Positions 1 through 64,000 of a stretch of DNA of 64,000 bases are shown here, piece after piece. The DNA is taken from positions 1-64,000 of IMG/VR virus record IMGVR_UViG_3300017917_002349; one strand, given 5' to 3'. Under the pieces are notes generated by a model, which was given only the letters and a program-made list of their open reading frames with translations, had not been told where the DNA came from and ran no database searches. The position numbers were made by a program, and so were the translations under genes. Numbering within the stretch: the first letter of the stretch is position 1; every line of letters begins with the position of its first letter. This stretch comes from a virus.

Positions 1-1
1 C

Positions 2-217
2 AACGCAGACGTCCAAGCATTAGGTCCGGAAAAATTCACAAGAGAAATACTTTATCTTTGCAAAAGCAAGGCAGAAATGTCATATCTAGAGGCTAGAGAA
101 CAGTTTGAACGCAGAGTTTTAGAATCAGATGACTATTATAATGGCATTATAAACGTCAGAGTAGGCGGATCAAACATACTTAGACAGCGTCTAGAAGAAC
201 ACAAAAAGGCAAAATAA
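2..217 (+). CDS. 3' fragment of GIY-YIG/SegB-like putative endonuclease (runs off window start)
   Basis: Frame 2 reads NADVQALGPEKFTREILYLCKSKAEMSYLEAREQFERRVLESDDYYNGIINVRVGG...KAK-stop. G-x-E-x-F-x-R-E-I-L and E...YN match the C-terminal half of T4-like phage GIY-YIG proteins. Confidence 0.7.
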   Translation, partial: NADVQALGPEKFTREILYLCKSKAEMSYLEAREQFERRVLESDDYYNGIINVRVGGSNILRQRLEEHKKAK

Positions 218-670
218 CGCGGTTTTTTTGGCTGGCGCAGGCCTAATTTCGTGCGCTCTAAACCTGGACATTGGTGCTCACAGGGACGGAATTCCACGCC
301 GCAGTGGTACTCAACTACTACCCATATATGGATGAAGATCGCTTAAAACCTGCGATTTAGTTGTTTGAAAAGGATTTGAAAAGGTAAAATGAGGGGAGAA
401 AAACCCCACGTATACATTAGTGATAGCAGATTAATGTATACCGCCGTTGTGTAAAGACGGAGCTCGAGGTACCGGACAACCGCCTCTGTAATGCTCTACT
501 GCTGTGTGACTTGCCGAACTCGGATAATGTTCTTAGCCCTTAACGGGCTAAGTGTGACCATTAGAATCTGGATAATGCTTAAACTTTACGCTTCGCGTAA
601 AGAAAAATTAAGAAAAGAAAAAAATGCGCTGAGCGTAAGCGATAGCGCAAAACGAGCGCAAGCTCGTTTC
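218..670 (+). ncRNA. Candidate large structured non-coding element (ncRNA or origin); family not recognised
   Basis: Many perfect hairpins in a gene-free stretch: 410-419/432-441 (10 bp), 532-552, 584-602, 649-670 (GCAA loop), and a GTAA-loop hairpin at 626-649. Confidence 0.5.
504..577 (+). repeat. Two copies of GTGTGAC-N11-GGATAATG, period 48 nt, each followed by a hairpin
   Basis: Copies at 504-529 and 552-577, read directly from the sequence. Confidence 0.8.
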
Positions 671-671
671 T

Positions 672-681
672 TAAATAAATA
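672..681 (+). promoter_or_regulatory. T4-type late promoter (TAAATA, overlapping double copy)
   Basis: TAAATAAATA about 20 nt before ORF 702; core of the T4 gp55 promoter TATAAATA. Confidence 0.55.
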
Positions 682-701
682 AACTATAATGGATTTAGGT
701 C

Positions 702-2219
702 ATGAAAATTAATAATATTCTCATCGAAGATCACATGATAAACTCTAAAATGATTCTCATAGAGTCTTGTCAAGGTCTAACTAATGATCAGAAAAGGATA
801 GTAGAAGGCATTTATAACGAGCTACGTCCCTTGATCGAAGCAAGTCTAACACCTCAGCAGGTACAAGGTGTATTTGCTGCTGTGGAAAAATCTGCCACTG
901 ACGCAGGCGGTAATAGAACATTATTGGGCAAAGGCATCGATGTGGCCAAAGCAGCAGATGCTACTATCAACAAGATCGGTAGTTGGCTGCAGAATACCAC
1001 TCCTGTAAAGGCCTTTGATCAAAAATTTGAGGACCTAAAGGCCAAGATCTCTGAAAAGTTTCCTGATCTCAGCAGCAAGGTCGCAGGTATGGGAGAATGG
1101 GCCAAGGCCAATCCCGGCAAAACCGCAGCTATCGTAGGCGTGCTCACAGCCATAGCTTCATTGGCTGGCGGACCAGTTGGCGGCGCCATAGCAGGTCAGA
1201 TACTAAGGGGTTCTGTAGAATTACTCAAAGGTGAAAAACTTTCAACTGCTATCGGCAAAGGTATCAAGACTGCGGTCTTTGGTTATCTATCAGGTAAGGC
1301 CTTTGAAATGCTGGGAGAGTTTGCACAGACCATGCGTATCAAATCTCTACCATTTGGTCCCGAGAATGCAGGATTTGAAGAAATCACTTTTGGCGCCAGC
1401 AAGACACTGACAGCTCCAGGCATGGAATGGACGCAGGAAATCGGCGGTGTGGATATCATCGTCGATCCAGAAATGGCTTCTGCGATAAGATCCGCACAGA
1501 GTCTACTAAGGGAAGGTGGAGAAGCTGCGGTAGAAGGATTTGATCAACTGAAAAATGTCGCTGATATTATTAGCAGCAAAGAATATCGAGACAACATAGT
1601 CAATACATTAGAAATAGCCAGACAGGATCTGATCAAGAATGATTCACTTTTAAATTGGATCACTGCTGCTAAACAGGGCCTAATGGCAGCATCACAAGGT
1701 GGTGTGGCTGCTTCGGGAGTCAAAGGCAGCCTAGACAAAAAAGAAAGTCGTTACATCCAAAAACGTCCGTTGAGTGAAGGTCAGGTATATTTGGTATTCA
1801 ACAAAGTTGAGCAGCTCAACGAAGGTCCCATGGACATGATCAAGAAAGCGGGCGCAAAAATATCTCAGATGGGCACTAACCTAACTACCAAGATCACCGC
1901 AGACAAATTGAATTCTGCTTGGCAGAAAGCAGGTTCTCCCACTGACTCAGATCAGTTAGCAGATTTTCTTGGCAAACAAAATATCAGTGCTGACATCATT
2001 AAGTCAGTATATGATACTATGAAATTACCTGCACCGGGTACAGGTAAAGCTCTGGCTGATCTTGAATCAGTTAAACAGATCATAGCTAAATTACCTGTAG
2101 ATCGCAAGGCTAGATTATTAAAATATCTCATGGGCGGAGCCAAAGGCATGAAACAGCAGGCCACTATAGATGCTGATAGAGAAAGATTATTACCCCAGGC
2201 CGCCGAGGACATCAAATGA
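702..2219 (+). CDS. Hypothetical protein, candidate internal head/ejected protein with Gly-zipper hydrophobic segment
   Basis: 505 aa ORF. N-terminus MKINNILIE resembles a capsid-targeting sequence; hydrophobic segment AAIVGVLTAIASLAGGPVGGAIAG; late promoter upstream. Confidence 0.6.
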   Translation: MKINNILIEDHMINSKMILIESCQGLTNDQKRIVEGIYNELRPLIEASLTPQQVQGVFAAVEKSATDAGGNRTLLGKGIDVAKAADATINKIGSWLQNTTPVKAFDQKFEDLKAKISEKFPDLSSKVAGMGEWAKANPGKTAAIVGVLTAIASLAGGPVGGAIAGQILRGSVELLKGEKLSTAIGKGIKTAVFGYLSGKAFEMLGEFAQTMRIKSLPFGPENAGFEEITFGASKTLTAPGMEWTQEIGGVDIIVDPEMASAIRSAQSLLREGGEAAVEGFDQLKNVADIISSKEYRDNIVNTLEIARQDLIKNDSLLNWITAAKQGLMAASQGGVAASGVKGSLDKKESRYIQKRPLSEGQVYLVFNKVEQLNEGPMDMIKKAGAKISQMGTNLTTKITADKLNSAWQKAGSPTDSDQLADFLGKQNISADIIKSVYDTMKLPAPGTGKALADLESVKQIIAKLPVDRKARLLKYLMGGAKGMKQQATIDADRERLLPQAAEDIK

Positions 2220-3097
2220 AAATAAACGACATACTAACAGAAGATCAAAAACTGGAACTTCATTATCTACAAGAAGGCCCTATACTTAATAAATTTGGAC
2301 AGGGTGTAGGCAAGGTCGCTGGCACTGCTGCCAAAGCAGTTGGTTCAGTGGCCGGCGGAGTTGCAGGACTAGGATCAGCATTTATGAAAGGTTTTAGAGG
2401 TGGCAAGAGTACTGTGGCTGCCGCAGGCGATGAGGATGAAGGTGATACAGCAGCACCTAGCACAGGGAGCGGGAAACCTGCAAGCAGTAGCGGAGCATCA
2501 TCAGGAAGTGCGACCGCACCAGCAGCTGCCCCAGCAGCAGCACCTAAAACCGCTGCTGCACCAAAAAGCGATTTTGGCAAGTTGACCACAGCAGCAGCAG
2601 GTGGCGCTGCTCCTGACGGAAGAATCGAACCTACACTAGCAGAACCAAAGAGCGACAGTGCTTATGCTCAAGCTCAAAAAGCAGTAGACGGTCTTCCACC
2701 AGAACAGAAAAAAGAGATCATAACTATGTTACAGGCAGACCCTAAGGTCAAAGCAGCCATGGAAAAACCTGTGTCTAAGAAACCCGCAGCTAAACCTGCA
2801 CCAGCAGCACCAACAGGCAATTATGATGGTAATACCGGAGCACCATTATCAGATAAAGCCAAAGCAGATGCTGCATTTGATGCTAGTCCTGAAGGAAAAG
2901 CATTACAAGCCAAAGTAGATGCAATGGGAACCGCACCGGCTACACCTAAAAAGAGAGCAGCACCTAAAAAGAAAGCTCAACCAACACAGGCTGAAATTGA
3001 TGCCGATAGAGAAAGACTCATGGGACCAACTTCTGACAGTGTGGTAAGAAAAGGTCCAAGTCTAGTTGAAAATTTTAGTCTATACCGTAGGAATTAA
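2216..3097 (+). CDS. Hypothetical Ala/Pro/Lys-rich protein, candidate internal head protein
   Basis: 293 aa ORF coupled to the upstream gene (ATGA overlap). MKINDILTE start; shares IDADRERL motif with ORF 702. Confidence 0.6.
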   Translation: MKINDILTEDQKLELHYLQEGPILNKFGQGVGKVAGTAAKAVGSVAGGVAGLGSAFMKGFRGGKSTVAAAGDEDEGDTAAPSTGSGKPASSSGASSGSATAPAAAPAAAPKTAAAPKSDFGKLTTAAAGGAAPDGRIEPTLAEPKSDSAYAQAQKAVDGLPPEQKKEIITMLQADPKVKAAMEKPVSKKPAAKPAPAAPTGNYDGNTGAPLSDKAKADAAFDASPEGKALQAKVDAMGTAPATPKKRAAPKKKAQPTQAEIDADRERLMGPTSDSVVRKGPSLVENFSLYRRN

Positions 3098-3330
3098 AAG
3101 AAAGGCAATCCGGTTTTTTTAGTTGTTTCTAGATTGTCTTTGATTATTTCGCCAATGAGATTTCTTTCCTCGTAGCTGAGCATCATTGCATCAGCATAGC
3201 TCATGCCTCTCATATACCAACAGATCTTGAGTAGATCTTTTTTTATGGCAACGGCCTCTTTTTCTATTTGTTGTACGTATTCAAGGATCTCAGGCTGAGG
3301 CAGTATTAAGACCCTTTGGCGAAAAAATTT
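3094..3330 (-). CDS. gp51-like/tail-assembly chaperone C-terminal module, probably reached by -1 frameshift from the upstream gene
   Basis: ORF ...ICWYMRGMSYADAMMLSYEERNLIGEIIKDNLETTKKTGLPFF overlaps the 3' end of 3306-4172 in the -1 frame at a slippery run; no convincing own start or RBS. Confidence 0.6.
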   Translation of the reverse strand, partial: KFFRQRVLILPQPEILEYVQQIEKEAVAIKKDLLKICWYMRGMSYADAMMLSYEERNLIGEIIKDNLETTKKTGLPFF

Positions 3331-4172
3331 GTCTGATCCATGCTCACAGACACAGTCCAATGATGTTTACATTCTGAACATTCCACGTCCTGAGCTTTAA
3401 GTTCCATAAGTTCTTTCATATCTCTAATATGATCGTTTACTGTATTGAACACAGTGCTGTCTGAATTTTCCATAAAATCTAAAATCATTTTTTGATCAGT
3501 AACATCACCTTCTGGAGTAGAAATTTTAGTGATACAACCTGCCACCACATCTACGGTCATTTCTGTAAGTTTAACAAAACTTTCTCCAAACTTTTCAATT
3601 TTTTCTTCGTCTGGCATGTTTGGATCATTGACCACTTGAAAAATTTTCTGTTGTTCTAATGTCTTGATTGCTGTCTTTGTGATTTCTTTATAGCTGTATG
3701 GTCTTAAATGTACAGTCAAATGACCAAGATTAATTTCTGAAGAATATCTAAATTTATAGGTTTCTTCTAGATAACTTAATAAATTCATCTGATAATCATT
3801 TAAATGATTACAACTAGGACATGAACCTGTGATCTCCATGTGTTCGCCATAGGTGGCTATTCTAATAGCGATCAAACAAGCGTCTAGATCGATACTAGGC
3901 ATTAACCAAGGTTCCTTAATAGCTGGTATACAGCTTTTAAGAACTTCAACAGTGGCTTGACCGTTCATTAGAGCATCTGGTGTCTTAAACATCAGTTCAT
4001 CTTTGGCAGTCATAGCATATACGGCGTATTCTTCGTTTTGACTTACGTCTAAGGCGCCTTCAGGATAAAATTCACCTCGACTGGGTAATTTCATGTATAA
4101 CTTTGGTTGTCTAAAATAATTAGCAAGAGGATTAGACGCCCTCTTTAATTGCTGATTGGATTGATCCATCAT
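3306..4172 (-). CDS. gp26: Baseplate hub assembly / tail chaperone protein (T4 gp26-like)
   Basis: LPSRG..Y, MTAKDE, D.DACLIAIRIATYG and two CxxC pairs (CPSC, CSEC); ends in NFF; divergent from the tape-measure gene. Confidence 0.7.
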   Translation of the reverse strand: MMDQSNQQLKRASNPLANYFRQPKLYMKLPSRGEFYPEGALDVSQNEEYAVYAMTAKDELMFKTPDALMNGQATVEVLKSCIPAIKEPWLMPSIDLDACLIAIRIATYGEHMEITGSCPSCNHLNDYQMNLLSYLEETYKFRYSSEINLGHLTVHLRPYSYKEITKTAIKTLEQQKIFQVVNDPNMPDEEKIEKFGESFVKLTEMTVDVVAGCITKISTPEGDVTDQKMILDFMENSDSTVFNTVNDHIRDMKELMELKAQDVECSECKHHWTVSVSMDQTNFFAKGS

Positions 4173-4184
4173 TTTTTTCCCCGA

Positions 4185-4213
4185 TAAATAATTTATCTAC
4201 TCATATATTTATA
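4185..4213. promoter_or_regulatory. Face-to-face late promoters: TAAATA (+, 4185-4190) and TATAAATA (-, 4206-4213)
   Basis: The minus-strand copy is the exact T4 late consensus and points to the gp26-like gene; the plus-strand copy points to the tape-measure gene. Confidence 0.6.
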
Positions 4214-4239
4214 TGCGCAGTTTTCATGGATTTTACTAA

Positions 4240-7200
4240 ATGGCAGACGTAACTGGCGATCTCGGCGGACAACCCATACAGCTCAATAATGCAGCGACCG
4301 AAATAACTCTCAAGCAGATTTTGGCTGCTATGCTGGCCCAGACTGCGGCTATGGCCAAGGCAGGACGTGGCGGCACTGGGGGTATGGATCCTAAAACTTT
4401 CAAAGAGTTAGAAAAGGAACTGGCCAGACTGGCCAAGGCTTCAAAGGAACAACAAGAAGCTGCTAAAAAAGCTACCGAACAGACCAAAGAAGAAACCGAA
4501 GCATCAAAAAAGGCGCTTGAACAAGAAAAGAAAAAAGGGTTATTCAGTGACAAACAACTGAAACAGATGCAGACTACTATCAGTAGTCTTGGTACACTAG
4601 GTTCAGCAGTTTCTGGAGTGGCCCTAGGCATGACTAATCTCATGTCTGCACTAGCCAATACCGGCAACAGCATGAGTGCTGCTGCACAGACCATGAACAG
4701 CATACCCATAGTTGGCGGTGTGTTGGCAGGAGTATTTGGTGCTGTAGCAGGAGCCGCAGAAAAAACCTATAAAGCATTTCAACAAAGTGCATCGGTGGGT
4801 GCTAATTTTGGCGGTAGTATAACTACCATGATCAATTCTGCTACTAGCGCAGGATTGACATTTGAACAGTTCTCTGGAATAATTGCAAGGAATGGACAAC
4901 AATTGGCCTTACTTGGCGGTACTTCTGAAGAAGGTGCCAAGCGACTAGCACAGCTAGGCAAGACTATTAAGAACACACCACTGGGCAATGATCTAGCTAG
5001 GCTAGGTTATAGTACTGAGCAGATCAATGAAGGTTTTGCCAAATATTCGTCACAGTTGGCTTCTACAGGAAAATTACAAGGTATGAGTAATGCTCAATTG
5101 GTCGCACAGACCGGAGCGTATCTACAAGACCTTGATGCATTAACTAAACTCACTGGTAAGAATCGTGCAGATCTAGAAAAAGAAAGAGAAGCTAGACTTA
5201 AAGATGCACAATTTAGAAACATCATGAGTAAGTTAGATGTTGACAGCCAACGTAATCTACAAAATCTGATGGACAGTATTCCTGCTGAACATCAGGAAGG
5301 TATGAAAGAAATTATAGCCACAGGTACTGCTACCAGCGAAGCAGGTAAAAAAGCTTTGGCATTCTTGCCTGACAGTGCTAGAAATATGATGCAGTTAAAT
5401 CAGCAGATCCGTACCACAGGTAAGATGGGAGCAGATCAAGCAGCTAGGATCAATGCTGCATATAAGGCAGAAGTGGATAATTTTACCAAATCCGGTGTAG
5501 CAGAAAATATGGCCTTATACGGAGATGATGCCAGTAAGCGTTTCTATGTAGGTGCTATGGATGCTGCTGCTAATCAAAAAACTCTAGGTCAGGTACAAGC
5601 TGAACAACAGAAGGCCGCAGCAGAAAGAGCTGCTAAAGAAAAACAACTTCAGGCAGAAGGTCTTGATCCCGCTAAACTCAAAGAGTATCAAGAAAAAATA
5701 GCACAGACCAGTAATACCTTTACTAAATTTTTAGCCACCAGCGGATTGCTAGATACAATGATGCAGGCATTTACCATGCTCACTGATTTTACTATGAATT
5801 ATGTTGTGCCCGCATTTCAATTTATGGCTAGAAATTTTGAAACAATAGTTTTAGTTGCTACACCGTTAATCGCAATATTTGCCTTATTAAAGGCTGCAAT
5901 ATTCGCACATAATGTCGTACAGGCCCTACAGACTCTAGGACTAACAGCATCTCTAGCACCTTTAGCTGCTCTAGCAGGCGCAGCTCTCTCCGTAGCCTTA
6001 CCTTTACTGGCTCTAGTAGCCGCAGGATATGCTCTATATAAAGGCTTTCAATGGATCTCAGACAAGGTCAAAGAAGCTGGTTGGAGTTTCAGTGATGTAT
6101 TTGAAGCCATAGGCGATAATTTAAAACGATTCGCATTGTTTTATACTGACATATGGTTAGCCATAGCCGAAAAAGTTGCTAAGTTCTTTGGTGGAGGAGA
6201 TACTATCAAAGCCATGCGAGAACGCATAGCAGAAGAACAAAAAGAATTAGACGAAAAAGAAAAGGCTAGAGATCAAAGACGCAAAGAAGCCGGTGACAAA
6301 TATAAACAAGAAAAAGCTCTCAAAGAACAAAAAGATAAAGAGCTCGAAGCTTCTAAAAAATTAACAGAACAAAAAACACAAGAAGCCAAAGCAGGCTCAG
6401 CAGCCACTGAAGCTACTGCGTCGGCCAATGCAGCACCTCCTCCTATAGATTTCAGCAGTCCGCAGAAAATGTTTGACAGCATGAAAAAGAGAATGGAAGG
6501 TCAAGCACAGACTCAAACACAGCCCGGTACCACAACCACTGCTCCTATGACCGGAACAGCACCTACAGCTCCGATCAATCAAGACGTAAAGAAAAATCTC
6601 GAATTGGTTAAAGCAGCGATGATCAAACAGGGTATAACTGATCCTAAGTATATTGCTGCTACTTTAGGCAATGTCATGAAAGAAACCGGCGGTAAGAGCA
6701 TATCCGAAAATATGAACTATGCAGGTACTTCTAACGATAGAATTAGAAAGATTTTTGGATCTAGGGCTGCCGGAAAAACTGATGCTGAGCTTGATGCTAT
6801 AAAGGCAGATCCTACAAAGATGGGCGAAATGATGTATGGTTCTGGTACTAAGATGGGCCAGCAGATGGGCAATACAGAACCTGGTGATGGATTCAAATAT
6901 CGAGGCCGTGGTTTTATACAGCTCACAGGCAAGAATAATTATGCGGCCGCTTCTAAGGCGATTTATGGAGATGATAGATTAGTTCAAAATCCAGACCTAG
7001 TGAATAATCCTGACGTAGCAGCACAGGTAGCAGCTTGGTATATGAAGAAAGGTCAGACTAACATGGCCGCTAATCTAGGAATCAATACAGCTAACATGTC
7101 ACAAGAACAGGCTAATCTATTAGCCACTAGCCAGATTGCCGGCGGTGATATTAGGAAAAAAGGCGCCATAGGAGCAGAAATATCTGCCAAGGTAGATAAG

Positions 7201-7743
7201 TTTAGCACACAAGTAGCTGGTATTGCTGGAGCTCCTGTGTCCGCTGACGCACAGGCAGCTATGACCACAGTGGCCGCTGCACAACCAGGGAACAAGAAAT
7301 TAGAAGAAGATTGGGCTTACAGTGTGATGTTGGGCAAGTCCACTATGGACAAGGTTCCTGCAAACCTCAGACAGAATGTTGCTGCACTGATTAAAAATCC
7401 TCCATCACATTGGCAAAAAGCATTGGCATCTGCCAATGTTCAAACTCCAACGGCACAGGCAACTCCGGCAGCATCAACTACGCAGGCAGCACTATCCAAA
7501 CCAGAAGAATCCAAACCAACAGATGTAGCCGCAGAGCAGGAACGTATTAGAAGAGAAGGTAAACAGGTTGCCGGAACAACTCCTGCAGGTGCTCAAGAAA
7601 CTCCTGCAAGCCTGCTGTCAACGTTAAATACTAAGATGGATACTTTGATTTCAATAACTCGCCGTGTAAATGAAGTAAATGAAAGACAATTATCTGTACA
7701 GAGAAACATAGCTCAAAGTGGCGACCTTTATTCCGCTGCTTAA
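4240..7743 (+). CDS. Tape-measure-like protein with GH19 (chitinase/lysozyme-like) muralytic domain
   Basis: 1167 aa, helical and Ala-rich with a hydrophobic stretch. GH19 motifs ETGG..ISEN, GNTEPGDGFKYRGRGFIQLTGKNNY and NPDLV at about 6600-7050. Confidence 0.8.
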   Translation: MADVTGDLGGQPIQLNNAATEITLKQILAAMLAQTAAMAKAGRGGTGGMDPKTFKELEKELARLAKASKEQQEAAKKATEQTKEETEASKKALEQEKKKGLFSDKQLKQMQTTISSLGTLGSAVSGVALGMTNLMSALANTGNSMSAAAQTMNSIPIVGGVLAGVFGAVAGAAEKTYKAFQQSASVGANFGGSITTMINSATSAGLTFEQFSGIIARNGQQLALLGGTSEEGAKRLAQLGKTIKNTPLGNDLARLGYSTEQINEGFAKYSSQLASTGKLQGMSNAQLVAQTGAYLQDLDALTKLTGKNRADLEKEREARLKDAQFRNIMSKLDVDSQRNLQNLMDSIPAEHQEGMKEIIATGTATSEAGKKALAFLPDSARNMMQLNQQIRTTGKMGADQAARINAAYKAEVDNFTKSGVAENMALYGDDASKRFYVGAMDAAANQKTLGQVQAEQQKAAAERAAKEKQLQAEGLDPAKLKEYQEKIAQTSNTFTKFLATSGLLDTMMQAFTMLTDFTMNYVVPAFQFMARNFETIVLVATPLIAIFALLKAAIFAHNVVQALQTLGLTASLAPLAALAGAALSVALPLLALVAAGYALYKGFQWISDKVKEAGWSFSDVFEAIGDNLKRFALFYTDIWLAIAEKVAKFFGGGDTIKAMRERIAEEQKELDEKEKARDQRRKEAGDKYKQEKALKEQKDKELEASKKLTEQKTQEAKAGSAATEATASANAAPPPIDFSSPQKMFDSMKKRMEGQAQTQTQPGTTTTAPMTGTAPTAPINQDVKKNLELVKAAMIKQGITDPKYIAATLGNVMKETGGKSISENMNYAGTSNDRIRKIFGSRAAGKTDAELDAIKADPTKMGEMMYGSGTKMGQQMGNTEPGDGFKYRGRGFIQLTGKNNYAAASKAIYGDDRLVQNPDLVNNPDVAAQVAAWYMKKGQTNMAANLGINTANMSQEQANLLATSQIAGGDIRKKGAIGAEISAKVDKFSTQVAGIAGAPVSADAQAAMTTVAAAQPGNKKLEEDWAYSVMLGKSTMDKVPANLRQNVAALIKNPPSHWQKALASANVQTPTAQATPAASTTQAALSKPEESKPTDVAAEQERIRREGKQVAGTTPAGAQETPASLLSTLNTKMDTLISITRRVNEVNERQLSVQRNIAQSGDLYSAA

Positions 7744-7756
7744 GGAAAAATAATTA

Positions 7757-9457
7757 ATGTCTTGGAAAAAATATTTTACACCCGTTAATTTAGATGGTCA
7801 AAAATCTTCTTATAGCCCAATAGGCAACGGAGGACGTCCGGGACCAGCGCGAGCTAATTACTCTAGTTTCTTGCCAGATGTTTATGCAGGTGCACCCAAT
7901 CGTGTAGAAAGGTATATGCAGTATGATACCATGGACATGGATTCGGAAGTGAATGCCGCACTAGATATCCTTACAGAATTCTGTACTCAAAAAGACAAAG
8001 AAAACTCTACAGCTTTTCACTTATTTTTTAGAGGCCAACCCACATCTACTGAGACCAAATTGTTAAAAGAAAGTCTACAGAAATGGAGCAAGCAGCAACA
8101 ATTTGAAACAAGGATTTTCCGAATCGTAAGAAATGCATTCAAATATGGAGACTGTTTTTTTGTCAAGGATCCCCAGACTTTAAAATGGTTGTTTGTAGAT
8201 GCGGCCAAAGTTACTAAAATTATTGTCAACGAATCAGAAGGCAAGATACCTGAGCAGTATGTGATTAAAGATATTAATTTTAATTTCAAAGACCTTATTG
8301 CAACCACCCCACATAATACAACGAATACTGCACCTAGCGGTACTAGTTCATACACCACAGGAGGAGGATTTGGCAGAGGTTTTGTAGGCGATGCTGCTCG
8401 TCCCCCCGGAACTAGATTTCAAAATGCCACTAACGAAGTTACAGTTGATGCAAAGAATATTGTACATATCAGCCTAAGCGAAGGCTTAGACAATAACTAT
8501 CCTTTTGGCAATAGTCTATTAGAATCAGTGTTCAAAGTCTACAAGCAGAAAGAACTGCTTGAAGATGCTATCATTATCTATCGTATACAACGTGCTCCTG
8601 AGCGTAGGATCTTCTATGTAGACGTCGGAAACATGCCTGCACACATGGCCATGGCATTTGTTGAGCGTGTGAAAAACGAAATACATCAACGTCGTATTCC
8701 TAGTTCAACAGGTGGTGGACAGAATATGGTTGATGCTAGTTACAATCCGCTGAGTGTCAGCGAAGATTATTTCTTTCCCCAGACAGCAGAAGGACGCGGA
8801 TCTAAAGTAGAAACACTACCCGGAGGAACAAATCTTGGCGAAATTACAGATCTGCGTTATTTTACTAACAAATTGTTTAGGGCTTTACGCATTCCTGCTT
8901 CATATCTTCCTACAGCGATAGACGAACAGGCCAATACTCTATCAGATGGTAAAGTGGGCACAGCCTATATACAAGAATTAAGATTCAACAAATACTGTGA
9001 AAGATTACAGTCTATGATAATCGAAACATTTGATCAAGAATTTAAATCATGGCTTGGTAATAACGGTGTTAACATAGATTATAGTCTTTTTGAATTAAAA
9101 TTCAATCCTGTACAGAACTTTGCAGCCTATCGTCAATCAGAACTCGACACAGCTAGGGCAGCAACATTTGCCCAGTTACAGGAAATAGCTCATCTCAGCA
9201 AGAGATTCGCCATGAAACGATTCCTAGGTCTAACTGAAGAAGAAATCAAAGAAAACGAACGCCTATGGAGAGAAGAAAATAGTTCTAATCTAAAACCATC
9301 ATTAGATGCTGCCAGTCAGATGAGAAGTATTGGTGTAAGTCCTGCTAGTATAGGCGCAGATGCTGCGACACAGACTGCCGAAGCTCCAATTGAAGCTCCG
9401 GAAGTAGGCGCTGAACCGGGTGCAGAAGCAGCACCAGCAGAACCTCCAGCTCAATAA
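7757..9457 (+). CDS. gp20: Portal protein
   Basis: LLEDAIIIYRIQRAPERRIFYVDVGNMP, EDYFFP..GRGSKVETLPGG.NLG, YF..KLFRALRIP: T4 gp20 signatures. Confidence 0.95.
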   Translation: MSWKKYFTPVNLDGQKSSYSPIGNGGRPGPARANYSSFLPDVYAGAPNRVERYMQYDTMDMDSEVNAALDILTEFCTQKDKENSTAFHLFFRGQPTSTETKLLKESLQKWSKQQQFETRIFRIVRNAFKYGDCFFVKDPQTLKWLFVDAAKVTKIIVNESEGKIPEQYVIKDINFNFKDLIATTPHNTTNTAPSGTSSYTTGGGFGRGFVGDAARPPGTRFQNATNEVTVDAKNIVHISLSEGLDNNYPFGNSLLESVFKVYKQKELLEDAIIIYRIQRAPERRIFYVDVGNMPAHMAMAFVERVKNEIHQRRIPSSTGGGQNMVDASYNPLSVSEDYFFPQTAEGRGSKVETLPGGTNLGEITDLRYFTNKLFRALRIPASYLPTAIDEQANTLSDGKVGTAYIQELRFNKYCERLQSMIIETFDQEFKSWLGNNGVNIDYSLFELKFNPVQNFAAYRQSELDTARAATFAQLQEIAHLSKRFAMKRFLGLTEEEIKENERLWREENSSNLKPSLDAASQMRSIGVSPASIGADAATQTAEAPIEAPEVGAEPGAEAAPAEPPAQ

Positions 9458-9467
9458 TAAATATAGT

Positions 9468-9716
9468 ATGCTTCTACTCGAATTCCTTTATTTCAACGAC
9501 AACAACAATGATTTTGCTGTAGATCGCCGATACGATAACAGCAAAGATATATCTGTGGTTGAAAAAAATGATACTAGAAAAATTCGCCTTACCCTTAGAC
9601 AGATTAATCAGCTAAGAATGCAGAGCGAAGCGCACGAGTATGAACGTGATTCAGAGCTGGAATTCGTTAAGCAAATGTACGGAACTCCAGTTGAAGCACA
9701 ACAACCAGCCGAATAA
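9468..9716 (+). CDS. Small hypothetical head-module protein
   Basis: Start reassigned to the ATG at 9468 (MLLLEFLYF), 4 nt after TAAATA at 9458-9463. Confidence 0.6.
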   Translation: MLLLEFLYFNDNNNDFAVDRRYDNSKDISVVEKNDTRKIRLTLRQINQLRMQSEAHEYERDSELEFVKQMYGTPVEAQQPAE

Positions 9717-10332
9717 CACTGCATTTGTCCTAGGTAACGGCACTAGTAGACTTCAATTAAATCATAAAAACCTTTTAGATAAAGGCACAGTCTATGCATG
9801 CAATGCCATGTATAGAGAATTTGAACCACATTATCTTATAGCTGTAGACGTGAAAATGGTCAACGAGATCATAGCCAGCGGGTACCACAAACGATGTTCT
9901 GTTTGGACAAATCCAAACAAGGGCGTTTCTAGTAAACATCACATAAACTTTTTTAATCCACACAAAGGTTGGAGTTCGGGTCCAACAGCATTATCTCTAG
10001 CCTGTGATCACGGACACAGAGAAATTTACATTTTTGGATTCGATTACGCAGGCATCAACGGCAGATTCAACAATGTATATGCCAACACATACAACTACAA
10101 AAAAAGCTCAGATCCCGCTACATTTCACGGAAATTGGCTAACTCAGACAGAGCGTACTATAAGAGATCATAGAGCAATTAGCTTTATACGGGTAATACCT
10201 CCCGATGCTTTTATTCCCGATCAATTAGGTCCGCATTTAATGAATCTTAAACACATGACCTATCAAGATTTTGAGAAAATTTATCCGGATTGTATTTACA
10301 AAACGGAAAATCTTCAAAAAACTACCATTTAA
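9640..10332 (+). CDS. Maf/DUF115/sialyltransferase-like (glycosyltransferase-like) protein
   Basis: AFVLGNGTSR, YACNAMY..F.P.YL.AVD, GWSSGPTAL.LA, IYIFGFDY. True start may be the TTG at 9691. Confidence 0.6.
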   Translation: MNVIQSWNSLSKCTELQLKHNNQPNNTAFVLGNGTSRLQLNHKNLLDKGTVYACNAMYREFEPHYLIAVDVKMVNEIIASGYHKRCSVWTNPNKGVSSKHHINFFNPHKGWSSGPTALSLACDHGHREIYIFGFDYAGINGRFNNVYANTYNYKKSSDPATFHGNWLTQTERTIRDHRAISFIRVIPPDAFIPDQLGPHLMNLKHMTYQDFEKIYPDCIYKTENLQKTTI

Positions 10333-10354
10333 CCCCTTTTTAACAAAAGTGTAG

Positions 10355-10360
10355 TAAATA
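10355..10360 (+). promoter_or_regulatory. Late promoter for the head core operon
   Basis: TAAATA upstream of the AGGAG RBS and ORF 10396. Confidence 0.55.
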
Positions 10361-10395
10361 ACTCACAGCCTAACCATCTTGAAGGAGAATACAAC

Positions 10396-11313
10396 ATGGC
10401 AGACAAATCATTGCTTGAGCAGATGCTCGAGAACCTGGTTAACGATAATCAGGCCAAAGCAGAAGAACTATTCCACGAATATGTGGTAGCAAAATCACGT
10501 GAAATCTATGAAGGTCTAATCGAAGCAGAAATGTCAGACGAAGACGAAGAAGTCGACGAAGCAGCAGAAGATGATGCAGAAGATGAAAAAGTAGATGAAG
10601 CAACAGATGACGAAGAAGTAGATGAAGAATTTGAAGACATCGCTATTGAAGCAGACGATGAAATGGGCGGTGATCCTACCGACGATCTAGAAAGCGAACT
10701 AAGCATGGGCGATGAAGAAGGTGAGGAAGAAGAAAAATCTGAAGAAGAACTATTCCAAGACCTAGATGCAATCGTAGACGAACTACAAGCTAAATTTGAT
10801 GAACTTAAAGGCCACGAAGAAGGTGAGCACGAAATGGACGGCGAAACCGGCGAAGAAGAAATGGAAGCCATCGACGATCTCGAAACTGTACGCGAGTATG
10901 TAGAAAAAGTCGCAGGCGGTCACGGTGCTGAGAAAAAAGGTGCAGGCGAAGGTGCTCTAGTAGGTACTGGTAAACTAGGTCAAGGCTCGTCAACAAATGC
11001 TAAGAGCATTGTAGCTGGCAAGAACGACATGGGCGGTACTGCTGCTAATATCCTAAGCGGACGTAATGGTGCAGATGCTGGTACAGTCGGTGCAGGCAGT
11101 AAAATTAAAGGATCTGCTCTAAACGATCAGAATCCAAAAGATATTAATTCAGGAAACATTAATGTTCCAGGCGGTAAGGCAGGTTCTGCTTTCTCTAAGA
11201 AAGAGCCAGGACATGGCGCTGAAAAGAAAGGCGAAGCAGAAGGCAAGTTTTCTGGAGCAGGCGGCAGTGCAGGCAAGACTGACACCGCAAGTCTTTTCCG
11301 TGGTCGTAGATAA
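10396..11313 (+). CDS. Acidic prohead core/scaffold-associated protein (gp67/68-like position)
   Basis: Extremely D/E-rich N-half, repeated GHGAEKKG in the C-half; located between portal and protease. Confidence 0.6.
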   Translation: MADKSLLEQMLENLVNDNQAKAEELFHEYVVAKSREIYEGLIEAEMSDEDEEVDEAAEDDAEDEKVDEATDDEEVDEEFEDIAIEADDEMGGDPTDDLESELSMGDEEGEEEEKSEEELFQDLDAIVDELQAKFDELKGHEEGEHEMDGETGEEEMEAIDDLETVREYVEKVAGGHGAEKKGAGEGALVGTGKLGQGSSTNAKSIVAGKNDMGGTAANILSGRNGADAGTVGAGSKIKGSALNDQNPKDINSGNINVPGGKAGSAFSKKEPGHGAEKKGEAEGKFSGAGGSAGKTDTASLFRGRR

Positions 11314-11326
11314 TAGGACTTAAACG

Positions 11327-11953
11327 GTGAAAAACTACCTATCAGAACATTTGAGTTTCGACCAGGCCAAGATTGTATTAGAGAGCGAAGGCGAAGGCGA
11401 TAAAAAATCGCTGCATCTGAACGGTATCTGCATCCAAGGAGATATCCGTAATCAGAACCAGCGTGTTTATTCTTCTCAAGAAATTGGCAAGGCTGTCAAA
11501 ACGCTCAATGAACAGATCGCTGGAGGATACTCCGTTCTAGGAGAAGTTGATCACCCGCAGGATTTGAAAATCAATCTCGATCGTGTAAGTCACATGATCA
11601 CAAAGATGTGGATGGACGGTCCTAACGGCTACGGAAAACTAAAAATCCTCCCGACACCAATGGGCAAGTTAATTGAAACTATGCTCACGTCGGGAGTAAA
11701 ATTGGGTGTAAGCAGCAGAGGTTCCGGTGAAGTGGATAATAGTGGTAATGTTCAAGGTTTTGAAATTATCACAGTCGACGTAGTAGCACAACCTTCCGCC
11801 CCGGGAGCATACCCAACACCAGTTTATGAACACCTTATGAATAACACAGGTGGATACAAGGCATTTAAAATAGCACAAGAAGTTCAAGGCGATCCAAAGG
11901 CTCAGAAATACTTAGCAGAGAATCTGGTGAACATCATCAGAAAACTCAAATAA
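11327..11953 (+). CDS. gp21: Prohead core protease
   Basis: GICIQGDIRNQNQRVY, LGEVDHP, RVSHMI, LGVSSRGSG, VDVVAQPSAPGAY; GTG start. Confidence 0.95.
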   Translation: MKNYLSEHLSFDQAKIVLESEGEGDKKSLHLNGICIQGDIRNQNQRVYSSQEIGKAVKTLNEQIAGGYSVLGEVDHPQDLKINLDRVSHMITKMWMDGPNGYGKLKILPTPMGKLIETMLTSGVKLGVSSRGSGEVDNSGNVQGFEIITVDVVAQPSAPGAYPTPVYEHLMNNTGGYKAFKIAQEVQGDPKAQKYLAENLVNIIRKLK

Positions 11954-11970
11954 CCAAGTAGGAGAATCAC

Positions 11971-13059
11971 ATGCTAGATATCGTAAAACAACTGTTTGAG
12001 AACAATGTGATTTCCGAAGAAATCAAATCGGAAATTGAATCCGCTTGGCAGGCTAAAATCCAAGAAAATCGTGACCAATTAACGTCACAACTACGTGAAG
12101 AATTTGCACAGAAATATGAGCACGACAAGACAGCAATGATTGATGCTGTAGAAGGAATGTTAGCAGACCGACTACAAGCTGAATTATCAGAACTAGCTGA
12201 AGATCGTCAAAGTCTTATTGATGCAAGAGCTCGTTATGCAGAAAAGATTTCTAAGGACTCAAATGTATTAGAGTCTTTTATTATGAAAAATCTACATAAA
12301 GAACTCAGCGAATTACACGACGACCGCAAATCAGTAGCAGGAAATGTTGCAAAATTAGAATCTTTTATCGTGGATACACTAGCGAAGGAAATCGCAGAAT
12401 TCCACGCAGATAAAAAAGACCTAGCCGAAACTAAAGTACGCCTAGTACGTGAAAGCAAGGCTAAGTTTGAAGAAATCAAGAAAGATTTTATCTCACGTTC
12501 AGCTAAGATCATCGAAGAAACAGTGTCGAAAGGCCTGAAGTCTGAAATGACACAGCTACGTGAAGACATTGATGCTGCTCGTAAAAATGATTTTGGTCGT
12601 AGGATTTTTGAAAGCTTCGCCAGCGAATATGCTGCTAGCCATCTAAATGAAAAATCTGAAACAGCAAAACTATTACAAATAGTTGCTACTAAAGAAGCTG
12701 AATTAGAAGAAGCAGCAAAAGTTGTTGCAGAAACACAAAAATTAGTTGAAAGTCGTGATGCAGAACTACGCATTGCCAAAGATACAGCTACTCGCAAAGA
12801 AGTTATGAGCGAATTGCTAGGACCTTTATCGGGCGACAAGCGTACAGTAATGAAAGAATTACTAGAATCTGTACAGACTGAAAAACTACACAATGCTTTT
12901 GACAAGTACTTGCCAGCTGTAATGGATGGCGGTGTACCGGCAAAGAAAGCACTCACAGAGGCAAAAGAAATTACAGGCGACAAGCAGGCACAACACATCA
13001 GCGAAGAAAAAACCGCTGAAATTTTTGACATCCGCAGGCTTGCGGGACTAAAAGTTTAA
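11971..13059 (+). CDS. gp22: Major prohead scaffolding protein
   Basis: Coiled-coil E/K-rich protein of 362 aa between protease and major capsid. Confidence 0.8.
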   Translation: MLDIVKQLFENNVISEEIKSEIESAWQAKIQENRDQLTSQLREEFAQKYEHDKTAMIDAVEGMLADRLQAELSELAEDRQSLIDARARYAEKISKDSNVLESFIMKNLHKELSELHDDRKSVAGNVAKLESFIVDTLAKEIAEFHADKKDLAETKVRLVRESKAKFEEIKKDFISRSAKIIEETVSKGLKSEMTQLREDIDAARKNDFGRRIFESFASEYAASHLNEKSETAKLLQIVATKEAELEEAAKVVAETQKLVESRDAELRIAKDTATRKEVMSELLGPLSGDKRTVMKELLESVQTEKLHNAFDKYLPAVMDGGVPAKKALTEAKEITGDKQAQHISEEKTAEIFDIRRLAGLKV

Positions 13060-13070
13060 GGAGAACTATA

Positions 13071-14243
13071 ATGTCACAACTACTCGAGTCACGCTGGTCG
13101 GAGACTAAAGAGGCACTATTAGAAGGCCTACAAGGTAACAAGCGTTCAGTTATGGCAGCTACTCTAGAAAATACTCGCAAGTATTTGGCAGAGTCTGCCA
13201 CTGCTGGTGCTACTTCCGCCGGTAACGTTGCAACCCTAAATCGTGTGATCCTTCCAGTGATCAGACGTGTAATGCCAACAGTCATTGCTAATGAACTAGT
13301 TGGTGTACAGCCTATGACAGGCCCAGTTGGTCAAATCCATACTCTACGTGTTCGCTATTCAGATGCGTTCACAGGTAGCGCAGGTGGATCTGCGTCTGCT
13401 GGTGAAGAGGCACTAAGCCCATTCAAGATTGCTGAAGGCTATTCTGGTAACGCCAATGGCAAAGCTGATGCGACAGCTGCCAAAGAAGGCGCTGCTGGTA
13501 ACAGACTAAGCATTCAAATCTTGAAACAAACAGTTGAAGCTAAGACACGTAAATTGTCTGCTCGCTGGACATTTGAAGCAGCTCAAGATGCACAAGCCCA
13601 ACAAGGCATTGACATCGAAGCTGAAATCATGGCAGCTCTTGCTCAAGAAATCACAGCTGAAATCGACCAAGAAGTTCTACGTAGCCTAGCTACATTGGCT
13701 TCTGGTGCAGGTAACACTGTAGCATTTGATCAAACAGCAGTTTCTGGTACAGCTACATTCGTTGGTGACGAGCATGCTGCTTTAGCAGTTGCTATCAACC
13801 GTGTTGCAAACACAATCGCTCAGCGCACACGTCGTGGTGCTGGTAACTGGGCAGTTGTAAGTCCAACAGCATTGACAATCCTTCAAAGCGCAACAACTTC
13901 TGCGTTCGCAAGAACAACAGAAGGTACATTCGAAGCACCTACAAACACCAAGTTTGTTGGTACATTGAACAGCGCAATGAAAGTATATGTTAACACATAT
14001 GCTGATGACGACACAGTTCTAGTTGGCTACAAAGGTTCTAGCGAATCTGATGCAGCAGCATTCTACTGCCCATACATTCCATTGATGAGCAGCGGTGTTG
14101 TTCTAGATCCTAGCACATTTGAGCCAGTAGTCAGCTTTATGACACGTTACGGATATGTTGAGTTGACAAACACAGCATCATCTCTAGGTAACGCTGCTGA
14201 CTATCTAGGTCGTGTAACTGTTGCTAACGCATCATTTACCTAA
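13071..14243 (+). CDS. gp23: Major capsid protein
   Basis: GVQPMTGPVGQI, VEAKTRKL.ARWT.E.AQD, EITAEID, FYCPYIPL, TRYG; likely L-A-E cleavage site near residue 42. Confidence 0.97.
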   Translation: MSQLLESRWSETKEALLEGLQGNKRSVMAATLENTRKYLAESATAGATSAGNVATLNRVILPVIRRVMPTVIANELVGVQPMTGPVGQIHTLRVRYSDAFTGSAGGSASAGEEALSPFKIAEGYSGNANGKADATAAKEGAAGNRLSIQILKQTVEAKTRKLSARWTFEAAQDAQAQQGIDIEAEIMAALAQEITAEIDQEVLRSLATLASGAGNTVAFDQTAVSGTATFVGDEHAALAVAINRVANTIAQRTRRGAGNWAVVSPTALTILQSATTSAFARTTEGTFEAPTNTKFVGTLNSAMKVYVNTYADDDTVLVGYKGSSESDAAAFYCPYIPLMSSGVVLDPSTFEPVVSFMTRYGYVELTNTASSLGNAADYLGRVTVANASFT

Positions 14244-14270
14244 TCAAAGGTATACACTTTCAAGTGTTTC

Positions 14271-14294
14271 AAAAAGGCTCTTCGGAGCCTTTTT
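14271..14294 (+). terminator. Rho-independent terminator after gp23
   Basis: AGGCTC-TTCG-GAGCCT followed by a T-tract. Confidence 0.85.
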
Positions 14295-14313
14295 GTTTGG
14301 CTTAAATATCAAG

Positions 14314-14580
14314 ATGAAAATAGAAAGCGATCAAGATTTTCCTGAACTACGTCGACAATTTTTTGTATGGCGTAAACGCTTTCCTATGTTTAAACATGAT
14401 GTTGATCGTATAGAAAGAATCATCGAAAATCATATTCAAAATTACAGTATAGCATTGGTACATTACAGACAACGCCATAGCACAAACTATCTAGAAGTTG
14501 CGCAGCGAGAAATAGAAGAAATCAATAGAGTTATTTCTACTGTGGAAAAAATTGAGCTCATGGCTATGCTGAGCAAATAG
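14314..14580 (+). CDS. Hypothetical protein
   Basis: Start reassigned to the ATG at 14314 (MKIESDQ), 5 nt after TAAATA at 14303-14308. Confidence 0.6.
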   Translation: MKIESDQDFPELRRQFFVWRKRFPMFKHDVDRIERIIENHIQNYSIALVHYRQRHSTNYLEVAQREIEEINRVISTVEKIELMAMLSK

Positions 14581-14581
14581 T

Positions 14582-15250
14582 ATGAAATCATTTCACATAA
14601 TCTTGCAAGATCATAAATTAGGACAAGAACTAGGTAAAAAAAATATCAATATTGCAAAATCCTTCGGAATAGATGCACATGTTTTTGATGCTATACCAGG
14701 AAATGATTGCCTTTATCTTTTTAAACAGCATAAGGTTAGACCCATGCAAACAAAAAAAATAGGGCATTTGGGCTGCTTTATGAGTCATTTTCTTTTATGG
14801 AAAAAATGCATAGAATTAAACGAAGCTATTGTTATATTAGAACACGATGGTGTATTTTTAAGACCTTTACCCAACGACATTGAAAATAATTTCACAGATA
14901 TCTGCAGACTAGATTCTTGCATTTTTTGGAAAGACAGCTATGAAGCAGATTTAGAAAAATGCATAAACATTCCAATAGAATATTTTAAACCTGAAACTGT
15001 GTACAAAGAAAAGGGGTTTGGTAATTTTTATATAGGACAATATGGATATTTGATTAAACCTGCTGCGGCAGAAAAATTAGTAGTTCGAGCTAAAAAAATA
15101 GGTGCCCACGCAGTAGACATGTTTATATGTACAGATGCTGTAGACATAATATCAGTAACCTCATCTATAGTTAGATTAGATTCTTATTATGCTGATAAGG
15201 GCATCTCAGCAAGCACAACTGACAATTTTAATAAAAACATCAACAGATAA
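14582..15250 (+). CDS. Glycosyltransferase family 25 (LPS/LOS galactosyltransferase-like)
   Basis: FDAIPG, GHLGCFMSHFLLWKKC, IVILEHDG, GYLIKP.AA.KL, AVD; noticeably AT-rich. Confidence 0.8.
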   Translation: MKSFHIILQDHKLGQELGKKNINIAKSFGIDAHVFDAIPGNDCLYLFKQHKVRPMQTKKIGHLGCFMSHFLLWKKCIELNEAIVILEHDGVFLRPLPNDIENNFTDICRLDSCIFWKDSYEADLEKCINIPIEYFKPETVYKEKGFGNFYIGQYGYLIKPAAAEKLVVRAKKIGAHAVDMFICTDAVDIISVTSSIVRLDSYYADKGISASTTDNFNKNINR

Positions 15251-15318
15251 ATAAAGTATCTAGAAGATTGTGTGGCGCCACCATGCAGACCTAGAACGTC
15301 ACTCAAAGGAGAAATCAA

Positions 15319-15693
15319 ATGGCAAATAAGTTACCCAAGCGACTTTTTGGACCTGTCGGTCTAACAGCACCAAATATTCCTATCAGATTCAAATCTGGAG
15401 GTTCTGTAGCAGAAGGCTACATTAGCAAACAAGTAGGCGCAAGAAGATTTAAGTGCCTAGCATCAGTTCCATCGTCACCACCTTCGCCAGCAGTAACATG
15501 TAAGATCGTACAGGGCACAAACATGGACCCAGTTAACGATGGAGAAATGACAATTATTGGATTGTTAAACGGATCTCCTCGCGCTCTTAAAAAGATAAAT
15601 TTTAGAACAGCGGCAGATTTTTCTGGAAACAGATATAAGTGGACATTGCAAGACGATTCAACAGCAACACTACTTATTTTAACAGCTATCTAA
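15319..15693 (+). CDS. Hypothetical virion protein
   Basis: 124 aa; AGGAG RBS; TAAATA at 15248-15253. Confidence 0.6.
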   Translation: MANKLPKRLFGPVGLTAPNIPIRFKSGGSVAEGYISKQVGARRFKCLASVPSSPPSPAVTCKIVQGTNMDPVNDGEMTIIGLLNGSPRALKKINFRTAADFSGNRYKWTLQDDSTATLLILTAI

Positions 15694-15710
15694 ACACTTA
15701 GGATTTCAGC

Positions 15711-16697
15711 ATGGGACAGTATTTTCAAGTTAACGGCGATTATAATATCAAAACCAGCGAAGGTGCCGATATTAAACTCGACACCGGACCCGGTGTCGGT
15801 AGAACAATCGTAACCGGTAATTTGGTAGTAGAAGGTGATACAACCACTATCTCAGCTGAAAATCTAGCTATTAAAGATAACATAATTGTTTTAAATGATG
15901 GTGAAACAGGTGCTGGAGTGACTCTACGTTACTCCGGCATTCAAATTGATCGAGGTACAGAAGAAGATGTACTTTTTGTTTGGGACGAAGATGACAACAC
16001 ATGGAATCTTAAACAAGGTGCAGGCTATAATAACAGCAGACTGAGAGTCAAAGAAATTCTAACCAATGCAGATACAGACAGCGGTGACCTAATACTAATT
16101 GGTACCGGTACAGGTGTTGTTAAAGTTGCGGGTACACTAAATTACGAATTAAATGTCACAGACGACGACGATATTCCCAATAAGCGATACGTTGACACAG
16201 CTATTCAAACTAATCCAACATTCCAGATTGTTAGAGACAATACTAGAGTAGCGGCTTTTGATTCTAACTTGCCCGCCAGCGGATTATTTCCAATAGGCCC
16301 ATATGCGGTACAACCATTAGAGAGTCAAGTATCGGTCGTGGTCGAAAACAATATCGTTACAGAATTTTTTTACAACAGAGTGCAGTTTGGTGGACTTACT
16401 CTGTATACAGAAGATCCAACACCTTTCAATCCATTGATTCCAGACGCAGCAGTTATTCAGACAAGAAATACTAATGCTAATATTAAATTTGAAACCAATG
16501 GTACAGGCAAAGTAGAAGTGACCTATGCCCTACAACTTGACAATCTTGGTACGGTACCCGCATCAACCAGTGTGGGAAGTTTATTGTACGGAAATACTGC
16601 AGGAGTAGGTACAACAGGACTGTACTTTGTTAATACAACCAAGTCAGACGAACTTATCAGCAAGAGCAAAGCTCTTGTTTTTAGTATGATATTTTAA
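15711..16697 (+). CDS. Virion structural/fibre-like protein
   Basis: GNLVVEGDTTTI..ENL.IKDNIIVLN.GE..AG and SGIQIDRG, typical of T4-like fibre shafts. Confidence 0.65.
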   Translation: MGQYFQVNGDYNIKTSEGADIKLDTGPGVGRTIVTGNLVVEGDTTTISAENLAIKDNIIVLNDGETGAGVTLRYSGIQIDRGTEEDVLFVWDEDDNTWNLKQGAGYNNSRLRVKEILTNADTDSGDLILIGTGTGVVKVAGTLNYELNVTDDDDIPNKRYVDTAIQTNPTFQIVRDNTRVAAFDSNLPASGLFPIGPYAVQPLESQVSVVVENNIVTEFFYNRVQFGGLTLYTEDPTPFNPLIPDAAVIQTRNTNANIKFETNGTGKVEVTYALQLDNLGTVPASTSVGSLLYGNTAGVGTTGLYFVNTTKSDELISKSKALVFSMIF

Positions 16698-16706
16698 GAG
16701 AAAAAC

Positions 16707-17075
16707 ATGATATACAGCACAAGACTAACAACCACAGGTGACACACTAGTTTATACTAGTACAACCACAGGAGCAGCCATTGGTCCTGGCGTATCTGGTC
16801 AAACCAATGCTGTAACATCTATCATTATTTGTAATACAGGAGCACCAAATCTTACAGACGAAACAATCAATGCTGCAAATTTAACACTAAACCTAGTTTT
16901 GAGCGGCGGTGTTAGTACAGATACCAACACTATAGTGAAAAATTTAACAATACCTGCAGGTGAAACTGTATTTTTCAGCGACGAAAGAATCGTATTAAAC
17001 GCAGGTGATCAAATCCGTGCCACTTCAAGTGCAGCTAATTTGTTGAGTGTAACAGTGAGTTCATTACCGGTATGA
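16707..17075 (+). CDS. Small beta-rich virion protein (paralog of 19884 and 34484)
   Basis: T.VY...AVTSIIICN...IPAGET....RIVL.AGD.I pattern shared with the two paralogs. Confidence 0.6.
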   Translation: MIYSTRLTTTGDTLVYTSTTTGAAIGPGVSGQTNAVTSIIICNTGAPNLTDETINAANLTLNLVLSGGVSTDTNTIVKNLTIPAGETVFFSDERIVLNAGDQIRATSSAANLLSVTVSSLPV

Positions 17076-17572
17076 GATTCCTAAAACAAAAAACTATCAG
17101 CAAATACAGTCCCAGTGATAACACTCTGTTTACCAACCACTATGGCAGAGCTGTAATGGATTTAACCGGCGGTCTAAGACTACCAAAAGGATCAACCAGC
17201 CAAAGACCACAACTTAGCGGAGTAAGAAATCCTAATGGGGCCAACGGTTTTATCAGGTACAACACTACAACAAATTCTATAGAAGCTTACATAGACGGTG
17301 TATGGGAAGTCGTAAGAGCACCTGGAGCCACTACTATTACTAAACAAACACTCACAGGTGCAGACGGCATTGAAACTACTTTTGGTCCTCTGAGTCAAAT
17401 TCCAAGTTCTGAAAATAATATTTTGGTCTTTGTAGAAAACGTTTTCCAAATATCTGACACAAACTTTAACCTAGTAGACAACTATTTAGGTTCAGGACAA
17501 ACTTACATTGTTTTCACAAGTGCTGTTCCTCTAGGCAAAGATATCACAGTCTATTACGGATTTGCCAACTAA
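17072..17572 (+). CDS. Virion structural protein (baseplate/fibre adaptor-like)
   Basis: LPKGSTSQRP..G.IRYNTT..IE.Y.DG.W motif and ILVFVENVFQ. Confidence 0.6.
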   Translation: MRFLKQKTISKYSPSDNTLFTNHYGRAVMDLTGGLRLPKGSTSQRPQLSGVRNPNGANGFIRYNTTTNSIEAYIDGVWEVVRAPGATTITKQTLTGADGIETTFGPLSQIPSSENNILVFVENVFQISDTNFNLVDNYLGSGQTYIVFTSAVPLGKDITVYYGFAN

Positions 17573-17581
17573 GGAGAAAGC

Positions 17582-18676
17582 ATGCCTTTACCATCGCAGC
17601 CAGCAGTTAGCCTAGGTAGAATCAGCGGGCCGATGCTGGCTCAAAATTTACTAAGGAATGGACAAGATCTAACCTTTAGAAATGACCCATTAGACGACGA
17701 TCTATTATATCTTGATGTCAATAATAGCAGAATTGGTATCAATGCTGTCCCTGATTTTGTCCTAGATGTTATCGGTAGTGCAAAAGTACATCAAGATCTA
17801 ATAGCCACAGGTACACGGGCTATTTTTGATCATATTAAGTTTAATTCAGACGGATCTATAACATCTACTTCGGGGCCTATCAATATCACACCGGTAGGTG
17901 TAGGAGCATATGTAGAACTAGGAAGGGTTGAGACACCTTCAATTAACATAGATAATAATTTAATTTCGGGGTCTATATCCAACGAAAATTTAATATTAAA
18001 TGCCAGCGGCACCGGAAAAGTAATATTACAGGCTACTACAAGTCTAGGCGGCAATCTCGCAGTTACAGGAAATATACAGGCCACAGAAACTGTACAACTA
18101 AACGGTCAACTGATCATAGGTGATAGTCCTATTGATACAGTAACTATAGCGCCCGATCTCACGCAAGATATCGTACCCGGAAGTAATAATCAATATGATC
18201 TAGGATCTCCTAGTAGAACATGGAATGATATATGGATCGTTGATATGAACGGTTCGCAGAATCCCACAATTAATAATCTAATCGTTGGCGATCAAGCTAA
18301 TTATAGTACGAATATTATCGAAGCACTACAAAGCAACGATGACCTAATACTGGTACCTGACAGCGGAACCACACAGATAGAAAATATTTCTATAAACCAA
18401 GGTGTTATAACTAATCTTTTAAATTCACCTATAACTATATCTCATACAGGTCAGGGTTATCTAGTCATCAATGATACCAATGCCATGCGTATACCTGTGG
18501 GAAATAATTCTCAAAGAACAGGAACGGAAGTAGGCGAAACTCGTTGGAACAACGAAGTTGGATATCTAGAATGCTTTGACGGCACTATTTGGCAAGTAGC
18601 CACAGGCGGCGGAGTAGTGGTTACACCTGCGATCATGGAAGAATTGGGCAACGTTTATACCCTCATCTTCGGCTAA
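17582..18676 (+). CDS. Fibre-like virion protein, paralog of 18826
   Basis: N-terminal GRISGPMLAQNLLRNGQDL; C-terminal P.G....R..G.TRWN...LE.FDG..W. Confidence 0.65.
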   Translation: MPLPSQPAVSLGRISGPMLAQNLLRNGQDLTFRNDPLDDDLLYLDVNNSRIGINAVPDFVLDVIGSAKVHQDLIATGTRAIFDHIKFNSDGSITSTSGPINITPVGVGAYVELGRVETPSINIDNNLISGSISNENLILNASGTGKVILQATTSLGGNLAVTGNIQATETVQLNGQLIIGDSPIDTVTIAPDLTQDIVPGSNNQYDLGSPSRTWNDIWIVDMNGSQNPTINNLIVGDQANYSTNIIEALQSNDDLILVPDSGTTQIENISINQGVITNLLNSPITISHTGQGYLVINDTNAMRIPVGNNSQRTGTEVGETRWNNEVGYLECFDGTIWQVATGGGVVVTPAIMEELGNVYTLIFG

Positions 18677-18690
18677 TTTCCCATTCTGAC

Positions 18691-18825
18691 TAAATACTAC
18701 TAATCGCAGTAAATGACCAATTTCTGCGTGATTAAACTGTGGTAAACCAGCAAAGAGCCGTAAAAACGGCTGCGGAGAAATCCAAAATAGGTTAACCGTG
18801 AAACACGGGGTATTTAGGAGAGCGC
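18691..18825 (+). promoter_or_regulatory. Late promoter plus ~125 nt multi-hairpin 5' leader
   Basis: TAAATA at 18691-18696, then five hairpins (e.g. AGCCGT-AAAA-ACGGCT, GGA-GAAA-TCC, CCGTG-AAA-CACGG), then the AGGAG RBS. Confidence 0.6.
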
Positions 18826-19878
18826 ATGGCTATTGGTCGAATTTCCGGTCCGCTCTTAAAGGCCAATCTCATCAGAGATGGTGTAGACCTTGCCTTTGAG
18901 ACAGACCTTCTCTATTTGGATGTTACGAATTCGCGCATTGGAGTGAAAACTTCTACTCCTCAATACAGTCTAGATGTCAATGGTACAACAAGAACCACAG
19001 ATCTCGAAGTAACTAATCAATTTGATATTGGTAATCTGACAGTCACTGGTAATACAATTTCCAGCGATCTTCCTACAATTAATTTCATAGCTTCCGGCGG
19101 CGAAGCAACAATATATCATTCTAGACTAATAGTCAACGATATAGAAATCTCAGGAAATACCATCGCCACTATAGTTTCAAATTCTAATCTAGAATTGAGA
19201 CCCAGCGGCACAGGCATAGTCGACATACAGGCTGCTACAGATATCACTGGCGACTTGTCAGTGACAGGAAACATCACAGCTACAGGAAACATTACCATAG
19301 GCGGAAATTTGATCATAGGTGATAGCATAGCCGACACTGTGACCATAAATGCTAGCCTTAACAGCAGTCTAATTCCAGAAACAAATAATGCCTATGATCT
19401 TGGATCTGCTAGCAACAAATGGAGAAACATATATTCTCAGAATTTGTTTGCAACTAACCTAAGTCTTTTAGAATTTAATATAGGTAATCTACAATTAGTT
19501 GATAATAGGATTAATACCACATCTGGGCAAGATCTTATCCTAGAAGGCAACGGCACAGGTTCAGTTAGACTTGGTAACTTTGCCATCAGAAATAATCTAA
19601 TAACAAATACTGTCAGCGGATCTGTAACACAAATAGATCAAAGCGGCACAGGCTATTTTGTAATATCGGGAACCAATGCTTTTGTACCACCAAAAGGTAC
19701 TGCTGGCGAAAGACCCACTGCTTATGCAGTAGAAGGTATGACCAGATATAACACAGATTCTAAAGCCTTGGAGATCTGGGACGGAACATCTTGGGCCAGT
19801 CCTGCAGGTACTATTGGTGCGGTATCAGAAACCACAGCCACTGACATCGCTATAAGATTCGCATTAACATTAGGATAA
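18826..19878 (+). CDS. Fibre-like virion protein, paralog of 17582
   Basis: GRISGPLLKANLIRDGVDLAF, LYLDV.NSRIG, C-terminal PKGT..ERP..GMTRYNTD..LEIWDG. Confidence 0.65.
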   Translation: MAIGRISGPLLKANLIRDGVDLAFETDLLYLDVTNSRIGVKTSTPQYSLDVNGTTRTTDLEVTNQFDIGNLTVTGNTISSDLPTINFIASGGEATIYHSRLIVNDIEISGNTIATIVSNSNLELRPSGTGIVDIQAATDITGDLSVTGNITATGNITIGGNLIIGDSIADTVTINASLNSSLIPETNNAYDLGSASNKWRNIYSQNLFATNLSLLEFNIGNLQLVDNRINTTSGQDLILEGNGTGSVRLGNFAIRNNLITNTVSGSVTQIDQSGTGYFVISGTNAFVPPKGTAGERPTAYAVEGMTRYNTDSKALEIWDGTSWASPAGTIGAVSETTATDIAIRFALTLG

Positions 19879-19883
19879 TAAAA

Positions 19884-20216
19884 ATGCCTACAACATTTAA
19901 ACATGCAGTGAATAAAAATATAGGCACTACACCAGTAGATGTAGTTCAGGTGCCTGTGGGATTTAGATCCACAGTCATTGGATGCAACATCGCTAATGTC
20001 ACAGACTATGATACAGTTAACGTAGACGTTTTTGTCATCAGCGAAGACAGTGCGCCAGCATATTATGTCAAGGGACTGACAGTCAGTCCTAACTCGGCAG
20101 TAAAAATTATAACCAACGGTGAAAAATTAATATTACCAGAAACAGCAGGTTTAAGAATAGTCAGTGACACTGCTGACAGTATTGATGTAGTGGTTAGTTT
20201 TGTAGAAATAAGCTAA
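19884..20216 (+). CDS. Small beta-rich virion protein
   Basis: VP..RSTVIGCNIAN...GEKLIL...LRI.SD...S.DVVVS..EI. Confidence 0.6.
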   Translation: MPTTFKHAVNKNIGTTPVDVVQVPVGFRSTVIGCNIANVTDYDTVNVDVFVISEDSAPAYYVKGLTVSPNSAVKIITNGEKLILPETAGLRIVSDTADSIDVVVSFVEIS

Positions 20217-20226
20217 GGAGCAGTAA

Positions 20227-20595
20227 ATGAATAATAATTATGTACTAGGAAATGATCCTTACACAAGATTAGGTGACACACCTAGATTTTTCTACGGACT
20301 AAGAAAAAACGAAAACGGAAGTCTGTTCCTTCAAAGAAATGATCAACTTAAAAGCAACGATGCTATAGAATTAAATCAACCCGGAGATGAAGCAGGCAAT
20401 TATAATGATTTTGAAGTCGGTGTTGATTTTTTTGAAGGCATAGATGTAAATCATAATGTCGTGTTTGAAAACCTAAATTATCAACAATACAGATGGGATG
20501 ACCGAGCCATATTTTATTACATAGATAACGATGGGCAACTAGTTGCAAGAGTAAATAATGGTTACACTTACGATTCCGGAGCATCAGAGGATTAA
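20227..20595 (+). CDS. Hypothetical virion protein
   Basis: 122 aa with RBS; YQQYRWD..IFYYIDNDGQLVARVN. Confidence 0.6.
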   Translation: MNNNYVLGNDPYTRLGDTPRFFYGLRKNENGSLFLQRNDQLKSNDAIELNQPGDEAGNYNDFEVGVDFFEGIDVNHNVVFENLNYQQYRWDDRAIFYYIDNDGQLVARVNNGYTYDSGASED

Positions 20596-20597
20596 TA

Positions 20598-23500
20598 ATG
20601 GCAGATTTTAAATTAAGTAGATTCAAGCACACCTGGAGAGGCACATGGGCAGCCTACGGACGTTATAATCCAGATGATGTAGTCAGTTTTGGTGGTAAAG
20701 TCTATAACTGTCTAATGACACATGTGGCTAATCCAGATTTTTACTACGATTTAGATTTCTATAACGGCGACATTCCTCCTGCACTAGACCCTAGATGGGA
20801 GTTAATGGCCGATGGTACTAGTTGGATGGGAGATTGGACTGCTGATACTTATTATCGTGTGGGAGATCAAGTGCGTTTGGGAGGTATCGTCTATCTATGC
20901 GTGGAAGCCCATACTTCAGGTAGCGACGAAACAGAATTCCCTAGTCAATATGCCAACTGGACCATACATCTAAGTTTATCAGAATGGAAAATTGATTGGC
21001 AAGTAGAAACATATTATAAGATTAACGATATCGTTCGCTACGGCGGAAAAATATATAGATGCAATACCAGTCACGAATCAGCAGGAGACATTAGTCAAGG
21101 ACTAGAATCTAATCAGGCTTTGTGGGACGTGGTTTCTATAGCAGAAGAGTGGAAAGGCAACTGGACCACTAGTTTTAGATATAAGGTAAATGACATAGTT
21201 CGTTACGGCGGACATTCCTACAAATGCGATGTTGCCCATACATCAGCCAGTGCTCTGGAAGCAGGACTTCCAGCAGATCAGGCCAAATGGTCTTTGGTCA
21301 ATCAAGGTATTGATTACAAAGGTACATGGACATCTACTACGATTTATAAAATAGGTGATGTGGTCAAGTATGGATCTTATCTATACAAAAATAACACATT
21401 CCACACATCTTCTCCTGTATTCAACAGCACATATTTTGAAATGTATCTTCCTGGACAGGAATATGATGTTGTCTGGGATACGAATACTGTTTATCAGGTA
21501 GGCGATGTTGTATCTTATGGTGGTAATCTTTATTTCAATACATTTTTACATTCAGGCCTAGTTCCCAGCACATCTACCTCAACTTGGACACTATTATTCC
21601 AAGGCTCAAAAATGCAGGGGCAATGGAGTAGCCTTGTAGATTATGAAATCGGAGATGTGGTAAGGCGCGGCGGAAATCTATATGCCTGTATTATAGATCA
21701 TATCGGGCAAGATCCAGACTTCTTAAATGATGGTAGTACAACGAATTCTACCTATTGGGATTTGATCATTCCTGGTATTAATTGGCGAGGAGTTTGGAGT
21801 GCAGGCACTGTTTACATGGCTGGAGATACTGTAGTTTGGGTATCTAGCTCTTATAGATGTAAAGATAAGCACGTTGCTGATACAGGAAATCGTCCAGACG
21901 ATGACGGTGAAATTGGTTCTACTCTAGAAGGAAGATATTGGGCTAAAATTACCGCCGGTAATAGAATCAACAGATTGAAAGAGGTAGGAGACATAAGAAC
22001 CTTTGGTGCCACAGAAGATGGTAGTACCATAGGCTATAAGGCCTTATCTATAGGAGAACAGGGTCGAGCACTGACTGTGAACAGCGGAGAAAACAGTTGG
22101 GAACTATTACAGAATACACAGCAGGCCTATTACGTAGCTGATTTTGGACAAGACATACCTACTGCAGGAACTTCGCCACAAAATCCTTGGAAAACTATCC
22201 GATATGCCTGCGAGCATGTCACTGGTTATGCTTCTATATTTGTGCGTACCGGGGACTATGAAGAGATACTACCAATACGTGTACCCGCATTTGTTGCGGT
22301 TATAGGAGACGAATTAAGGTCCACTACAGTCAAACCAGCAGATACAGTATTTGATGCTAGCTATATAACTATCATTTTAGCAGCCGCAGAAAGGCTGCGA
22401 GCACTACTAAGCAGGGTAGTTAGAGAACTCACTGTAGGACAGACAATTTTAGGATTTCCTGATGTAGAGCTCTACGGAGATATTCCTCAAGATTATTCGG
22501 GATCAATAGCTACCATAAATGAAGTGAATTCTCTAGAGTCTCTGATAGGTATATTTTCTAATAGAGTACAGACATTTTTAAACATAGGTATTTCGGGCAC
22601 AAATTCTATTACTATAGATGCTAATAAACTTGCGGCTCGAGCACAGATAACCAACAATTATGAATTCTTAAAAAACGAAATAATATTATTCTTAGAAGCT
22701 AATTATCTAGATTCTACACAGAATGCATTGCCCACTAGAATCGAACAAGACATAGAAAGAATCATTGATGCAGTCTCTTATGATTTAGTCTATCCAGGTA
22801 ATTATAAAACTGTAGAAGCTTCTACTTTTTTCATCAATGGTTCAACCTACGCTAGAAACAAAATCAGTAATATGTTCTTGATGAGAGACGGAAGCGGTCT
22901 AAGAAATATGACAGTATTAGGTTTAGAAGGTACCCTAGGAACAGCCAATATCTACGGAACCAGCAGACCTACCGCAGGTGCTTTTGTAAGCCTAGATCCG
23001 GGATATGGTCCTTCTGACACCACAGCCTGGGTCGGAACAAAATCGCCTTATGTGCAAAACGTCACAACATTTGGCACTGGCTGTGTAGGATTTAAGATTG
23101 ATGGCGATATACATGCAGGTGGTAATCAAACCATGGTCGCCAACGATTTCACACAAGTGATCAGCGATGGTATTGGAGTATGGTGTAACGGTACAGGAAA
23201 ATCAGAATGTGTTTCTGTGTTCACTTATTATAATCACATAGGATATCTATGCACCAACGGGGGCAAAATCAGAGGAACCAACGGTAATTGCTCTTATGGA
23301 AATTTTGGCGCTGTATCAGAAGGATATGACACTGCCGAAAGTCCTATCACAGCTTCTATAACCAATAGATATTATGAAGCTGATGTTTATCAAACTTTAG
23401 TGAATGATAATACCGGACTGCAAAAGTTATTCTTTTCTAATGCAGGTTCAAATTATACCACAGGATCTATGACCGTGGTAGGATCGGGTATAAATGCATC

Positions 23501-26057
23501 TGTGGTCATGGACGAATTCAGAGACGGTGCCGTCTATGAAGTTAGGATCGCAAATCCGGGAGATAGCTCTGCAGAAGGCGGATCAGGGTATACCTTTGTT
23601 ACTAACGCATCTCAAGGCGGAGATACAACTTATATTCAGCTAGCAGGCTCGGACGAAAATACTGCTAGTCAATATAGAGGTCTAAGACTGGTAATAGGTC
23701 GAGGCACAGGTACAGGACAGTACGGCTATATAGCAGAATACGATTTCACAGGCAAGTATGCTTACATAGGTAAAGAATCCAAACCAACAGTGACCGTTAC
23801 AAATGCAAGTTCTAGCGGTATGGTATTGACCATGTCAGACACTAGTCATCTTACCATCAATGATCCTATAATATTCGTAGGAACAAAGTTTGGTAATATA
23901 CAAGACAATACGATTTATTATGTTAGAACTATTCCTAGCAGCACACAGATCACGATCAGTGCTGCATCTGGACCGGGTGCTGTTTTTAACCTTATCAATG
24001 GTTCAGGAACCATGGTCCTACACTGTCTAGGATGGGAACACTTGGTTGAAGGTACTGCTATACAGAATACTCTAGACAGCTCAAGTAACTATTTCATAGA
24101 ACCAAGGATAACATTTAGCAGTCCGGGATTTAGTAGCTCAGCCGGAACATTGCCATCTAATAGACAATGGACTAGTATTGCCGGTAACTCGACCAGAATA
24201 GTTGCTGTGGCTCTCGATACAACAACCTTTGTGCATTCTGCAGACGGACAAAATTGGACCAGCGGAACTCTCCCGGCACAGGCTCTATGGACTAAGGTCA
24301 AATATGTAGGATCTTTATGGATGGCATTTGCCACAGGCGGACAGGCCGCAAGGAGCACAAACGGAATTACATGGTCGTCTATGACCATGAGTAGTACAGC
24401 AGAATGGAGAGACGTTGCCTACGGCAATGGAGTATATGTTGCAGTGGCCGCAGGCGGAACCAAGGCAGCATATTCATCAGACGGAATAACATGGACCGCA
24501 GCCACGCTTCCTGAGGGAGCTGATTGGAATTCTATAGAATACGGCAAAGGCAAATTTGTAGCCACAGCATTAAGCGATTCTTCTGTTTCAGGTGCTGCTA
24601 CTGCTTATTCATCAAACGGAACAACATGGACTGTAGGAACCCTAACACAGGGCAGTTATGCACTGGCCTACGGTAACAATAGATTTGTAGCATTATCGGG
24701 AGGATATGCAGGAGCGACAGAAGTTTCTGTGAGTTTTGATGGCATTACATGGACAGAATCAACCCTTCAATCTGCCGATTGGAGGAGTATCAGCTACGGT
24801 CAAGGATTGTTCATAGCCGTGGCCACAGGTTCTGCTACTGTAGCAACTTCGAAAGATGGCAAGACATGGAGCTATCAAAATATTTCTTCAGGGGGCCCAT
24901 GGTGTTCGATAGCATTTACTAATGTGGTCAAACCAGGAAAATTCATAGTCATTGGAGGCCTAACCACTAATTCTACCCAGACAAGAATTATCAGCACAGG
25001 TAGAACAGCTGAAGCTAGGGCAGTTATCGTTTCCGGAAGGATGAGTGCAATTAACCTATGGGAGCCAGGTAGCGGATATAGTTCAGCACCAGCTATGACC
25101 ATAACCGATCCAAATAACTCTTCAGAGGTATTTACCGTGGTCAGAGTTGGCAACGGTGCTATAGCTAATCCGACCATAATTAATGAAGGCGTGGGTTACG
25201 AAACATCTAGCACAAGAATAACCATAACTGGAGACGGATACAAAGATCAATATCACATAGGATCTTATATAGTGGTTACAGGAATGACTCGTATACCAGG
25301 ACCTGGTGATAACTTAAACATCGCTGGTATTAATGACTATACCTACAAGCTATTGACAGCTGAAATTCTAAATGGCACCGTGGGTAATTACACTGCAAGA
25401 ATAACTATTGCTAAAGATCTTGGAAGAGAAGAAAGTCCTGAACATGGAACAGCAATCACTATTAGACAGTTATATTCGCAGGTAAGATTAACGGGTCATG
25501 ATTTCTTAGACATTGGTCTAGGCAATCAAATAGAATGTAACTATCCAGACACACTAAATCCTGTAGGCACAGTTCTTGCACCAGAAGATGAAATAAGAGA
25601 AAGTAATGGTGGTCGTGTGTTCTACACTTCAACAGACCAAGACGGTAACTTCCGAGTTGGTGAACTTTTTGCTGTTGAACAAGCCACAGGCACTGTTACT
25701 CTAAACGCTCAATTTTTCCAACTAGAAGGTCTTGAAGAAATTAGACTAGGCGGATTTACTGTTGGAGGATCAGGAGTGGTCATTAGAGAATTCTCTACAG
25801 ATACTACATTTACTGCAGATTCAAATAACATTGTTCCTACTCAGAGAGCGATCAAAGCGTATTTGAATGCTAGAGTTTCCGGTGGCGGTGCAGATGCTAT
25901 AACTGGACAATTGACTGCAGGTATTGTACAGATTGGTCCTGATTCTTTGTCAACAACCACAGGCGACGAATTAATTTTTACAGCTAAAGTGAATTTCAGA
26001 GCTGGAGTTGACGGAACCTTGTTGGCTCTGAATTATTTTACAGCATCGGGGTCTTAA
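20598..26057 (+). CDS. Giant tail fibre/appendage protein (CBM5/12-like repeats, beta-helix region, Asp-box-like propeller repeats)
   Basis: 1819 aa. Repeats W...Y..GDVV.YGG..Y.C...HTS; SPYVQNVTTFG and NDFTQV; S.DG.TWT repeats; C-terminal STDQDGNFRVG. Confidence 0.75.
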   Translation: MADFKLSRFKHTWRGTWAAYGRYNPDDVVSFGGKVYNCLMTHVANPDFYYDLDFYNGDIPPALDPRWELMADGTSWMGDWTADTYYRVGDQVRLGGIVYLCVEAHTSGSDETEFPSQYANWTIHLSLSEWKIDWQVETYYKINDIVRYGGKIYRCNTSHESAGDISQGLESNQALWDVVSIAEEWKGNWTTSFRYKVNDIVRYGGHSYKCDVAHTSASALEAGLPADQAKWSLVNQGIDYKGTWTSTTIYKIGDVVKYGSYLYKNNTFHTSSPVFNSTYFEMYLPGQEYDVVWDTNTVYQVGDVVSYGGNLYFNTFLHSGLVPSTSTSTWTLLFQGSKMQGQWSSLVDYEIGDVVRRGGNLYACIIDHIGQDPDFLNDGSTTNSTYWDLIIPGINWRGVWSAGTVYMAGDTVVWVSSSYRCKDKHVADTGNRPDDDGEIGSTLEGRYWAKITAGNRINRLKEVGDIRTFGATEDGSTIGYKALSIGEQGRALTVNSGENSWELLQNTQQAYYVADFGQDIPTAGTSPQNPWKTIRYACEHVTGYASIFVRTGDYEEILPIRVPAFVAVIGDELRSTTVKPADTVFDASYITIILAAAERLRALLSRVVRELTVGQTILGFPDVELYGDIPQDYSGSIATINEVNSLESLIGIFSNRVQTFLNIGISGTNSITIDANKLAARAQITNNYEFLKNEIILFLEANYLDSTQNALPTRIEQDIERIIDAVSYDLVYPGNYKTVEASTFFINGSTYARNKISNMFLMRDGSGLRNMTVLGLEGTLGTANIYGTSRPTAGAFVSLDPGYGPSDTTAWVGTKSPYVQNVTTFGTGCVGFKIDGDIHAGGNQTMVANDFTQVISDGIGVWCNGTGKSECVSVFTYYNHIGYLCTNGGKIRGTNGNCSYGNFGAVSEGYDTAESPITASITNRYYEADVYQTLVNDNTGLQKLFFSNAGSNYTTGSMTVVGSGINASVVMDEFRDGAVYEVRIANPGDSSAEGGSGYTFVTNASQGGDTTYIQLAGSDENTASQYRGLRLVIGRGTGTGQYGYIAEYDFTGKYAYIGKESKPTVTVTNASSSGMVLTMSDTSHLTINDPIIFVGTKFGNIQDNTIYYVRTIPSSTQITISAASGPGAVFNLINGSGTMVLHCLGWEHLVEGTAIQNTLDSSSNYFIEPRITFSSPGFSSSAGTLPSNRQWTSIAGNSTRIVAVALDTTTFVHSADGQNWTSGTLPAQALWTKVKYVGSLWMAFATGGQAARSTNGITWSSMTMSSTAEWRDVAYGNGVYVAVAAGGTKAAYSSDGITWTAATLPEGADWNSIEYGKGKFVATALSDSSVSGAATAYSSNGTTWTVGTLTQGSYALAYGNNRFVALSGGYAGATEVSVSFDGITWTESTLQSADWRSISYGQGLFIAVATGSATVATSKDGKTWSYQNISSGGPWCSIAFTNVVKPGKFIVIGGLTTNSTQTRIISTGRTAEARAVIVSGRMSAINLWEPGSGYSSAPAMTITDPNNSSEVFTVVRVGNGAIANPTIINEGVGYETSSTRITITGDGYKDQYHIGSYIVVTGMTRIPGPGDNLNIAGINDYTYKLLTAEILNGTVGNYTARITIAKDLGREESPEHGTAITIRQLYSQVRLTGHDFLDIGLGNQIECNYPDTLNPVGTVLAPEDEIRESNGGRVFYTSTDQDGNFRVGELFAVEQATGTVTLNAQFFQLEGLEEIRLGGFTVGGSGVVIREFSTDTTFTADSNNIVPTQRAIKAYLNARVSGGGADAITGQLTAGIVQIGPDSLSTTTGDELIFTAKVNFRAGVDGTLLALNYFTASGS

Positions 26058-26114
26058 TAAGAATGATAAATTTTTTGCATAAATATGATTTAATGCACGT
26101 ATATGGAGCTATAA

Positions 26115-29100
26115 ATGGCTGAATTTAAATTAGGTAGAATAAAATTTGTATGGAAAAATGACTGGACAACCAGCACCACATACTATAAAGACGACATCAT
26201 CGCCTATGGCGGCAAAACATATCTTTGTGTAGTAGGACACACTGCGGCAGCGGATTTTTACACTGATCTCGATAATGTGCCTACTAAATGGAACCAATTC
26301 AGCGATGGCCAGGACTGGAAGGGTAACTGGGCAGCTACCACATTATACAAAGAAAACGATATTGTAAAATACGGCGGATATATCTATATCTGTAACAATG
26401 GTCATACCAGTTCTTCCACACTAGAAACCAATCAAGCAGATTGGGACCTATTAGCCGAAGGTTTTGATTGGAAGGGTGCATGGGCAACATCATATACCTA
26501 CAAGGTCAACGACCTTGTCAAGTATGGCGGTCTAGTATACCTCTGTAATACTGCTCACACATCTGCGGCCACAGCCGCACTAGGACTAGAACAAGATTCT
26601 ATTAAATGGGATATTTTCTCTAAAGGAGTTGACTGGAAAGGCACATGGGCTACATCAACAAGATATAAAGTAGGCGATCTTGTCAAGAACGGCGGCAATA
26701 CCTATGTATGTAATCAAGGTCATACTTCTGCAGCCACAGCCGCTTTGGGATTAGAAGCCGACCAATCTAAATGGGATTATTTTAATCAAGGTATCGACTA
26801 CAAAGGTACATGGGCAACTACTACTAGATACAAACACAATGATGTGGTCAAATATGGTGGAGGAACATGGATCTGTGTAACCCCACATACTTCTACTTCA
26901 AACTTTGTATCAGACAATGCATATTGGAATCAATTTGTTGAAGGTGTAGAATTTGAAGGAGATTGGTTATCTGGAACAACATACCAGCCCGGTGACATCG
27001 TGCGCTACGGTGGTAATAGTTACATTGCCAAGAATGTTCACGTTGCTGGATCCACACCCCCAGCAACACCTTTTGATTGGGATTTATTCACCACAGGATT
27101 TAGACTGCAAGGGGATTGGAGCTCAGTCACTACTTATAAAATTGGCGAAGTGGTTAGAAATCATGGCTTTACCTATGTAGCCACAGCAGACAGCACAAAT
27201 CAAAGACCTCCTAATGCTTCTTACTGGAGCAAATTAAATGAAGGTATTGACTGGGAAGGTGACTGGGTCAGCTCTCATGTTTATGTACTAGGCGATGCTG
27301 TAAAATACGGTCCAAATTCTTACATTTGTGTACAAGCGCATACTTCTAGCACAGGCGCAGATAGACCCGATAATGACACTATCGGTGCTTATTGGAATTT
27401 ATTGACCGCAGGCAATGAAGAAAGTGTGCTTACAACCACTGGTGATCTCGTATATTATTCAGGTGGCGGTCCTACAAGATTGCCCATCGGCGACGAAGGA
27501 CAGGTACTGGTAGTAGATTCTGGATTACCAACTTGGAAATATTTTGGTAAAGTAAAGAACGTTTGGTATGTGGCACCACATGGTGTTGATGAACCAGCAC
27601 CGACCTACGGATCTACAGTTGATCGTCCTTGGGCCAGTGTTAGATATGCCTGCGAACAAATTGAAAACGGTACAGAGTACCCAGAAGCAGCATACCTATT
27701 AAGACAAAACAGAACATTTATCCAACGAGAAATTTCTAAATGGGTCCAATATCAGATCTCCGTAGGTACAGGAATCTGGGCAGGATTCGTTAATGACAGT
27801 GCTGCTCTATGCGAAAGAGATATGGGACTTATAGTAGACGCTATTGTCTACGATTTGACACATACAGGTAATGTAAAATCTAGAACAGCAGCCTTGTCCT
27901 ATTTTGACAATGCAGGAGCACTTGAAACATTTATCGCAGACGAATACCAACAACTAGTGGCAGCAATCAACTATGGTGTTTCGTTGATCAATAGTGTATT
28001 ATCTAATACAGCACCTGCAGCAAATTATCAAGCATTAACCGGTGTAGCAGTTAATGATAGAATCAAGCAGATTATAGATGCTGGCTATACAGCAGAAGTC
28101 GGTTCTGCTGATATCTGTGAAGGACTCGCAGCAATAATCACAGACGCGGTTACTGCGCAGAGTATCACTAATCTTCCAATAGAAGATTTACCTAATTATA
28201 CAATTAATACCAAAACAGGTTTATATGAAGAAGTATTGCCTATCCGCGTTCCTTCATATACTGCTGTGGTTGGCGACGAACTACGTTCTAGCAGAATCAG
28301 TCCTGCAGGCAGCCTAATCGGTAACAACGACAAGGCCAAATCTGTTACAGTGTTGACCTATTTGAAATCTATCACCGACGAAATAGTCACAAATGTAGCG
28401 GTAACACCAACTACAGGCAATACAGAAACACAAGATACCACAAGTCAAAATGAGGGCAACGTGGGCAGTTCTACTGCGGTAACCAGTGTTGTTAATAACA
28501 CCGCTGAAATTAAAGATATTTTGACCAACGGTCTTGGTGCTGCAGACGCTTTTGTTATTCCGAATCCAACAAATTGGGGTTCGTCATTGACCAATACGGC
28601 CTATGCTTCAACAGGCAACAGCAGCGGAGCCACAACAACCTATGATTATGCTAGAGCTCAGATCCTAGCCAATACAGCATTCCTAAAAGCAGAAATCACT
28701 GCCTGGATCGCTGTGCAGGTCGCAGGCAATATTGCACCATTTACATCTAGCTTTGTTTATGATTCTGCAAAATGCGCCCGAGATGTTGGATATGTATTAG
28801 ATGCTATACGTTATGATATCACCTACGGCGGCAATACCCAGACAAGAATTGCCGCAGACGCATATTACAGTTACGGAGCAGCTACTTTTGGCACAGGTGA
28901 AAAACTACAGACCATAGCAGCCTATAATAGATTAAAGACCATAGTTGGACAAGTGGTCACCGAAGCAGCAGTTACAGTTTCTGCAGGCAATGCATTAACA
29001 CAGGATACCAGCGGTTCACCTGCTAACACCAGTGCTAAGAATTTCGCTGAAGAACGTGTTCAGCAGATTGTTGACACTATCACTGCCGACGGCACATTGC

Positions 29101-32100
29101 CAGCTTTGGTAGCTCCAGCAACTTCTTGGGTTGCCACAGCTTTGGTCACAGCTAGAACAGCACTAAATGATGCTAGAGCAGAAATTCAAACAGATGCTGT
29201 GCAATATGTCAAGAGAGAATTTCCAACTCTAAGCTTCAATGCTACAACCTGTTCAAGAGATGTGGGATATATCGTAGACGCTCTAGGATATGATCTCATG
29301 TTTGGTTCAAACTTTGCATCTGTCAAAGCAGGTATGGCCTATAGAAGAGGCACCACATCGGCATTGCTGGTAGTTGCTAATCAATTAGCCGCTACTCAGG
29401 CTATCATAGATTTTATTTCGGCCAAAGCCAAGAGAATCGCAGCCAGCGGTGCTAGTGTCTTATCCGGATTACTATGGGATGACATCATCAGTTATGTTAA
29501 TACAGGAACAAGACCAATTATCACAGGTAGAGTAACACCAACTACTGATCTTGATCAGATCAACGGTGGAAAGATACTAGAATTAAACCAAGACTTCCTA
29601 GCAGCAGAGGCTACAGCCTATGCAAATTACACATTTAAAACTACGGTTACTGCATCTACTGGAGGAGCCACTGATACATTTACCTGCTCATCACAAACTT
29701 GGATGGTAGCAGGCGACACTGTGAGATTCTCTGGTACAGTATTTGGAGGTGTTAATACCTCAACCACTTATTACATATTATCTAGTGGACTTACATCTAC
29801 TTCTTTCAAAGTATCATTGACCGCAGGCGGAACCGCAGTAGATCTGTCAACAACTTCAGGATCAATGATTGTTAGCTGGTACTATGATTCTGCAAGATGC
29901 CAGAACGATGTGAGAAATTATGTCAAAGCAATAGCAGCAGACCTAATGTACACAGGTAATTATAATTCAGTTTATGCAGCACGTTTCTACAGAAGCGCAT
30001 TAACTGGCTCTAAACTTGAAGATATGTTCTATGTCAAGAACGGCTGTGGAGTGAGAAATCACACATTGTTGGGTCTAGATGGTACATCGGACGGAAATAC
30101 CTCTGGTGCAGGAGACGCTGACGGACTAACAGCAGTAAACGAATATGGAACCAAGCGACCAATAGCTGGTGCATATGTTTCTCTAGATCCAGGTTTTGGA
30201 CCAAATGATTCTAGAGTATGGGTCACCAGTCGTTCTACCTATGTTCAAAACGTAACAACTTTCGGAACAGGTTGTACAGGACAAAAAATTGACGGTTCTC
30301 TACACAACGGAGGAGTTGATTCTATAGTTTCCAACGACTTTACTCAGGTGCTCAGCAACGGTATTGGTGCTTGGATCACTAACTTGGGCCGCGCAGAACT
30401 TGTTTCTGTGTTTACCTACTACAATCACATAGGTTACCTAGCTGAAAACGGCGGTAAGATCCGTGCTACCAACGGTAACAATTCTTATGGAGACTTTGGT
30501 TCTGTGTCAGAGGGTATTGACATTACTGAAACACCAGTAACAGGCCAAATCAATAATCGAGCCGAAGAAGCAGATGTTAGAAATGTACTAACTAACGGCA
30601 ACAACGTCTTAATCTATGAATTTGGCAATGCGGGTTCTAGCTATTCATCTGCTACAATTACCACTACCGGATCTGGTGCAGGAGTAACCACAGTAGCTAA
30701 CGAATTCCGTGATGGTGCAGTATTCCAGGTAAGACTAACTGATCCAGGCGACAGCTCGGGCACAGGCGGTACAGGATATGTCACAGCCAGCAACCTAGCA
30801 CAGACAGGTAATACCACACAGATCACTTTGGCCGCAGCAGATACCGCCACCAGTGCAACCTATGTTGGAATGAGTATCTATATTACTTCAGGCACAGGTG
30901 CTGGACAGTACGGATACATTAATACATATAATTCTGGTTCGAAGGTAGCTACGATTTATAAAGAATCAACTGGTACTGCAGGATGGGATCATGTTATTCC
31001 GGGTACTACAATCGCAGCATCATTAGATGTTACTTCGAATTATCAAATTACTCCTAGACTGACCTTTACAGATGCTCCATTCACCAAAACCATAGCCAAT
31101 ATCACAGCAGCGAATAATTGGACTGACGTGGTCTACGGTGACGGTTATGCGAGTTACACTGCGGTCAGTGCCACAGGCGGCTCGGGATCATTGGCTAGTT
31201 TTGATGTAAGCAGAAGGAACGGCACATATACAGTGTCTATTAATATTCCCGGAGCCCTTTATACTGTAGGCAACACATTAACAATATTAGGCACAGCGTT
31301 AGGAGGCACTACCCCAGCCAACGATTTGACTATTACAGTATCGACTGTTAACTCTCCTAGTGGTTCTATATCGTCAGTCACAGCTTCCGGAACAGCAATC
31401 ACTCCGAAGTATGTGGCCATTGCCAGCGGCACCACAGCAGGTGCCTACAGCAACGATGGTATAACTTGGACTGCGATGACTATGCCAACTGCTACCAGTG
31501 CTGGCGGCGGCGAACCAAACAACCAATGGTCAGCCATCGCATACGGTGTGGTCAGTAATGTCAGCTATTATGTAGCAGTTGCTAGAGCTACATCAGCTGC
31601 TGCCTACTCGAGAGATGGTATAAATTGGACAGCGGCTAACCTAGGTGAGGTCGCAGACTGGTGCGATATAGCCTATGGAAACGGTACATTCGTAGCCATC
31701 GCAGAAAGCGATTCTGCATCTGCATTCAGAGCAGTGTCTACTAACGGTGGTTCTACATGGAGTACAACCTCATTGGCCAACGGTGCTAAGGCGATCGCAT
31801 ATGGCGGGACTAGATTCGTGGAAGTTGAAGGTAACTTCTCAAACACTGTGGCATATTCTACCAGCGGTGTAGCATGGACAGTGACTACATTACCAAGTAA
31901 TAATGACTCTACAGAAAGTAACTGGGTCGACATTGCCTACGGTAATGGTAGATTTGTAGCGATTTCTGATAGTTCAGCAATGGCCGCATACAGTTTAGAT
32001 GGCATAACATGGACCAAAAGCAATCTTCCAGCTATCTACGAGTGGAGCTCGATCGGATATGCTCAGGGATTATTCTATGTGACCAGCCTAGGAGACTATG

Positions 32101-34469
32101 CAGCTAGTTCCCCAGATGGTGTAACTTGGACTCTAAGAGACGGTTCGACTGCTCAGCTCAATGTCACAGCCACAGCTAAAGATACTATTTCTGCTAGCTA
32201 TACAGAAACTGCAACATTGACTTCGGGCACCTGGACAGCAGTCATACATGATGGTACTAAGTTCTTAGCAGTAGGCTACAGCGGCGCAGCAGGTCTATAT
32301 GCGACCAGCACCACTGGCACTACATGGACTAATAGTACACTACCTACGGTCAGCGGAGCATTTGAATATACCGCAGTGGCCTATAACGGCAGCAATCAAT
32401 ATGTGGCATTGATAGGTGGCAGCGGAGGTACAAGGCACATAGCAACATCTTCCAATGCAACATCTTGGACTGGTACTGTTAATGCATTGACCGCTAACTC
32501 ATACTGGAAAGACATCGTCTATGGAGCAGGTCGTTATGTGGCTATCAGAGGCGATTCTGCAGCGGTCAACTATTCTACTAACGGAACATCTTGGACCAAC
32601 GCCACAGTCACATCAGGTTCTGGAGAAATGAGTGGTATCGCTTATGGTCAGATCAGCGGCGTTGATTATTTCGTAACAGTGGCAGGTTATTCTACAGGTA
32701 GTCAAGTATCATCATATTCTACCAACGGCGGCGTTACATGGACATCCGGCAGCACATTACCTAGCTCAGATTTCTGGGCAGATATAGCATTTGGAGGCGG
32801 AAGATTTGTAGCTGTTGCAGGCGGAACAACTAATGCAACAACCAAAGCAGCCTACAGTACCAACGGTACTACATGGACTGCGGCTACGATGCCAGGTGCA
32901 GCAGCCAGGTGGAATAGAATCGTGTATGGAGGTGGCGCATTCACAGCCTTTGCTTATAACAGCAATAGAACAGCCTACTCTACTAATGGAGTAACTTGGG
33001 TAGAAGGTCCTGCACAAGCAGCAACAAGGAACTGGGCCGAAGCTGCCTACGGAGGAACAAAACTTGTTTCTCTAGCCACAGGCACTACCACAGCTTCATA
33101 TGCTGATTTTGTATTGAATACTAATTATCTAACAACTTCTAGCACTACAGATCTAAGGGTAAATGACAGAGTACGATTCACAGGTGCTACCATAGGCGGA
33201 ATCGTACCAGATGTATACTATTACATAACCAGTATCTACAGTGCTACCCAATTTACTGTTTCGACTACCAGGGGTGGTTCAAATACAGTATTAAGCACTG
33301 GCAGCGGCACAGCACCGTTCAAGTCCAGCAGAGACTTTGTAGCGGCAGCACTGGGCAATTATCAGGGAACCCCAAATTGGGTGATTCTAGCTGCTAATAG
33401 TGCAAGTGTTCAAAATATTAGAACAGGTGCCAAAACCAGAGCCAGAGCGTATGTTGTGGACGGTGCTATTTCCGAAATCTGGATACACGAACCAGGTTCA
33501 GGATATGTTAGCGCACCTACTATGACCATCACTGATCCTAATAACACAGGAGCAGATGCTACAGTCACAGTGAGATTAGGCAATGGTGCTATAGCCCAAC
33601 CTATGTTTACTAATAGAGGTACTAGTTATACCGCAGCCGCAGCTGAAATTACCGGCAATGGTTATGCTGATAATTATCAAACCAGCGCATTCGTGGCATT
33701 TGCTAATCTAACAGGAATTCCTAAAGCGGGTTCAAACGTACAGATTGCAGGCATCGATGATGTGTGGTACAGACTGGTTAATGTAACAAATCTATTACCT
33801 AATTCGGACGGTACTTATAATTGTACACTACAGATCAGTCCTGCTATCGGTGCAGCAGAAGCCCCTGAACATCAGGCAGCTGTAACTATCCGTAGACGCT
33901 ACTCGCAGGTTCGACTCACAGGACACGATCTATTAGATATCGGTACCGGAGATTTTATCAACAGTAACTATCCAGGATTACCGCTGACAGATCCAATTCC
34001 TGCACAGGAATACAAGCAAAGCAACGGTGGTCGTGTGTTCTATACCTCAACTGACCAAGACGGTAACTTCCGAGTTGGTGGACTGTTCAACGTTGAACAG
34101 AGCACAGGTGTTGCAACATTGAATGCTGACGCATTTAATATCGCAGGTTTGAACGAACTTTCGTTGGGATCTGTGGCGCTGGGCGGTGCGGGTGCTACGA
34201 TTTCTGAGTTCTCAACTGATCCGTTCTTTACTCAGGATTCTGATTCTGTAGTACCTACGCAGAGAGCTATCAAAGCATATATTACTAGCCAAATTGGTGG
34301 CGGTGGTTCTAGCTTGAACGTAAATACCCTCACTGCAGGCGTGGTCTATATAGCTGGTCAAACGATAGCTACAACTACAAATGTCCAGATTAACATAAAT
34401 ACAAAGGTAAACTTCAAAGGCGGTATTGCTGGCGATGCACTTGTATTAAACTACTTTTTACTAAATTGA
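26115..34469 (+). CDS. Giant tail fibre/appendage protein, paralog of 20598, with four phycobiliprotein-like helical repeats
   Basis: 2784 aa with the same architecture as 20598, plus C-x-[RN]-D repeats with Cys at 27810, 28773, 29250 and 29898; TAAATA at 26080. Confidence 0.75.
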   Translation: MAEFKLGRIKFVWKNDWTTSTTYYKDDIIAYGGKTYLCVVGHTAAADFYTDLDNVPTKWNQFSDGQDWKGNWAATTLYKENDIVKYGGYIYICNNGHTSSSTLETNQADWDLLAEGFDWKGAWATSYTYKVNDLVKYGGLVYLCNTAHTSAATAALGLEQDSIKWDIFSKGVDWKGTWATSTRYKVGDLVKNGGNTYVCNQGHTSAATAALGLEADQSKWDYFNQGIDYKGTWATTTRYKHNDVVKYGGGTWICVTPHTSTSNFVSDNAYWNQFVEGVEFEGDWLSGTTYQPGDIVRYGGNSYIAKNVHVAGSTPPATPFDWDLFTTGFRLQGDWSSVTTYKIGEVVRNHGFTYVATADSTNQRPPNASYWSKLNEGIDWEGDWVSSHVYVLGDAVKYGPNSYICVQAHTSSTGADRPDNDTIGAYWNLLTAGNEESVLTTTGDLVYYSGGGPTRLPIGDEGQVLVVDSGLPTWKYFGKVKNVWYVAPHGVDEPAPTYGSTVDRPWASVRYACEQIENGTEYPEAAYLLRQNRTFIQREISKWVQYQISVGTGIWAGFVNDSAALCERDMGLIVDAIVYDLTHTGNVKSRTAALSYFDNAGALETFIADEYQQLVAAINYGVSLINSVLSNTAPAANYQALTGVAVNDRIKQIIDAGYTAEVGSADICEGLAAIITDAVTAQSITNLPIEDLPNYTINTKTGLYEEVLPIRVPSYTAVVGDELRSSRISPAGSLIGNNDKAKSVTVLTYLKSITDEIVTNVAVTPTTGNTETQDTTSQNEGNVGSSTAVTSVVNNTAEIKDILTNGLGAADAFVIPNPTNWGSSLTNTAYASTGNSSGATTTYDYARAQILANTAFLKAEITAWIAVQVAGNIAPFTSSFVYDSAKCARDVGYVLDAIRYDITYGGNTQTRIAADAYYSYGAATFGTGEKLQTIAAYNRLKTIVGQVVTEAAVTVSAGNALTQDTSGSPANTSAKNFAEERVQQIVDTITADGTLPALVAPATSWVATALVTARTALNDARAEIQTDAVQYVKREFPTLSFNATTCSRDVGYIVDALGYDLMFGSNFASVKAGMAYRRGTTSALLVVANQLAATQAIIDFISAKAKRIAASGASVLSGLLWDDIISYVNTGTRPIITGRVTPTTDLDQINGGKILELNQDFLAAEATAYANYTFKTTVTASTGGATDTFTCSSQTWMVAGDTVRFSGTVFGGVNTSTTYYILSSGLTSTSFKVSLTAGGTAVDLSTTSGSMIVSWYYDSARCQNDVRNYVKAIAADLMYTGNYNSVYAARFYRSALTGSKLEDMFYVKNGCGVRNHTLLGLDGTSDGNTSGAGDADGLTAVNEYGTKRPIAGAYVSLDPGFGPNDSRVWVTSRSTYVQNVTTFGTGCTGQKIDGSLHNGGVDSIVSNDFTQVLSNGIGAWITNLGRAELVSVFTYYNHIGYLAENGGKIRATNGNNSYGDFGSVSEGIDITETPVTGQINNRAEEADVRNVLTNGNNVLIYEFGNAGSSYSSATITTTGSGAGVTTVANEFRDGAVFQVRLTDPGDSSGTGGTGYVTASNLAQTGNTTQITLAAADTATSATYVGMSIYITSGTGAGQYGYINTYNSGSKVATIYKESTGTAGWDHVIPGTTIAASLDVTSNYQITPRLTFTDAPFTKTIANITAANNWTDVVYGDGYASYTAVSATGGSGSLASFDVSRRNGTYTVSINIPGALYTVGNTLTILGTALGGTTPANDLTITVSTVNSPSGSISSVTASGTAITPKYVAIASGTTAGAYSNDGITWTAMTMPTATSAGGGEPNNQWSAIAYGVVSNVSYYVAVARATSAAAYSRDGINWTAANLGEVADWCDIAYGNGTFVAIAESDSASAFRAVSTNGGSTWSTTSLANGAKAIAYGGTRFVEVEGNFSNTVAYSTSGVAWTVTTLPSNNDSTESNWVDIAYGNGRFVAISDSSAMAAYSLDGITWTKSNLPAIYEWSSIGYAQGLFYVTSLGDYAASSPDGVTWTLRDGSTAQLNVTATAKDTISASYTETATLTSGTWTAVIHDGTKFLAVGYSGAAGLYATSTTGTTWTNSTLPTVSGAFEYTAVAYNGSNQYVALIGGSGGTRHIATSSNATSWTGTVNALTANSYWKDIVYGAGRYVAIRGDSAAVNYSTNGTSWTNATVTSGSGEMSGIAYGQISGVDYFVTVAGYSTGSQVSSYSTNGGVTWTSGSTLPSSDFWADIAFGGGRFVAVAGGTTNATTKAAYSTNGTTWTAATMPGAAARWNRIVYGGGAFTAFAYNSNRTAYSTNGVTWVEGPAQAATRNWAEAAYGGTKLVSLATGTTTASYADFVLNTNYLTTSSTTDLRVNDRVRFTGATIGGIVPDVYYYITSIYSATQFTVSTTRGGSNTVLSTGSGTAPFKSSRDFVAAALGNYQGTPNWVILAANSASVQNIRTGAKTRARAYVVDGAISEIWIHEPGSGYVSAPTMTITDPNNTGADATVTVRLGNGAIAQPMFTNRGTSYTAAAAEITGNGYADNYQTSAFVAFANLTGIPKAGSNVQIAGIDDVWYRLVNVTNLLPNSDGTYNCTLQISPAIGAAEAPEHQAAVTIRRRYSQVRLTGHDLLDIGTGDFINSNYPGLPLTDPIPAQEYKQSNGGRVFYTSTDQDGNFRVGGLFNVEQSTGVATLNADAFNIAGLNELSLGSVALGGAGATISEFSTDPFFTQDSDSVVPTQRAIKAYITSQIGGGGSSLNVNTLTAGVVYIAGQTIATTTNVQININTKVNFKGGIAGDALVLNYFLLN

Positions 34470-34483
34470 CGGAGAAATTATAA

Positions 34484-34804
34484 ATGGCAACAGGAATTTT
34501 AGGTCAGGCAGCTTTATCAGCAGCTACTAACACGACCGTCTACACCGTTCCAGCGACGACTTTCACGGTGTTATCAGTCTCTATTACTAATAGAGGCAAC
34601 ACTACTGTTAGCGTGAGAGTAGCCTTAGCAGCCGCAGCATCGCCAACAACAGCAGAATATATCGAGTATGATGCACAAATTGGACCAAACGGTGTTTTAG
34701 AACGCACAGGTCTAATGATGAATGCAGGCAAACTTTTGGTCTGTTATGCCAGTAACGCTAACGTCAGTGTTAGCGCATTTGGTATAGAGACATCTACAGT
34801 ATAA
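34484..34804 (+). CDS. Small beta-rich virion protein
   Basis: TTVYTVPA...SVSITNRG...YIEYD...NGVLERTG. Confidence 0.6.
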   Translation: MATGILGQAALSAATNTTVYTVPATTFTVLSVSITNRGNTTVSVRVALAAAASPTTAEYIEYDAQIGPNGVLERTGLMMNAGKLLVCYASNANVSVSAFGIETSTV

Positions 34805-34821
34805 TAGGGGAGTAGAATAAA

Positions 34822-35148
34822 ATGGGAAGACAGGTAACATCGTTTGGTACCGACGCAGTTGTAAATAGAACCTTGACAACGTCAACCTCAGTGAATTCCA
34901 ATGAAAGAATTTTCGCTGATGCTACAGCAGGTGCATTTACACTTACGCTACCATCAAGTCCATCAGTCGGAGACACCATTCAGGTACTCGACGTAGCAGG
35001 AATCTTTTCTACAAACAACGTAACAGTTGCTAGAAACGGAAACAAGATTCAAAACTTATCAGAAGATTTAATTTTAAATCTAAACAATGCTGCGGTCACG
35101 ATGATCTTTAGTGGTTCAACCTACGGCTGGATCTTTATTGGACCATAA
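34822..35148 (+). CDS. Small fibre/baseplate adaptor-domain protein
   Basis: DATAGAFTLTLPSSPSVGD.I...D..G.F..NN.TV.RNG.KI, a domain common in T4-like fibres. Confidence 0.65.
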   Translation: MGRQVTSFGTDAVVNRTLTTSTSVNSNERIFADATAGAFTLTLPSSPSVGDTIQVLDVAGIFSTNNVTVARNGNKIQNLSEDLILNLNNAAVTMIFSGSTYGWIFIGP

Positions 35149-35161
35149 TTAGGAATATAAA

Positions 35162-36196
35162 ATGGCGAAACTTTCTGATCTACTTTCCTCAAGAGAGATC
35201 ACTGCCTATCAGGAAAATTTACCTAAAGGAAAAATTTTCACTGCGACTGGCCTCGGCGGCATGTATTCGTGTATTAGAACGGACATGCAATGGTGTTGGA
35301 ATTCGCCAGGTTGTGGTATAGCTGTGATCGAAGTTTGGGGTGCCGCTGGATCCGCATCATGTAATTGTTGTTGCGGTGTAGGCTTGCCTGGTAACACAGG
35401 AGCTTATCTTAAAAAGACTATAGCAGTAACTCCATGTAGTTTTGTTGCAGGACGTCCAGGCGTGCCCTGCAATGGAAATAGTAACTTTTCATTCACAGGA
35501 TGCTCTGAATCTTCATGCTTTGTATGGAGTGACGCCAGAGATCTTTGTGGAAATACCAACGGATGTCTGTGCGCACAAGGTGGCGCAGCAGGTAAGAGCT
35601 GCTGTTTTGACGGCGGATCACCTTTCTGTGCATTCTATTGCACAGGTTATTGTGGAACACTGATTGTTAATGGTGCTAACGTCTGTTGTGGAATTATCTG
35701 TAATAGATGTCCCGGATTAATGGTAGCCTGTGCATGGGGCGGCGACAATAACTGCTGCGGCATAGATGGAAAAATGGAATTCCGTGGATGCCAACACATG
35801 TGTACCTGCCAATTTATAGAATATGTGCCTTATTCCCCAGCCATATTCGCTGAAGAAGGCGGTTATCTAGTGTTTCCTGTAGAGAATGATCACGGAGACT
35901 CAAACTGGGCCGGTGCAGGTATGGGTGCAGCAGGTCACGTATTGAATTCAAGTTCTAAGTCACCGTCGGGAGGCAAGCCATGGAGTGCTTGCTGGAGAGG
36001 TGATAGATTCTGTACCTGTTATGAACATCATGCATGTATGAATTACATGCCCTACGGTGTGGCAGCCAGTGCAGCTACAGTATGTCCTGGTGTGAGAGAT
36101 GTAGGACGCAGAGGCGGTGCAGGTGCGATACGAATTACATATAGAGGAACTAATCCCAACGGCGAAGTACCAAAAAAACTAGGAGGTTCTCTATAA
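35162..36196 (+). CDS. Cys-rich, Gly-rich adhesin-like protein 1
   Basis: 34 Cys in 344 aa by hand count; IEVWGA.G..., GAY..K.I.V, C-terminal RGGAGAIRITY. Confidence 0.65.
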   Translation: MAKLSDLLSSREITAYQENLPKGKIFTATGLGGMYSCIRTDMQWCWNSPGCGIAVIEVWGAAGSASCNCCCGVGLPGNTGAYLKKTIAVTPCSFVAGRPGVPCNGNSNFSFTGCSESSCFVWSDARDLCGNTNGCLCAQGGAAGKSCCFDGGSPFCAFYCTGYCGTLIVNGANVCCGIICNRCPGLMVACAWGGDNNCCGIDGKMEFRGCQHMCTCQFIEYVPYSPAIFAEEGGYLVFPVENDHGDSNWAGAGMGAAGHVLNSSSKSPSGGKPWSACWRGDRFCTCYEHHACMNYMPYGVAASAATVCPGVRDVGRRGGAGAIRITYRGTNPNGEVPKKLGGSL

Positions 36197-37404
36197 TGGC
36201 ATTATTAACTCAATTATTGGGCAACAGAGAATTAGCCTACGAAGATCAATTAGAAAAAGGTCGTATTTGGGTCTACGGTGACGGCAATGAATACAGCGGT
36301 CTATGCAACGGTTTTTGTTGGAAAGCTCCAGGCTGCGGTAAGGTCATAATCGAAATCTACGGCCCAGGTGGAGGCACTGGCCGAGGCTGCTGCTGCGGAG
36401 GTGCTGTGGCAGGAAATCCAGGGGCCTATTCAAGAAAATGTATCTGTGTATGCCCTACAAACTTTATCTGTGGTAGCATTGGTAGAGGTTGCGGTAATAC
36501 ACCTGATTATGGCAGGGGCGATGACCCAGAATCAGTACAGTTATGCTGGTTTGGCTGCGCTCCAAATGCGTTATTTGAAGGCGGTCTAAATATTCAAGCA
36601 TCTTACAAGTCTTGGAAGGGCAATAACCCCTGGGGTTGGGGCAACGGTGAAACCTACGGTAATATCTCTCAGGTAGATGCCACTAGTAGATTTTTTACTC
36701 CCATGGATAAAACACAGGCCAAGAGAATCTGCTGTGCTGCAGGAGCCAGTGCAGGTTGCATGTGCGCCCAAGGTGGTACTGGTGGGGTATATTACTGTTC
36801 AAATGACGCTATGTCGTCTTATAACTGTTTTATAAGAAATCGTTTCTGCGGACAGTTGATCGGAACCATTGAAATGTGCGGTAGCTTGTCGTCAGCAAAC
36901 TGCGGTATTATCTGTAACGTAGGTGCAGAATGTGTGCAGTGGAACATGAGAGGTATCAAGTGTGCATTTGGCGGTGACCTAAACTGCTGCGGAACGTTTT
37001 CATGCACTAGATTCCTAGACTGTGTAAGAAATAACCAAAGCTGCCGTTATCAATATCAACAGCAGACACCAGCGATGATGTATGCCACAGAGGGTGGAGT
37101 ATACACTTATACCAGTGATCATGATAGTCCTAGTGCTAGAACATCAGGCACCAATGCTCTGGGACAGATGTCAGGCATACAAACACTGATGAGAGATCCT
37201 TCTTATATCCAACCAGTATGGTGCTGGAGTGGCGGTGTGGGCTGCGGTTGTTATGAAGCATTTGGCTGCGTGGCCTGGGCACCCGTGGGCATGGGTGGAT
37301 ATCCTTCACAGACCTGCGGCGACGTTCGAGATCATGGTGGTCGAGGTGGTAACGGTGCTGTAAGAATCAGATATACGCCAACAGATGGAGGCAACACGTA
37401 CTAA
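36196..37404 (+). CDS. Cys-rich, Gly-rich adhesin-like protein 2
   Basis: 35 Cys in 402 aa; same framework (IEIYGPGG, C.CAQGG, CGIICN, C.CY, RGGNGAVRIRY). Confidence 0.65.
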   Translation: MALLTQLLGNRELAYEDQLEKGRIWVYGDGNEYSGLCNGFCWKAPGCGKVIIEIYGPGGGTGRGCCCGGAVAGNPGAYSRKCICVCPTNFICGSIGRGCGNTPDYGRGDDPESVQLCWFGCAPNALFEGGLNIQASYKSWKGNNPWGWGNGETYGNISQVDATSRFFTPMDKTQAKRICCAAGASAGCMCAQGGTGGVYYCSNDAMSSYNCFIRNRFCGQLIGTIEMCGSLSSANCGIICNVGAECVQWNMRGIKCAFGGDLNCCGTFSCTRFLDCVRNNQSCRYQYQQQTPAMMYATEGGVYTYTSDHDSPSARTSGTNALGQMSGIQTLMRDPSYIQPVWCWSGGVGCGCYEAFGCVAWAPVGMGGYPSQTCGDVRDHGGRGGNGAVRIRYTPTDGGNTY

Positions 37405-37405
37405 T

Positions 37406-38407
37406 ATGGCTACCTTAAAATCATTAGTTGAAAATAAAATAAATCAGATTGATACCGACGAAATCAATCTAGAAAAAGGACAGGTATGGACATATGTGCC
37501 TTCCGGTTCCGCAGGTACTCAATTTTGGCCAAGCGGTATTTTTTGCTGGGTAGCACCGGGTACAGGTCGTGTAATAATTGACATCTGGGGTGCAGGCGGA
37601 AGTTCTGCTTCTATGAGATGTTGCGGTGCAGGTCTTCCTGGAAACCCAGGAGCATTTGCAAGGAAATGCATATGTGTTGTCGCAGGCTGTCAGATCTGTG
37701 GTCAGGTAGGTATCAGCTGCGGAAACCCAGAAACTTTCTGTTTCAAAGGCTGTTCAGAGCCTACACAAGTATGTTGGACAGGTAGAAATGCTATCACAGG
37801 CTCTGCCACCAACGGTTGTATGTGTGCCCAAGGCGGAAGAGGCGGCACAGCCTATTGTGCTCCAGGATCTGCAGCCATATTGTGCTGCTTCCAAAGCGGT
37901 GGTTTCTGTTTTACAAACTATTCTAACGGTACCTGTGGTATCGTATGTAACTATGGTTCGGGTACAGGATCATGCTGCGCAGAAGCCTATGGCGGAGACA
38001 TAAACAAACGTGGCGGATTCAGTTGTGCAACATTCTGGACCTGCTATTCAAATTGTCCATGCTCTACCCAAGGACACGTGGCTATTCCTCCAGGTCTATA
38101 TGCCTGCGATGGTGCTGTAGTAACACACGGATTTGAAGCTGATCAAGACTTTAGCCAATGGAACGGCTCTGGATATCATCAATTCATATTCATGCTCAAT
38201 GCCATGAGAAGAAGCCCATCAAGAGGTATTCCTATGGTTGCATGTTGGAGTTCGAACAAATCATGCGGCTGCTATCAGATGCAGGCCTGTATTCCATTTA
38301 TGCCCACAGGTACTGGCGGTGTAATGGGTACTCCATGCGGAGATCACTGCAACTTTGGATGGCGCGGCGGCTACGGAGCGGTTAGAATTAATTATATCTC
38401 GAGGTAA
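37406..38407 (+). CDS. Cys-rich, Gly-rich adhesin-like protein 3
   Basis: Start at MATLKSL (37406) by parallel with the paralogs; 32 Cys in 333 aa; RGGYGAVRINY end. Confidence 0.65.
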   Translation: MATLKSLVENKINQIDTDEINLEKGQVWTYVPSGSAGTQFWPSGIFCWVAPGTGRVIIDIWGAGGSSASMRCCGAGLPGNPGAFARKCICVVAGCQICGQVGISCGNPETFCFKGCSEPTQVCWTGRNAITGSATNGCMCAQGGRGGTAYCAPGSAAILCCFQSGGFCFTNYSNGTCGIVCNYGSGTGSCCAEAYGGDINKRGGFSCATFWTCYSNCPCSTQGHVAIPPGLYACDGAVVTHGFEADQDFSQWNGSGYHQFIFMLNAMRRSPSRGIPMVACWSSNKSCGCYQMQACIPFMPTGTGGVMGTPCGDHCNFGWRGGYGAVRINYISR

Positions 38408-38409
38408 AA

Positions 38410-39054
38410 ATGATTACAAAAAAATTTACACATCAACTTCCGGACCAACCATTTAAGCAGACAGCAGCGAAAAACCTCACTGTTGAGTGCGAATATAGCG
38501 GCCCAGAATTTTTATTGGTAAGAATCAAAGAAGAAAACAAGACCGTGGTCTGTGTTGAAAGATACGGCGATGATCAAGCAGCTCTAGAAGCCAGCATTGT
38601 AGACGACGGTAACATCTGGGATTTTGTGGTATTAGATGCCAAAGAACATACATGGGAAGCGGCTTATCTAACAGGAGCATACTCACATGGCGAAGTACCT
38701 GATTACAAAGAAACGTTGCCAACAGGGGAACAATATGAATTTGTCTATCCCGATGGTAACGGTGTGATTGGTACGTGTCATCCTGTTGAAGGGCTCAAGT
38801 ATGATAAAAATCTAAAGGTATATACTCGTCCTAATTTTGTTTCTCACCCTATTAATTCTATTTCTTTTTGGGAAGGTGTTGAACTACAGAAGGCGGAATT
38901 TGTCAAGTTGTTATCGTCAGACCTATCCAAGTATAACAATGAAACAATCGCAGATATACAAAACTATCATGATTTTGTCAGCACTGTAAAAACCAAATAC
39001 CACGGTGTGGACCATTGGAAAATTAGTTGGCCAAAATATCCAAATCTAGCCTAA
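38410..39054 (+). CDS. Probable tail-fibre assembly chaperone-like protein
   Basis: Follows the adhesin-like genes; C-terminal HWKISWPKYP resembles the WP..P end of fibre chaperones. Confidence 0.45.
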   Translation: MITKKFTHQLPDQPFKQTAAKNLTVECEYSGPEFLLVRIKEENKTVVCVERYGDDQAALEASIVDDGNIWDFVVLDAKEHTWEAAYLTGAYSHGEVPDYKETLPTGEQYEFVYPDGNGVIGTCHPVEGLKYDKNLKVYTRPNFVSHPINSISFWEGVELQKAEFVKLLSSDLSKYNNETIADIQNYHDFVSTVKTKYHGVDHWKISWPKYPNLA

Positions 39055-39066
39055 TTTAAACTCAGA

Positions 39067-39116
39067 AAAAGCCTTGCGCTGATGTATCTAAGGATATATA
39101 ATCAGACAAGGCTTTT
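39067..39116 (+). promoter_or_regulatory. Terminator-like inverted repeat containing a sigma70-type promoter
   Basis: AAAAGCCTTG/CAAGGCTTTT stem; inside it TTGCGC (39074-39079)-17 nt-TATAAT (39097-39102). Confidence 0.55.
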
Positions 39117-39130
39117 CTATTGGAGTTTAA

Positions 39131-40066
39131 ATGACAAGATCAAAAGCGTTTTTTATAAACGGCGGTGCAGGCAGAATGATCACTTCTATTCCTGCTTTTG
39201 AAAGATACGAAAAAGAATCTGAGGACAAAGATTTTATCATCGTCTGTGAGGGCGGCACAGATGTATTCAAAGGACATCCTACATTAGATGCTAGGACCTA
39301 CGATATCTGGCACAAGGGCCTATTCCAAGACAAGCTCAAGGATAGAGATATTATCACTACAGAGCCTTACAGGATCTGGGAATATTATAACCAAAAATGT
39401 TCTATTGGCCAGGCCTTTGACATTCAAATCAATGAAAAAGGCGTAAGAGATCTAGATAAGCCCATACTTCACCTTAGCAAAGACGAACTGTTGAACGGTC
39501 GTTATGTTGTGGGTGAGGTCAAGAAAAAACTAAAAAAAGACAAGCTCATAGTATTTCAACCTTTTGGCAGAGGTATCGAATACATAGACGAAACTCTAGT
39601 CGATAAAACAGGTCGAAGTTTCGAACTTAAAGATGTGAAACAGATCATTAAAAAATTACAGCAGAACGATTTCGCTGTGATAATGATGAGCGAATTCAAA
39701 GTCGATCTGAGCGATGCCAAATTAAAAGACGAAGTAGCCACCCCAGAAAATACCAACATTAGGATTTGGGCTGCAATTATCAAATATGCCGATCACTTTC
39801 TAGGCTGCGATTCTGTAGGACAGCATCTGGCATATTCCGTAGGCACTAAATCCACGGTGGTCACTGGCGCCACATATCCTATCAACGTCACTTATCCTAA
39901 CAGCGAAGGTGTAGAAGTCCTTGACATGGGAGAAATACATAGAGAATACAGCCCTATCAGAATCACTGTAGATGAAAGAGTAGATAGAACCAATGAAAAA
40001 TTAATGGCTATGAATGATGATATCACAACACTAATAGTCAATCATGTACTAGGAAAAAAAGAATGA
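39131..40066 (+). CDS. GT-B glycosyltransferase, family 9 (heptosyltransferase)-like
   Basis: GGAGR.I.SIP at the N-terminus; IVFQP; AAIIKYADHFLGCDSVGQHLAYSVG..STVV.G.T matches the GT9 D-S-x-x-x-H-L-A motif. Confidence 0.7.
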   Translation: MTRSKAFFINGGAGRMITSIPAFERYEKESEDKDFIIVCEGGTDVFKGHPTLDARTYDIWHKGLFQDKLKDRDIITTEPYRIWEYYNQKCSIGQAFDIQINEKGVRDLDKPILHLSKDELLNGRYVVGEVKKKLKKDKLIVFQPFGRGIEYIDETLVDKTGRSFELKDVKQIIKKLQQNDFAVIMMSEFKVDLSDAKLKDEVATPENTNIRIWAAIIKYADHFLGCDSVGQHLAYSVGTKSTVVTGATYPINVTYPNSEGVEVLDMGEIHREYSPIRITVDERVDRTNEKLMAMNDDITTLIVNHVLGKKE

Positions 40067-41898
40067 CAGTTACTTCAATCACAAAAGAGACAGTAAAGAA
40101 ACCAATTTGGATAGCAGGCATCGCTCGGGGACATAATGCTGGAATTTGTCTGCTCAAAGATGGCGAAATAGTTTTTAGCATCGAAGAAGAGAGATTAACC
40201 AGACAAAAATATGATGGAGGTCCTTTGGCTTCTATGGTTAAGATTCTAGAATACACTGATAAACTAGATTATTTGATCATTGCTCATACACAACCTTTAT
40301 ATGAAACCGCCGGTAAGATAGATTATACCGGCGATGATATGTACACAGGCATGGCCAGAAAATTAGGACTAATTGACAGAAAAGTCAAGAATCTACACAA
40401 GCATCCTCAGGTAATTGATATGAGCTACATGCATCATAAACTACATACGGCCTGTGCATTTTATCGCAGTGGATTTAAAGAAGCAGTTTCGTTGATCGTA
40501 GATGGTGCAGGAACTTTCTTTCCTATGAGTTATAATGACAGCCAAGTTTGGTTCTGGGAAACAGAATCTATTGTAGACTGCCAATATCCTGCAGAATTTA
40601 AAACACTTTACAAGCATTATGGTACTAAAGATCCGATACCTTGTGCTTTTATTCCTCGATTTAGTTCTGATTCTCTAGGAGAGACTGGAGATACACACGA
40701 AGCTTGGTTAACTGATCGATCAGGAATCGTTAAAGTCTACGAAGGTGTGACCGAATATTGCGGATTTAGTGCCATCGAAGCAGGCAAGACCATGGGTCTA
40801 TTCCCCTATGGTAAAGCTAATCCTAATATTCCACCTTTGTTTGACCCAACTGGAAAAACACCCTTATCTAATAGGAATTTTATTATTCCTAAATATCCTA
40901 TGAGCAGCATTGTCAACATGAATCTTTTCGAGGCTGTAGAACAAGATCCAGAAAATGTAGACGAAGATCTAACTCTCATGGACAATAGACGAGACATGGC
41001 CTATGCTGTTCAGACGCAGACACAAGAACAAGTAGTTCGTTTGATCAAGTATGCTGTAGAAAAAAGTGGTAGGAAACAGGTCACTATCAGCGGAGGCTAC
41101 GGTCTCAACTGCGTGGCCAACTATTATTATCTAGAACAACTTAAAGATTCCGGAATTGAAATTTATGTAGAGCCTATCTCAAACGATGCCGGTACTGCGA
41201 TGGGTGCAGCATTAATGTTCTGGCACGGTATGTACAACGACGAAACTATTCGTCCATACGGTACGTTGTATCTAGGACCCGAATATCATTATACAGACAA
41301 AGATATTTCAGAAAAGGTCGCTGGTGTACAAGGAGCCACAGTTGTAGACGCTACACATAAAGATGTGGTCAAGCTTCTACGTGAAAAAAATATCGTTACT
41401 ATCTTCCAAGGACGTTCAGAAAACGGCCCTCGAGCACTAGGCAATCGTTCAGTATTATTTGATCCAACATTTCCGGACGGTAAAGATTTTGTCAACACTG
41501 TTAAACGTCGCGAGTATTTCCGTCCTTTTGCAGGCAGCATTTTACAAGATGATGTACATGATTGGTTTGATCTGAGAGGTATGAAAGATAGTCCTTTTAT
41601 GATGTATGCAGTAAATTGTCAACCAGGCATCGAAGAAAAGATTCCCAGCATCATTCACGAAGATCATACCTGTAGGATACAGACTGTGACCAGAGATCAA
41701 AATCCTCACTATTATGATTTGATCAAGACCTTCAAAGAGGAAACAGGAATTCCTATTTTGTTCAATACCAGCTTTAATCTAGGCGGAGAACCCCTAGTAG
41801 AAACCCTAGATGATGCAATTTGGACTCTACAGAATTCAGATATTATGTATCTGTATTTGCCAGAATACGGTAAACTGATTTACGTGCCCAACGAATAA
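40063..41898 (+). CDS. O-carbamoyltransferase (NodU/CmcH/TobZ family)
   Basis: EEERLTRQK, HH..H...AF, VDGAG, GKTMGL, GGYGLNCVAN, DAGTAMGAA, GPRALGNRS, KRRE.FRPFA, RIQTV, NTSFN..GEP. Confidence 0.93.
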   Translation: MTVTSITKETVKKPIWIAGIARGHNAGICLLKDGEIVFSIEEERLTRQKYDGGPLASMVKILEYTDKLDYLIIAHTQPLYETAGKIDYTGDDMYTGMARKLGLIDRKVKNLHKHPQVIDMSYMHHKLHTACAFYRSGFKEAVSLIVDGAGTFFPMSYNDSQVWFWETESIVDCQYPAEFKTLYKHYGTKDPIPCAFIPRFSSDSLGETGDTHEAWLTDRSGIVKVYEGVTEYCGFSAIEAGKTMGLFPYGKANPNIPPLFDPTGKTPLSNRNFIIPKYPMSSIVNMNLFEAVEQDPENVDEDLTLMDNRRDMAYAVQTQTQEQVVRLIKYAVEKSGRKQVTISGGYGLNCVANYYYLEQLKDSGIEIYVEPISNDAGTAMGAALMFWHGMYNDETIRPYGTLYLGPEYHYTDKDISEKVAGVQGATVVDATHKDVVKLLREKNIVTIFQGRSENGPRALGNRSVLFDPTFPDGKDFVNTVKRREYFRPFAGSILQDDVHDWFDLRGMKDSPFMMYAVNCQPGIEEKIPSIIHEDHTCRIQTVTRDQNPHYYDLIKTFKEETGIPILFNTSFNLGGEPLVETLDDAIWTLQNSDIMYLYLPEYGKLIYVPNE

Positions 41899-41923
41899 AA
41901 AAGCCCGCAAGGGCTTTTTTATT
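41894..41923 (+). terminator. Rho-independent (bidirectional-type) terminator
   Basis: AATAAAAAAGCCC-GCAA-GGGCTTTTTTATT. Confidence 0.85.
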
Positions 41924-41942
41924 TCCTGCTAAATACACTACT

Positions 41943-42380
41943 ATGATTAATTTCGCTAACTATTTCTTTCAAGGTGTTAAAAACACATTACGAGTTCAAA
42001 ACGGTGTAAATCTTGCCTATAAAGGTCCCTGGGTTTCGGTGTTCCAAGATACTCTTGTAGACGAATGGTATGTGGGCGATTTTATGGCTGCAGAATATAC
42101 CGTGGTAGTTGACGTGGGAAATACCAAAAAAGAAATAATCAAAGCTATGGTAGTAGCAGGACCTAGCCAAGCTAATGTAACTATCTACGGTAGAAATAGC
42201 CTCAATGAGAAATTAGTAGATTTATCAGTTACGGTCAACGATTCAAAAGTCCAGCTGATCGCAAATCCTGCTAGCAGTGCCACCGACAGTACCTATGATG
42301 ATTCCGGTCTTTTGGTAGGATCTAAGCTGATTTTCAGCGCCACTTATTATCATACCCTAAACGATCTCACAAGTTATTAA
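41943..42380 (+). CDS. Hypothetical virion protein
   Basis: 145 aa; TAAATA at 41930-41935. Confidence 0.6.
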   Translation: MINFANYFFQGVKNTLRVQNGVNLAYKGPWVSVFQDTLVDEWYVGDFMAAEYTVVVDVGNTKKEIIKAMVVAGPSQANVTIYGRNSLNEKLVDLSVTVNDSKVQLIANPASSATDSTYDDSGLLVGSKLIFSATYYHTLNDLTSY

Positions 42381-42447
42381 AAATCCTACCAGCATAAATA
42401 CATTAGTCTTTGTAGAAGTTGTAGTTGGAGTGATAGCGGAGATCTAA

Positions 42448-43059
42448 ATGTCAATTAATTACCTACCATTAGAATCAAAAAGCGGATTTAAAAGTCCGGG
42501 TTTTTCTGTCAACGAAAATGGTGATCTAACCGTAGATGGTGCGGTACTGTTTAACAGCCAACTCAATGTAGCCCCAGATTTCGCAGTTAACGGCGTGCTT
42601 ATCATAGATTCTACCGATTCGATAGTTGCGCTAGGCGATCAAATCAAACACAGCAGTCTTGTAAAATTAGGAGTTTTAGAAAATCTTTCTATTGACGGCG
42701 ACTTTACTGTGGCACAAGGTTCTACACCGTATGTCAGCATCGTCAACGGACACGTAGAAATAAATTCTGTGGCCAGTGTTGGTGCCATAGATAATGTAGA
42801 TATTGGTCTAAAAGATCCGGGCGATGCTAATTTTAAATCAGTAAACATCGGTCCAGGCGACAGCACCGGTGAATTATCAGTTCAAGGTAACGCTAGTATA
42901 AGTTTAGATTTAACTGTCACAGGCGATACCACAGTCAGTGGAGATATAGCAGCAAGTAACATAACGGTTTCAAACACACCTACAGCAAATAATCAAGTGA
43001 CTAGAAAAGACTATGTCGATGCTAGAGCCACAGCGTTTGCAGTTGCGTTTGGAGCATAA
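42448..43059 (+). CDS. Fibre-like virion protein
   Basis: Beta-repeat G.L.V.G.. segments; C-terminal PT..NQVTRKDYVD and AFAVAFG. Confidence 0.6.
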   Translation: MSINYLPLESKSGFKSPGFSVNENGDLTVDGAVLFNSQLNVAPDFAVNGVLIIDSTDSIVALGDQIKHSSLVKLGVLENLSIDGDFTVAQGSTPYVSIVNGHVEINSVASVGAIDNVDIGLKDPGDANFKSVNIGPGDSTGELSVQGNASISLDLTVTGDTTVSGDIAASNITVSNTPTANNQVTRKDYVDARATAFAVAFGA

Positions 43060-43069
43060 GGATAGATAA

Positions 43070-46000
43070 ATGGCAAAGAAACAGTTAAAAAAATATGTAT
43101 TTGAACCTGGGATCAGCAAAGATGATAATCTGTATCCTCATGCAGTGGCATTGTTAAGTGCCAACAAGGCATTTTTGCAACAACAGGTAGTTGCCTTCAT
43201 TAATAATCAGATCACTAACAATATTGGAGTATATGCAGGGTATACATATGCGTCTCAAAAATGTATAAGAGACGTAGGATACTTTATTGATGCAGTTTTA
43301 CATGATCTTCGATATGGAGGTAATGTCAAATGTAGACAGGTAGCAGATTATTTTTGGATAGACGGTGAACCTCAGATCAGAGGAGATGTCAGTCCTGAGA
43401 TCACAGGACAGCAATATCTAAGAGATGTAATCAACAACTATATTTTTACCAATACCACCGTTTCTCCGTCCTACGGTAATACTGTCGCACAGGTAAAAAT
43501 AATCGGACAAAATGCAGAATCAGGAGCTTCATCAAGGAATACAACTCTTTGGAGTGTGTTTAGCAACGTAATCCAGAACGGATTGCCTGCCATGCCCAGC
43601 AAGGTCGCAGGCGTAAGTTCTATCAGAGTAATCGGTAAGTACGATCCAAGCGAAATCTTATTAATCACAGATACTAATAACGGTGAAATTTTATATAGTT
43701 TTGCTGATAATAATAACACACTGACCTGCGAATATAAACAGGGACGCAGCAGCGGTAATGGTGAATTGTTAACAGATGTTGATTTTCCTCGCTGGTGGCA
43801 CACTTCGGATACTATAACTACTATAAGTCTTTCTGCAGATACTTCTTTGTTGTCAGCAGCGGCAGATCTTCAAATCTTTGTAGAGGATCCTAATCAACAG
43901 ATTCGTCCTTGGGAATTTGGTACGGATGCTATTGAACGTATGCGTGTGGCAGCACCGCAGGCCATGTTGGACGCTGATTTTGAATACGGATTGCAGCCAA
44001 CTAAATGGCAAGCACTAGGATTGATACGTATGTATCCTTCGGTATATGAAGTACCAGGTACAGATCTAACTATTTCAGCGATCACCACTGATGCATCATC
44101 TAACACAGGTTTTTTTGGTTCTTCATTAATCACAGTTACCACTACTGGTACACATGGATTTTCAGCAGGACAACCGATCACTGTCAAAGGACTATTGTCT
44201 ACGGTCAGCGGGTTTGCTCGTGCAGAAGGATCATTCTTAATTTACAGCACACCTAGTGCAGTGTCATTTACATACTATGCATCTGCCAAAGTAGGAACTG
44301 CCAACGGTGACAGTCTATATACGAGTTTTGCGCAGATAAGACAAGCTGGATTTTACACCGGTGCTTCAGTAGGAGCACCTACATTTTCTTTATACAGCAA
44401 TGGTACTAATTTAACAATAACTTCTAAATTTATCACAGCTTCGGGATCAACAACCATTGCCTTTGATGGAACAGCGCCGACATCTGGATCACCGGTTACA
44501 GGTTCTCCTGTATTTGTACAAGGAACTGCGATATCCGGAGTGATAGGCAGCAGCACGGTCAGCGCCAAAATCAAGACAGCGACTCTTACCACAGACACTA
44601 GTGTAGAAGTTGTATCCGCCACGGGTATACAGCAACAAATGGCATTGAGCTCCGGAGGCGGAACCGCCCTGTTTATTAACTCATTGGCAGGAACCACTTT
44701 AAATCTTTCAGGCGCTATTGGTTCTACATATGTTGGAGCCAACGGTTCTAATTCAGGAGTCACAGGAACAAACATCCCGCCCATAGGTGTAGGCGCACAT
44801 TTTGCAGTTTCTAGATCAGCAGGTGTATATTCAGTGACCGATCCAGGAGATTCGACATCTAATGGACAAAATTATGCTGTGGGCGATAATTTGCTCATAG
44901 CAGGTACTGATCTAGGCGGTACATCTCCTCAAAATGATATTACAGTAGTAGTCACAGGTATTGATTCTGGTGGAACTATTACAAACTTTAGTTTTTCTGG
45001 GTCAGCAATCAGCGGAGGAGCTTCTTACAGTCTGGTATTACCTAATAGTACTACGGGGTCGGGTTCAGGTGCATATCTAGCAGTAGATAGAGCCGGCGGC
45101 ACTGGAGTTTACACAAATATCGTAGTCTCTGGCGGAAGCCTTTATTCTCCAGGAGACTATGTAACTTGGTCAGGAGCAGATCTAGGAGGTTCAAGTCCAG
45201 CCAATGATATAACCATATTAGTTCAAGGAGTAACTTCGGGAAGTATAGTTGACTATGTAGTCCAAGGAACTCCTGTAGGTGCCACAGGTAACGGTTCATA
45301 TCCTGCTGCCAATGCAACAAATATACCTAATTCGGGGGCCGGTGCTATATTCACTGTGACCAGAACAGACGGTAACTATACCGCTGTAGCTACTAATCCC
45401 GGCAGCGGATATGTGGTAGGTAATGGTATTAGAATTCTTGGCACAGCACTAAATGGTGCAACTCCTCTTAATGATTGTATATTAACTGTAAGTGGAGCGG
45501 CCGGCGGGTCTCTGACTGTAACAGCAGTAGGGGTACCGTATGCAGGAGATAGTATCAGTGTTTATCCCACAATGACTATCAGCGAACCAATTACTAGTTC
45601 TCTAGCAGCAAATACCACTTTAAATGTTGGTGCAATTCCTACAGTGCAGATAGATTTTTCAAGTAACCATGGATTGATACCTGGTACTACTATCCTTACA
45701 CAAATAACATCTAATCCGGCTCCGGCATATGCAGCCACACCAAGAACACTGACTTCTTCTCTTACATGGGTAGGAGTAGCATTCGTTGGTGGAACCTTTG
45801 TAGCAGTGGCCAACGGATCGGCTGTGACTAATAGATCTATCGACGGTCAAAATTGGACCGCAGGTGGTACTATTCCAGGCAGTACATCATGGACCAGTAT
45901 TGCAGCTGGCGCCATAGGAGCTACAAATTATTTTGTGGCCGTAGCATCCGGGGGTACGGTTGCAGCCTATTCAACCGATGGAGGTCAAAACTGGACTGCG

Positions 46001-49000
46001 GCAACACTGCCTTCTTCCAGCACTTGGAGTTCTGTGACATATTACAACGGTGTGTTTGTGGCTGTGGCATCTGGTGGTACTGCTGCCGCATATTCAACCA
46101 ATGGAACTACCTGGACTGCGGCAACATTACCGTCATCGAGTACCTGGACAGATGTTGCAGGTGGATTTATTGGAACATCAGTTTATTTCGTGGCCATCGC
46201 TTCAGGCGGAACAGCAGCAGCATATTCTCCGGACAGCGGAGTGACATGGGTAGCCACAGGAGCATTGCCTGCTACTGCAACATGGAGCAGTGTAACATTT
46301 GGTAATAATAGATTTGTGGCTGTAGCATCCGGTGGCACAGCCGCTGCGATATCTACCAATGGTATTTCATGGACTTCGTCTACATTACCAAGTTCAGCGA
46401 ACTGGAATTCGATTACCTTTGGCGATGATAATTTTATTGTGGTTGCTTCAGGAGGCACTCAAGTATTATATTCGTTTACCGGCGACACAGGCACATGGAC
46501 CAGTGCGGTTACGACATTATCTTCTACTTGGGAAGAAATTGCCTATGGTACATACTCAGGCATAGGAATTTTTGTTGCTGTGGGTAACAGTGCTACAGCA
46601 AATAGTATAGTTTTGACTTCGGCAAATCATCAATTGGTAACTGGACCACACGTGGTTGCATCTGTACCAAGTTCGACATCTATTAGATATTATGCCAGAA
46701 CTACTGGTACTATTAATGTAGATTCTCAAGGTTTAACAGGTGTGATTTATGCTAGACCTGATGCATTCTTTACACATAGGCCATTTGACGGCGGAGTGCA
46801 ATTAGGCACAGGCAACCCAAGCCACGGTGCTCAGGCCATACGTCAAAGTAAAAAGTATATTCGTTACCAGTCTGGTAAAGGTATGATGTATACCACTGGT
46901 GGTTTGTTTGCTCCTAGTTATAATATTTCAGCAGCAACAGCTGACGGACTTACAGTTAATAGTCTTATAACTTTTACCACCGATGATACAGATCACGGAC
47001 TACAAGCAGGTGCTGAAATTGAAATTATTGGTATGGTGTCATTTGAATACAACGGAGATTATACCGTAGACAGTATCGTTGATGCTAGAAGATTTAGAGT
47101 ACGAGCAGGTGTTGTGCTGAGTAGTCTCACAGGAACATTAGGAGTCGATGCTAAACTTGTATTGAAACGTTGGCACGGAGCCAGCGTTAAAATTGGTGCC
47201 TTTGATGAACAGAACGGATTGTTCTATCAATATGATGGACAGGAAATGAGTCTTGTCAAACGTTCAAGTACTAATCAGCTTACAGGCACAGTGGCCATTA
47301 ATACAGACAGTAATTTGGTCACAGGCACAGGAACACGTTTCCAAGATCAGTTAAAAGTAGGAGACAAGGTAGTAATCAGGGGCATGAGCCATATTGTGAC
47401 CGGTATTACCAGCCAAACTTCTATGACAATGGCTCCTGACTGGCGCGGTGCTAATTCTATTACCGGCGCTAGAATGGCTATCACTGAAGATACTTATATT
47501 CCTCAACGTGAATGGAATTTAGATCCTATCGACGGTAACGGACCGAGTGGATATAATATTCTGCCATGGCGAATGCAGATGTTAGGTATGCAATATTCAT
47601 GGTATGCTGCTGGTTTTATTGAATGGATGCTGCGTGGTGCAGACGGTAAATTCGTATTCTTGCACAGACTAAGAAACTCTAACGTAAACACCGAAGCGTA
47701 TATGCGTACTGCTAACTTGCCCGTGCGTTATGAAGTAGAAAATCGATCAGCGGTAAGTAAACTTTCTGCAACAGTTACTTCAGTACAGAGCACCTTGCCA
47801 TTAACTGATGCATCTAGATTCCCAACCAATGGTATAGTTTATGTTGATAACGAATTGATCAGTTACAGCGGCAAGAGCGGAAATGTTCTTACAAATTGTA
47901 CTCGTGCAGCATCAATGAACGCATTCACTGCCGGACAAAATAGAACAGTTACAGGCGGACCGGCGTCTTCTCACTCAGTTGATGCAGGTGTACAGTTAGT
48001 CAGTTGCACAGCAAGTCCTACGATTAGTCATTGGGGTTCTGCTCTGTTAACTGACGGTAGATTTGATGAAGATCGAGGATATCTATTCAACTATGCGGCC
48101 ACAGGTCTGAGTGTGGGATTAACCAAACAAACAGCGTTCTTAATTAGATTGGCTCCCAGTGTTTCCAACGCTCTAGTGGGAGACCTAGGCGAGCGCGATC
48201 TGTTAAACAGAGCACAGTTATTGTTAAATGAAATATCAGTGACTTCAGATACTGGCTCTGGGTCTATTATTATTGAAGGTATCCTTAATCCTAGAAACTA
48301 TCCTACTAACCCAACTTTGATTACCTGGACCGGATTAGCCAGTTCCGGTGCTGGCGGCCAACCAAGTTTTGCACAGATCGCATTGGGCGGTTCTATTAAC
48401 TGGGGCGGCGTACCTGCAACAACATCTACTGCTACAGTACAAGGTGCATTGACCACTACCACTACTGCTAGAGCATTTTCTACGATCACAAACAATATAA
48501 CCGCAGTGAGCCAACCAGCTGGTCTAAGCGGCTATAATGGTGCATTAGACACTGCTAGAACTGATTTTGTAATAACCAATGCTGCATATAATGCCTTATT
48601 GTCTACTACCCCGTTAAGGGTAGGAGATACACTGGCACAGAATGCAGGAGGAACCTTGGTTAATGTAAGAATTATAGGTTTCAGCGGACAGTTTGATTGT
48701 AATAGTACAACATTAGTTGTAGGTATGACTGTTACCCTCACTGGAGGCGGTACTAATTATCCTGCTAATGGAACGATATTAGGTTATACAGGTACAACAA
48801 CTTACAAAATATCTGTTACCAACGGTTCAACTACTTTTACACTAACAGAACTCAATGGATCAGCTCTTACTACAAATACCGGTAACAATCCACAGGGAAC
48901 ATTTGTTCTAAACAACAACCTCGGCACCGGAAGAAGTATCACGGCTATCACTCCATCCTATCAAGGCAGCGGATTCACAAGGATCGTTATGAACTCGGTG

Positions 49001-49783
49001 CCTCAGAACACATCCGGTACAGGTTCAAATATCTCATTGGTCGTGACTAACAGTATCAGTACTAGTTATGCCAATGCGATCAGCACAGCAAGGAGTGATT
49101 TTTTAATGACCGACAGCGATTGGACTGCATCTTATGCTGCTGTTGGAGATGTATTATCATTGGCCGGCTCTATTACAGCTAATCAGACCATACAGACAGT
49201 GTCTACCAGCTATGCTAGAGTCAGCGGTGTGTTGTATACTAGAATAGTCATGAGTAGTAATGGTAATAATACCACAGGCGGAAATAGTAATCAAACGATT
49301 ACTGTACAGGCTTCAGGAACAGCAGCCAGCTACTCTAATACTAATTACTTGTTCTTTACTTCTGCTAGTTATAATGCTTCAGGTGCCACAACAGGTACTA
49401 GGGTGGCCACATCAGACACTAAATTTCCAGCAGGTACAGCGATTTCTACTGTGACGTCAAGAAGATTAGGTTCGACTACTGTACAACGTGTGACCTTTAC
49501 CCAGTCTTCTAATACTTCAGTTGCCGCAGCAGCCACAGTGACTTTCCAATTTGGTGATCCTCAATATGCACTGCCGGGAGAACAGGTATTTTCGTTCGTT
49601 ACTAACCCAGGAAATACCACTTCGTTAGATCTAACTCAATTGAAGGAACTAACCACTACTGCAATTGGCGGAAGAGGAGCTTTCCCTAATGGACCAGACG
49701 TATTAGCTATTAATATCTATAAGATATCTGGAACAGCAAATCCGGCCAGTATTATTCTTCGTTGGGGTGAGGCTCAGGCCTAA
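43070..49783 (+). CDS. Giant virion structural/tail fibre protein with N-terminal phycobiliprotein-like domain
   Basis: 2237 aa. KCIRDVGYFIDAVLHDL near the N-terminus, DADFEYGLQPTKW, GTDLGGTSP.NDI repeats, FVAVASGGT..AYS..G..W repeats, HRPFDGGV, YQSGKG. Confidence 0.75.
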   Translation: MAKKQLKKYVFEPGISKDDNLYPHAVALLSANKAFLQQQVVAFINNQITNNIGVYAGYTYASQKCIRDVGYFIDAVLHDLRYGGNVKCRQVADYFWIDGEPQIRGDVSPEITGQQYLRDVINNYIFTNTTVSPSYGNTVAQVKIIGQNAESGASSRNTTLWSVFSNVIQNGLPAMPSKVAGVSSIRVIGKYDPSEILLITDTNNGEILYSFADNNNTLTCEYKQGRSSGNGELLTDVDFPRWWHTSDTITTISLSADTSLLSAAADLQIFVEDPNQQIRPWEFGTDAIERMRVAAPQAMLDADFEYGLQPTKWQALGLIRMYPSVYEVPGTDLTISAITTDASSNTGFFGSSLITVTTTGTHGFSAGQPITVKGLLSTVSGFARAEGSFLIYSTPSAVSFTYYASAKVGTANGDSLYTSFAQIRQAGFYTGASVGAPTFSLYSNGTNLTITSKFITASGSTTIAFDGTAPTSGSPVTGSPVFVQGTAISGVIGSSTVSAKIKTATLTTDTSVEVVSATGIQQQMALSSGGGTALFINSLAGTTLNLSGAIGSTYVGANGSNSGVTGTNIPPIGVGAHFAVSRSAGVYSVTDPGDSTSNGQNYAVGDNLLIAGTDLGGTSPQNDITVVVTGIDSGGTITNFSFSGSAISGGASYSLVLPNSTTGSGSGAYLAVDRAGGTGVYTNIVVSGGSLYSPGDYVTWSGADLGGSSPANDITILVQGVTSGSIVDYVVQGTPVGATGNGSYPAANATNIPNSGAGAIFTVTRTDGNYTAVATNPGSGYVVGNGIRILGTALNGATPLNDCILTVSGAAGGSLTVTAVGVPYAGDSISVYPTMTISEPITSSLAANTTLNVGAIPTVQIDFSSNHGLIPGTTILTQITSNPAPAYAATPRTLTSSLTWVGVAFVGGTFVAVANGSAVTNRSIDGQNWTAGGTIPGSTSWTSIAAGAIGATNYFVAVASGGTVAAYSTDGGQNWTAATLPSSSTWSSVTYYNGVFVAVASGGTAAAYSTNGTTWTAATLPSSSTWTDVAGGFIGTSVYFVAIASGGTAAAYSPDSGVTWVATGALPATATWSSVTFGNNRFVAVASGGTAAAISTNGISWTSSTLPSSANWNSITFGDDNFIVVASGGTQVLYSFTGDTGTWTSAVTTLSSTWEEIAYGTYSGIGIFVAVGNSATANSIVLTSANHQLVTGPHVVASVPSSTSIRYYARTTGTINVDSQGLTGVIYARPDAFFTHRPFDGGVQLGTGNPSHGAQAIRQSKKYIRYQSGKGMMYTTGGLFAPSYNISAATADGLTVNSLITFTTDDTDHGLQAGAEIEIIGMVSFEYNGDYTVDSIVDARRFRVRAGVVLSSLTGTLGVDAKLVLKRWHGASVKIGAFDEQNGLFYQYDGQEMSLVKRSSTNQLTGTVAINTDSNLVTGTGTRFQDQLKVGDKVVIRGMSHIVTGITSQTSMTMAPDWRGANSITGARMAITEDTYIPQREWNLDPIDGNGPSGYNILPWRMQMLGMQYSWYAAGFIEWMLRGADGKFVFLHRLRNSNVNTEAYMRTANLPVRYEVENRSAVSKLSATVTSVQSTLPLTDASRFPTNGIVYVDNELISYSGKSGNVLTNCTRAASMNAFTAGQNRTVTGGPASSHSVDAGVQLVSCTASPTISHWGSALLTDGRFDEDRGYLFNYAATGLSVGLTKQTAFLIRLAPSVSNALVGDLGERDLLNRAQLLLNEISVTSDTGSGSIIIEGILNPRNYPTNPTLITWTGLASSGAGGQPSFAQIALGGSINWGGVPATTSTATVQGALTTTTTARAFSTITNNITAVSQPAGLSGYNGALDTARTDFVITNAAYNALLSTTPLRVGDTLAQNAGGTLVNVRIIGFSGQFDCNSTTLVVGMTVTLTGGGTNYPANGTILGYTGTTTYKISVTNGSTTFTLTELNGSALTTNTGNNPQGTFVLNNNLGTGRSITAITPSYQGSGFTRIVMNSVPQNTSGTGSNISLVVTNSISTSYANAISTARSDFLMTDSDWTASYAAVGDVLSLAGSITANQTIQTVSTSYARVSGVLYTRIVMSSNGNNTTGGNSNQTITVQASGTAASYSNTNYLFFTSASYNASGATTGTRVATSDTKFPAGTAISTVTSRRLGSTTVQRVTFTQSSNTSVAAAATVTFQFGDPQYALPGEQVFSFVTNPGNTTSLDLTQLKELTTTAIGGRGAFPNGPDVLAINIYKISGTANPASIILRWGEAQA
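45930..46400 (+). repeat. Intragenic tandem repeats (FVA[VI]ASGGT.AA[YI]S..G..W...TLP...W), about 4 copies
   Basis: Near-identical DNA such as CTGGACTGCGGCAACA at about 45991 and 46110. Confidence 0.7.
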
Positions 49784-50060
49784 CAATAAATTTAGAACGT
49801 TTCCACATATCGATCTTAGAGTCCATAGACTTTTTGATCGATATGATGTTGGCACGTATGTCTGAGATCTCTGTAGGTATTCTGCCACTGATTAATAATT
49901 GTTGATGATTTTTATCAACATATCCGACCTGCTCTTTGAGCTTTCCTAATAAATTTAATAATTCTATTCTGAGAGATTCGTCTGTGATAGCATTGATCTC
50001 AGTGACATATCTATTATAATCTTGGATATATTTAGGATTTGTTGTTAGTGATGGAATCAT
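49752..50060 (-). CDS. Hypothetical helical protein
   Basis: 102 aa ORF in the minus-strand operon; overlaps both neighbours. Confidence 0.55.
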   Translation of the reverse strand: MIPSLTTNPKYIQDYNRYVTEINAITDESLRIELLNLLGKLKEQVGYVDKNHQQLLISGRIPTEISDIRANIISIKKSMDSKIDMWKRSKFIVRPEPHPNEE

Positions 50061-50433
50061 TTTTTTCTAGTACCAAAATAGTTTCTAATTTTGCTCGGAT
50101 CAGCTGATTATTTAATGTAGTTTTTAGGCCACTGTGTAAATTCCTTGGAAGATAATCTAAATTACTCCAACAAATAGTACGATCTGTGGCAGCGAAAAAC
50201 TCAGTTTCAACTAAGCATACATAGGTTCCGTATTCGAATCCTCGATCTTCGCTGAGATATAGTTCTATAGGTAAAAGTTTACCCATGGAATATCTAGTTA
50301 AAAGCTGTTGAGCATCTTCCAGCAATGAACCAGATCTAGCGAAGGTAGGCACAGTCCATTTTTCATCTTCTAAAATGAGAAAAATTCTACTGCTATTTTT
50401 AGCAAGAAAAAGTAATCCGGCACGCTGTTGCAT
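50032..50433 (-). CDS. Nudix-fold-like protein lacking the Nudix box
   Basis: AGLLF....RI.LIL....W..P and Y.TY.C.V..EF....W..LD.LP..LH.GL, but no GX5EX7REUXEEXG. Confidence 0.45.
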   Translation of the reverse strand: MQQRAGLLFLAKNSSRIFLILEDEKWTVPTFARSGSLLEDAQQLLTRYSMGKLLPIELYLSEDRGFEYGTYVCLVETEFFAATDRTICWSNLDYLPRNLHSGLKTTLNNQLIRAKLETILVLEKNDSITNNKS

Positions 50434-50441
50434 ACCTTTAC

Positions 50442-52067
50442 TTATTGAGGATCGAGATCAAATCTCCAATATCCTGAAGCATATTCACCTTCAAAACTCT
50501 TATACCACTGACCGTCGGTGTTCCAACGATATTGAAGGCCGGTTTTTAAATTTTGAAATATTAGAGTTACAATTTCAAAGTTTTCGCTGTCGGATGGAAT
50601 AATGATATTATCAGAATCTAAAATATTATTTTTAACTCGATATGTAACACCGTCATAGATAATGATTTGACCTACCGAATAACGCAGTACATTAGAGAAT
50701 GGGTAAAGATTCATAGTCCAAACCGGCAGTAGATCAATCCATGCAGTGCCATTCCATTCTACAATAGTATTAGCACGTATTACCGGATCAGATCCGTTTA
50801 AATTTTTCCAAGCATCCGGGCCATCATAGTTCCAATTTGGGTCTAGAGCGACCGTACTGCCTACATTTTGGCTGTTATTAACATCGTCTAATACTAGATA
50901 TCTTGTACCGGTGGTTATAGTCTGGTCCGACATTTCCTTGTTAGGTCTCTTGGGGTTAAATTTATATGGATCAACTATGGCATCAACTGTGGTTCGACCT
51001 GACGGATAAATCTCACTATAGATAACTGTATTTGAAGGAATATCTGTGATACTAACTAATAGATATGTGGGGTCTAGTTCATTAACTATAAATGTACCTC
51101 CGATTTCAGTACCGTCAACTTGTAAAAAGAAAATTTTGCTGATACCTGAAATATAGCCACCAAAATTATCCAAGACTGTATTCCAATCTATACGATCTCC
51201 TTGCTTAATTGGAAGATCAATACCTGTGGCAGCGATAACTTCTCCAGGAGAAACTATAGAAACATCATAGTCAGTAGCTTCGCCGTTATTGCTCTTTAAC
51301 AGCAATACTCTCCAATTTCCCTGCACAAAACGTTGAGAAGAATTACTGTTATCGCCATCATAGACCAAATCATCTAGACTTAATATATCTCCAGTTTCAG
51401 AAAAAACGTTCATAACTAGATTTCTTACCACTCCTAATTTTTTAACCTTAGCTGGCGGACTGATATAGATCGGCATTTCAAATTCCAGAGAACAAATGTC
51501 AATATCAGATTCTGTTCCTACAGGAATAGTCCTAGAACTAAAATTGGTACTGACAAGATTCAATACACTTAGACTGGTCCAATCAATATAATTATCAGTG
51601 GTTTGAATTTCTAAACTAGGATTAAACAACATTAGTATCTGTTCTACTATCTGGAGTTTTTGGTCGGTGTTTGAAGTCCAAATATCTGCCTTCATTTTTA
51701 ATTTGAAAGGAGTAGGCATAAGTCTTTCTACAGTATATCCGCCTCCCTGGATATTTTGGTATTGTATCTGTCCATCAACTTCGTTCCAAGAACGTTCGCG
51801 TATGTTTAATTTGCTGACAAAACTAGCGTCTGCTAATCGCGTGGTGTCCATTTCTAGACCAGAAATGAAACAGGCTATTCTTGGTACCGTGGGCATCTTG
51901 TTTTCTGAATTTTCTTTGATTATAGCAGCCACTTGTCTGGTTAAATCACCGTACAGTACGGGAATATGTTTCAGGGTGCCGTCACCGGTTTTGTATTTGA
52001 AGCCTATAAACACACGCATGAACTGTGTGACATATCTTCTTATCTGTCCATCATAAAAAAAATCCAT
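50442..52067 (-). CDS. gp15: Tail sheath stabiliser/terminator, C-terminally extended
   Basis: FFYD.QIRRY..QF..VF, IPV.YG, PRI, MPTPF.L, QIVEQI...FNP. Confidence 0.8.
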   Translation of the reverse strand: MDFFYDGQIRRYVTQFMRVFIGFKYKTGDGTLKHIPVLYGDLTRQVAAIIKENSENKMPTVPRIACFISGLEMDTTRLADASFVSKLNIRERSWNEVDGQIQYQNIQGGGYTVERLMPTPFKLKMKADIWTSNTDQKLQIVEQILMLFNPSLEIQTTDNYIDWTSLSVLNLVSTNFSSRTIPVGTESDIDICSLEFEMPIYISPPAKVKKLGVVRNLVMNVFSETGDILSLDDLVYDGDNSNSSQRFVQGNWRVLLLKSNNGEATDYDVSIVSPGEVIAATGIDLPIKQGDRIDWNTVLDNFGGYISGISKIFFLQVDGTEIGGTFIVNELDPTYLLVSITDIPSNTVIYSEIYPSGRTTVDAIVDPYKFNPKRPNKEMSDQTITTGTRYLVLDDVNNSQNVGSTVALDPNWNYDGPDAWKNLNGSDPVIRANTIVEWNGTAWIDLLPVWTMNLYPFSNVLRYSVGQIIIYDGVTYRVKNNILDSDNIIIPSDSENFEIVTLIFQNLKTGLQYRWNTDGQWYKSFEGEYASGYWRFDLDPQ

Positions 52068-53341
52068 TATTCGTCTGCCTTGGGTCTAAGAGCTTTTGAT
52101 AGGCTCTGTTTTTCTTTGATCTGTTTACCATTAATGGTATTGATCTTTTCATTGTTAACAAATGATGTTTTCTGAGTCAACCTTACATCTTTATCTAGGA
52201 AAACATCGTTAGGTGAACCACCCGCTACCACATCTTCGTTGCCCATGTTGCTCATAGTCATTCGTGTTACATCCTCTACTTTTAACCAACGCCTGCCATT
52301 ATATCTGAATAATCTTTTCGGTAGATAATCTGTTCTAAGATGATATTGACCATCTGCGGGTAGTAAAGGAAAACTTATACCTGCAGTAAAAGGAGCACCA
52401 TTAGGGGGAAGTCCGTCGCCGTCTCCGATCATCGGACCGTTATATTCGGGACTTCTAAAAATCGTTGACGATGTGGGGCCCACATATATAGGACGACCAT
52501 TTTCGTCCGACAAAGGATTACCGTTCTCGTCTGTGGCCCTGGTCTGAACGCTAGCGTCGAGTTGAGTACTGTCAACAGTGACTAATTCTACCCGACCATT
52601 TTCATCCTTCTGAAGCATATAATGTCTAGTGGTATCGTAGCCACTCTTAGGAGCGTCGGCTTCAGCTTGATCAAGAACAGCGGCCGTGATCTGCATTTCC
52701 TTTTCGTAGGTGCTCATCACGTCTCTTAAAGTGGTAGTACCATCTTCTCCGGATTCATCAGCTAGGCCGTCTAAGATATCCTTGAATTCTTGACTGTCTA
52801 CAAGAGGCTTACATTTAGCACGATAGAGATGCGGATACCAAGTAACCGAAAATCCCTCAGCAGCACGGGTGACTTCTTCTATAACATAAAAACGTTTGAG
52901 AGCAAATTGTAAGTCGTTAAGAGCGAACTCATCTTTAAGATGAGGTAATTCTATAACATCTCCTGCTATGATTTTTCTTCCAAGTTTTTCTATTGTGTCG
53001 TTGATATGAAAAGTTATAAAGATTGTATCGTTCTGTAAAAACAACCCAAACTGGCTGAGATTAAAATCTGTATCTTGTATATTATAGACCCCCCGCATGA
53101 CATAGATATCGGGATCGTATTTGCGATCTCGATTTTCTAAGAACAGCAAGTCCTGTATCTGAGTCACTGCTGTTTCATTATACAAGGGTGTCGTTGGCGA
53201 ATTTTCCAGACTAGAGCCCGGACCTAGATATTTGTGTACTAGGCAGTCAGTTCCGCCAATCTGGAACATTTCCCAGACAGTTTTGTCTATAAACTTATAA
53301 TCATTGCCCTTTTCGGGACGGTATAACGAGAGTCTTGGCAT
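52067..53341 (-). CDS. gp14: Neck protein (gp14-like), extended
   Basis: QDLLFLENRDRKY, FNLSQFGLFL..D.IFITFH, GDVIELPH; adjacent to gp13 and gp15. Confidence 0.7.
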   Translation of the reverse strand: MPRLSLYRPEKGNDYKFIDKTVWEMFQIGGTDCLVHKYLGPGSSLENSPTTPLYNETAVTQIQDLLFLENRDRKYDPDIYVMRGVYNIQDTDFNLSQFGLFLQNDTIFITFHINDTIEKLGRKIIAGDVIELPHLKDEFALNDLQFALKRFYVIEEVTRAAEGFSVTWYPHLYRAKCKPLVDSQEFKDILDGLADESGEDGTTTLRDVMSTYEKEMQITAAVLDQAEADAPKSGYDTTRHYMLQKDENGRVELVTVDSTQLDASVQTRATDENGNPLSDENGRPIYVGPTSSTIFRSPEYNGPMIGDGDGLPPNGAPFTAGISFPLLPADGQYHLRTDYLPKRLFRYNGRRWLKVEDVTRMTMSNMGNEDVVAGGSPNDVFLDKDVRLTQKTSFVNNEKINTINGKQIKEKQSLSKALRPKADE

Positions 53342-53348
53342 AGTCTTA

Positions 53349-53364
53349 TATTTAGTGGTAAATA
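53349..53364. promoter_or_regulatory. Back-to-back late promoters (TAAATA on - at 53349-53354 and on + at 53359-53364)
   Basis: They lie 7 and 5 nt from the ATGs of the gp14-like and gp13-like genes. Confidence 0.65.
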
Positions 53365-53369
53365 ACTGT

Positions 53370-54128
53370 ATGAGTACTAATGACCAAGCCAGACAATCAG
53401 TCTACAACTACTGCAAAACCATGCTGGGCGACGGCATGATTGATATCGAACTAGATCCTTTACATTACGAAACAGCTCTAGATAGATCATTGGGTGTTTT
53501 CCGTCAGCGCAGCGATAATGCTGTAGAGGAAAGTTACTGTTTTTTGATGCTCGAGAAAGACAAAAACGAATATATTCTACCTAAAGAAATACAACAGGTT
53601 AGACAGCTCTTTCGTAGAAGTATCGGGTCAAGGACAGGTAGCGGCTCAGGCGGCACTGTGTTTGAACCATTTAATCTAGCATATACAAATACCTATCTGC
53701 TGAGTTCGACTAACATGGGCGGATTGTTAACCTATGAATTATTCAGCCAATATCAAGAACTGGTAGGAAAAATGTTTGGATCTTTCATTAACTTCACATG
53801 GCAGCCACAGAGTCGTAAATTGATGATACAACAGCGACCAAGAGGCGAAGAAGAAATATTACTTTGGGTCTATAATACCAAACCTGATTTTGCCATCATA
53901 GAGGACACCTATGCAGGACAATGGATCAAAGATTATACCCTAGCAAACTGTAAGATGATGTTGGGTCAAGCACGTGAAAAATTTTCGCAGATCGCTGGAC
54001 CACAAGGCGGCGGCAGTCTAAACGGTGCAGCAATGAAATCAGAAGCCACTGCTGATCTAGAAAGATTGACCAAAGAATTAGAAACTCTAGTTCCGGGCGG
54101 ATCTGGCTATACTTTTATCATAGGTTAA
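53370..54128 (+). CDS. gp13: Neck protein
   Basis: Start at MSTNDQ (53370); LG...IDIEL...HY, WIKDY..A.CK..LG..R.KF....GP.GG..LNG. Confidence 0.8.
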   Translation: MSTNDQARQSVYNYCKTMLGDGMIDIELDPLHYETALDRSLGVFRQRSDNAVEESYCFLMLEKDKNEYILPKEIQQVRQLFRRSIGSRTGSGSGGTVFEPFNLAYTNTYLLSSTNMGGLLTYELFSQYQELVGKMFGSFINFTWQPQSRKLMIQQRPRGEEEILLWVYNTKPDFAIIEDTYAGQWIKDYTLANCKMMLGQAREKFSQIAGPQGGGSLNGAAMKSEATADLERLTKELETLVPGGSGYTFIIG

Positions 54129-54130
54129 GC

Positions 54131-54496
54131 ATGAGAGCACGAGAATTTATACCTGAAGGAAGAGATGTTAAACCTCTGCGTAAGAGTGTTAAACAATCGA
54201 TGAATAACCTTACTACCTATAATACATTAGATAATAATAATCATCCATATATGGCCTACAGATTTGGTATAGCATTAGCTGGTAGTCCAGAAGTAGACAT
54301 GGATAAAAAATCTACTATCGCTAGTAATTTTACCATGGCAGATTATACAGAAGCAGAAACTGAAATACGCCGTGGCGCGGAAAAAATCATGGGCGTCAAA
54401 GCTTCAACCAGTACAGGCAAGGGATCAGAAGAACTAAAAACAGTCAACGATGTTAGTCCCGTAGCCAAACCTAAAAAGAACAAATACGGCGTCTAA
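54131..54496 (+). CDS. Hypothetical protein with capsid-targeting-like N-terminus
   Basis: Starts MRAREFIPE; 121 aa. Confidence 0.55.
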   Translation: MRAREFIPEGRDVKPLRKSVKQSMNNLTTYNTLDNNNHPYMAYRFGIALAGSPEVDMDKKSTIASNFTMADYTEAETEIRRGAEKIMGVKASTSTGKGSEELKTVNDVSPVAKPKKNKYGV

Positions 54497-54501
54497 AACT
54501 C

Positions 54502-54530
54502 TTGACAAAAAAATAAATTGGCTTTATTAT
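54502..54530 (+). promoter_or_regulatory. sigma70-type promoter for dNMP kinase
   Basis: TTGACA (54502-54507)-17 nt-TATTAT (54525-54530), then AGGAG RBS. Confidence 0.75.
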
Positions 54531-54550
54531 AATCATAATAGGAGACAATT

Positions 54551-55207
54551 ATGATCATAGGTATTTGCGGATTTATTGGCAGCGGTAAAGATACCATCGC
54601 TGACTATCTAGTTAATTTTCACGAGTTTAGACGGGAGAGTTTTGCGTCGACTCTTAAAGATGCTGTAAGCGCGGTGTTTGGATGGGACCGAACACTGTTA
54701 GAAGGGCGCACTAAAGAAGCTCGTGAATGGCGTGAACAAGTAGATCCGTGGTGGGCAGAACGTTTAGATATGCCCACACTCACTCCTCGTTGGGTTCTAC
54801 AATACTGGGGCACAGAAGTTTGCCGTAAAAGTTTCCATGACGATATCTGGATTGCCAGCCTCGAAAATAAACTTCGTAATTCTAAAGATCATGTGGTTAT
54901 TTCAGATTGTCGTTTTCCTAACGAAATACAAAGCATACGTAATGCTGGCGGAAAAATTATTTGGGTGACTCGGGGAGCACTACCTGAATGGTATCAGTAT
55001 GCTCTTGCTGCCAATCAATTAGGTAGTAATCTAGCTATTAATGAACTCAAAATGCGTAAAATACATGCGTCCGAAACCGCATGGGTAGGTACTGATTTTG
55101 ATCATATCATAGAAAACGATTCTACTATATCTGCATTATACGAACAGATGAGATCAATAGTCGGCGGTCAAGTCGCCCTGTCTCCAGGTGATACCCTCTT
55201 TGCCTAA
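54551..55207 (+). CDS. gp1: Deoxynucleoside monophosphate kinase (T4 gp1-like)
   Basis: IIGICGFIGSGKDT P-loop, SFA..LKD, TPRWVLQYWGTE, VISDCRFPNE, HASE. Confidence 0.9.
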   Translation: MIIGICGFIGSGKDTIADYLVNFHEFRRESFASTLKDAVSAVFGWDRTLLEGRTKEAREWREQVDPWWAERLDMPTLTPRWVLQYWGTEVCRKSFHDDIWIASLENKLRNSKDHVVISDCRFPNEIQSIRNAGGKIIWVTRGALPEWYQYALAANQLGSNLAINELKMRKIHASETAWVGTDFDHIIENDSTISALYEQMRSIVGGQVALSPGDTLFA

Positions 55208-55489
55208 TATTTGGGCACAGTTACAACATACAGTTTTAAGATTGGCGGGCCTACAGTTATTTAGGTCCCCGTCTACATGAAAAACTCTATATACCTCTTT
55301 GTGAGGACTCTTATAACCGCATTTGTCACAGACATTCTTTAGCTTATATCCGTGCCTGAGCCAACGGGGAATACCATGATATATTCCGTTAGACAAACAT
55401 ATTTCGCAGAGCCTACGATAGTAGGCTTTGCCTTTTTTATAATAATTAATAGCTCTGGGTCTTTGCCCACACTTACAAAGGGGTCTCAT
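55154..55489 (-). CDS. Zn-finger/HNH-like protein
   Basis: CKC, CEIC, CDKCG and HVDGDLNN....NLKTVCCNC; TAAATA at 55495-55500. Confidence 0.65.
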   Translation of the reverse strand: MRPLCKCGQRPRAINYYKKGKAYYRRLCEICLSNGIYHGIPRWLRHGYKLKNVCDKCGYKSPHKEVYRVFHVDGDLNNCRPANLKTVCCNCAQILGKEGITWRQGDLTADY

Positions 55490-55556
55490 AAAAATATTTA
55501 AGCCTTTTCTGCCCCTTTTTCTTTTGGTATAACCGCCCGTTTTTGTAAACTACCGC

Positions 55557-55562
55557 TAAATA
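55557..55562 (+). promoter_or_regulatory. Late promoter for the sheath/tube operon
   Basis: TAAATA upstream of the AGGAG RBS and gp18 start. Confidence 0.6.
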
Positions 55563-55593
55563 ATATGAGCAACTATTACCAGGAGAATAAGGT

Positions 55594-58500
55594 ATGGCAC
55601 TAGTATCCCCAGGCGTACAAGTTACGGTAATTGATGAGAGTTTTTATACACCAGCTGAACCTGGTACAACTCCACTTATCGTAATAGCTACAGCCGAAAA
55701 TAAATCTAATGCAGCAGGCACTGGAACTGCTGTGGGCACTACCGCAGCCAATGCGGGCAAAGTATTTAAGGTCACAAGTCAGAGAGAACTTGTTGACACA
55801 TATGGAGTACCTTTCTTCGAAAAGACAGCAAGTTCTACTCCAATCCATGGTTCGGAAAGAAACGAATATGGTCTATTAACAGCTTACAGTTTCTTGGGCG
55901 TTAGCAATGCAGCATTCATTCTACGTGCAGATGTAAACTTAGACGAATTAGAAGCACAAGCCACTGTCCCGGGAGCGGAACCTATTGATGGCACTTGGTG
56001 GGTAGACACACAGGCAACTACATGGGGTATCCAAGAATGGAATGGTGCAGCAGCAACTACCACAGGCGGTCAGAAATTTGCCTTTAAGACACCTATCGTT
56101 TTAACAGACGCAGATGTGGCCAAGATCGAAAGCAATGCTCCAAAAGGATCAGTTGGTTCTATCGGTGATTATGCTATAGTTCTTGAAACAGTCAAAGGCG
56201 AAGATAATCTACTATCATTTACAGCCAGTAAAGAATTGGCCAGAGTTTGGTTCAAAAGCCCAGGCGGCACATATGCCAGCGGTTCATTAGTAGATCCGGG
56301 ACAATGGGTACTAGTAGGTAGTCCAGAATGGAAAGCTAGCTGGCCAGTAGTCACCGGCAGCGGCACTACATCTTTACCAGCAGGTAGTTTTACACTAAAT
56401 GGAACTCCTATCAGCGTTAGCGGTGGAACTAGTTATAGTACACTAGCAGGAAATATCAACAGTTTATGCAGCAGCCAAGGAATTAGTGCAAAAGTTTCTG
56501 CAGCAGGCTTCTTACAGATTTTTGTAGACGGTACAGATTCAGCAGCATCTGACTCTTCAGCTATCAGCAGAGGTATTTTAACCGTAGGCGGTTCGTCTGG
56601 TACTGGCACTGTGTTAGCTGCACTTGGAATCAGCGCAGGTGATTACTATCCTCCTTCACTACAACAGACTCCTCATACACAAGTTCCAACATGGAAATCA
56701 AGTGGTGCTACTCCTAGACCGTCGGGTTCAGTATGGATCAAGACCACAGAACCTAATCTAGGTGCTCGTTGGAGAATCAAGCGTTGGAACTCAGCAACTA
56801 AAACATGGATTGAGATTTCAGCTCCTATCTATTCTAGCACATACTCTGCTCTATACTATCTAGATCGAAGTGGCGGCGGAGTTAATCTTGGAGCCAATGC
56901 ATTATTTGTGCAGTCTAATGCCAATGAAGAGGTTGGTCAAGAAGAAACTGCATCATTTAGAATCTGGAAAAGACGTGCATCGGGTGCTACAGTAATTACT
57001 TCTGCAGCGATCACATCGAGTTCATTTACTGCAGGCGATTATACATTTGATCTAGCAGAATCTCTAGCAGGCGAGTCAGCACTAAGCTCTTATAAAACTA
57101 TAGAAATGACAGCAGCCAATGGAAACGCACTGGCACATAATGCTGCCGATGCAGATAAAATTGCAACTGCTATTAATGCAGCAGGTTTTGTACACATTGT
57201 AGCCGAAGTGACTTCAGATAACAAACTTCAAATCACACACAAAGCAGGTGGTGATATGAGATTTGATGACGGTACTGGAACACCACTGAATAATATTTTT
57301 ACAGCCTACAGCACATCAACGGGGATTGGTACAGCTAATTTCTACAGTGTAGAGTCTTTGGTAGACAGTGCTATCGGATATGTTGCTAGCAGCAAAACTA
57401 ATGAGTACCTGGCAACAAATTGGGCACCATTGGCCACAGACGAATTAAGATTCGCAGCATCCGGAGATGCACCATTGGCAGAACCAGAAGACGGACAACT
57501 ATGGTACACACCAAACTTCGGTGAAGTTGACATCATGGTACATAACGGAGAGATTTGGGTAGGCTATAAACACTCAACGTCTCCATATGCGGGAACTGAT
57601 GATAACGGTCCTATTGTAGCAGCAAGTATGCCTACTAAACAAAGCGACGGTACCAGCAATCTTGTAGCAGGTGATCTATGGATCAGTACTGCCGACATGG
57701 AAAACTTCCCAACAATTTACAGATATAATCCAGACGCAGGGACTACCGTAGCCGAAAGATGGCAGTTGGTAGACAAGACAGATCAAACCACAGAAGAAGG
57801 TGTATTGTTTGCAGATGCTAGATTCGGTATAAGTGGTGCATCAGGAAATACAGAAGGTTCAATTAAAGAACTTCTAAGTATAAACTATGTAGATCCAGAT
57901 TGTCCAGACCCAGTACTATATCCAAAAGGTATGTTGCTATGGAATCTACGTCGTAGCGGTGGCAATGTCAAGCGTTATGCAAATAACTACATCGACACAG
58001 CCAGCGACAATGTGAGATATCAAGCAGCTAACAGCGATTTAGGTAATCTCCCAACTGCAGGTGACGGTATGAGCAGTTATGCAACCGACCGTTGGGTAAC
58101 AGCTTCTCCTAATAACGAAGACGGTTCTGGCAGCTTCGGGCGTAAGGCTCAACGTGCATTAGTAGTTCAAAAATTGAAGAGTGTAATTGACACCAGCGAA
58201 GAGGCACGTGACGAAGAACGTAGAAACTTTAATTTAATTGCTTGCCCAGGATATCCTGAAGCACTCAGCAACCTAATTAACTTGAATCTAGACCGTGGAG
58301 TAACAGCATTCGTTGTTGGTGATACACCGTTGCGTTTACCTAGCAATTCAACAGCATTATTATCCTACGGTACAAATGCTAATGGCGCACTAGACAACGG
58401 CGACACAGGCATTGTTAGCTATGACGAATACTGCGCAGTATATTATCCAAACGGATTTACCACTGACCTAGGTGGTTCAAATGCAGTTGTTCCTGCAAGC

Positions 58501-59073
58501 CATATGATGCTAAGAACTATCGCTCTAAGCGATCAAGTTTCTTATCCATGGTTCGCTCCAGCAGGTACACGTCGTGGCGGAATTACTAATGCTACAGCAG
58601 TTGGTTACATAGATGCAAGTTCAGGTGAGTTCCAAAGCGTTGCGTTGAATGAAGGTCAACGTGACACATTGTATGATCTTAAGATTAATCCTATTCCGTT
58701 CTTTGTTGGTGTAGGCTTGGTCGCATATGGTCAAAAAACTCGTGCTAGAAATGCTTCTGCACTAGACAGAATCAACGTTGCACGTTTGGTGGTCTACCTA
58801 CGTAGCCAATTAAACAAACTAGCTCGTCCGTATATCTTTGAACCAAATGACAAGATTACCAGAGACGAAATCAAAGGTGCTGTAGAAAGCCTGTTATTAG
58901 AGTTGGTAGGTCTAAGAGCTCTGTACGACTTTGCTGTGGTGTGTGACGACAGTAATAACACCCCAAGCAGAATTGATCGTAATGAACTTTATGTAGACAT
59001 TGCTATTGAACCAACCAAAGCAGTTGAATTTATCTACATACCATTGCGTATCAAGAACACAGGAGAGATTTAA
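55594..59073 (+). CDS. gp18: Tail sheath protein with large insertion
   Basis: LVSPGVQVTVIDES at the N-terminus; C-terminal PWFAPAG.RRG, LY...INP, GQKT, SALDRINV.RL, FEPND..TR, NN....IDRNEL..DI.I.P..A.EFI. Confidence 0.95.
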   Translation: MALVSPGVQVTVIDESFYTPAEPGTTPLIVIATAENKSNAAGTGTAVGTTAANAGKVFKVTSQRELVDTYGVPFFEKTASSTPIHGSERNEYGLLTAYSFLGVSNAAFILRADVNLDELEAQATVPGAEPIDGTWWVDTQATTWGIQEWNGAAATTTGGQKFAFKTPIVLTDADVAKIESNAPKGSVGSIGDYAIVLETVKGEDNLLSFTASKELARVWFKSPGGTYASGSLVDPGQWVLVGSPEWKASWPVVTGSGTTSLPAGSFTLNGTPISVSGGTSYSTLAGNINSLCSSQGISAKVSAAGFLQIFVDGTDSAASDSSAISRGILTVGGSSGTGTVLAALGISAGDYYPPSLQQTPHTQVPTWKSSGATPRPSGSVWIKTTEPNLGARWRIKRWNSATKTWIEISAPIYSSTYSALYYLDRSGGGVNLGANALFVQSNANEEVGQEETASFRIWKRRASGATVITSAAITSSSFTAGDYTFDLAESLAGESALSSYKTIEMTAANGNALAHNAADADKIATAINAAGFVHIVAEVTSDNKLQITHKAGGDMRFDDGTGTPLNNIFTAYSTSTGIGTANFYSVESLVDSAIGYVASSKTNEYLATNWAPLATDELRFAASGDAPLAEPEDGQLWYTPNFGEVDIMVHNGEIWVGYKHSTSPYAGTDDNGPIVAASMPTKQSDGTSNLVAGDLWISTADMENFPTIYRYNPDAGTTVAERWQLVDKTDQTTEEGVLFADARFGISGASGNTEGSIKELLSINYVDPDCPDPVLYPKGMLLWNLRRSGGNVKRYANNYIDTASDNVRYQAANSDLGNLPTAGDGMSSYATDRWVTASPNNEDGSGSFGRKAQRALVVQKLKSVIDTSEEARDEERRNFNLIACPGYPEALSNLINLNLDRGVTAFVVGDTPLRLPSNSTALLSYGTNANGALDNGDTGIVSYDEYCAVYYPNGFTTDLGGSNAVVPASHMMLRTIALSDQVSYPWFAPAGTRRGGITNATAVGYIDASSGEFQSVALNEGQRDTLYDLKINPIPFFVGVGLVAYGQKTRARNASALDRINVARLVVYLRSQLNKLARPYIFEPNDKITRDEIKGAVESLLLELVGLRALYDFAVVCDDSNNTPSRIDRNELYVDIAIEPTKAVEFIYIPLRIKNTGEI

Positions 59074-59075
59074 AA

Positions 59076-59708
59076 ATGGCACTAACTTCATTAAATAGGA
59101 TTTCAGTTCCGCCAAGCAACGGTAACAGCGGTACAGCGTTGCTAATGCCTAAACTTAAATATCGCTTTAGGGTGATATTATTGGGTTTTGGAGTTGAGGC
59201 CAGCACTGAATTAACAAAACAAGTCGCTGATGTTAAAAGACCAGTGGTCACTTTCGAAGAAATGGCTATTGATATCTATAACTCCAAGGTAAAACTAGCA
59301 GGTAAGCCTAGCTGGGAAGATGTAACCATCAATCTTAGAGATGATGCTAACGGACAAATCCAGAAATTAGTCGGTCAGCAAGTTCAGAAACAATTTGATT
59401 TCATGGAACAAGCATCTGCACGTTCTGGTATCGATTATAAGTTCCAAACTAATATCGAAGTACTAGACGGTGGTAACGGTGCTTTAGAACCAGCAATCCT
59501 TGAAAAATGGGAATTATATGGTTGTTTCCTATCTAGCGCAGACTACGGTGATGCTAACTATGCAACTAATGAGCCAATGACTGTTGCTTTAACTATCAAA
59601 TACGATAACGCTGTACAATTTGCAGGTGCTACTGGTTCTGGTATCGAAAGAGGTATCGGTGCTCTAGTAGGAAGAACTATCGGCGAAACCGTAACTGGAC
59701 GTCGTTAA
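59076..59708 (+). CDS. gp19: Tail tube protein
   Basis: PKLKYRFRV, LAGK.SW....I.LRDD, WELYGCF; directly after the sheath gene. Confidence 0.88.
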   Translation: MALTSLNRISVPPSNGNSGTALLMPKLKYRFRVILLGFGVEASTELTKQVADVKRPVVTFEEMAIDIYNSKVKLAGKPSWEDVTINLRDDANGQIQKLVGQQVQKQFDFMEQASARSGIDYKFQTNIEVLDGGNGALEPAILEKWELYGCFLSSADYGDANYATNEPMTVALTIKYDNAVQFAGATGSGIERGIGALVGRTIGETVTGRR

Positions 59709-59729
59709 TTTTTAAATTGATTCAAAAGG

Positions 59730-59754
59730 ACCCAGATAATTTCTGGGTTTTTTT
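59730..59754 (+). terminator. Rho-independent terminator
   Basis: ACCCAGA-TAATT-TCTGGGT followed by a T-tract. Confidence 0.75.
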
Positions 59755-59771
59755 GTGGCATAAATATTTGT

Positions 59772-60899
59772 ATGGCAAATGCATTTACAAGATTTCTCAA
59801 TGGCGGTAGAAACGGTATAGTCACCGGAGGAGTCAGCGGCTTCTTGGGTGGCGTAGTACAGGGATTGACCAATCCTAAGGGTGTGGTCGCCGACTGGCGC
59901 CATGCTTCAAAATTATTCTTACCTAATTACTATCGACTAGCACCAAGAACAAAGTACATGTTCTATGTGCGATTTGAAATAGAAAAATCAGTTCTTGATT
60001 CTACAACATTCGGCAATAAACATGCAGATGAAATTGGCTATTTGATTAAGAGCACAGATTTACCTAAGTATAAATTTGATACTGTAACTAAGAATCAATA
60101 CAATCGTAAGCATGTAATTTATAAAAATTTTGCATACGAACCATTAACTATGACCTTTAGAGACGATAGTCAAGGTATTATGAATGCATTATGGGCTATC
60201 TATATGGGAACATATGTTCAAGATAGACATAATCCCGATAGTGCATTTAGTAAAACTAATCTACGTGCCGAAGGAGATCCCAGAACAGCCTTTAGATATG
60301 GCCTAGACAAGCAAGGTAAATCAGCAGATTTCTTTACATCTGTCAGCATCTATACAATGAGTCGAAGAAGATTCTTAGGCTATACCTTAATTAACCCTAA
60401 GATCACTACATGGCAGCATGGTGCCGTCGATTATACCGCAAGCGAATTCAACGAAATGACCATGAACCTAGAGTACGAATCGGTGGTTTATTCTTCCGGG
60501 GAAGTTGGTGTAGATACTCCAAAAGGTTTTGCTACCCTATATTATGATAATGTTCCTAGTCCACTGACAGTGGCAGGCGGCGGTGTTTCAAATTTATTCG
60601 GTGAAGGCGGCGTCTTGGATGGCATAGAAAGTATATTTGGAGATGTAGCCGGCGGCACAGCATTCAGTAGTCCTGGAAGTTTTCTCAGCACAGCCATAAA
60701 GGCAGTTAACACAGCTAAAAATATAGGTAATCTCAGTAGTGCCAGCATCAAAGGCGAAGTAGTAAACATACTCAGCAGCCCTTCTACAGTATCGGGTATA
60801 GTGAATACTGTGGGCGGTGTGGTTGGAGCAGCGTTTCCTAAAAATTCAGGAACCAATACAAATACCCCTGCCGTACAAAGAAATTTAACAGGAAATTAA
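59772..60899 (+). CDS. Tube-fold baseplate/tail tube initiator (gp54/gp48-like)
   Basis: DLPKY......NQYNRK.....Y.P..MTF.DD and YTLINP.IT.W.H...DY, which resemble a tube-protein paralog. Confidence 0.6.
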   Translation: MANAFTRFLNGGRNGIVTGGVSGFLGGVVQGLTNPKGVVADWRHASKLFLPNYYRLAPRTKYMFYVRFEIEKSVLDSTTFGNKHADEIGYLIKSTDLPKYKFDTVTKNQYNRKHVIYKNFAYEPLTMTFRDDSQGIMNALWAIYMGTYVQDRHNPDSAFSKTNLRAEGDPRTAFRYGLDKQGKSADFFTSVSIYTMSRRRFLGYTLINPKITTWQHGAVDYTASEFNEMTMNLEYESVVYSSGEVGVDTPKGFATLYYDNVPSPLTVAGGGVSNLFGEGGVLDGIESIFGDVAGGTAFSSPGSFLSTAIKAVNTAKNIGNLSSASIKGEVVNILSSPSTVSGIVNTVGGVVGAAFPKNSGTNTNTPAVQRNLTGN

Positions 60900-60900
60900 T

Positions 60901-61269
60901 GTGTCTACAAATTTACCAGCTGTAGCGATCCAAGACAGTGGATCTGCAACAAAACTTTTTTTTGATACCTACGGAAAAAGTCCGCTTGAATTTGCTGCTA
61001 ACGAAGTTACCGCTGCTGTGGGATTTTTTGAATCAAGGGGATTTGATGAGGACGCGGCTAGCTCTGTGGCAGTGGTACTGCTCAAACAGGCCAAACTTGA
61101 AGGTATTCCGATTTATAAGATATTAGATACTCTCAAGGGATTTGACAGTGTTCAGATCAGTGCATTAGTAGGGGAAATTCTTAATAATAATCGCGGAGTA
61201 GGCAGCACATTAGGATTTCGTGTGGTCACAGTAGATAAACAAAATCAAACAAGGAATATTGCTGCTTAA
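60901..61269 (+). CDS. Hypothetical protein
   Basis: 122 aa, GTG start, coupled to gp4. Confidence 0.6.
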   Translation: MSTNLPAVAIQDSGSATKLFFDTYGKSPLEFAANEVTAAVGFFESRGFDEDAASSVAVVLLKQAKLEGIPIYKILDTLKGFDSVQISALVGEILNNNRGVGSTLGFRVVTVDKQNQTRNIAA

Positions 61270-61709
61270 TGCCTAGATTTGCACAGGGTCGATTTGAAAT
61301 GAAAAACCCTGCGAAATATGTAGGGAAGAAAACACCACTGGCTAGGAGTTCGTGGGAGTTCGTGTTCATGCGTATGTTAGATGAACACCCTGGGGTAGAA
61401 AATTGGGCCAGCGAAAGCATACAGATTCCATACAGGGATCCGCTAACAGGCAAGTACACCATATATGTGCCTGATTTTTTTGTCGTCTATAAAGACAAAA
61501 ATGGACGTAAGCATGCCGAAGTAGTAGAAGTTAAACCGCAGAGCCAAACTATTCGAGAATCTGTTGGCAAGAGTCAGTATAATCAAGAACAATATGTGAA
61601 AAATCTAGCCAAATGGGAAGCCGCAGTGGCCTGGTGCAAACAACAGGGTATTAGATTTAGGGTAGTCAACGAAGGCGATATTTTCCATCAAGGCTCAAAA
61701 CGCAGATAA
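61269..61709 (+). CDS. gp4: Head completion nuclease (TnsA-like PD-(D/E)XK)
   Basis: G.F..KNP.KY.G, RSSWE..FM..LD, W.SE...IPY..P, Y.PDF, EVKP..QT, N.AKW.AA. Confidence 0.9.
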   Translation: MPRFAQGRFEMKNPAKYVGKKTPLARSSWEFVFMRMLDEHPGVENWASESIQIPYRDPLTGKYTIYVPDFFVVYKDKNGRKHAEVVEVKPQSQTIRESVGKSQYNQEQYVKNLAKWEAAVAWCKQQGIRFRVVNEGDIFHQGSKRR

Positions 61710-61716
61710 GTACAAT

Positions 61717-62202
61717 ATGACTAAAAAGTTAGAAGAATTATTTAATCTAGAGGATACTAAGCCTGACCCAAAAGAAGTAGAAGAGGTTAAGATCAAAGAG
61801 CACGACGAAGTAAAAAGCCTAGATCAGAGTTATGCAGCAGTGGCTAAAATTACTCAAGAATTACCAGCGATCAAAGAATTAGATACTCTAGACGAACAAG
61901 AATTAGACGCCTTGTCTAAAAAAGCAGAAGATGCCTATGATGATCTAATGGATCTTGGCATGAATGTAGAAGTACGATATGCTGGACGTATATTCGAAGT
62001 TGCTGGTACTATGATGAAAAACGCTATCGATGCCAAAGCTGCAAAGATAGATAGGAAACTCAAAGCAGTAGATCTTCAACTTAAAAAATATAAGATCGAC
62101 AAGGACAACAACGAAGAATCCAACGATAATGTAATAAATGGTCAGGGATATGTGATAAGTGATCGTAATGAACTGCTTAAAAAATTAAGCAAAAAGGAAT
62201 AA
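61717..62202 (+). CDS. gp16: Terminase small subunit-like
   Basis: Helical; RYAGRIFEVAG.M.K.A resembles the R.YEV motif of gp16-like proteins; RNELLK at the C-terminus; close to gp17. Confidence 0.55.
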   Translation: MTKKLEELFNLEDTKPDPKEVEEVKIKEHDEVKSLDQSYAAVAKITQELPAIKELDTLDEQELDALSKKAEDAYDDLMDLGMNVEVRYAGRIFEVAGTMMKNAIDAKAAKIDRKLKAVDLQLKKYKIDKDNNEESNDNVINGQGYVISDRNELLKKLSKKE

Positions 62203-62210
62203 ATACTACT

Positions 62211-62723
62211 ATGAAAACTTTTAAAGAATACCTTGCCGAAAGTCAAAAAACCTACAGCTTCAAGATCAAAGTTGCTGGAGATTTGCCCGAGTCTTTTGTA
62301 GAAAATCTAAAAACCAGCTTAGATAGATGTAAAGTATCTAAACTAAGCAAGATAAATTCTACGCCGATACAGGCGCAACCTATGGATTTTCCGACTCTTA
62401 AAAACTGTGAAGTACATATGTTTGAGGTCGTATGTGAATATCCTATTACAGTGCCTGAAATTGCCAATGATATCAAATCTGTTGGTATAGATGAAACTTA
62501 TTTCAAGATCCGCAACAGCAATGAACCAGACCTAGAAGAAGTTGCAACAAAAGAAGACAATGTCAAACATAAAGACTATTTTGGAGACGATTTCAACAAG
62601 GGGTTTTTAAAAGACTTAGACAAGGCCGCCAAGCAAAGAAAAAAAGATGGTGTGCAGACAGAATACAAGCTGCCTAAGGCCAAACAAGATAAAGCAGGTG
62701 CAAAAAGCGCCTTAGGGAGTTAA
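62211..62723 (+). CDS. Candidate internal head protein with T4-type capsid targeting sequence
   Basis: MKTFKEYLAE closely matches the T4 internal-protein CTS MKTYQEFIAE. Confidence 0.6.
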   Translation: MKTFKEYLAESQKTYSFKIKVAGDLPESFVENLKTSLDRCKVSKLSKINSTPIQAQPMDFPTLKNCEVHMFEVVCEYPITVPEIANDIKSVGIDETYFKIRNSNEPDLEEVATKEDNVKHKDYFGDDFNKGFLKDLDKAAKQRKKDGVQTEYKLPKAKQDKAGAKSALGS

Positions 62724-62727
62724 TTAA

Positions 62728-63360
62728 ATGGATTTTCAAAGATTATTAGCAAAGATGCAGCAGTTGGATCAACCTGTGGGAGAAGAATGCGGCATGCCTG
62801 CTCCGACTATGGGTCCTATGTCAAGCCAACCTCCGATGGATCAGCCGCCACCAGCTCACCCTAGCCTAAGTATTAATCTAAATGCTCAGGGAATGGACCA
62901 CATAGAACAAATTATGAAATTAGTGGCCAAGGTAAATCCAGATATGAACAAACCTGAATTACCACCTTTACCTTCGATGGGTGCAGAGCCCAGCATTATG
63001 AGTATTAAACCAGATACATCTCCTTTGAAAATGTTGCCAGGTCTTGATCAGGATGACAGCGAAGAATCAGATGATGATGATGACGGACCTATTGTTAAAA
63101 TCAGCGGTCCGGAAGATAATGAGGATGACGAAGATAAAGACGAAGCATATGGTAATTCTCCTATAGGCGGTGCGGAACCAGAAGTTAAAGACATCGATGC
63201 AGCCGTACCAAACGGTAATGATCTTAATAAACCAAAGAAGAGTTTCAGTGATAAACCATATAGGGGAGACAATCCTATGGCTGCTGAATCTACAGATCTT
63301 CGTTCTCAAATTCGCGCAGAATTAATGAGAAGATTAAATGAATCTAAGGGAGTGAAATAA
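62728..63360 (+). CDS. Pro/acidic-rich hypothetical protein (possible head-internal)
   Basis: 210 aa, low complexity, with L-x-E / A-x-E sites. Confidence 0.55.
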   Translation: MDFQRLLAKMQQLDQPVGEECGMPAPTMGPMSSQPPMDQPPPAHPSLSINLNAQGMDHIEQIMKLVAKVNPDMNKPELPPLPSMGAEPSIMSIKPDTSPLKMLPGLDQDDSEESDDDDDGPIVKISGPEDNEDDEDKDEAYGNSPIGGAEPEVKDIDAAVPNGNDLNKPKKSFSDKPYRGDNPMAAESTDLRSQIRAELMRRLNESKGVK

Positions 63361-63716
63361 TGGGAGCCTTTACAAGAGTAAACGGCCTACGAAATACCGT
63401 AGGAACATTGTACATGGATAACTGCAATATGTTTGTGATTCAGGTACAAAATGCAGCTAACGCTAATAGAGACCTAAGAGCTGAGGATGATGCCATTGAC
63501 GAAGCGGTTGAATACATCGTTAAAGAATTAAATCCGTTGGCATTTTTTGTAGTAGATGCTAATACTGGATTGATATATGTTGTAATGGATAAAAATATCA
63601 ACAGTGCATCTGAGCTACAGGCACGTATCCGTGCTATGGGCACAGCAGTGGGTGTTAACAGTATCGATGTTACTGGTACCGATGTAACTCTTGCCACATC
63701 ATTGACTCTAGCATAA
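63360..63716 (+). CDS. Small hypothetical virion protein
   Basis: 118 aa, coupled to the upstream gene and followed by a terminator. Confidence 0.55.
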   Translation: MGAFTRVNGLRNTVGTLYMDNCNMFVIQVQNAANANRDLRAEDDAIDEAVEYIVKELNPLAFFVVDANTGLIYVVMDKNINSASELQARIRAMGTAVGVNSIDVTGTDVTLATSLTLA

Positions 63717-63730
63717 TCAAATACGATATC

Positions 63731-63758
63731 AAATAGGGCCGTAAGGCCCTATTTTTTT
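63731..63758 (+). terminator. Rho-independent terminator
   Basis: AAATAGGGCC-GTAA-GGCCCTATTT followed by a T-tract. Confidence 0.85.
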
Positions 63759-63771
63759 CAGTAAATACAGT

Positions 63772-64000
63772 ATGGGAAAATCATTAGATGGCGTCTTAAT
63801 TAAAAAGGCGCATAAAAAAGATCGATATACACTGGAGGAGATAGAACATTTAGAAAAATGTTTAGATCCAGTGGAGGGCCCTCTTTACTTCTGTAAAAAC
63901 TTTCTAAAAATACAGCATCCTACACGTGGTGCTATAAAATTTGAACCCTACGAATATCAAGAAAGATTACTCAAAGCATATCACGATAATAAACAAACCA
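63772..64000 (+). CDS. gp17: Terminase large subunit, 5' fragment (runs off window end)
   Basis: MGKSLDGVLIKKAH...EIEHLEKCLDPVEGPLYFCKNFLKIQHPTRGAIKFEPYEYQERLL; E..KC..DP.YF...F..I.H..G...F..Y.YQ is the gp17 N-terminus. TAAATA 4 nt upstream. Confidence 0.88.
   Translation, partial: MGKSLDGVLIKKAHKKDRYTLEEIEHLEKCLDPVEGPLYFCKNFLKIQHPTRGAIKFEPYEYQERLLKAYHDNKQT

Follow-up and report, generated by a model that had tools for sequence, protein, structure and literature searches.

The 64-kb stretch of DNA analysed here (64,000 nucleotides; the window) belongs to a 162-kb record whose source is an uncultured jumbo myovirus of the Rak2-like group with a genome of approximately 350 kb. This phage is probably not a cyanophage. 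The record has a completeness of 46%, and it does not reach the part of the genome in which relatives have their hemO-FDBR cassette. Within the window, genes for portal, major head, sheath and virion proteins occur together with P0001, which, judging from its homology to PHROG families and its location in the virion gene block, is predicted to be a protein of the phage tail-fibre/receptor-binding type. The features of this locus are collected in Table 1.

Table 1. Fibre genes, helical units and associated features, in positions of the window.
Feature	Position	Strand	Basis or remark
P0002, paralogous fibre protein, 1819 aa, upstream of P0001	20598-26057 (gene)		holds one degenerate unit
Degenerate single unit in P0002 (RIEQD: Ile for Cys, Gln for Arg)	22506-22847	+	unit profile, E 3.1e-15
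P0001 tail-fibre gene, 2784 aa, carrier of the units	26115-34469	+	single open frame; PHROG tail-fibre families phrog_9851 (E 5e-193), phrog_4527, phrog_5342
P0001 N-terminal array, about 7 CBM_5_12-like repeats	26115-27440 (end approximate)	+	Pfam PF02839, E 9.6e-38, 7 stretches
Unit R1 (LCERD; Cys codon 27810)	27636-28049	+	unit profile, E 2.6e-35
Fragment matching last helix of unit only (helix-G-like; profile positions 121-168)	28305-28448	+	unit profile, E 5.7e-5, weak
Unit R2 (KCARD; Cys codon 28773)	28452-29018	+	unit profile, E 1.9e-49
Unit R3 (TCSRD; Cys codon 29250), FGSNF subtype	29013-29495	+	unit profile, E 1.3e-46
Unit R4, N-terminal half (helices A-B)	29427-29648	+	profile positions 6-81, E 1.6e-4
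R4 insert, about 64 aa, apparently beta-rich, in loop between helices B and E	29649-29840	+	gap between half matches; read from sequence
Unit R4, C-terminal half (RCQND; Cys codon 29898; Asn for Arg)	29841-30068	+	profile positions 68-134, E 2.2e-14
Virion structural protein, 2237 aa	43070-49783 (gene)		phrog_5838
Intact unit (KCIRD), N-terminus of the 2237-aa protein	43106-43495	+	unit profile, E 1.9e-27

P0001 contains four copies of a helical unit, three of them whole (R1 to R3) and one, R4, split by the insert. The unit motif, KCxRDxGYxxDAxxYDxxYGGN, starts at aa 564, 885, 1044 and 1260. A preliminary description of this DNA had named four helical repeats with their cysteines, and the motifs are exactly as it gave them; a profile of 131 related units, which was used to delimit the units in P0001 and its neighbours, matches P0001 at these places, so the four motifs form the centres of genuine repeats and are not chance occurrences. 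That the fourth repeat is interrupted by an inserted beta domain was borne out by its two half matches, and the extent proposed for the array (27684-29995) was correct as to place, although the true span is slightly wider (27636-30068). The beta-helix region opens with a RYACE strand, and R1 is inserted directly behind it; P0002 has no insert at the same site. The span of R2 includes a Ser/Thr/Gly-rich linker of approximately 30 aa. The full Cys-Arg-Asp triad is present in R1, R2, R3 and the unit at 43106, while R4 reads C-Q-N-D and the P0002 unit I-E-Q-D. The units in P0002 and in the 2237-aa protein, and the helix-G-like fragment between R1 and R2, had been missed in the preliminary description.

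The unit belongs to a large family, with 1639 clusters at 50% identity and 1 to 39 units per protein. In approximately 500 unique units that were found without requiring the motif, the Cys is conserved in 85%, the Arg in 86% and the Asp in 94%, in a family whose members share only 20-30% identity overall. Loss of the Cys is coupled to loss of the Arg (odds ratio 38), the remaining motif being kept. The most invariant residues of all are the Asp of YD (99%) and the Asn of GGN (88%), neither of which is a phycobiliprotein feature. No convincing stand-alone unit protein was found: a profile search of proteins of 88-280 aa gave six matches, which are probably fragments of giant genes because all lie on contigs of less than 2 kb. 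The units look universal in this jumbo-phage group, as they were present in all five of five contigs chosen by their capsid gene.

In order to place the unit among known proteins, its sequence was compared with the PDB and with Pfam. When aa 501-1362 of P0001 were searched against the PDB with phmmer, only phycocyanin alpha chains were matched, and the phycocyanin motif of chains such as 1f99_A, which the preliminary description had given correctly, aligned to AKCARDVGYVLDAIRYDITYGG. The 131-unit profile gave a best E-value of 4.6e-4 against the PDB, with phycocyanin alpha accounting for 33 of the 34 matches and an alignment over residues 32-104. The phycobiliprotein family PF00502 (gathering cut-off 22.2 bits) scored above its cut-off on units of the homologues P0033 (30.4 bits, profile positions 33-138, or 106 positions) and P0041 (27.3 bits), and eight homologues carry a precomputed PF00502 match; on P0001 itself it gave no match at E<=1, and none was found in the 64-kb window or the 162-kb record. 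Comparison of the unit profile with a CpcA/CpcB profile by hhalign gave a probability of 89.8% with CxRD on CxRD, and HMMER and hhalign both place the CxRD of the unit on Cys84-Arg86-Asp87 of the phycobiliproteins, while the column of their invariant Arg93 holds an Asp in the unit. Similarity had also been proposed for the flanks of the motif; the alignments do span these, with helices A/B upstream and helix G downstream, but the flanks alone are not significant. Once the 8-residue motif was removed, neither the N-terminal nor the C-terminal part of the profile gave a significant match (P 0.13 and 0.056; cross-controls 0.09-0.17). Because significance is abolished in this way, the sequence signal rests on the motif, and the case for homology leans on predicted structures.

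Two units that are 20% identical to each other, R2 and R3, were modelled independently with AlphaFold (R2, pLDDT 85.6 and pTM 0.80; R3, pLDDT 89.6). Among the Foldseek matches listed for R2, all are phycobiliproteins except 8u0f, titled 'Bacterial fluorescent protein', and the E-values for the two models are weak (0.03-0.1). In structural alignments made with VIA-align, R2 reached Z scores of 10.2 and 10.1 with allophycocyanins, 9.4 with ApcE and photocobilin, and up to 11.1 with C-phycocyanin beta (rmsd 2.5 A over 107 residues), and the best 10 matches of R3 in 48,161 chains were all bilin-binding globins (Z 10.4-12.7), other globins reaching at most 9.6, with the qualification that Z values of 10-13 are within the range that helical folds reach through arrangement alone. 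Residues 32-160 of the R2 model align to residues 34-148 of the C-phycocyanin beta chain, a correspondence of ranges that puts Cys79 of the model at about Cys81/82; in allophycocyanin, too, the ranges place it at approximately 81-82. A globin-like helical core is present in both models (helices A, B, E, F' and G, with H in R3). No confident N-terminal X-Y hairpin was seen in R2, where the first 30 residues form a low-confidence coil; R3 has a helix at residues 5-23, and the low-rmsd structural alignments begin at approximately residue 33 of the phycobiliprotein. Thus the earlier reading of these repeats as globin-fold, phycobiliprotein-like domains with the Cys at the bilin site is upheld by the PDB profile search, by PF00502 on two homologues, by hhalign and by the two predicted structures, whose nearest folds are bilin-binding globins. 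These support a globin-type, phycobiliprotein-like fold for the units, in which the Cys would lie at about the bilin-attachment position on the equivalent of helix E.

The phycobiliproteins (phycocyanin, allophycocyanin and phycoerythrin alpha/beta) are the best match of the unit by both sequence and structure, and appear to have in common with it the helical globin-like core and a helix-E CxRD whose Cys lies at approximately 81-84. They differ in that pairing of Asp13 and Arg93 serves their alpha-beta heterodimers, whereas the unit has an Asp at position 93, invariant YD and GGN residues of its own and, in R2, no confident hairpin for such pairing. Phycobiliproteins are free subunits of 160 aa, while the units are tandem or inserted modules of giant predicted virion proteins, in phages that are probably not cyanophages and in which no T- or S-type lyase was found. 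A phycobiliprotein-type domain within a very large multidomain protein is also seen in ApcE, the core-membrane linker of the phycobilisome, which aligns with R3 at a Z of 12.5 (rmsd 2.5 A over 111 residues). Between its helices B and E, ApcE carries an extra loop, which the insert of R4 would parallel, and its bilin is attached by autocatalysis. Unlike P0001, it has one such domain, with a different Cys, and in cyanobacteria it serves as a membrane-anchoring component of the antenna. A globin-type bilin pocket is likewise found in the photocobilin/photoglobin domains (PDB 8j2y and 8j2w; Z 12.4 and 10.4 with R3), but they belong to actinobacterial photoreceptor enzymes, each protein having a single such domain, and are not parts of virions. 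The CQND of R4 may be set beside a related CXQD motif that has been reported (PMC10151467). Bilin biosynthesis-associated globins (BBAGs) of heterotrophic bacteria, described by Rockwell, Martin and Lagarias in 2023, are phycobiliprotein relatives outside photosynthesis, and some BBAGs with CXRD bind bilins without lyases (PMC10151467). By that description the unit resembles BBAGs, both being phycobiliprotein relatives linked to PcyA-type reductases; however, a BBAG is a small protein on its own, its gene adjoining that of the reductase, whereas no stand-alone form of the unit was found and the cassette is distant.

Some phages of non-photosynthetic hosts carry pairs of heme oxygenase and bilin reductase genes. 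To our knowledge, no acceptor protein for the product of these pairs has been identified, nor do we know of a virion protein that carries a bilin. Phytochromes or BBAGs were named merely as possible acceptors in a 2024 paper (PMC11480375). An adjacent hemO-FDBR pair occurs in 380 IMG/VR contigs, three of which are 94-100% complete genomes with a capsid protein 83-86% identical to that of the source phage; these three relatives combine a hemO-pcyX-type cassette with 9, 45 and 12 unit matches. The joint presence of cassette and units in them says little, because the units look universal in the group. In these genomes the pair lies 135-170 kb from the capsid and structural genes, with the nearest unit gene approximately 20 kb away at best, and the genes flanking the cassette encode Hsp70, Hsp20 and ClpS. 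In the cultured Pelagibacter phage Mosig the cassette occurs without any units. Neither a heme oxygenase, a bilin reductase (FDBR) nor a CpeT lyase was found in the 162-kb record, which does not cover the cassette region of its relatives. An FDBR was present in one of 78 related fragments, and units were present in many records for which no bilin genes came to light. The lyase search covered the T and S types: CpeT/CpcT-type lyases (PF06206) were absent from G000, G001, G002, G004, G005 and the three complete relatives, and CpeS/CpcS-type lyases (PF09367) from the three complete relatives.

It is very probable that the fold and ancestry of the unit are of the phycobiliprotein/bilin-binding-globin type; that the units really bind a bilin is a tentative proposal, quite possible but short of an even chance. 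The unit is an all-helical module of 110-150 aa and very probably a divergent member of this fold, with copies inserted into loops where the beta-helix region of P0001 starts. Each module would fold alone as a bead that lengthens the fibre, and would retain a working ligand pocket. The likeliest ligand would be a linear tetrapyrrole on the Cys, which would need no lyase for its attachment, in the manner of BBAG globins and ApcE, and would be supplied either by a hemO-pcyX-type cassette such as that of the complete relatives or as biliverdin from the host. Taken as a whole, bilin included, this is our best explanation, and one that we hold with less than even confidence. The fuller version, in which the jumbo-phage group has covalent bilin on the CxRD Cys of its fibres and of a further virion protein, lyase-free and from the phage's own hemO-pcyX-type cassette, so that virions would be pigmented or fluorescent and perhaps light-responsive, is rather unlikely.

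The foremost alternative, a minority possibility that deserves serious weight, is that the module derives from a phycobiliprotein-type globin but has lost chromophore binding, serving as a rigid spacer that sets fibre length, with C-x-R-D kept for folding or contacts between units. Copy number varies freely, as one expects of structural fibre modules, the units occupy beta-helix loops and differ in number between the paralogues P0001 and P0002, and the residues of highest invariance are peculiar to the unit rather than bilin contacts. In the 15% of units that lack the Cys, Thr, Phe, Val, Trp, Tyr or Leu stands in its place, as at a buried helix position, and the failure to find T-/S-type lyases or, in the 162-kb record, bilin genes points the same way. 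Yet a spacer leaves unexplained why Cys, Arg and Asp are so conserved among such divergent units and why Cys and Arg are lost jointly while the scaffold motif is kept, and a conserved unpaired Cys is unusual for a virion surface protein. Retention of the pocket for a ligand other than a phage-made bilin, perhaps a tetrapyrrole on the host surface or a different small molecule by which the host is recognized, or else of the Cys for redox chemistry or a metal, seems improbable: P0001 is a receptor-binding fibre with carbohydrate-binding repeats too, the co-varying triad implies a site, and many unit-bearing records show no bilin genes, but no result points to a specific ligand, phycobiliproteins and BBAGs have precisely this triad for their bilin (PMC10151467), and a receptor site would be oddly placed in internal modules of a fibre that recur as many as 39 times. 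Least probable of all is convergence, an unrelated helical bundle sharing a short motif with phycocyanin alpha by chance, which would suit the dependence of the sequence signal on that motif, the weak Foldseek E-values and the restriction of PDB sequence matches to phycocyanin alpha, but against which stand the placing of bilin-binding globins ahead of other globins for both R2 and R3 in an unbiased search, the above-cut-off PF00502 match along one homologue, and a motif at the equivalent position of a structurally equivalent helix.

The proteins with these units form a very abundant virion-protein family built from domains of phycobiliprotein type that keep the bilin triad, in a group whose complete genomes include the cassette, and no published description of phycobiliprotein-like units in phage tail fibres was found in the literature. 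Since complete genomes of the group carry the cassette and the units keep the triad, bilin binding is directly testable by co-expression. If a bilin is bound, this would be the first chromophore-bearing phage particle, and the unexplained bilin genes of phages infecting non-photosynthetic bacteria would gain their acceptor. If none is bound, the family would still exemplify the recruitment of an antenna-protein fold into the construction of giant fibres.

The same module also occurs in tail/baseplate proteins of cultured phages. When the unit region was compared by tblastn with 50,697 phage genomes, only records of cultured T4-like cyanophages were matched (ACG-2014e/i/j, S-CAM3/4, S-H9-1, S-H38, P-RSM6, S-WAM2 and DSL-LC03), at 25-33% identity and in genes annotated as short tail fibre, tail protein or virion structural protein. 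The hosts of these phages are cyanobacteria, which supply bilins and lyases, whereas the source phage belongs to the Rak2-like jumbo group. Light-dependent adsorption has been reported for some cyanophages (10.1101/167650, PMC7112961), and the module, if it binds a bilin, would be a candidate sensor for it in the cyanophage relatives that carry it.

A single open reading frame encloses all four helical repeats (R1 to R4) that the preliminary description had singled out, and their four motifs were recovered at the positions listed in the table. PHROG profiles identify the 2784-aa product as a tail fibre (phrog_9851, E 5e-193), and the only Pfam matches on it are about seven N-terminal CBM_5_12 repeats. 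A shorter paralogue of 1819 aa is encoded directly upstream. Each unit is 110-150 aa long and has the motif as its core (consensus KCxRDvGYivDAxxYDlxYGGN). A profile built from 131 units taken from 80 IMG/VR loci gave eight matches in the whole 162-kb record, every one within the 64-kb window, and two of them are the halves of R4, about 64 aa apart, in agreement with the earlier suggestion that this repeat is split by a beta insert. Comparison of the two paralogues indicates that the units interrupt conserved strands opening a beta-helix-like region (RYACE ... LPIRVP..AV.GDELRS ... GSG.RN.T.LG). The insert itself, a small beta-rich domain in the helix B-E loop of R4 (GD.V.F.G...GG......YY, then a Ser/Thr-rich strand), has no Pfam match and is found again towards the C-terminal end of each fibre paralogue. 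Between aa ~1730 and ~2300 the fibre also carries a long run of ~50-aa repeats, with signatures W..I.YG.G.FVA and S.DG..W, that resemble a BNR/Asp-box beta-propeller and have no Pfam match at E<=1.

Features of the fibre region and its surroundings
Feature	Position	Location or product	Motif (aa; Cys codon)	Basis
Virion-associated lysin (possible)	4240-7743	1167-aa protein		phrog_181
Shorter fibre paralogue	20598-26057 (+)	1819 aa		
Unit in paralogue	within 20598-26057			unit profile
Beta-rich domain, paralogue copy	within 20598-26057	near C-terminus		
Tail fibre	26115-34469 (+)	2784 aa		phrog_9851
R1	27636-28049	in 26115-34469	564; 27810	unit profile
R2	28452-29018	in 26115-34469	885; 28773	unit profile
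R3	29013-29495	in 26115-34469	1044; 29250	unit profile
R4, two halves	29427-29648 and 29841-30068	in 26115-34469	1260; 29898	unit profile
Beta-rich domain in R4	29649-29840	in 26115-34469		
~50-aa repeats	~31300-33000	in 26115-34469		
Beta-rich domain, fibre copy	~32900-33100	near C-terminus		
Nol-like O-carbamoyltransferase	40063-41898			phrog_1601
Unit in virion protein	43070-49783	N-terminus of 2237-aa protein		unit profile
Helix-G-like fragment		in window		unit profile

The family of such units is large. Among homologous giant proteins the copy number is 10-21, and the profile matched 1639 clusters among 1.84 billion representative proteins, the highest count being 39 units in a single protein. 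No small stand-alone form emerged, the six small matches all lying on contigs <2 kb, and a search of the ESM Atlas gave no usable match. Two subtypes, ending YGGN(L/S/T) or FGSNF, partly alternate along the giant proteins (the homologues P0033, P0041, P0063 and others); R2 and R3 are one of each.

The likeness to phycobiliproteins appears at several levels of sequence comparison. With aa 501-1362 of the fibre as query, phmmer returned only four matches among all PDB sequences, all phycocyanin alpha (E 0.08-0.16), and searching with the unit profile brought the lowest E to 4.6e-4, 33 of 34 PDB matches being phycocyanin alpha, aligned over residues 32 to 104. Pfam PF00502 has no match on the 2784-aa fibre protein; units of two homologues do score above the curated cut-off, one with 30.4 bits over profile positions 33-138 and the other with 27.3 bits, and a precomputed match exists in eight homologues. 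When the unit profile was aligned by hhalign with a CpcA/CpcB profile assembled from metagenome loci, CxRD fell on CxRD and the alignment reached helix G (89.8% probability, P 1.8e-6). In a control with the eight motif residues cut out, neither the N-terminal (P 0.13) nor the C-terminal part (P 0.056) was significant, mismatched pairs giving 0.09-0.17, though the best alignments kept the same register; the evidence from sequence therefore depends on the motif and the residues close around it. We read this as a limit on that evidence and not as a refutation.

Structure prediction points to the same family. AlphaFold2 without templates modelled R2 (pLDDT 85.6, pTM 0.80) and R3 (pLDDT 89.6), which share 20% identity, with helices at 34-44, 46-62, 76-96, 100-107 and 122-140 in R2, a short hairpin between, and at 5-23, 41-52, 54-68, 76-96, 100-110, 114-145 and 148-159 in R3. 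In Foldseek searches of the PDB every top row for both models was a phycobiliprotein, except 8u0f, titled 'Bacterial fluorescent protein', at weak scores (E 0.03-0.7, TM-scores ~0.5). VIA-align, run independently against 48,161 representative chains, placed R2 nearest allophycocyanins (Z 10.2 and 10.1), phycoerythrin (9.9), and photocobilin and ApcE (both 9.4), and gave for R3 a top ten consisting entirely of bilin-binding globins (Z 12.7 down to 10.4), including ApcE (Z 12.5, rmsd 2.5 A over 111 residues) and photocobilin (Z 12.4), with non-bilin globins (RsbR, globin-coupled sensors, pXO2-61) at Z <=9.6; re-alignment of the Foldseek matches raised R2 to Z 11.1, and since values below ~13 can come from common helical arrangements, the case rests on sequence, two models and two aligners agreeing, and on no single score. 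R2 superimposes on C-phycocyanin beta with an rmsd of 2.5 A over 107 residues (model 32-160 on chain 34-148), so that unit Cys79 falls at about residue 81-82, where bilin is attached. The phycobiliprotein-like globin fold proposed for the repeats is supported by both models, and this reading of fold and ancestry is very probably right. As modelled, the data show globin modules of phycobiliprotein type, which have the bilin triad (Cys, Arg, Asp) in place and are inserted in the tail fibre and two neighbouring virion proteins.

Among ~500 unique units, gathered by profile with no demand for the motif, conservation was 85% for the Cys, 86% for the Arg, 94% for the Asp, 99% for the later Asp of YD and 88% for the Asn of GGN. 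Cys and Arg tend to be lost jointly (49 Cys-less units also lack Arg and 26 keep it, against 404 Cys-bearing units with Arg and 20 without), at an odds ratio of 38 that ignores relatedness among units, and the DA..YD..GGN scaffold is retained where they are lost; on these alignments the triad behaves as a site. Of the units in the window, four show the complete triad, R4 reads C-Q-N-D and the paralogue unit I-E-Q-D. Each module would fold independently and lengthen the fibre, and the conserved, co-varying triad may mark a functional pocket. For such a pocket, lyase-independent attachment of a linear tetrapyrrole would be the most specific proposal, by analogy with bilin biosynthesis-associated globins (BBAGs) bearing CXRD, which attach bilin in this way (PMC10151467). 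We put bilin binding forward tentatively, as a serious possibility that falls short of being probable. Somewhat less likely is that the units are chromophore-free spacers. Occupation of the conserved pocket by another ligand is unlikely. Convergence is quite improbable as the source of the likeness.

The preliminary description had proposed looking for bilin-synthesis genes in the genome and its relatives. The 162-kb record (46% complete by CheckV) has no match to PF00502, PF05996, PF01126 or PF06206; some relatives with units do carry adjacent heme oxygenase (hemO) and ferredoxin-dependent bilin reductase (FDBR) genes. On the related contig G005 these two genes overlap, and the reductase is 50% identical to the hemO-adjacent reductase of Pelagibacter phage Mosig. 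Judged by sequence, the pair is a hemO-pcyX type cassette, as reported from phages whose hosts are non-photosynthetic (PMC11480375). Relatives of the G005 reductase at 65-85% identity lie on 380 IMG/VR contigs, and hemO is directly upstream in 80/80 of the loci fetched from these. An Hsp70-Hsp20-ClpS block precedes the cassette in 66-77 of the 80 (L210, which is G005 1-2678, and L211-L289, e.g. L255, L256 and L286), placing the bilin genes among chaperone and proteolysis-adaptor genes and not among structural genes. In loci anchored on Hsp20 (L424-L454), the cassette follows ClpS in 4 of ~18 with enough DNA, and ~14 have Hsp20-ClpS without it; the cassette thus has the appearance of an accessory element inserted at one fixed site. 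Among the large cassette-less Hsp20 contigs, some have no structural module and the others are from a distant group, with a capsid protein 38% identical. The complete relatives carry neither a CpeT-type nor a CpeS-type lyase.

Of the 40 largest reductase-bearing contigs, 5 hold units, including all three that are 94-100% complete; these three genomes, chosen via the reductase, contain 9, 45 and 12 unit matches and belong to the window phage's group by capsid identity. Units are also present in 5/5 group contigs picked by capsid gene alone, so that finding them beside the cassette is expected anyway. The reductase occurs in only 1 of 78 fragmentary records holding units or the capsid gene. We rejected this count as evidence against a link between units and cassette and regard it as uninformative, because complete genomes have 135-170 kb between capsid gene and cassette and the 162-kb record has no homologue of the flanking Hsp70-Hsp20-ClpS block. 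In Mosig the cassette is present but units are missing, and both are missing from a 98%-complete genome of a distant group.

Known bilin-binding globins comprise phycobiliproteins, BBAGs, photoglobins or photocobilins, and the ApcE domain. To our knowledge none of these is part of a virion or serves as a tandem module in giant proteins. Here the module occurs in a Rak2-like jumbo phage group, which also has a pcyX-type cassette but no CpeT-type or CpeS-type lyase in its complete genomes. In a literature search, with most subscription journals outside its scope, no account of phycobiliprotein-like domains in virion proteins of phages came up.

Other genes of the window code for portal, major head, sheath and further virion proteins. 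The head protein is 83-87% identical to those of uncultured IMG/VR genomes of 345-400 kb and 66-69% identical to those of 349-469-kb jumbo myoviruses of Proteobacteria (Serratia BF, Yersinia fHe-Yen9-04, Vibrio 2.275.O, Xanthomonas XaC1 and Sinorhizobium Phosso). Across 50,697 cultured phage records, the only matches to the unit region are T4-like cyanophage fibre/virion genes (25-33% identity), with no match in the cultured jumbo relatives. The photosystem gene psbA was not found in the 162-kb record or in four large relatives. A single-unit query gave no match to genome contigs; a degenerate motif scan detected genuine unit arrays on six contigs (L084-L089) inside GTDB species genomes of Bacteroidota, Alpha- and Gammaproteobacteria and Actinobacteria (two contigs from a Crocinitomicaceae MAG and one each from Chitinophagales, Yoonia, Acidimicrobiaceae and a gammaproteobacterium), none of the six being cyanobacterial. 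The six probably derive from phages and were binned with bacteria, and they hint only weakly at the host; a non-cyanobacterial host is likely. Beside the portal gene lies a 1167-aa protein with an endolysin/chitinase-like domain at aa 691-968 (phrog_181, E 1e-34), which is possibly a virion-associated lysin, and just downstream of the fibre genes is a Nol-like O-carbamoyltransferase gene (phrog_1601, E 7e-164).
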